Part shown: positions 1 through 27,075 of the stretch, in pieces | How the letters are laid out: each line of letters starts with the position of its first letter | Position numbering within the stretch: the stretch's first letter is position 1 | Origin: a virus | Lineage: Duplodnaviria; Caudoviricetes | Reading direction: 5' to 3' (one strand) | Virus record (IMG/VR): IMGVR_UViG_3300020463_000113 | Coordinates: 1 to 27,075 of that record | Length of the DNA: 27,075 bases | Program-made: the position numbers and the translations under genes | Notes under the pieces: generated by a model | What the model was told of the DNA's origin: nothing | Seen by the model: only the letters and a program-made list of their open reading frames with translations | The model's database searches: none

Positions 1-864
1 GCAGGTAAAAGTTACATAGCATCAGGAAACATTATTAAAAATGCACAGGATCAAGGTATATTCGTTATACTAATCGATACTGAAAATGCACTAGATGAAC
101 AATGGCTACAAGCATTGAAGGTGGACACATCAGAAGACAAACTTTTAAAATTAAGCATGTCAATGGTTGATGATGTGGCAAAAACTGTTTCAGAGTTCAT
201 GAAAGGTTACAAAGAGCAACACGCAGACAACAAAGAAGGTGCACCTAAAGTGCTATTTGTCATAGACAGTCTTGGTATGATGCTTACCCCAACGGATGTA
301 AATCAGTTTGAAGCAGGCGATATGAAAGGTGACTTGGGTAGAAAACCTAAGGCATTGACAGCACTTGTGAGAAACTGTGTGAACATGTTTGGTAGTTGGA
401 ATGTTGGACTTATCGCAACCAACCACACATACGCATCACAGGACATGTTTGACCCCGATGACAAGATATCAGGTGGACAGGGATTCATCTATGCATCAAG
501 TATCGTGGTTGCAATGAAAAAATTAAAACTTAAAGAGGATGAAAAAGGCAACAAAGTTTCAGATGTAAGAGGTATCAGAGCCGCTTGTAAGGTCATGAAG
601 ACAAGATACGCAAAACCTTTTGAAGGTGTACAAGTTAAGATTCCTTACGACACGGGCATGGATCCTTACAGTGGACTCGTGGACTTGTTTGAGAAAAAAG
701 GATTGTTAGTACAACAAGGTAACAGGTTGAAATACATCGATAAAGCCGGTAAAGAACACATAGACTTTAGAAAAGCATGGGTAGGTGATAAATTAGATAT
801 GATAATGGCAGAGTTCAAAGAGACTGCACCAACAGAAGAAGCAGAAGAGGAAACCGAAGAATAA
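1..864 (+). CDS. uvsX: UvsX/RecA-like recombinase (5'-partial)
   Basis: Frame is open from base 1 (AGKSYIASGN... = end of Walker A; ILIDTENALD). Walker B VLFVIDSLG, IATNHTY, SGGQGFIYASS, KTRYAKP and acidic C-tail follow. The ORF-track TTG start at 115 is internal. Confidence 0.95.
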   Translation, partial: AGKSYIASGNIIKNAQDQGIFVILIDTENALDEQWLQALKVDTSEDKLLKLSMSMVDDVAKTVSEFMKGYKEQHADNKEGAPKVLFVIDSLGMMLTPTDVNQFEAGDMKGDLGRKPKALTALVRNCVNMFGSWNVGLIATNHTYASQDMFDPDDKISGGQGFIYASSIVVAMKKLKLKEDEKGNKVSDVRGIRAACKVMKTRYAKPFEGVQVKIPYDTGMDPYSGLVDLFEKKGLLVQQGNRLKYIDKAGKEHIDFRKAWVGDKLDMIMAEFKETAPTEEAEEETEE

Positions 865-1097
865 TGATCGACTTTACGCACGAAGACATAGAACGTTTAT
901 GGAACTCGATAATTCACTACGTACCAGAAAGACAAAGATTAGATTGTGCCATAGACTTCATTAAAAGTATCGAGGACATTGGTGTGGAACATGACGAAAT
1001 AAAAGCGTCTGCTGAATACGATCCAAAATTAGAAGAAGCGATCAACACTGTGTTCGAAGAAGACGAAGAGTCAGACGGATACGGCGAAGATGATTAA
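864..1097 (+). CDS. Small acidic hypothetical phage protein (77 aa)
   Basis: TAATG overlap with the uvsX stop and overlap with the uvsY start; no recognisable motif. Confidence 0.75.
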   Translation: MIDFTHEDIERLWNSIIHYVPERQRLDCAIDFIKSIEDIGVEHDEIKASAEYDPKLEEAINTVFEEDEESDGYGEDD

Positions 1098-1551
1098 TTG
1101 GTACAACGAAGTTAGTAGGAACCTAGCCAAGATACCAGACTGCGTGGCATACTTTGACAAAGAACTGCTAGAAGCAAAAAAGCAGTGCAAGATATACGGC
1201 AACCTAGAAAGGGCCAGTGCGGCACTACCAGGAATAGTTGAAGAAAGATTCAGTCAACTACAACAACTTGAAGCAATACTAGAATACCTAAACATAGAGT
1301 TAAGAAGGTTGAGATCAAAAACATTCAGGAAATACTTAGAAAACTACAACAGAGCACTTTCAAGCAGAGATGCAGAAAAGTATGTGGACGGTGAGGATGA
1401 TGTGGTAGACATGGACAAAATTATAAATGACTTTGCATTAATAAGAAACCAATGGTTAGGCATCACTAAAGGTTTAGATCAGAAACAGTGGCAAATAACA
1501 AATATTGTAAAACTGAGAGTAGCAGGAATGGAAGATGCCGATATCAAATAA
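1090..1551 (+). CDS. uvsY: UvsY-like recombination mediator
   Basis: 153-aa helical protein with DAEKYVDGEDDV and KGLDQKQWQITNIVKLR, typical of UvsY; directly downstream of uvsX. Confidence 0.85.
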   Translation: MINWYNEVSRNLAKIPDCVAYFDKELLEAKKQCKIYGNLERASAALPGIVEERFSQLQQLEAILEYLNIELRRLRSKTFRKYLENYNRALSSRDAEKYVDGEDDVVDMDKIINDFALIRNQWLGITKGLDQKQWQITNIVKLRVAGMEDADIK

Positions 1552-2164
1552 CAGAATCATACTCACAGACGTAGACGGTGTACTGCTAGAATGGGAACAC
1601 CATTTCACTAAATGGATGCTACAAAAAACTTTGTTTGACGAGAGGGGAGCAAGGTACCATCCTTACAGATTATTGCCAGACAAAGAAAACACATACGAAA
1701 TGGCAGAACGTTTTGGAGTCACAAAAGATGAGATAAGGAAACTTATAAGAGAGTTCAACAGGAGTGCATGGATGGGCACACAACGTCCAATGCTTGAGTC
1801 ACAGACCTGGGTAAAACTTTTGGCGGCAGAAGGATGGACGTTGATACCAATAACATCTCAGACATCTGACATACCGGCTCAGCAGTTGCGTAAGAGAAGA
1901 CTAGGTGAACTTTTTGGAGATCATGTATTCACAAATTACCATATACTAGGTACCGGAGCGGACAAAGATGGTGCATTAGCAGAGTTTCATGACACCGGAC
2001 TGTATTGGGTCGAGGACAAGCCAAAAAACGCTGTAGCCGGGCTTAGATACGGTTTAAAGCCTATATTAATCGACCACCCATACAACAGAGATTTTAATCA
2101 CGACGGAATAATCAGAGTAAGTAATTGGCAACAAATACACAAATTACTATCAGGTAGAAAATGA
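1535..2164 (+). CDS. HAD-family phosphatase, 5'(3')-deoxyribonucleotidase-like
   Basis: HAD motif I ILTDVDGVLL, motif II ITS, motif IV WVEDKPKN, C-terminal HPYN...RVSNW. Confidence 0.85.
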   Translation: MPISNNRIILTDVDGVLLEWEHHFTKWMLQKTLFDERGARYHPYRLLPDKENTYEMAERFGVTKDEIRKLIREFNRSAWMGTQRPMLESQTWVKLLAAEGWTLIPITSQTSDIPAQQLRKRRLGELFGDHVFTNYHILGTGADKDGALAEFHDTGLYWVEDKPKNAVAGLRYGLKPILIDHPYNRDFNHDGIIRVSNWQQIHKLLSGRK

Positions 2165-2835
2165 AAATATACGTTGGTCACGACAGCAGAGAAGACATAG
2201 CATATCAGGTTTGTGAACACTCCATCAAGCGTAGAGACCCGTCGGCCGAAGTAATACCACTGAAACAAAAACAGATGAGAGACCAAGGGTTGTACACAAG
2301 ACCGGTAGATAAGTTAGCCTCAACAGAATTCACTTTCACTAGATTCTTTGTCCCTTACATGAACGACTTCAAAGGGTGGGCGGTATTTTGTGATTGTGAT
2401 TTCCTTTGGAAGATCCCCAGCCACGAACTTGTAAAATATTGTGACAATAGTAAAGCAGTTGTGGTAGTGCAACACGATTACACGCCAACCGAGTCAACCA
2501 AAATGGATGGGCAGGTGCAAACTTCATATCCTAGGAAAAATTGGTCGAGCATGGTTTTGTGGAACTGTGAACATCCTAAGAATAAAATACTGACTCCAGA
2601 TTTACTTAACGAAGAATCTCCAAAGTTCCTTCACAGGTTCAGTTGGTTAGGAGATAACGAAATAGGATCATTGCCTTTGGAATACAACTGGCTAGTAGGA
2701 TGGTACAAGGAACCAAAAGATGGCGTACCTAAGATATTACACTACACAGAAGGCGGACCATGGTTTGACGGATATCGAGATTGTGAGTACGGCGATGACT
2801 GGAAGAAGGAACTGATAAATCTTTTCAGTTCTTAA
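2161..2835 (+). CDS. GT-A glycosyltransferase (GT8-like/CDI-like)
   Basis: IYVGHDSRE, STEFTFTRF, DxD motif (FCDCDFL), YPRKNWSS, LHYTEGGPWF. Confidence 0.85.
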   Translation: MKIYVGHDSREDIAYQVCEHSIKRRDPSAEVIPLKQKQMRDQGLYTRPVDKLASTEFTFTRFFVPYMNDFKGWAVFCDCDFLWKIPSHELVKYCDNSKAVVVVQHDYTPTESTKMDGQVQTSYPRKNWSSMVLWNCEHPKNKILTPDLLNEESPKFLHRFSWLGDNEIGSLPLEYNWLVGWYKEPKDGVPKILHYTEGGPWFDGYRDCEYGDDWKKELINLFSS

Positions 2836-2837
2836 GA

Positions 2838-3443
2838 TTAAAAATAAATTTTATCTATTTGATTTACATTCTCTTTTTGTTCAATCACTTCACTGTGATT
2901 AAATCCTAACTGAAACATGTACTCGTCCATGTCATTCACAGTTGGCATATCAAGAAATTGTTCGTCTTTGTACAAGTTAACTTCTTGTATCACATACTTG
3001 GCACGTGTGAATATATCAGGTGCACCCTGCATAATCATTATCTCGGCACCTTGCACATCTTGTTTGATCAGATCGAACTGAGCATCCTCACCAACCAACT
3101 CGTCCAACGTTTGCATCTGTCGGGTCTCAAAGTTTTTGAAAACGCCAAACACAGTGGAGCCTTTTGTGTATGTTACTTTCTTTTTATTCCCTTTGTCAAT
3201 TTCTCGTAGATACATTTTGATTTCTCTGTTGTTATCACCAAGCACAGCGATATGACATTTGTCAGCAATACCTTTTAAGTGCTTCTCATATTTTGGGCCT
3301 GCTTCTATGCAAGTGTATTCTGCATCAGGCCATATTGCTTTGACTTTCTTTGTCCAAAATCCTATGTTTGCACCTATGTCTAGTATTTTGTTTGGTGAGA
3401 AATAGTTTTCCGTTTTAAGTTTTTTAAGGTATTCGTACATCAT
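2838..3443 (-). CDS. FkbM-family SAM methyltransferase
   Basis: ILDIGANIG, TLDEL, DLIKQDVQGAE, QIDKIYF. Confidence 0.88.
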   Translation of the reverse strand: MMYEYLKKLKTENYFSPNKILDIGANIGFWTKKVKAIWPDAEYTCIEAGPKYEKHLKGIADKCHIAVLGDNNREIKMYLREIDKGNKKKVTYTKGSTVFGVFKNFETRQMQTLDELVGEDAQFDLIKQDVQGAEIMIMQGAPDIFTRAKYVIQEVNLYKDEQFLDMPTVNDMDEYMFQLGFNHSEVIEQKENVNQIDKIYF

Positions 3444-4081
3444 GCTTTGTAGTAAACAATATCAGGCCATGTCTTCATTAACACTTTGAAACCTAAAGAT
3501 TTCAAATGTTTTTTAATATCTCTTTTACTGCTTCCGTATCTTTCACTGTTTCCGTTTAATTCAACCATTAGGTATTCAACATTTTCTAATGTTTTTCCTG
3601 CACCCTTAAGCACTTCCATCTCTAAACCTTCGACATCTATCTTGATAAAATCAACGCCCGATAATTCCAACGTATCCAGCATGTTAATTTTTGTTTCGCC
3701 CTTTTCTATCAACACCCTAGTATTTTGGGTTGCACTATCTTCTGTCAACTTTACAAACCCTTTTTGGTTGCCTATCGCTTGATTATACACGCTAACATGA
3801 CTGTGAGTACTAACATTTCTCTCGAGGCATTCAAAGTGTACTTTGTTGGGCTCATAACAATATATGTTTTTTGCAAACTGTTGCATAGACAATGCCCAAG
3901 TGCCGCACCATGCTCCTACATCAACTATGAGGTTAAATTTTTTATTCTGTATGTTGCACCATTTAATCAATTCATTAAGACAGGTGTCCTGCATGTATGG
4001 ATGGCCTACGTTGCGCCATTGTTCTATTTGATTGTCCATGGAGGGTACCCACAGTCCTCCGCTTAATTTTTCAATATTCAC
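3440..4081 (-). CDS. FkbM-family SAM methyltransferase
   Basis: VDVGAWCG, YEPN, DFIKIDVEGLEMEVLKGA; its stop overlaps the next gene's start (ATGA). Confidence 0.9.
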   Translation of the reverse strand: MNIEKLSGGLWVPSMDNQIEQWRNVGHPYMQDTCLNELIKWCNIQNKKFNLIVDVGAWCGTWALSMQQFAKNIYCYEPNKVHFECLERNVSTHSHVSVYNQAIGNQKGFVKLTEDSATQNTRVLIEKGETKINMLDTLELSGVDFIKIDVEGLEMEVLKGAGKTLENVEYLMVELNGNSERYGSSKRDIKKHLKSLGFKVLMKTWPDIVYYKA

Positions 4082-4890
4082 AATATCCCCTTGCCCATCA
4101 TGACCTCAACTGCTGTACCGTTTTCAAACTCCTCGGGAGTAAACTGTTGGTATGCAAGACTATACAACCATGGCTCAGGACCAGCATAGAATGGATCTTC
4201 TATGTCCTCTAGATGTAAATTGCCCATGGGTTCTGCAAAACTTTTTGTATCACAGAATACAGGAACTCCCATGCATACTGCTTCAACGGCACTTATACTA
4301 CAACTTGTTACACATGCCCATGCATCTTTCAAGTCCTCGGATAGGGGAACTATTGCCTCACTTGGTCCCGAAGTTCCCCTTCCCCTAGGCTTGTGTCGAA
4401 GTCGAATAGGTCTATCAGTCACTCGTTGTAATTGTTGTATGGTTTCATTGGTCCAATTGGGTCTATCAAGGTAGTTGTGGATGCCTGGCGAACTGGGACA
4501 AACTAAAATGTGTGACCCCTTGAGACTTGGTGCTTTGATCTTCATTCCAAACTTTTCAAATCTGTCGCTTTTACAATCTTTCAAAAATCTTGCATGTATT
4601 CCATTTTTACATAGACGCCAATAATGGTTATTGAATTTTAGATTGTTATTATCAAATCTACCAAAGTATGGTGTGTCTGTGAACCAATAATCATGATTAC
4701 GTGCTTCTAACTTTTTCACTAACGGTAAATTATTGTTTACAAATCCCCAAAACATCGAATTCACGGCAGGCTCTATTTCAGCACCATTGTCTTTAATGGT
4801 AATCTGATCAGGCCACGATTTCTCCACACCGTTAAAGACTTCCCACGCTTTGCTTTTCTTATTGTTAAATGGTGCGTAAATTGTTAACAT
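4078..4890 (-). CDS. KpsS/KpsC-like GT-B glycosyltransferase paralog 1
   Basis: ILVCPSS, TDRPIRLRHKP, AWACVTSCSISAVEAVCMGVPVF, WLYSLAYQQF; this pattern is shared with four other ORFs in the window. Confidence 0.6.
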   Translation of the reverse strand: MLTIYAPFNNKKSKAWEVFNGVEKSWPDQITIKDNGAEIEPAVNSMFWGFVNNNLPLVKKLEARNHDYWFTDTPYFGRFDNNNLKFNNHYWRLCKNGIHARFLKDCKSDRFEKFGMKIKAPSLKGSHILVCPSSPGIHNYLDRPNWTNETIQQLQRVTDRPIRLRHKPRGRGTSGPSEAIVPLSEDLKDAWACVTSCSISAVEAVCMGVPVFCDTKSFAEPMGNLHLEDIEDPFYAGPEPWLYSLAYQQFTPEEFENGTAVEVMMGKGIL

Positions 4891-5527
4891 CTATAAACTC
4901 TATTAGTTGTGTGGCCCATTCCTTGTGTCCTTGTGCAGAAGGATGCGGATCACTTGGACTGACAATAAAATTTTTATCAGAAACAAATTCTAAATGACTG
5001 ATTTTAGGATTGAAAAATCTATCCATGTTGATTGCATCTCTTATCGTTTTAAAGTCCACTGTTCCGTTTCCAAAATCGTTAGGAAGGGAGTTATACATCA
5101 CGTATGGTATGCTGTTCCTTTCTAAATAATTCTGTAAATCAAACACGTTCTCAAGAAAATTCATAGTGAGATTATTTTCAATGTCCCACCCCTTATTGCT
5201 CCTAATAAAACTTACATTGTCTAGGGTTTTCCATGTTCTCCAGGTTAGATCTGTTCCAGAAATTCTTCCTTTCTTCCATCCGTCGTCGGTGATATAATCA
5301 TTCCTTACTGCACTAGACCAACCTATGATAGCAAACACTTCTTGTGCCTTGTGTTGTTCTAGCCAAACTTTTGACGAAAAACTTATCCTCACATTGCCTC
5401 TGCCTCCCATGGCTATGTTTGAAAGATCCATGCCATAGTGCTCAGCAATAATCTTGGTAGTAAAAGTGTCCACTCCGTCTTTGGGTCTGGGTGTGAGGAA
5501 ACTGCAACCGTTTGAAAATAATATCAT
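4865..5527 (-). CDS. SGNH/GDSL-like esterase or acyltransferase
   Basis: N-terminal NGCSF (GDS-like Ser), NIAMGGRGN block II, C-terminal DPHPS (DxHP). Confidence 0.7.
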   Translation of the reverse strand: MILFSNGCSFLTPRPKDGVDTFTTKIIAEHYGMDLSNIAMGGRGNVRISFSSKVWLEQHKAQEVFAIIGWSSAVRNDYITDDGWKKGRISGTDLTWRTWKTLDNVSFIRSNKGWDIENNLTMNFLENVFDLQNYLERNSIPYVMYNSLPNDFGNGTVDFKTIRDAINMDRFFNPKISHLEFVSDKNFIVSPSDPHPSAQGHKEWATQLIEFIDVNNLRTI

Positions 5528-5558
5528 ACTTGTGTATTATAACATAATTATTATTTAA

Positions 5559-6647
5559 ATGTTAGCAAAAAACATAATCTCGCTGAAGTATTTCCTCGAC
5601 CGCTGGGAAACGGTGGACCACGAATATACCTACACAGTGCCTTATCATGATTCTATCGATCCAAAATTCACAAGTTTACCAACCTTCGTTGCAGAGTTTC
5701 ATAATTGCAAAGTGCATACTTGCCCGTTGTTGTTGACCAGAGAGCACAAATTGATAACGGATCACGTATGGAAACTAACACACAAAAGTAGACACAAGCC
5801 ACATAAAAGCCATAAACTTTGGAAAGACTGGGATGATCACGTGGAACTGGACCTGCCACCTGTGACCGAATTTTTCCACGAGAAAGACACATACGTATGG
5901 TTGCCTGTTGACGACGACAGCAAAAGCAACCCATGGCACATCTGGATAGATGTAATATCCAAATTTAGATTACTTGAGAAAAGATGGTCAACAAACTTCA
6001 GTAGATACTGTTTCATAATGGCCAATCATAGTCCATACTTTGAAAAGGTGTGTAAAGAACTTTTCCCACATGTAAAGATAGTAGTAATGAAAAAGAATGA
6101 AACATGGCAATTCAAACATCTCATAGTGCCTAGCATGAGTAACGTAAGGGACGGTATAACAACACCGGCACTTGCGCCTTGGTTAAGGCATTTCAAAGGC
6201 ATAGCAAATACACAAGGAGTGAAACCTCACAGGAAGATAGTTGTGCTAAGGCCCGGTGCAAAGACAAGAAGGATGTTGAACTCAGATGAGTTGCTACTCA
6301 AACTTAAAGGTTGGGAGACTGTTACACTTGAAAATCTAAGTATTAAGGATCAAATTAAAACATTCGCAGAAGCATCTCACGTGCTGGCGGCCCATGGTGC
6401 AGGCATGGTTAACCTATTATGGTGTCAACCTGGGACCAAAGTAATAGAGATACAAGATAAGAATATGCTACACAAGAAAGTATATCCCTTACTTTCTCAC
6501 AATTTGAATTTGGAGCACAAACTTTACCTGGCAGAAGTTGTGCAGATACCACGAGAGAAAGGAAGCAAATTACAAGGTGTCAAAAGATTCAGTGACATGA
6601 TCAACTTTAAAATAAACATTCCCGAAATAATGGAGCATCTCGAATGA
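5559..6647 (+). CDS. Glycosyltransferase family 61 (DUF563-like)
   Basis: NPWHIWID, RRMLNSDEL, LENLSIKDQIKTFAEASHVLAAHGAGMVNLLW...VIEI. Confidence 0.88.
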   Translation: MLAKNIISLKYFLDRWETVDHEYTYTVPYHDSIDPKFTSLPTFVAEFHNCKVHTCPLLLTREHKLITDHVWKLTHKSRHKPHKSHKLWKDWDDHVELDLPPVTEFFHEKDTYVWLPVDDDSKSNPWHIWIDVISKFRLLEKRWSTNFSRYCFIMANHSPYFEKVCKELFPHVKIVVMKKNETWQFKHLIVPSMSNVRDGITTPALAPWLRHFKGIANTQGVKPHRKIVVLRPGAKTRRMLNSDELLLKLKGWETVTLENLSIKDQIKTFAEASHVLAAHGAGMVNLLWCQPGTKVIEIQDKNMLHKKVYPLLSHNLNLEHKLYLAEVVQIPREKGSKLQGVKRFSDMINFKINIPEIMEHLE

Positions 6648-7393
6648 ACCTTTCGATCCTGCAAAAAAGGCCTGAACTGATACTGGAGCCTTATCCACAT
6701 TTTGTAATTGAGAACGCCCTGCCTCAGGATTTGTACGAACAACTCGAACAGGAATGGCCTAAAGAACAACTGCTGTCTACGGAGCCGTTCGATTCCGGTA
6801 TATGCTATAGATTGAAGGCGGACGAGATGTTGAAGCCTGGAAAAGTTTCCAATCTTTGGAAGGAGTTCACCAAGTATCACACTTCGATTGAGTTTTACAA
6901 AGAGATGCTGGAAGTATTCAAAGATTTTGTTCCTCATGTTGATGACCTAACATTGAGTGCTAGAGGGTGGGATAATGGCGATGACAAAATAGGAACCGAT
7001 TGCCAAGCGGTGATGCACACCCCAATTGACTTTAGTTCGAGGACTGCACACCTAGACAATCCTAGAGAGATATATGCGGCTTTACTCTATATGCCCTACA
7101 AAGATGACTACAGCACAGGTGGTGAATTCCAGATACACCAAACACATGATAATATATCGGAAGTCAATAAAACCGGCGGGAGAGAGGCAAATGAGAAAGC
7201 AGGAGAGGTTGTCAAAGTAGTGCCTTACAAAGCCAATACATTAGTTGTGTTTTGCAACAATTCAACAAGGTGCGTACACAGTGTATCCGCTAGGAACAAT
7301 GCCGTGCTTCACAGGAGGAGCGTAAACATAATTGCAGAGTTCAACAGAATCGCTAGACGTAAAATGTTTGAAGTCAAAGAGAACAGGAAATAA
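6644..7393 (+). CDS. 2OG-Fe(II) oxygenase
   Basis: PYPHFVIENALP, HxD (AHLD), LLYM...GGEF, distal His (CVHSV), RRSVN. Confidence 0.82.
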   Translation: MNLSILQKRPELILEPYPHFVIENALPQDLYEQLEQEWPKEQLLSTEPFDSGICYRLKADEMLKPGKVSNLWKEFTKYHTSIEFYKEMLEVFKDFVPHVDDLTLSARGWDNGDDKIGTDCQAVMHTPIDFSSRTAHLDNPREIYAALLYMPYKDDYSTGGEFQIHQTHDNISEVNKTGGREANEKAGEVVKVVPYKANTLVVFCNNSTRCVHSVSARNNAVLHRRSVNIIAEFNRIARRKMFEVKENRK

Positions 7394-8202
7394 TGCTGTC
7401 AGGAATACACACAACCAAACCACGAACGCAACGTTATGTAGACACCTTTGTGAGTGGTGCGGGCAAGGGAAAGATGTATCAATTTCGTGAGCTCAAAGAG
7501 TTGCCAAAAGAAGACTTAACCATGTATGGCATCCTTGCAGGATCCGGTGAAGTTTATAAATGGTGTGAGAGGGAGCAAAGGCGTTTCTATTTTATGGACC
7601 ATGGATACTTCACAAATGCACATGACAGACCGCACTGGCTAAGAATCACACGTGGCAAACACTGCCAAAACATATTACAACAAAGGCCAACAGACAGGTA
7701 TGAGAAACATTTCAAAAGGCCTATTCAATCATGGAACAAGGGCAAAAAAATCCTTGTCCTACCGCCAACCAATGCAATCGCAAATTTTTTTGGTGTAACC
7801 GATTGGTTGCCAAACACATTGAAAATTCTTAGCGAGAACACCGATAGAGAAATAGATATCAGAGAAAAGCCATACAACCCAACCATAGAAATAGATCACG
7901 TTGGTGCCACAGTGAAAGTCGACAGGCCTACTGTCCACAAGGGTGATATCAATTGGACCGATTACTATGCTACCGTTACCTATAATTCCAACACCATGGT
8001 AGCCAGTCTGACCAACGGTGTGCCTGTGTTCTGCGATCCTAACAACAGTGCGGCGGCACCCATATCGGAGACAGACTTCAGTAAAATAGAAACGCCCAAA
8101 TACGGAGATAGGATTGCATTATTTTCAAGTCTAGCGTATAATAATTGGACACTACAAGAAATGGCGGACGGTACCGCATGGAGAATGTTGAATGAAGGTT
8201 GA
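7393..8202 (+). CDS. KpsS/KpsC-like GT-B glycosyltransferase paralog 2
   Basis: FMDHGYF, ILVLPPT, TDREIDIREKP, VTYNSNTMVASLTNGVPVF, LAYNNWTLQEM. Confidence 0.6.
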   Translation: MLSGIHTTKPRTQRYVDTFVSGAGKGKMYQFRELKELPKEDLTMYGILAGSGEVYKWCEREQRRFYFMDHGYFTNAHDRPHWLRITRGKHCQNILQQRPTDRYEKHFKRPIQSWNKGKKILVLPPTNAIANFFGVTDWLPNTLKILSENTDREIDIREKPYNPTIEIDHVGATVKVDRPTVHKGDINWTDYYATVTYNSNTMVASLTNGVPVFCDPNNSAAAPISETDFSKIETPKYGDRIALFSSLAYNNWTLQEMADGTAWRMLNEG

Positions 8203-9178
8203 AATATTTAGAAGAACAGTCAAAGATCGTAAACGTGGCAACAGTTACGAATTGCTTTACCACCTCAAAGAAGGCATCGAGGCGGCGGGAGACGAAGCGG
8301 TTATTGTGAATGAGAACAGATCAGGACCAACTGTAGAAGGTGAGATGATGCCAACTGCACCCATGGCGGCCATGTTTGGTTATGGGGGCGATAATCAGAT
8401 GCATCACACAAAAGGACGACGTAGAGAGCTGGCGAATAATTGTAGGAAAAAAAAGATCCCTCTGATAACCTTTGATGGCGGATTGCTATCTAGTTTTGGT
8501 AATGTGTCGACATCACCGGATCACCATTTCAGGGTATCCTTATACACACCCATGAACGATGGCAACTTCCTTTCAGACAACAGTCCCAGTGATCGTTGGG
8601 ACATGATGGTCAAAAAATTCAAAGTAAAATACGAACCGTGGCGTAAGTCTGATCAAAACGATCCCATAATATTTGTACTTCAGCCTAAAGACAATTGGAG
8701 CATGAACGAATTAGATCCTATAGATTGGTTCAAAGGAGTATACGATACACTGAGGCCGGCCACTGCTAGAAAATTTATTGTTCGACCACATCCTAATCAC
8801 GTGGCTTCCATTGTTGCACGTAAAAAAGAGTTTCCCGAAGATGTAGAACTCCAATTTACCCAGCAAAACTTTATAGGTGATCAAAAGAAATTTTACAGAT
8901 TTCATTTCCAAGAAGCCATTACAAATGCACATGCAGTTGTCACACACAACTCCACAGCCAGTGTAGACAGTTGCATAAGAGGTATACCAACGTTCTGTAC
9001 ATCAGACCTAGCTCTGTGTTGGGACGTGTGCAACAAAGATCTTAACGATATAGAAACACCAAAGATGCCGGACAGGACACAATGGGTGTACGATCTGGGA
9101 TATAAGTTGTGGAGCATAAAGGAGATAAGTGACGGCACAGTGTACAAAAGATTCAAACAAAAGTTAGGCTTACAATGA
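8192..9178 (+). CDS. KpsS/KpsC-like GT-B glycosyltransferase paralog 3
   Basis: IIFVLQPKD, IVRPHP, AVVTHNSTASVDSCIRGIP. Confidence 0.65.
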   Translation: MKVEIFRRTVKDRKRGNSYELLYHLKEGIEAAGDEAVIVNENRSGPTVEGEMMPTAPMAAMFGYGGDNQMHHTKGRRRELANNCRKKKIPLITFDGGLLSSFGNVSTSPDHHFRVSLYTPMNDGNFLSDNSPSDRWDMMVKKFKVKYEPWRKSDQNDPIIFVLQPKDNWSMNELDPIDWFKGVYDTLRPATARKFIVRPHPNHVASIVARKKEFPEDVELQFTQQNFIGDQKKFYRFHFQEAITNAHAVVTHNSTASVDSCIRGIPTFCTSDLALCWDVCNKDLNDIETPKMPDRTQWVYDLGYKLWSIKEISDGTVYKRFKQKLGLQ

Positions 9179-10095
9179 AATCATTATCGGTAATAACAAC
9201 TTTTCCACCTAACAGATGGACCGCCTACGCAAAGAGAATGCTGGAGAGTCATATCGAATTTTGGCCTGATAATGTAATCTTATATGCATACCACGAAGGA
9301 GACAGGCCTGACTTGAACCATCCAAAGATCAAGTTTATAAACATCGAGGATTCAAACCCCGAACTTGTAAAATTTAAACAGCGGCACAAAGACGACCCAG
9401 TGGCCAACGGCGAAGTGCAGGAAATAGAAGGAGGCGTGCGTAGAGATCCCAATGCAGGCAAGAACGACAAAGGCAAAGGTTCATACCTGTGGGACGCAGT
9501 AAGATTTGCACACAAGACTTTTGCTGTTGACCATGCCCTCAAAACACTAGACACAGATTACGTGCTGTGGCTTGATGCGGACACCTACACTTTCAGATCC
9601 ATAACCACGGAGTTTGTCACTGGTTTATTGCCCAAAGAAAAACTTGTAAATTATCTAGGCAGGGGCGGCAAGTATCCAGAATGTGGATGGGTATGTTATA
9701 ATAGGAATCATCCAAAGATTTCAGAATTCATGCAGTACTGGACAAAGTTGTACATCAATGACACCATATTCAGAGAACTAGAATGGCACGACAGTTACTT
9801 GTTCTGGCAGTGTGTAAAACGTATCGCACCCGACGACGGTGTGGACATAGGCAAAGGTGCAGGTGCCAAAGGACATCACGTGTTCATCAACAGTGTGCTA
9901 GGAGCATACGTGGATCACATGAAGGGCAAAAGAAAGGTGTTGGGTAAAAGTAGCAAGAGTGATCTGCGGGGAGATAGGAATGAAGACTACTGGAAGAACG
10001 TAGAGAACTATGATCCGTTTGGCGGAGTAAAGTTTGATCCAAAACAAAGAGAAGATATTGTGAGTAAGGTGGCCAAAGGCACACAAGGTAACTGA
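9175..10095 (+). CDS. GT-A fold glycosyltransferase
   Basis: AVRFAHKTFA, VLWLDADT (DxD), ECGW, EWHDSY, YVDHMKG. Confidence 0.75.
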   Translation: MKSLSVITTFPPNRWTAYAKRMLESHIEFWPDNVILYAYHEGDRPDLNHPKIKFINIEDSNPELVKFKQRHKDDPVANGEVQEIEGGVRRDPNAGKNDKGKGSYLWDAVRFAHKTFAVDHALKTLDTDYVLWLDADTYTFRSITTEFVTGLLPKEKLVNYLGRGGKYPECGWVCYNRNHPKISEFMQYWTKLYINDTIFRELEWHDSYLFWQCVKRIAPDDGVDIGKGAGAKGHHVFINSVLGAYVDHMKGKRKVLGKSSKSDLRGDRNEDYWKNVENYDPFGGVKFDPKQREDIVSKVAKGTQGN

Positions 10096-10964
10096 TGAAG
10101 ATCGAAGCATGGCCCATGCACGGCCCACTAAACAGCACAGACATATTTGCAAACTTTGTGAAATCCATGCAGGCAACTGGTGACGATGTACATGTCAACA
10201 AGGAGATCCGCGGCGACGTGGCAGTAATATGGAGTGTGCTATGGCAAGGCAAGATGCGGAACTACAAACAGATATGGGAAAGATACAGACAGGCAAATAA
10301 GCCAGTGATAGTGCTGGAAGTAGGTGGACTAAGAAGGAACAAGAGTTTTAAGGTTGCAATCAATGGTGTCAACAGGAAAGCGGATTTTGCCAACCAAGAC
10401 ACCGATGACACAAGATGGCCATTGTTCAATCATAGCCTGCAACCATGGAAACAGACAGGCGACAACATACTGCTACTAGGACAACACGATGCCTCTGAAC
10501 AATGGAACGGTATGCCTAGTATGAGTGTGTGGTTTCAACAGCAAATCAATGAAATAAGAAAACACACGACAAGACCAATTCAGATTAGGCCTCATCCAAG
10601 AAATCCAGTTGGTTTTGATCTGAACAAGTATGAAAATGTAAGCATAGCAAGTCCTGTAATGGACAGGGATACCATAGACGATACTAACTTTAAAGATACA
10701 CTTGAAAACGCTTGGGCAGTAATAAACCATAGTTCTAATCCTGCAATGGAAGCCGTAATTAAAGGCATACCTGTATTTGTATCCAAAGACAGTTTATGCT
10801 ATGACGTTGGCAATCATTCTCTGACAGACATCAACAATCCTAGAATGCCTGATAGGCAAGAGTGGGCCAATAAGTTGTCATACACAGAATGGTTCGAAGA
10901 CGAAATAGCACAAGGGTTGCCATGGAAAAGAATTAGAAACAGGATTGTGAAAAATTATATATGA
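10095..10964 (+). CDS. KpsS/KpsC-like GT-B glycosyltransferase paralog 4
   Basis: VLEVGGL, ILLLGQ, IRKHTTRPIQIRPHP, AWAVINHSSNPAMEAVIKGIPVF. Confidence 0.65.
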   Translation: MKIEAWPMHGPLNSTDIFANFVKSMQATGDDVHVNKEIRGDVAVIWSVLWQGKMRNYKQIWERYRQANKPVIVLEVGGLRRNKSFKVAINGVNRKADFANQDTDDTRWPLFNHSLQPWKQTGDNILLLGQHDASEQWNGMPSMSVWFQQQINEIRKHTTRPIQIRPHPRNPVGFDLNKYENVSIASPVMDRDTIDDTNFKDTLENAWAVINHSSNPAMEAVIKGIPVFVSKDSLCYDVGNHSLTDINNPRMPDRQEWANKLSYTEWFEDEIAQGLPWKRIRNRIVKNYI

Positions 10965-11689
10965 ACACGCCCTCAGAAATAAAATGGGAGAAGTACAAAG
11001 GAGAAACTGTTAACACAAATCTCATTATACGTGACGGCAAAAAGATACAAGAGACTGATTACTTCGAAGATAGAGTAAAGGCCATCCCAAGAGGTAATGC
11101 CTACGTGATTGGCAACGGTCCGTCTAGGAAAGGGTTCGATCTAAATAGATTGAAAGAGACCGGACAGACCTATGGATGTAATGCATTATACAGAGATTTC
11201 ATCCCTGATTTTATATTCTCCGTGGACACAAATATGTCAATGCAAATGATAGAGGACGCAGTTGGTTTGAAGACCATTCACTACGCACCGGCCTTGCAGG
11301 CAAACAGAAAAGAGAGCAGGGGCATGATACATCTCATACCAAACAATCCAAACTGGATATCAGGCAATGCGGCATTCTGGACAGCGGGTGTTCACGGACA
11401 CAAGAACATCTATCTAATCGGGTTTGACTTCAGAGAATATGGCAGGGGACAATTGAATAACATATACCAAGACACAGTCCACTATGGCGAACGCAACGAA
11501 GATAAAATATTCGATGGTTGGCTTAAACAGTTCAGAGACATGTTGAAGATGAGGCCGTACGTGAACTACACTGTGGTGCATGACAGTCCGCCAGACTTCA
11601 TGAATTATCTGCAGACAGGAACTGATCATGGCAATTCGAAAGTTATAAGTTACAAACAGTTTGAGGATACGGTGTTAGCCGGTTCTTGA
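10961..11689 (+). CDS. Maf/DUF115-like (sialyltransferase-type fold) transferase
   Basis: VIGNGPSR, YGCNALYRD, PDFIFSVD, SGNAA, IYLIGFDF. Confidence 0.7.
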   Translation: MNTPSEIKWEKYKGETVNTNLIIRDGKKIQETDYFEDRVKAIPRGNAYVIGNGPSRKGFDLNRLKETGQTYGCNALYRDFIPDFIFSVDTNMSMQMIEDAVGLKTIHYAPALQANRKESRGMIHLIPNNPNWISGNAAFWTAGVHGHKNIYLIGFDFREYGRGQLNNIYQDTVHYGERNEDKIFDGWLKQFRDMLKMRPYVNYTVVHDSPPDFMNYLQTGTDHGNSKVISYKQFEDTVLAGS

Positions 11690-12157
11690 TAGGGCCAATC
11701 CCGCACTCTTGAACCTATTCCTAAAAGCAAAGAAGTTTGCGTTGTGATTTGAATAAGGATCCTTCAGCACAGTCATCTGGTATAAGTGGACCATTTCATG
11801 TGCCAGTGTTTCCACGAAGTCCTTGAAGGTCGGGTACTTGCTGTGTAACTCTATTGCGAATGTGACTTCGGTCTTATCATAGGGTATTACACTCTGATCG
11901 TATGTGCCCTTCCTACACTTCCTGTTATCCCAATTGGCCCAACATCGGCCCCAGTCGTTGGTCATTCTAACCAAGTACAATGGCACAGCGGGTAACTTGT
12001 TACCAAACAATCCTTTGTTAAGATGCTTGAACCAAGTCACTGCTATAGAATGCGTGGGTTTGAAGTTCCTAACGTTCTTTCGCCTAGTCAGAGTATTTTC
12101 CAATTTAATCTTCAATTGTTTCCGGACTGTGACAGTCTTTTTACTAGTTTTTTTCAT
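11675..12157 (-). CDS. SprT-like Zn metalloprotease
   Basis: LNKGLFGNKLP, TLAHEMVH (HExxH), downstream H (NHNANFF). Confidence 0.85.
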   Translation of the reverse strand: MKKTSKKTVTVRKQLKIKLENTLTRRKNVRNFKPTHSIAVTWFKHLNKGLFGNKLPAVPLYLVRMTNDWGRCWANWDNRKCRKGTYDQSVIPYDKTEVTFAIELHSKYPTFKDFVETLAHEMVHLYQMTVLKDPYSNHNANFFAFRNRFKSAGLALSRTG

Positions 12158-12159
12158 GG

Positions 12160-12187
12160 TTGACTATATTACCAAGTATGCTATAAT
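12160..12187 (+). promoter_or_regulatory. Sigma70-type promoter with extended -10
   Basis: TTGACT-N16-TATAAT with TGn before the -10, upstream of the 12222 operon. Confidence 0.75.
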
Positions 12188-12221
12188 ATACTAATAATTA
12201 TCAATATTACCAGAATTAAAA

Positions 12222-13577
12222 ATGTACACAGATTTGCCAAAAACAATTAACGAAGCACTCAAAATACTAGCATATAATGATTATTTCTGGAAAGATCCCC
12301 TATTGGATCCCCTATCGACGCAGGCGACACAGATAAAGCCACACCCCAAAGATTACGACACAGTGAGATCACTGGCAGAATCACAGTATGCGTGGACAGA
12401 AAAACAGGCCAGACTAGCACTGGTAATTCTCAAAAGATACCTAACAAAATTCCAGGCACACGGTATGGATATCAAGAAACTGCTAGACAATCCACAATAC
12501 GAGGATGAATTTAGAGTTATCAGTTTTGACAAAGTAATAGAGAAGTACACAGATGAGGACAACGTTGAAAGAATAGAGATGAGATTCCCTTACAACAAGA
12601 AAGTGATACAACTGATACGTTGCATGAAAGACAAACGTAACTTGCCTGGAATGTATGCACTGTATGACGGTGAGAAAAAGAAGTGGACCTTCCAACACAG
12701 TGACGTCACTGCCTACTATCTGACATTGATTGCAGTGAGATATGATTTCAAGTTTATGGACGATAGTCTGCTGGACGATTACGAAGAAATTAAAAGAGAA
12801 ATAATAGGACATCGTAAACCAACAGCAAGATTACTGGCAGGTGAGGTAGTGTTAGACAATGCACCGGAGTCACTACAAAATTATTGGAATGAAAATTTAA
12901 AAAACAAAACAGCACTGGAACAAGTGGACTCGTTAAAGAACTTCAACATATCAACCAGGGGAATCAATGTTGAGGCGACTACCACAATAGGTCGTAAGAT
13001 AGCACATAACGATCATCATAAGTTATGGATTGATTCCAAAGGGTTTTCAAAAAACGAAGTAGTGAAAGGGATGATAGAATTAAATTGCTTTCCATTACTG
13101 ATGCCAGTAAGTGGTGATATACACATGGAGGAGGATGTTAAAAACTTCTGGGAATGGTTGAATGCTTTCAAGGAATATGGCATTGACATACTGAATGAGT
13201 GCAGTTGGGGATTCGATGTAAAAGAACCTATTTTCCGAAAAGATGTTGACCGTCACAACGACAGAACCTATTTGCTCGACAATCAGAAATCGAGAGAGTT
13301 CTTTGAAAACTTGTACGAGCTACACCAAATGAGCAAACAATTCAAACTTATAAATGATAATACCAAAATAGTATTTGTAAGGAACAGAATACCAAGATCG
13401 ATGATAAAAAGCAAGATCAAGCCTAAGTCATCATTGGTCGCGTTGGGTGGTGGTTACTATGCTACAGGTACAGACAATCTTAAAAGAATGCTTGAAAATC
13501 TTCCAAAAAAGTTGTATTATAGTGATCATAGACCAAGCAGTTGGGATTGGCATGATCACGTGATAGTTAAACTTTAG
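12222..13577 (+). CDS. Hypothetical protein (451 aa) with a HARP-like segment
   Basis: Long ORF that ends 1 nt before uvsW; the segment IEMRFPYNKKVIQLIR...LYDGEKKKWTF resembles the HARP consensus. Confidence 0.6.
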   Translation: MYTDLPKTINEALKILAYNDYFWKDPLLDPLSTQATQIKPHPKDYDTVRSLAESQYAWTEKQARLALVILKRYLTKFQAHGMDIKKLLDNPQYEDEFRVISFDKVIEKYTDEDNVERIEMRFPYNKKVIQLIRCMKDKRNLPGMYALYDGEKKKWTFQHSDVTAYYLTLIAVRYDFKFMDDSLLDDYEEIKREIIGHRKPTARLLAGEVVLDNAPESLQNYWNENLKNKTALEQVDSLKNFNISTRGINVEATTTIGRKIAHNDHHKLWIDSKGFSKNEVVKGMIELNCFPLLMPVSGDIHMEEDVKNFWEWLNAFKEYGIDILNECSWGFDVKEPIFRKDVDRHNDRTYLLDNQKSREFFENLYELHQMSKQFKLINDNTKIVFVRNRIPRSMIKSKIKPKSSLVALGGGYYATGTDNLKRMLENLPKKLYYSDHRPSSWDWHDHVIVKL

Positions 13578-13578
13578 A

Positions 13579-15045
13579 ATGAGTAGTTGTAAATTAGTAA
13601 TAAAAGACGAGGTAAACGTAAAATTTGAGAACCTAAGTCTCGAATGGCGTAAGAGATTATCAAACAAATTCAAATACGAGATACCATATGCAAGACATCT
13701 ACCAGCAGTAAAACTCGGCAGATGGGATGGCAAAGTAAGTTTCTTTGGGTTGGGTGGAACAACATATCTAAATTTGGTCGATCAAATACTTCCCATACTG
13801 GACGAGGGTGGTGTGTACATAGATGTTGAGGACAAAAGGGAACAACACAACTTTGAATTCAACGCCGTAGACAAGAACTATCTGTCACACATCACATGGC
13901 CTGATAATCACCCGGCGGCAGGACAACCCATAGAATTGAGAGACTATCAAGTAGAAACAATAAACAAGTTCATAGAACATCCACAGAGTATACAAGAGAT
14001 TGCCACCGGTGCAGGTAAGACCATTATCACAGCGGCACTTTGTCAGTTGGTTGAACCATATGGTCGAACACTGACTATCGTACCAAACAAAAGTCTTGTC
14101 ACACAGACCGAAGAGGACTTCCTTGCTTGTAACTTAGATGTGGGTGTGTACTATGGTGACAGGAAAGAACTTGGTAGGTTCAACACTATAGCAACATGGC
14201 AGTCACTAAATGTCTTAGAAAAGAAAAGCAAAGACGAACACACAACAGACTTCCTGGAAGCAATACAAGGAATCAACACAGTAATCATAGACGAGGTACA
14301 CATGGCCAAGGCGGATGTTCTGAAGAGACTGCTCACAGGACCTTTTGCACACTGTGGTATACGTTGGGGACTGACAGGCACCGTTCCAAAAGCAGATTAC
14401 GAGTTTATGGGATTGAAATGCAGTATAGGTGAAGTATCGAACAGGATACAAGCAAGTGAACTCCAGGACAAGGGCGTGTTGGCAAACTGTCATGTGAATG
14501 TTTTACAGACACAGGATCATCCTCAATTTAAAACATACGGGGAGGAGTTGAAATGGCTGACCACTGACAAGACGAGAATGAAATGGGTGGCCAACACAAT
14601 AAAAGACATATCAAGTTCAGGTAACACACTAATACTTGTGGACAGGATATCCGCAGGAGAGATACTAGAAGAACAGATCAAAGATGCAGTGTTCGTATCT
14701 GGCTCAACCAAAAACACAGACAGGAAGGAACAATATGATGAAATATCTACTGCAACAAATAAAGTTATTATCGCCACATATGGAGTTGCCGCTGTTGGTA
14801 TTAACATTCCTAGGATTTTTAATCTTGTTCTCATAGAGCCTGGAAAGTCCTTTGTGAGGGTTATTCAGAGCATAGGACGTGGAATCAGGAAAGCAGAGGA
14901 CAAGGACAGTGTACAGATCTGGGATATTACCAGCAGTTGCAAGTTTGCAAAAAGACATCTGGGAGCAAGGAAAAAGTTTTACAAAGAGGCCAATTACCCG
15001 TATAATATAGAAAAGATAAATTATGAAAATCCTTACACTGGATAA
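13579..15045 (+). CDS. uvsW: UvsW-like SF2 DNA helicase
   Basis: LRDYQ, ATGAGKT, DEVH, GLTGT, GINIP, QSIGRGIR, IWDI...HLGARKKFY. Confidence 0.93.
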   Translation: MSSCKLVIKDEVNVKFENLSLEWRKRLSNKFKYEIPYARHLPAVKLGRWDGKVSFFGLGGTTYLNLVDQILPILDEGGVYIDVEDKREQHNFEFNAVDKNYLSHITWPDNHPAAGQPIELRDYQVETINKFIEHPQSIQEIATGAGKTIITAALCQLVEPYGRTLTIVPNKSLVTQTEEDFLACNLDVGVYYGDRKELGRFNTIATWQSLNVLEKKSKDEHTTDFLEAIQGINTVIIDEVHMAKADVLKRLLTGPFAHCGIRWGLTGTVPKADYEFMGLKCSIGEVSNRIQASELQDKGVLANCHVNVLQTQDHPQFKTYGEELKWLTTDKTRMKWVANTIKDISSSGNTLILVDRISAGEILEEQIKDAVFVSGSTKNTDRKEQYDEISTATNKVIIATYGVAAVGINIPRIFNLVLIEPGKSFVRVIQSIGRGIRKAEDKDSVQIWDITSSCKFAKRHLGARKKFYKEANYPYNIEKINYENPYTG

Positions 15046-15526
15046 CAGAACATACAAGTTAGAGAAAATACCAGAATGGGTAGATGAGAATCTAAGATTT
15101 GCTGTGTTAGATAATTCTGATCCTGCAAATCCTGATTTCTTCTACATACCTTTGATATTCTTAGAAAGTTTCAACGCACCCGCGGCTGTGCTGGAGATCG
15201 GCCCGCACAAGATAAAGATGCCACTAGACTGGAAGATGCTGATCGGCGAGGCAGGACAATCAGAGATGCATGTGTTACCAATCACCAGTCTCAATGATCG
15301 AGGATTTGATGCATTCACTTTCAACCCATTGTCCAGTCCAAAACCAGATTTCTATCCTATAGATGTGGTAGACATCTACACAGAAGTGAAATGGTACTTC
15401 CCAAAAATTAAAACAGGACAGATGTTGGCCGTTCCGTTGAACAATGGACCAAAACCCATGTGTGCTTACTTCGTCAAGGACATCTCGAGGCAATGCGAAC
15501 AGGTGGACTATGGCTCGGTCTGGTAG
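15023..15526 (+). CDS. Hypothetical beta-rich protein, possible degenerate Hint fold
   Basis: Overlaps the uvsW end; the strand pattern resembles Hint blocks without the catalytic residues. Confidence 0.55.
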   Translation: MKILTLDNRTYKLEKIPEWVDENLRFAVLDNSDPANPDFFYIPLIFLESFNAPAAVLEIGPHKIKMPLDWKMLIGEAGQSEMHVLPITSLNDRGFDAFTFNPLSSPKPDFYPIDVVDIYTEVKWYFPKIKTGQMLAVPLNNGPKPMCAYFVKDISRQCEQVDYGSVW

Positions 15527-15743
15527 GAAATCAATCACAATAGACGCACCGATAATGCTAACCAGCAATAAGATCGCTGTATGGATGGATGAGGACTGGA
15601 TGTATAATTTCTTTGACTTTATGAAAAAACACAAATTCCAATTTTCAGGTTTACAACACAAACACAATAAGATAAAATTAACATTTGTAACAGCAAAAGA
15701 ATGCACAATGTTCGCACTAAAATATGCCAGTAGAAAAAAATAG
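15510..15743 (+). CDS. Small hypothetical phage protein (77 aa)
   Basis: ATG at 15510 (MARSGRK), preceded by AGGTGG, is preferred to the ORF-track start at 15444; overlaps both neighbours. Confidence 0.6.
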   Translation: MARSGRKSITIDAPIMLTSNKIAVWMDEDWMYNFFDFMKKHKFQFSGLQHKHNKIKLTFVTAKECTMFALKYASRKK

Positions 15744-16176
15744 AAAGTTCTTTGATTTAAGGAACGGATTAAAAGCCGTTGACTTCAGGAACAAAGATTA
15801 TTTTGACAGGATAGACGACAAGGAAAAATCCTTGTATTCACCTTATATGCTGATGAGATACGTTTCCAACGTGTCATCCAAGGATCCTTTCTACGTGGAA
15901 CATTACATAGAAATGATCAACGAGTGTGTGAACAAGCACTGCTTTACATTGGGTAAACACAAGAAACTGTTATGGATACTGACTTCTATGTGTGGGGCAG
16001 AGATACAGCAGTTCCATCCATGGCTGAAACCCATGAAGAGAGTGCCAAACAAGAGTCTGAAGAAACTACAACAGATATACCCCACTTGGAAGGAATCGGA
16101 TCTAGAGACATTGGATAAAGTGATCACAGACAGAGAACTAGAGGAACTAATAGAAGCACATGGCATCGACAAATAA
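15724..16176 (+). CDS. Probable clamp-loader small subunit (T4 gp62-like)
   Basis: YSPYMLMRYVS resembles the gp62 YxPFxxNRxLS motif; HPWLK and the C-terminal ITDRELEELI helix pattern, size and replication context also fit. Confidence 0.55.
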   Translation: MPVEKNRKFFDLRNGLKAVDFRNKDYFDRIDDKEKSLYSPYMLMRYVSNVSSKDPFYVEHYIEMINECVNKHCFTLGKHKKLLWILTSMCGAEIQQFHPWLKPMKRVPNKSLKKLQQIYPTWKESDLETLDKVITDRELEELIEAHGIDK

Positions 16177-16843
16177 ATGTACATACTGTGGCAAGGAGTT
16201 TGCTAAAGAACGCACACTACAAGTACATCTGTGTGAGCCCAAAAGGAGATATCTGCAAAGAGATGAAAAATGGGTAGTGAATGCGTTCATGGTGTTTCAA
16301 AGATTCTATCAGATTCATCAGCACAATTCCAAAACAAAGACGTATGACGATTTCGTTAAGAGTTCTTACTACAATGCCTTTGTAAAGTTTGGCCGATTCA
16401 TCATGCATATTAATCCACTGTATCCAGAGAAGTACATAGAGTTTGTGTTGAGATCAAAAATTAAGTTGGATCATTGGTCCAGGGATGACTTGTACGAAAC
16501 GTATCTCATAGAAGCACTAAAATCAGAACCCGTGGAGGCCGCACTACAGAGGAGTATTGCAACAATGATGGACTGGGCAACAGAACAAAACGCACAATGG
16601 AGTGACTACTTCCGTTTGGTCAACACCAACAGGGCAGTGCAACACATACAGCAGGGAAAGATAAGTCCGTGGCTGTTGTTAGGTTGCAACGCAGGCAAAA
16701 GGATGTTAAAATCATTTAACGACGAACAATTACAAATGATTGAAAGATTTATTAATACTAGTTTCTGGCCAAGCAAGTTGAAGAGCTATCCTGCTGATCA
16801 CATGCTGGTACAGGACACAGCAAGGGAGGCCAAGATTGTCTAA
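16160..16843 (+). CDS. Zn-finger protein (CxxC...HxC) with helical domain
   Basis: CTYCGKEFAKERTLQVHLCE at the N-terminus. Confidence 0.7.
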   Translation: MASTNKCTYCGKEFAKERTLQVHLCEPKRRYLQRDEKWVVNAFMVFQRFYQIHQHNSKTKTYDDFVKSSYYNAFVKFGRFIMHINPLYPEKYIEFVLRSKIKLDHWSRDDLYETYLIEALKSEPVEAALQRSIATMMDWATEQNAQWSDYFRLVNTNRAVQHIQQGKISPWLLLGCNAGKRMLKSFNDEQLQMIERFINTSFWPSKLKSYPADHMLVQDTAREAKIV

Positions 16844-17069
16844 GATCGATCTAGAAGTGTCTGACAACTTACAATTTGAAGACGGCGACTGTGCTGTGAT
16901 AATCAAAGAGGATGGATCCATAGGAAGAGTGGTGATGCCAGAATTAAATAGGAAAATGATAACGTGCGAAGGATACAGGAAACTGTTAGATGTTCTAGAA
17001 GTATTGCAACCAGGTGCACGTGATAAAATGATAAATTATGCTGAAAAAGGCAAAGGAAGTATGCACTAA
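16836..17069 (+). CDS. Small hypothetical protein (77 aa)
   Basis: TTG start after GGAGG; its stop overlaps the next start (TAATG). Confidence 0.65.
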   Translation: MSKIDLEVSDNLQFEDGDCAVIIKEDGSIGRVVMPELNRKMITCEGYRKLLDVLEVLQPGARDKMINYAEKGKGSMH

Positions 17070-17659
17070 TGCCTGATGTAGACATAGACTTCTTTGACAG
17101 AGACAACACACTAAAACTTTTCAAGCACACACCTGCTTCAATGATCAAAGATGGTAAAAGCGAAAAACACAAAACAGGAGTATACTTCCACGCTGTACCA
17201 GAACATCCTGTAACGGGTCATGCATCATTGGATTACAAACAAGCAGAGGACAGAGGATATTTTAAGATAGACTGCCTAAACGTGAACATATACAAAGATG
17301 TGAAATCAGAACAGGAACTTGTGGAACTAATGATACAGGAACCAGACTGGGACATGCTAAAAGATCCAAAGATAGTGGAAAACCTTTTCCACCTAAATGG
17401 CCATTTCAATATAGTGTCCAAACTAGAACCACGTACCATAGAACAACTTGCGGCTGTACTAGCAATCATACGTCCTGCTAAAAGAGGGCTGATGTACAAA
17501 GAATGGACTGATATAATGAAGGAGGTATGGACAAAACCAACAGATGGCAGTTACTTCTTCAAGAAGTCACACGCTGTGGCATATGCACAGGCCATAGTAG
17601 TGCAAATGAATATACTCACAAAAGATAAATATAACTTTAGTGTACAACAAGACAAATAA
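17069..17659 (+). CDS. Minimal DnaE (Pol III alpha)-like catalytic fragment, 196 aa
   Basis: MPDVDIDF, KHKTGVYF, GYFKIDCL, LAIIRP, YFFKKSHAVAYA in DnaE order. Confidence 0.88.
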   Translation: MPDVDIDFFDRDNTLKLFKHTPASMIKDGKSEKHKTGVYFHAVPEHPVTGHASLDYKQAEDRGYFKIDCLNVNIYKDVKSEQELVELMIQEPDWDMLKDPKIVENLFHLNGHFNIVSKLEPRTIEQLAAVLAIIRPAKRGLMYKEWTDIMKEVWTKPTDGSYFFKKSHAVAYAQAIVVQMNILTKDKYNFSVQQDK

Positions 17660-17924
17660 AAAACTCACTAAAAAATCCAAACCCATTATCGTAGACCTAT
17701 CCAATGATGGACCGTTCTCGGTCGTGTCGTTGTCCAAATTCCTCACAGACTACTGGAAAACAAAAACAAAGCAAACGTGGAAAATACTGAACAAGGAGGA
17801 TCAACTTAATGCCCTCTGGATTAAAAATGAATTGCCCTACTGGCAACAGATTTGGGGCGAACGTGATATTAAAATTAGATGGGATCGCAGACAGCGATCT
17901 TTTTTTTTGACCCCTGTTAAGTAG
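17640..17924 (+). CDS. Hypothetical basic, Trp-rich protein (94 aa)
   Basis: GTG start 8 nt after GATAAATA; fills the gap between genes, but a terminator-like hairpin lies inside its 3' end. Confidence 0.5.
   Translation: MYNKTNKKLTKKSKPIIVDLSNDGPFSVVSLSKFLTDYWKTKTKQTWKILNKEDQLNALWIKNELPYWQQIWGERDIKIRWDRRQRSFFLTPVK
17881..17908 (+). terminator. Rho-independent terminator
   Basis: GATCGC-AGACA-GCGATC followed by T9, at the junction with a convergent gene. Confidence 0.7.
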
Positions 17925-18291
17925 GACGCCTGACTAATTGGATTGTCCTTCTCTTCACACGTTTCTTTGATATATCTGAAAGCCTCACAGTCGGACCGTG
18001 TATTATTTTTACATCCTTGGAGTTAAGTGTTATCAGTGTCGATCGAAAGTGTCTGAATTCGCCCTTAAGAAATATGTTGATTGGTAATTTACGATTTGAT
18101 TCGTGCCACCAAGTTTCACCAGATTTCAAAAACTGGGTTTTCTCCTCTGCCATTATTAACTTACCGTAGTCGTAGAAACTAATCACATTTACGTCTTCGT
18201 TCTGTATTATGCCCACATACTCCAGATCTCCCTTTTGGATGAGGCTCAAGAATGGGAATTTGTCTCTTAAAGTGTTAAAAATTTCATTCAT
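17917..18291 (-). CDS. Hypothetical phage protein (124 aa) with basic C-tail
   Basis: Start taken at MNEIFNTL (18291) to avoid overlap with the divergent 18324 gene; contains EYVGIIQN and WWHESNRKLPINIFL. Confidence 0.7.
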   Translation of the reverse strand: MNEIFNTLRDKFPFLSLIQKGDLEYVGIIQNEDVNVISFYDYGKLIMAEEKTQFLKSGETWWHESNRKLPINIFLKGEFRHFRSTLITLNSKDVKIIHGPTVRLSDISKKRVKRRTIQLVRRPT

Positions 18292-18299
18292 TCTATATC

Positions 18300-18317
18300 T
18301 ATAAATACTGTTAAATA
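18300..18317 (+). promoter_or_regulatory. T4-type late promoter(s)
   Basis: Perfect TATAAATA at 18300-18307 and a second TAAATA at 18312-18317, upstream of ATG 18324. Confidence 0.7.
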
Positions 18318-18323
18318 TGTACA

Positions 18324-19127
18324 ATGCAAACAGTTTCAAGATATTTACTATCACAGTTGGTAATAGCCCACGTAAGTGGTTATCACGGGAGGAATTCAAA
18401 AGTGTACGATAGACGTTTAACACTGCACAGAGGAGTATCAAACCCTATCTCATTCACGTTCAAGAACGAGGATCAGAAGGCACAGGACATCACATCCAAG
18501 ACTTACGAGTTCAATCTAATCGATTCCGAAAGCAAAAAAGCGGTTCTCACCAAGACATTAAGCATACTAGACGACGGATCAACTGTCAGCACAAAAGGTG
18601 ATGCAAGTTGCACTATTACAGAGGGTGACCTTTTACCACTTGATTCTAAATTCTACAATTTCTCCGTGCGAGAAGTAAAGTCAGATGGTAGCAGAGAGAT
18701 CACATATGCGGACACAGGATACGCGGCCGCGGGCACAGTTGAATTGTTAGATGGTGCATACCCAGACTTTGTACCGAGTACAAGTATTTCAACTTTCACA
18801 GCATCAGGTGGACCGTTAGCATTCACTTCTGGATCCATAGATGCAAGACCAGGCATCAACAACAACAAGGCTTTGCACACTATCGCAGTGTACACAAAAA
18901 ATTTCTCAGGAGCATTAAGAGTACAGGCCACTATGAGTGCGTCACCAAGCAACACAGATTATTTTGATATTACCATGGAAGGTGCAGGATCAACTGCAAA
19001 CTCTTTCTCGGATTCTACAACAGTATCCAACTTCAACTTCACAGGTGTTTACCACAGTGTAAGATTCAGTTGGGGCAACGACACCGGGAATACTGGTGTG
19101 ATTGACAAAATCCTATATAGGCAGTAA
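18324..19127 (+). CDS. Putative virion structural protein (two beta-sandwich domains, BppU N-terminal-like)
   Basis: Thr/Ser/Gly-rich all-beta pattern (LHRGVSNPISFTFKNEDQK...KGDASCTI...YNFSV); late promoter upstream. Confidence 0.55.
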   Translation: MQTVSRYLLSQLVIAHVSGYHGRNSKVYDRRLTLHRGVSNPISFTFKNEDQKAQDITSKTYEFNLIDSESKKAVLTKTLSILDDGSTVSTKGDASCTITEGDLLPLDSKFYNFSVREVKSDGSREITYADTGYAAAGTVELLDGAYPDFVPSTSISTFTASGGPLAFTSGSIDARPGINNNKALHTIAVYTKNFSGALRVQATMSASPSNTDYFDITMEGAGSTANSFSDSTTVSNFNFTGVYHSVRFSWGNDTGNTGVIDKILYRQ

Positions 19128-19130
19128 AAT
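19102..19130 (+). promoter_or_regulatory. Sigma70-type promoter
   Basis: TTGACA-N17-TAAAAT ending 10 nt before the primase ATG. Confidence 0.8.
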
Positions 19131-19140
19131 AGTATAGACT

Positions 19141-20154
19141 ATGAATCTTATACAGAATACAATTCTGACTAGCCTGCCTGCGAACAGAAAGAAGACCCCA
19201 AGCGGATGGATCAGTTTCAACGCACCCTGTTGTGTACACAATGGTGAGACCGCTGACAAGAAGAAACGTGGGGGACTGATGACCAGTGCAGATGGCACAG
19301 TGAGTTACCATTGTTTCAACTGTGGATTCAAGGCCAGTTATGTCATAGGACGTAAACTGACCTACAAGATGAGGCAGTTCATGAGTTACATTGGCATACC
19401 CGAGGACACCATACGTAAGTTGGCCATCGAGGCCATGCGTGAGGAGGAAGGTGACGTGAAGTATGAGAAGAAGAAATTTGTCTCATTCAAGAACAAGTCA
19501 CTGCCCAAGGGAACACACAAACTTGACGTGTGGCTAGAAAAGTATGTGGCAAACGAACTGTTTGAAGCACAATGGAAGAAGATAGATGGAGTGCTAAAAT
19601 ATCTCGAGAGCAGAGGTATGGGGGCCGACTGGTATGACTTCATGTACTCACCTGACAAGATATGGGACGTGAATCAGAGATTACTGATACCATTCTACTG
19701 GCGAGGAGATGTTGTTGGATTTACTGGTAGGATGTTTGAAGAGTCAAACGGAGTCAAGTATTACACAGATGTATGGCCTGGGTATGTGTTCAACATGGAT
19801 GTACAGGATTGGACTAGGAAATTTGTGATAGTGACTGAAGGGCCTTTTGATGCTATTGCCGTTTCTGGTGTTAGCATACTTGGATCAGAGATAAATGACA
19901 CACAGCGAGAGTTGATAGACGGACTTGGTAGACAGGTAATTGTTGTGCCAGACAGAGATGCACCGGGACAGAAATTGGTAGATCAAGCAACAGAATTTGG
20001 ATGGAGTGTTGCATTTCCAGAATGGGACAAAACGGTTGGCGATGTGGCGGATGCTGTGTTAAAATATGGTAGACTGTTTACAATACAATCGATACTGAAA
20101 ACAACAGAGTCTAGCAAACTTAAAATAGATTTGAAAAGGAAGATGTATGGCTGA
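19141..20154 (+). CDS. DNA primase (T4 gp61-like)
   Basis: Zn-binding NAPCC...YHCFNCG, YLESRG, IPF...GFTGR, TOPRIM TEGPFDA and PDRD. Confidence 0.92.
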   Translation: MNLIQNTILTSLPANRKKTPSGWISFNAPCCVHNGETADKKKRGGLMTSADGTVSYHCFNCGFKASYVIGRKLTYKMRQFMSYIGIPEDTIRKLAIEAMREEEGDVKYEKKKFVSFKNKSLPKGTHKLDVWLEKYVANELFEAQWKKIDGVLKYLESRGMGADWYDFMYSPDKIWDVNQRLLIPFYWRGDVVGFTGRMFEESNGVKYYTDVWPGYVFNMDVQDWTRKFVIVTEGPFDAIAVSGVSILGSEINDTQRELIDGLGRQVIVVPDRDAPGQKLVDQATEFGWSVAFPEWDKTVGDVADAVLKYGRLFTIQSILKTTESSKLKIDLKRKMYG

Positions 20155-21589
20155 ATACACATTTGATGTACAAAAACTTTATATAGAGATGCTTCTCGCT
20201 GACGCAGAATCGTTTGCTAGGGCACAGAACATATTCAAGCCTGAATCGTTTGATCGTAAACTGCAACCCATTGCAAAATTTGTCAAAGACTACATGGATG
20301 AATACAAAGTGATGCCAGAGGTTGAAATAGTAAATGCACAACATGATATAAAATTAAAATCGGCAAAGGATCTAGATCCAAGTCACTTCAATTGGTTGCT
20401 TGACGAATTTGAAACGTTCTCAAGACACAAAGCACTTGAACACGCAATACTACAATCGGCAGACATGTTGGAGAAGGGAGACTATGCTCCTGTTGAGGAC
20501 ATGGTCAAGGAAGCAGTGAATGTTGGACTGACCAGAGATCTCGGCACAGACTACTTCGAAGATCCAAAGGGAAGATTAGAAGCACTCAAAGACAACAACG
20601 GACAGATCAGCACAGGATGGCAAAACCTTGACAAGAAACTGTTTGGTGGTTTCAACAGAGGAGAGCTGAACATCTTTGCAGGGGGTTCGGGTGCAGGTAA
20701 GAGTTTGTTCTTACAGAATCTTGCAGTCAACTGGGCACAGGCCGGACTGAATGTTTGTTACATATCCTTTGAATTGAGTGAGCAACTTACAGCCATGAGA
20801 CTGGATGCGATGATGACGAATATCCCAACCAAGAAGGTGTTCCCTGAAATTGATAATGTTGAGATGAAGGTCAAGATGCTGGCCAAGAAGTCGGGTAATT
20901 TGCAGATCAAATACTTGCCAAGTGGTAGTAATGTGTTGGACGTGAGGACATACTTGAAAGAACTAGAACTTAAGAACAAGAAAAAAATAGACTGTATACT
21001 GATCGATTACTTGGATCTAATGATGCCTAAGAGCAAAAGGATAAGTCCTGCAGACTTGTTCATCAAAGACAAGTACGTGTCTGAAGAACTGAGAAACTTG
21101 GTCGTTGAGAAACAGTGTGTGCTGGCAACAGCATCACAGTTGAACAGAGCATCCGTTGAAGAGATAGAGTTTGATCACTCTCACATATCAGGTGGACTGT
21201 CTAAGATACAGACAGCAGATAACGTGATAGGCATATTCACATCCAGAGCAATGAAAGAACGTGGTAGATATCAGATACAGTTCATGAAGACCAGATCAAG
21301 TTCTGGGGTTGGACAAAAAGTTGATCTAGAGTTTGATGTGGACAGTTTGAGAATAAGAGACCTGGCAGATGATCCAGAATACAAACAGTTTGACAAACAG
21401 AGAAGCACAATATATGATTCACTTAAACAGACATCCAAAGTATCGCCATCAGAGGGCACACCAAAAGATGCAAGACCAGATGTGCCAGACCCTCGTAAGG
21501 GAGACACAATAGGTAAAGTCAAAGCCACCGTAGAGGGCGGCAAACTGAGACAACTGCTAAACGAACTGCACTCAGATGAAGAACAGTAA
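20147..21589 (+). CDS. Replicative DnaB-family helicase (T4 gp41-like)
   Basis: ISTGW, GGSGAGKS, ISFEL, IDYLDL, TASQLNR, MKTR. Confidence 0.95.
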   Translation: MAEYTFDVQKLYIEMLLADAESFARAQNIFKPESFDRKLQPIAKFVKDYMDEYKVMPEVEIVNAQHDIKLKSAKDLDPSHFNWLLDEFETFSRHKALEHAILQSADMLEKGDYAPVEDMVKEAVNVGLTRDLGTDYFEDPKGRLEALKDNNGQISTGWQNLDKKLFGGFNRGELNIFAGGSGAGKSLFLQNLAVNWAQAGLNVCYISFELSEQLTAMRLDAMMTNIPTKKVFPEIDNVEMKVKMLAKKSGNLQIKYLPSGSNVLDVRTYLKELELKNKKKIDCILIDYLDLMMPKSKRISPADLFIKDKYVSEELRNLVVEKQCVLATASQLNRASVEEIEFDHSHISGGLSKIQTADNVIGIFTSRAMKERGRYQIQFMKTRSSSGVGQKVDLEFDVDSLRIRDLADDPEYKQFDKQRSTIYDSLKQTSKVSPSEGTPKDARPDVPDPRKGDTIGKVKATVEGGKLRQLLNELHSDEEQ

Positions 21590-22256
21590 TGACATCTACT
21601 ACATATACGAGAAATTAAGTTCTCTTTACCCTCACTACTCAAACAAAAAACCCAAAGCAAAGATATATTCAAAAGCATACACTAGCCTTATAGGTGTGAT
21701 GTTGTCGGCACAAAGTCAAGACAAAAGGACAGCGGTAGCATGTAATCAACTGTTTGCATTGGCAGACACTCCTGAAGAGATGCTCAAACTGTCACAAGAA
21801 CAAATAATAGAGGCAATCAAACCAGCAGGACTGTTCAATGCAAAGAGTAAGAACATACTGGCAACAAGCAAAATGCTTCTTGAAAAGTTCAATGGCCAGG
21901 TCCCGAGAACACAAAAAGAATTAATGACACTCCCCGGAGTCGGTAGAAAGAGTTCAGACATTGTTATGAGATTTGTTTTTGGCGAACCACACATTGCCGT
22001 GGACACACACGTGTTTAGAATGTTATGGAGGCTGGGTTGGGCAGACAGCCTTGACGAGGGGAAGGCATCGATCACCGTGAACAGCACTACTCCTGGCAAA
22101 TACAAGTACGGTGCACATATGTGGTTGATAACCCACGCTAAAAAAGTTTGCAAATCTAGATCGCCCGTTTGTGATCCTTGTGTGATCAGTGCGGCTTGTG
22201 ACCGACGAGACATAGACATTCCAAAAAATAAACTTCGCCAAAATCTACAGTCATAA
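21576..22256 (+). CDS. nth: Endonuclease III (HhH-GPD glycosylase/AP lyase, 4Fe-4S)
   Basis: LSAQSQD, LPGVGRKS (catalytic Lys), AVDTHVFR (catalytic Asp), C-X6-C-X2-C-X5-C. Confidence 0.95.
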   Translation: MKNSNDIYYIYEKLSSLYPHYSNKKPKAKIYSKAYTSLIGVMLSAQSQDKRTAVACNQLFALADTPEEMLKLSQEQIIEAIKPAGLFNAKSKNILATSKMLLEKFNGQVPRTQKELMTLPGVGRKSSDIVMRFVFGEPHIAVDTHVFRMLWRLGWADSLDEGKASITVNSTTPGKYKYGAHMWLITHAKKVCKSRSPVCDPCVISAACDRRDIDIPKNKLRQNLQS

Positions 22257-22267
22257 TAATATACGTA

Positions 22268-22318
22268 GATAAATATACTTGCTCAAGGCAACACAGGCAA
22301 ATATAAAAGCATAGGCAA
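22268..22318 (+). promoter_or_regulatory. Late-type promoter and AGGCAA-repeat leader of the dnaE-like gene
   Basis: GATAAATA at 22268-22275; AGGCAA at 22286, 22295 and 22313. Confidence 0.45.
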
Positions 22319-24004
22319 ATGAAAGACAAACAACTGAACGACATAACAAGGCTGTACGATAGATTCATTAGGCAATGTCCAGGCACAGAAGAATACACGC
22401 AAAGACTCGCCGAGGAAACTCAGATCATCCTTCAACTACGTTTCGTAGACTACTTCATCCAAATATGTGACATCATAGCAATGACACGAGACATACCACA
22501 CATGACACGTGGTAGTGCTGGTTCATCATTGGTCTGTTACCTGTTGGGCATAACAGATGTGGACCCAGTGGAGTGGGACATACCCGTGGCAAGATTCCTC
22601 AACCCTAACAGGGACGACCTCCCTGACGTGGACATAGACTTCCCTCATCACAAGCAGAACGAAGTCATGCAGAGGATCTTCAAGAAGTGGCCCGGACGCA
22701 GTGCTAGGATATCTAATTACGTGCTCTATAAGGATAAATCAGCGAGGCGTGAAGCGGCCAAACGACTTGGGGTCAAAGGTAACCTACCCCGCAGGTTCAC
22801 ATACGATTCACTAGGCATCGACACCAAAGAGGCCAAACGTATCGAGAACAAACTGAAAGGCAAGAAGAGATGCATATCAAAACACTGCGGAGGAATACTA
22901 ATGTTTCAAAGACAATTACCAAAAAGCCTGTTCACGGCAGAGAATCAAATACTACTGGACAAAAACGAAGTGGAAGACCTAGAACACCTGAAGGTGGACA
23001 TTTTAGCCAATCGTGGTTTGTCACAACTCATCGAGATAGATCCAACAATGAAGTTGACGGACTACCCACAGGAAGATGCCGCTACCTCGGACCTTTTGTG
23101 TCGCGGAGACGTGTTGGGGGTGACCCAGGCCGAGAGTCCTGCCATGAGGAGACTGTTCAGGGCAATCAAACCAAACAGCGTTAAGGACTGTGTGTTCGGC
23201 ACTGCACTGATCCGGCCTGTTGCAGTGTCAGGACGTAAGAAGGCGACCATGTTCCACGACTGGAGCAAGGAACGTATGAGTGACACAATAGTGTACGAGG
23301 ATGATGCCATAGACAGGATATCTGAAGTGCTAGGCATAGACAAATATGAAGCAGACATGTATCGTAGAGCGTTTGCAAAGAAGAACGAAGAGAAGATAAT
23401 GCAGTTCATAACAAGACTAGGGGATCACCCACGCAAGGATGAGATAATCACAATGCTACAATCACTCTCCGGCTTTGGATTGTGTAGGGCACACGCAGTA
23501 AATTTAGGAAGACTTATATGGGCTCTGGCATATCAGAAAGCACACAACCCAGAGAAGTTCTGGAGATCTTGTCTCAAACACTGTCACGGATCATACAAAC
23601 GTTGGGTGTACAGGACAGAAGCGAAACGTGTTGGCATAGATGTTGTGACACCTAGCAAGTCTGACAAGTGGGACACTCCGGAATTCCAATACAGGAAATA
23701 CGGTTGGTGGAGCCAAGAGGACTTCATGCCAGGTATGTACGTGAGAGAACTGTATCTCGACAAGGTAGAGTTTGCAGGAATGATAGCCAACGGTAGAGTG
23801 TTCCGAGGCGACAAGGGAAGATACATAACATTTCTAACGTTAGGGATTGGCAACGGGCAGTATATAGATGTGACCATGAAGAAAGCATTCGCTTACAGTG
23901 ACTATGATGTAGTAAGGGGACAAGGCACGATAAGGCACAGTAATAATTCTGACTACGTAGAATGCTACGACTCAAAAGGTTTTCGATTAGAAAAATACCT
24001 GTAA
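22319..24004 (+). CDS. dnaE: Compact DnaE-like C-family DNA polymerase lacking the PHP domain (561 aa)
   Basis: FVDYF, RGSAGSSLVCYLLGITDVDP, RFLNP, PDVDIDF, KHCGG, KVDIL, QAESP, ALIRP, GFGLCRAHA, OB-fold-like C-terminus. Confidence 0.9.
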   Translation: MKDKQLNDITRLYDRFIRQCPGTEEYTQRLAEETQIILQLRFVDYFIQICDIIAMTRDIPHMTRGSAGSSLVCYLLGITDVDPVEWDIPVARFLNPNRDDLPDVDIDFPHHKQNEVMQRIFKKWPGRSARISNYVLYKDKSARREAAKRLGVKGNLPRRFTYDSLGIDTKEAKRIENKLKGKKRCISKHCGGILMFQRQLPKSLFTAENQILLDKNEVEDLEHLKVDILANRGLSQLIEIDPTMKLTDYPQEDAATSDLLCRGDVLGVTQAESPAMRRLFRAIKPNSVKDCVFGTALIRPVAVSGRKKATMFHDWSKERMSDTIVYEDDAIDRISEVLGIDKYEADMYRRAFAKKNEEKIMQFITRLGDHPRKDEIITMLQSLSGFGLCRAHAVNLGRLIWALAYQKAHNPEKFWRSCLKHCHGSYKRWVYRTEAKRVGIDVVTPSKSDKWDTPEFQYRKYGWWSQEDFMPGMYVRELYLDKVEFAGMIANGRVFRGDKGRYITFLTLGIGNGQYIDVTMKKAFAYSDYDVVRGQGTIRHSNNSDYVECYDSKGFRLEKYL

Positions 24005-24014
24005 ATATTATTGC

Positions 24015-24704
24015 ATGGCAAAAGCAATAAAAACAGTCAAGGAAAGATCACAGTTACAATCTCTTCTGTCAAAGACAAACAAAGGAAAGCACCTACTTGA
24101 ACAATGGATTGATCTAGATCCTATATACGTAGGTGATAAAAACTCTGCTCAATACGAACAAAGCATACACAGACATCTAATAGATTCAACTGAGAGAATT
24201 ACAATAGATGGCCATTGGTGTGAGTTTGGGGTAAGAGAGGGCAGGAGCCTCCGTTGGTTGATAGACAAATACCCTACACAAATTATACATGCGTTTGATT
24301 CATGGCAAGGATTACCAGAGCAATGGGATAACGGGACAGGCAATGTGGCTGACATGAGTTGTGATCCTCCTGCTGTGCCCACACACATTCAACTACACAA
24401 AGGATGGTTCAAAGACACTGTACCAACTTGGAAACAATACAACCAAGGGCCAATTGCTTTCTTGCACATGGATGCAGATATCTATTCATCTACCAAAGAG
24501 GTGTTGATGTCATTGAATGACCAAATTGTTGCTGGAACTATAATCACCTTTGATGAGTTCTGTAATTTTAGGCTATCAAGAAAAATGAGTAAGTGGCCTG
24601 ACCACGAGTTCCTGGCACTAGTGGATTGGCTTGACGAATGCCATAGACAAATTAAACCTATCAACAGGAACTGGGCCTATCAAGCAAGTTGTGTTGTCTT
24701 ATAA
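24015..24704 (+). CDS. TylF/MycF-like class I SAM O-methyltransferase
   Basis: EFGVREGRS, FDSWQGLPE, KGWFKDT, LHMDADIYSST, FDEF. Confidence 0.88.
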   Translation: MAKAIKTVKERSQLQSLLSKTNKGKHLLEQWIDLDPIYVGDKNSAQYEQSIHRHLIDSTERITIDGHWCEFGVREGRSLRWLIDKYPTQIIHAFDSWQGLPEQWDNGTGNVADMSCDPPAVPTHIQLHKGWFKDTVPTWKQYNQGPIAFLHMDADIYSSTKEVLMSLNDQIVAGTIITFDEFCNFRLSRKMSKWPDHEFLALVDWLDECHRQIKPINRNWAYQASCVVL

Positions 24705-25467
24705 ATTGACGTAACTCATCGGCCCATCTGTGATGACCTATCTCACTGGGATGACCGTCGTTAGCAGACTTTGTCCAACCGTTCTTTGCACAGAATTCAA
24801 AATGACTTTGCACATAATCTTTGTTCTGCACCTGTACCCTGTGCTCCGCTGATGACCTATTATCTTTCTGCATCTGAACGTTCTCCTTCACAAATTCGCT
24901 TGTTTCAAAGTTATAGAAATGCTTACGGTCTATTTGGTCTTTCAATAATTTTAGATCAGAACGTTGCGTCCCATTGACTTCTGTTTCAGGCAAATCATTT
25001 GTAAGTGCATGATAAAACACATAAGGAATATCATGGTACTTCAAAAAGTATTGTAGTGATAATATGTTGGTGTACAGTTTTACGGCACTAGATAATTCCA
25101 AGTCCATGTCCTTGTCACGCATAAAAAAATCGTGTTGCCACAGTTGCCAGGTGCTCCATTGGTAATCAAATTTCAAAAGTTCACCTTTGATACCACCTTG
25201 CTTTACTTTGGGTGTGACGTAATTGCTGACATAATCCCATCTGTATCCTGTGGTCCACCCCACGCTGACAAAAGTGTCTTTCAACTTGTCAGGATTCTTG
25301 AAGAACCAATGCATTGTGGTGTTGAGGATTCTGTCATTGCCCCTGCCACCTTTTGCCATGCTGATGGTAGGTTCATCGATGTTTAACAGCCTGCCTAACT
25401 GTTGATGACAACTGTTGAACTTTTTCCTTGTGCTGAAACTACAGCCGTTACTTAGATGATACCTCAT
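24661..25467 (-). CDS. SGNH/GDSL-like esterase or acyltransferase (paralog of 4865..5527)
   Basis: NGCSFS, MAKGGRGN, VGWT, DGHPSEIGH. Confidence 0.7.
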   Translation of the reverse strand: MRYHLSNGCSFSTRKKFNSCHQQLGRLLNIDEPTISMAKGGRGNDRILNTTMHWFFKNPDKLKDTFVSVGWTTGYRWDYVSNYVTPKVKQGGIKGELLKFDYQWSTWQLWQHDFFMRDKDMDLELSSAVKLYTNILSLQYFLKYHDIPYVFYHALTNDLPETEVNGTQRSDLKLLKDQIDRKHFYNFETSEFVKENVQMQKDNRSSAEHRVQVQNKDYVQSHFEFCAKNGWTKSANDGHPSEIGHHRWADELRQFIRQHNLLDRPSSC

Positions 25468-26366
25468 ATACTTTTACTTACGTGTTGCCAACACTCCCCT
25501 GATTCGAATTCGTCAATGCTCCATTGACAGTGTGCTATCTTGTTTGCCCAATTGGATTTATCTCCTGTGAAAGGATGTTCTACTTCACTTATTTCTTTAC
25601 TGCTTACTTCATACACCATGCTACCTGAATCACATGCTACGTTAGGTATTCCATTTATCACTGCATCAATGCCCGTGCCCGAACTATAAGTTACTGTGCA
25701 CCAGGCCTTCTTTAGTTGTTCTGCTATAGGAACGAACTCGGGCTTCCTGACATCTGCTTCTTGCCAGTGTACGTCCGCTATCCGTAATACTTTCTCTCGG
25801 AGTTTGCTATGTAGACCGGACTTCCTGTACAGCGGATGTGGCCTAATTATAATTTTCCTGTCCGTGTGATCCCTTATCTGATTGACTGTTTGCTCTGTCC
25901 ATGAGAATACATCCTGTCCCCTAAGACTTGCATCGCCTACTTTTTGCATACAAAGTAGGATGTAATCACCGTCCTGTTTCCAGGGCACATCAGGATCATA
26001 ACCATTACGGTCAAATACTTTTTTTGATCTGTCTCCCTCTATGTGTTCAAATCCCCATCTTGCATCATCCCAAAGGAACCCATTTACCCCGACCCTGAAT
26101 TCATTGTGAAACGCAGTGTCTATTGGCCTACCAATTAACTGTGTCTCTATTTGCACGTAAGGGATACCACTCCGGATTACCTTGCCCTTGCCTTGGTGTG
26201 CTGACCTACCTCTATCATCTTTGTAACTACCAAATATTACAGCACAGTCATAACCATTGGTATTACCACTATTGGTAATATTACCATTGCATCCTTTTGC
26301 AAACGAGTGCAAAACGTCTCTGTACTGCTTATGGTTGGCTGTGTCTTCTATTACTGCTACTCGCAT
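25464..26366 (-). CDS. KpsS/KpsC-like GT-B glycosyltransferase paralog 5
   Basis: ATG at 26366 (MRVAVIED) preferred; ILLCMQKVGD (QxxxD), IIIRPHP, VTYSSGTGIDAVINGIP. Confidence 0.68.
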   Translation of the reverse strand: MRVAVIEDTANHKQYRDVLHSFAKGCNGNITNSGNTNGYDCAVIFGSYKDDRGRSAHQGKGKVIRSGIPYVQIETQLIGRPIDTAFHNEFRVGVNGFLWDDARWGFEHIEGDRSKKVFDRNGYDPDVPWKQDGDYILLCMQKVGDASLRGQDVFSWTEQTVNQIRDHTDRKIIIRPHPLYRKSGLHSKLREKVLRIADVHWQEADVRKPEFVPIAEQLKKAWCTVTYSSGTGIDAVINGIPNVACDSGSMVYEVSSKEISEVEHPFTGDKSNWANKIAHCQWSIDEFESGECWQHVSKSI

Positions 26367-26440
26367 AGGGATATTTAAGGAGCGGAGCGAAAGCGTTAAA
26401 TTTACCAAAAATGCGTTTTTTAGAAATAACGCGGAGCGTT

Positions 26441-26482
26441 AAAAAGCGTAAAGCCGGCCTGCCTTTCTTTGAGCTGACCGAC
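26441..26482 (-). terminator. Rho-independent terminator after the outer-membrane protein gene
   Basis: Minus-strand GUCGGUC-A-GCU / GGC-A-GGCCGGC stem with G-U pairs, followed by UUUACGCUUUUU. Confidence 0.65.
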
Positions 26483-26497
26483 TGCACGTTGCTTAAA

Positions 26498-26866
26498 CTA
26501 GAACTTTACTTTGAAACCGACTGTAGTCTCTGTGTGATCTAGGTTGACGTCGAAATCACTGTTTGCGTACACTTCAACGTTGTCGTTAAGACCTTTCTTT
26601 AGGTCTACCTCGAAAGAATCAAACGATGCATCCATGTCGTCATCCACTGTGTAGTTCACACCTGTGGTAACGTCGATGCCCAGGATCTCACCAAAATTGG
26701 TGTCCAAGTACATCGCATTTGTTTCTGCTTCGATTTTTCTTTCAGCACCTAAAGTGAATCCCACTTCAGCCGCTTCTGCCGGTGCTGGTTTAAGCACAGA
26801 CCATATGATCCAAAGTGCAACTATTATAGCCACACCTAGACCCGCTTTTTTCTTTGTCATTTTCAT
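26498..26866 (-). CDS. Small secreted outer-membrane beta-strand protein (porin-like)
   Basis: Signal peptide (KKK, hydrophobic core, AEA/AAE site), amphipathic strands, C-terminal TTVGFKVKF beta-signal; AGGAG RBS. Confidence 0.7.
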   Translation of the reverse strand: MKMTKKKAGLGVAIIVALWIIWSVLKPAPAEAAEVGFTLGAERKIEAETNAMYLDTNFGEILGIDVTTGVNYTVDDDMDASFDSFEVDLKKGLNDNVEVYANSDFDVNLDHTETTVGFKVKF

Positions 26867-26901
26867 AGATTTGTCTTCTCCTGATCTATTATGATTGAAA
26901 T

Positions 26902-26948
26902 GCGATCACTGGCCTAGCGATCGCTCTGGATTGTAAGACATATTTATC
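26902..26948 (-). promoter_or_regulatory. Late-type promoter and 5' leader hairpin of the OMP gene
   Basis: GATAAATA on the minus strand (26948-26941), then the GCGAUCGCU-AGGCC-AGUGAUCGC 9-bp stem (26924-26902). Confidence 0.55.
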
Positions 26949-27042
26949 AAAATTGCAACCTTCAAGTGCAAGTTTTTTTACCAAAATGGTATGCCACCGG
27001 TCCGGCACAGTGCATAATTACGGGTAGCAAAGGAGGTTCCCT

Positions 27043-27075
27043 ATGGGCATACACTACGACTACAAGAACACCAGG
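27043..27075 (+). CDS. Start of a gene running off the window (MGIHYDYKNTR...)
   Basis: AAGGAGG Shine-Dalgarno properly spaced upstream of ATG 27043. Confidence 0.6.
   Translation, partial: MGIHYDYKNTR

What the first reader, a model, noticed from the sequence alone, without database searches (positions are those of the whole stretch)
17069..17659. 196-aa mini-DnaE: candidate half of a split, intein-free, thumbless C-family polymerase
Seen: the ORF starts at MPDVDIDF, with TAATG coupling to the upstream stop, so the start looks genuine. It keeps all three catalytic Asp (DxD and KID) plus the finger motifs IRP and FKKSHAVAY. Only about 25 residues separate DIDF from KHxxGV. Established: bacterial DnaE is over 1000 aa, with PHP and the RGS triphosphate-binding motif before the DxD and the thumb between those two motifs. 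Inference: the RGS-bearing part is a separate gene elsewhere in the genome and the two associate without splicing, giving a minimal nucleotidyltransferase (primer synthesis/extension or gap filling) within a T4-like replisome. Compact DnaE-like genes may already be reported in other large phages; I cannot verify novelty.
Basis: partly seen in the sequence, partly recalled or inferred. Interest (0 to 1): 0.85.

Follow-up and report, generated by a model that had tools for sequence, protein, structure and literature searches.

The report
Half of split jumbo-phage mini-polymerase
This 196-residue gene of a marine giant phage is intact and strongly conserved, and it is the metal-binding half of a two-gene, stripped-down bacterial-type DNA polymerase described from sequence in 2021; it is predicted to pair with a partner found far away in a close relative's genome and likely makes only short stretches of DNA.

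Summary
ORF 17069-17659 is the C-terminal unit (PHROG 11778) of the split minimal Pol III alpha of group 2.2 jumbo phages (Iyer et al. 2021, PMC7824862); this scan also found it at least seven times on other DNA. It is no pseudogene: 195-196 aa in 79 of 80 close loci, dN/dS about 0.04. The predicted RGS-bearing partner is absent from this 7%-complete contig but lies 182 kb upstream in relative G129 (C-half 80.5% identical), which also encodes a family B polymerase. The pair co-folds at 0.91 against 0.00 for the best control, possibly by likeness to solved intact DnaE. Added here: the break falls where the rigid N-palm (E. coli 271-393) ends; Arg390 is Glu/Asp in 124 of 124 partners; Arg709/710 are deleted, while the steric-gate His, Lys553 and the template Arg-Pro are kept; the thumb's two strands likely survive. 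One natural fusion (375 aa, singleton) exists. Best reading: a slow, non-processive DNA polymerase accessory to PolB, likely extending primers at the primase-helicase. No activity test was found in print. A separate intact 561-aa DnaE lies 4.7 kb downstream.

The parts
17069..17659 (+). C-terminal (Mg/template-binding) unit of the split minimal Pol III alpha, 196 aa
   Evidence: PHROG 11778 E 2e-66; fold match to PolC/DnaE; PMC7824862
17067..17071 (+). TAATG stop-start overlap with the upstream 77-aa ORF
   Evidence: TAATG in 78 and TGATG in 2 of 80 close loci
17075..17089 (+). D3-x-D5-x-D7; D3/D5 correspond to E. coli Asp401/Asp403
   Evidence: D3 and D5 in 100 of 100 rows, D7 in 98; alignment to 399-420
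17129..17185 (+). Predicted beta-hairpin (residues 21-39) with His34; likely the two thumb strands (E. coli 429-438, 503-513, His511) with the helical thumb deleted
   Evidence: model strands E21-27 and E30-39; His34 in 99 of 100; E. coli boundaries from bioRxiv 10.64898/2026.06.29.735100; the mapping is my inference
17264..17272 (+). K66-I-D68 = Lys553 and catalytic Asp555
   Evidence: both in 100 of 100 rows; alignment
17471..17482 (+). R135-P136 (= Arg639-Pro640, templating-base contact) plus family-specific K138
   Evidence: 99, 100 and 92 of 100 rows; alignment; role in E. coli
17552..17572 (+). Y162-x-F164-K165-K166-S-H168 = Tyr754/Phe756/Asn757/Lys758/His760 pocket and steric gate
   Evidence: Y 75, F 87, K/R165 99, K/R166 97, H 99 of 100; alignment to 743-768; roles
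13579..15045 (+). UvsW-like helicase, conserved upstream neighbour
   Evidence: upstream in 14 of 15 distant loci
19141..20154 (+). DnaG-type primase, conserved downstream neighbour
   Evidence: PHROG 47; 1.7-7.6 kb downstream, same strand, in 15 of 15 distant loci
20147..21589 (+). DnaB/gp41-type replicative helicase
   Evidence: 14 of 15 loci
22319..24004 (+). Separate intact PHP-less DnaE, 561 aa; accessory, not the partner
   Evidence: PF07733 + PF17657; patchy in the lineage; 0 of 15 distant loci

Best explanation
The 196-aa protein is the aspartate-bearing half of a two-gene minimal C-family polymerase; it is predicted to dock without splicing onto a separately encoded 170-aa RGS-bearing half, and the roughly 370-residue pair likely works as a slow, non-processive, template-directed DNA polymerase that adds short DNA stretches for the phage's family B replicase, most likely at primers laid by the neighbouring primase-helicase. 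Shown: intact conserved gene, C-family fold, partner gene in a close relative, PolB in that genome, conserved neighbourhood. Predicted: the dimer and the position of GRGS beside the aspartate strand. Inferred: dNTP rather than rNTP use (His760 equivalent kept), template direction (Arg639-Pro640 and Tyr754 equivalents kept), low efficiency and processivity (Arg390, Arg396, Arg709/710, Lys714/715, thumb helices, ring and little fingers, clamp motif, OB and PHP lost). Odds: pairing 0.92; active short-patch DNA polymerase 0.7; primer hand-off as its main job about 0.4.
For: Halves co-occur: 7 of 8 records at least 90% complete that were picked by the N-half carry the C-half (the eighth also lacks the primase and the C-half's neighbour); 2 of 2; a fused query gives 188 places in 96 INPHARED records, 39 of 40 listed rows with two places, none joined. 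G129 holds both halves 182 kb apart, as does Atu_ph07, plus PolB and a clamp loader. Co-fold 0.91, best of 3 controls 0.00; that mark was reached by 116 of 157 solved and 2 of 215 mismatched pairs; runs agree in at least 97% of contacts; partner pLDDT 91. A natural N-C fusion exists (P0228). Residues reported essential in E. coli (R362, K553, K510-H511) are kept: R142 in 93 of 93, K66 in 100 of 100, H34 in 99 of 100. dN/dS median 0.041 in 75 of 80 loci. Primase 1.7-7.6 kb downstream in 15 of 15 loci. Precedent for primer hand-off: B. subtilis DnaE (PMC3664799, abstract).
Against: No activity data. Arg390 (R390A gives 27-fold lower efficiency) is Glu/Asp in 124 of 124 partners, and the Arg709/710-Lys714/715 segment is deleted. 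The co-fold may pass by likeness to solved intact DnaE. The window's own partner was not seen; G129 is a stand-in at 80.5% identity. The neighbourhood also holds UvsW (14 of 15) and a gene annotated as a virion protein, so it does not single out the primosome. T4-type PolB extends RNA primers unaided (recalled), so a hand-off enzyme is not obviously needed. The fusion is one sequence on a 2,415-base contig.
Confidence: 0.6

Rival explanations
1. The same heterodimer, but its job is gap filling, lesion bypass or D-loop extension in UvsX/UvsY/UvsW recombination and repair, not primer hand-off.
For: UvsW upstream in 14 of 15 loci, UvsY in 8, UvsX in 6; an open, low-processivity site suits short patches; Iyer et al. 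name repair as one option.
Against: Presence in nearly every complete genome and dN/dS 0.04 fit a core role; some members of this lineage carry a second DnaE next to an Nth glycosylase that could serve repair.
Confidence: 0.3
2. A repurposed Pol-beta-fold nucleotidyltransferase: de novo DNA priming, terminal transferase, or nucleotidylation of a non-DNA substrate.
For: Conserved rewiring of the triphosphate pocket: Arg390 to Glu/Asp, Asn757 to Lys/Arg (99 of 100), a new Lys138 (92 of 100), a terminal Lys/Arg on the partner; most duplex-gripping parts are gone.
Against: Primer-contact His511 and Lys553, template-contact Arg639-Pro640 and the steric gate are kept; a DnaG primase is encoded beside it.
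Confidence: 0.13
3. A catalytically dead or nearly dead pair that binds DNA ends or nucleotides, or interferes with the host replisome.
For: Loss of five basic residues near the dNTP.
Against: Three catalytic Asp and GRGS are invariant across rows of 29-57% identity.
Confidence: 0.07
4. The C-half pairs with the 561-aa DnaE next door or with host DnaE instead of a dedicated N-half.
For: The 561-aa DnaE is the only RGS-bearing match in the window and lies 4.7 kb away.
Against: It has its own DxD and KxD; it is found in 5 of 18 lineage loci with room and in 0 of 15 distant loci; G129 has the dedicated N-half and lacks it.
Confidence: 0.02
5. Pseudogene or misassembly of a full-length dnaE.
For: Short, with no Pfam hit.
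Against: 5,139 clusters, fixed length and dN/dS 0.04, 95 of 96 phage records cover at least 80%, contigs of two public runs match with 0-3 differences per piece and no indels or joints inside the gene.
Confidence: 0.005

Closest known systems
Split minimal DNA polymerase III alpha of group 2.2 jumbo phages, C-terminal unit (Iyer et al. 2021, PMC7824862; PHROG 11778, partner PHROG 11127)
   Same: [quoted passage not shown]
   Different: Uncultured marine lineage; some members also carry an intact 561-aa DnaE. The main text gives no residue-level account of the split point or of the Arg390 change in the parts I read; the supplement could not be read and may hold alignments that show them.
E. coli DnaE (Pol III alpha) catalytic core
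   Same: Palm fold, Asp401/403/555, GS motif, His511, Lys553, Arg639-Pro640, Tyr754, His760.
   Different: Chain broken between about 393 and 399; Asp401-His511 spacing 31 instead of 110; Arg639-Lys758 spacing 31 instead of 119; no PHP, clamp motif, OB or tau-binding domain.
Cyanobacterial split DnaE with trans-splicing intein (recalled, not from a call)
   Same: DnaE encoded by two distant genes.
   Different: That enzyme is spliced into a full-length chain; here there is no intein and both halves are minimal.
Bacillus subtilis DnaE as primer extender for PolC (PMC3664799, abstract)
   Same: Functional analogy: a second, C-family polymerase tied to primase and helicase that hands off to the main replicase.
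   Different: Full-length single chain; the analogy is untested for the phage pair.

Membership tests
Split minimal Pol III alpha of group 2.2 jumbo phages | Stand-alone C-terminal unit with the Mg-binding aspartates and template-binding subdomain | tested here: met
Split minimal Pol III alpha of group 2.2 jumbo phages | N-terminal NTP-binding unit on a distant gene | tested here: met
   met in close relative G129, 182 kb away; the window's own contig is 7% complete and lacks it
Split minimal Pol III alpha of group 2.2 jumbo phages | Family B polymerase and T4-like replisome in the same genome | tested here: met
   887-aa PolB, RFC loader and gp32-like SSB in G129; primase, helicase, UvsW/X/Y in the window
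Split minimal Pol III alpha of group 2.2 jumbo phages | No other Pol III domains in the genome | tested here: not met
   This window also encodes an intact 561-aa DnaE with a finger domain. It is an accessory gene, absent from the 196.6 kb of G129; the feature describes the genomes Iyer et al. surveyed, not the protein itself
Split minimal Pol III alpha of group 2.2 jumbo phages | The halves reconstitute an active enzyme (predicted by the authors) | not testable with these tools
   co-fold 0.91 against 0.00 supports binding only
C-family polymerase core | Pol-beta-like palm with three catalytic Asp and GS motif | tested here: met
   across the two chains
Replicative DnaE (full length) | Single chain with PHP, thumb, long fingers, clamp motif and OB | tested here: not met
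   196 aa; no NCBIfam DnaE hit; spacings
Replicative DnaE (full length) | Arg390/Arg396 and Arg709/Arg710 around the dNTP | tested here: not met
Intein-split DnaE | Intein halves at the break | tested here: not met
   111 of 124 N-halves stop 33 residues after GRGS, 124 of 124 within 39; C-halves start 1-17 residues before DxDxD; no intein family in Pfam

The most novel reading that the evidence does not exclude
The roughly 370-residue pair is the smallest working C-family polymerase and serves as a dedicated RNA-primer extender between a DnaG primase and a family B replicase, a bacterial-fold counterpart of Pol alpha in a T4-like replisome; the chain break sits at the palm hinge, so that assembly of the two halves gates activity, and a rewired pocket (terminal Lys/Arg, Lys138, Lys165) replaces the lost arginines.
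Probability: 0.3. Interest if true: 0.72.

Novelty: new member of a known kind. Interest (0 to 1): 0.3.

Why it matters
The family is described, so this gene is no discovery. It stays worth a bench test: a very abundant marine gene (one 90% cluster has 2,534 members) that may define the minimal parts of a C-family polymerase and explain why a whole jumbo-phage group keeps a second polymerase beside PolB. The cognate pair in G129, the residue map and the natural fusion make that test easy to design.

Tried and rejected
Single-sequence searches of PDB, Pfam and NCBIfam: nothing; Foldseek gave no row at E <= 0.001, though ranks 1-18 were all C-family. N-half search in lineage contigs: 3 of 25, 4 of 16 and 8 of 40 records rang; only G129 was a true N-half; the rest were weak hits (E about 1e-7 to 1e-5), most in frames of about 565 aa like the intact DnaE, and I did not inspect each. 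G032 (543 kb, linear) lacks the C-half but also the primase and the neighbouring gene, so it is uninformative. More fusions: relatives of P0228 not found in viral or metagenome contigs; three pattern scans gave 2, 0 and 2 hits, all in unrelated sequence (only AGA and CGT arginine codons tried); the 'longer' search gave 4 ordinary DnaE proteins. P0228 folded without an alignment is unusable (pLDDT 35.7). Overprinted +2 gene (lead e1-8231041): the window has a 71-codon stop-free stretch without a start codon, and 47 of 68 alleles have a stretch of 60 or more (null 27%), but the stops fall at different places, no run over 19 codons is open in all 68, and stop depletion (0.76) lies within that of six neighbours (0.65-1.13), so no conserved hidden gene here. 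Two RNA runs hold contigs of relatives over the gene, but contigs cannot show transcription. Literature searches for an activity test found none; a 2026 review, PMC13282480, has no occurrence of the five terms sought; one search returned no papers.

Full report
Observation. The ORF is as described: 196 aa, TAATG overlap with the upstream gene, DxDxD at 3-7, KH at 33-34, KID at 66-68, IRP at 134-136, FKKSHAVAY at 164-172. The window is a linear virus contig estimated 7% complete; the best public holders of the stretch are marine metagenomes. It encodes UvsX, UvsY, UvsW, a DnaG-type primase and a DnaB-type helicase.

It is a real, conserved gene. 5,139 of 5,168 candidate clusters of 107-343 aa match; 103 of the top 120 are 196 aa. 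In 80 close viral loci the ORF is 196 aa in 72, 195 in 7 and 189 in 1; dN/dS against the window, computed for 75 of 80 (5 dropped for gaps, length or saturation), has median 0.041, range 0.012-0.064, at median dS 1.29. Contigs of two public runs match the gene with 0-3 differences per piece, no indels and no joint inside it (one of these runs may be the source sample, and X1 has a short uncovered stretch at 17404-17439). Among 50,697 phage records 96 match, 95 over at least 80% of the length, mostly large myoviruses such as Atu_ph07, PA5oct, XacN1, RaK2 and PBECO4, with the same gene order in the two examined.

It is already described. Iyer et al. 2021 (PMC7824862; I read the abstract, section 3.4.1, the figure legends and passages) report in group 2.2 jumbo phages a minimal Pol III alpha split into distant genes for an N-terminal NTP-binding and a C-terminal Mg- and template-binding unit, beside a family B polymerase, and suggest strand synthesis or repair. 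Its supplement could not be read and may already show some of the residue-level points below. PMC9123017 (passages) finds PF07733 in 51.9% of one marine jumbo cluster. Seven earlier notes of this scan reached the same reading on other DNA; I had reached it before looking.

The partner. PHROG 11127 is the N-half; it is in Atu_ph07 and RaK2, 182 and 33 kb from the C-half. Its profile maps to E. coli alpha 261-392, E 2.3e-6. Of 33 records picked by the N-half, 16 have the C-half, 7 of 8 among those at least 90% complete; the eighth lacks the whole block. Of 31 further records 4 have it, 2 of 2 complete (one has the length and N-half of the Atu_ph07 record, so it is not independent). In the window's lineage 81 record searches (25, 16 and 40, a few records twice) gave one true N-half, in G129, the longest contig (196.6 kb): C-half 80.5% identical at 4565-5149, same gene order, N-half of 173 aa at 187,287-187,790 beside a GroES-like gene. 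G129 also encodes an 887-aa PolB, a clamp loader and a gp32-like SSB.

Do they pair? The G129 N-half (93-row alignment) and the window's protein (residues 1-189, 100 rows) scored 0.91 in three runs, best of 3 controls 0.00; that mark was reached by 116 of 157 solved and 2 of 215 mismatched pairs (counts hold roughly, my alignments); runs agree in at least 97% of contacts, partner pLDDT 91. N residues 134-147, which include GRGS, touch C residues 6-8. Intact DnaE structures are solved, so the pass may reflect likeness. Independent of the model, 1 of the 150 listed representatives, P0228, is an in-frame fusion: PHROG 11127 at 8-180, a 10-residue linker, PHROG 11778 at 190-374. It keeps the acidic residue at 390 and the short thumb, and its N-part falls among split N-halves on a long branch of a weak tree (97 columns, bootstrap unsettled), so it looks like a re-fusion. 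It is a singleton on a 2,415-base contig and no second case was found; it could be an assembly artefact.

Anatomy against E. coli alpha. Roles and boundaries come from bioRxiv 10.64898/2026.06.29.735100 (passages and one section). Kept: R362-G363-S364 (93 of 93 N rows), Asp401/403/555 and Lys553 (100 of 100 C rows), His511 (99), Arg639-Pro640 (99, 100), Tyr754 (75, Phe 7), His760, the steric gate (99) (alignments). Lost: Arg390 is Glu in 109 and Asp in 15 of 124 N-halves (near-duplicates included), and 111 of 124 end three residues later in FL[KR]; Arg396 falls in the gap; 642-742, with Arg709/710 and Lys714/715, shrinks to about 15 residues. Asp401 to His511 is 110 residues in E. coli and 28-37 here (60 of 88 rows measurable). 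The model shows a hairpin at 21-39 that carries His34, which I read as the two minor-groove thumb strands; the helical thumb is gone. New basic residues are K138 (92 of 100) and K/R165 (99). The paper finds palm 271-393 rigid while the part bearing Asp401/403 moves on DNA binding; the phage N-half ends at about 393, so the split falls at that hinge. That this matters for function is inference.

How it likely works. The two chains assemble into a palm with a nascent-base-pair pocket but little grip on duplex and no clamp or proofreading contacts of the DnaE kind. That gives a slow, distributive, templated DNA polymerase. The C-half gene lies 1.7-7.6 kb upstream of the primase in 15 of 15 distant loci (13 viral records plus Atu_ph07 and RaK2), with the helicase in 14 and UvsW upstream in 14. 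I favour short extension of primers for PolB, as B. subtilis DnaE does for PolC (PMC3664799, abstract only), at about 0.4, over recombination or repair synthesis at about 0.3. Gene order cannot separate them.

The second DnaE. At 22319-24004 lies an intact 561-aa DnaE without PHP, behind an Nth-type glycosylase. It keeps RGS, RFLNPNR, DxD, KxD and a double Arg before AFAKK. It occurs in 5 of 18 lineage loci with over 2.5 kb of room past the helicase and in G091 and G092, not in G129 or G090, nor at full length in 33 other records. It groups with intact DnaE in the weak tree. It is an accessory cassette, not the partner.

Verdict. A new marine member of a described family; activity untested as far as searches show. 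Interest 0.3.

Noticed in passing
window 21576-24004 (+): Accessory cassette: Nth-type HhH-GPD glycosylase plus an intact, PHP-less 561-aa DnaE with shortened thumb and fingers (spacings 86 and 91 against 110 and 119 in E. coli). Cluster of 591 members; best phage-record hit 37.6% over the full length; best NCBIfam score to the error-prone DnaE model, far below its cut-off. A very compact intact C-family polymerase, possibly for repair; worth its own look.
   Followed up: partly
protein P0228 (375 aa, ENA contig of 2,415 bases): Natural in-frame fusion of the N- and C-halves with a 10-residue linker; singleton, DNA not retrievable here.
   Followed up: partly
window 17450-17452: The Ala128 codon is the same in all 68 distinct alleles of the lineage although dS is near saturation; Pro2 and Ser167 codons are nearly fixed too. 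Possibly an overlapping DNA signal; unexplained.
   Followed up: no
window 17917-18441 (-), 16160-16843, 15724-16176, 15023-15526: Genes of unknown function (PHROG 11637, 11058, 11758, 11279) flank the C-half in 15, 14, 12 and 14 of 15 distant loci; candidates for further subunits or partners.
   Followed up: partly
G129 182,657-184,915 (L402): A D-2-hydroxyacid dehydrogenase-family gene (398 aa) and a UvdE UV endonuclease lie between the N-half and the clamp loader.
   Followed up: no
window 2161-11689 and 24015-26408: Long runs of glycosyltransferase- and methyltransferase-like ORFs interrupt the recombination-replication block (only 24015-24704 was scanned; the other labels are my reading of the sequences).
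   Followed up: no
G032 (543 kb, linear, rated 100% complete): Has the N-half but no detectable C-half, primase or neighbouring gene, so it probably lacks that block.
   Followed up: partly
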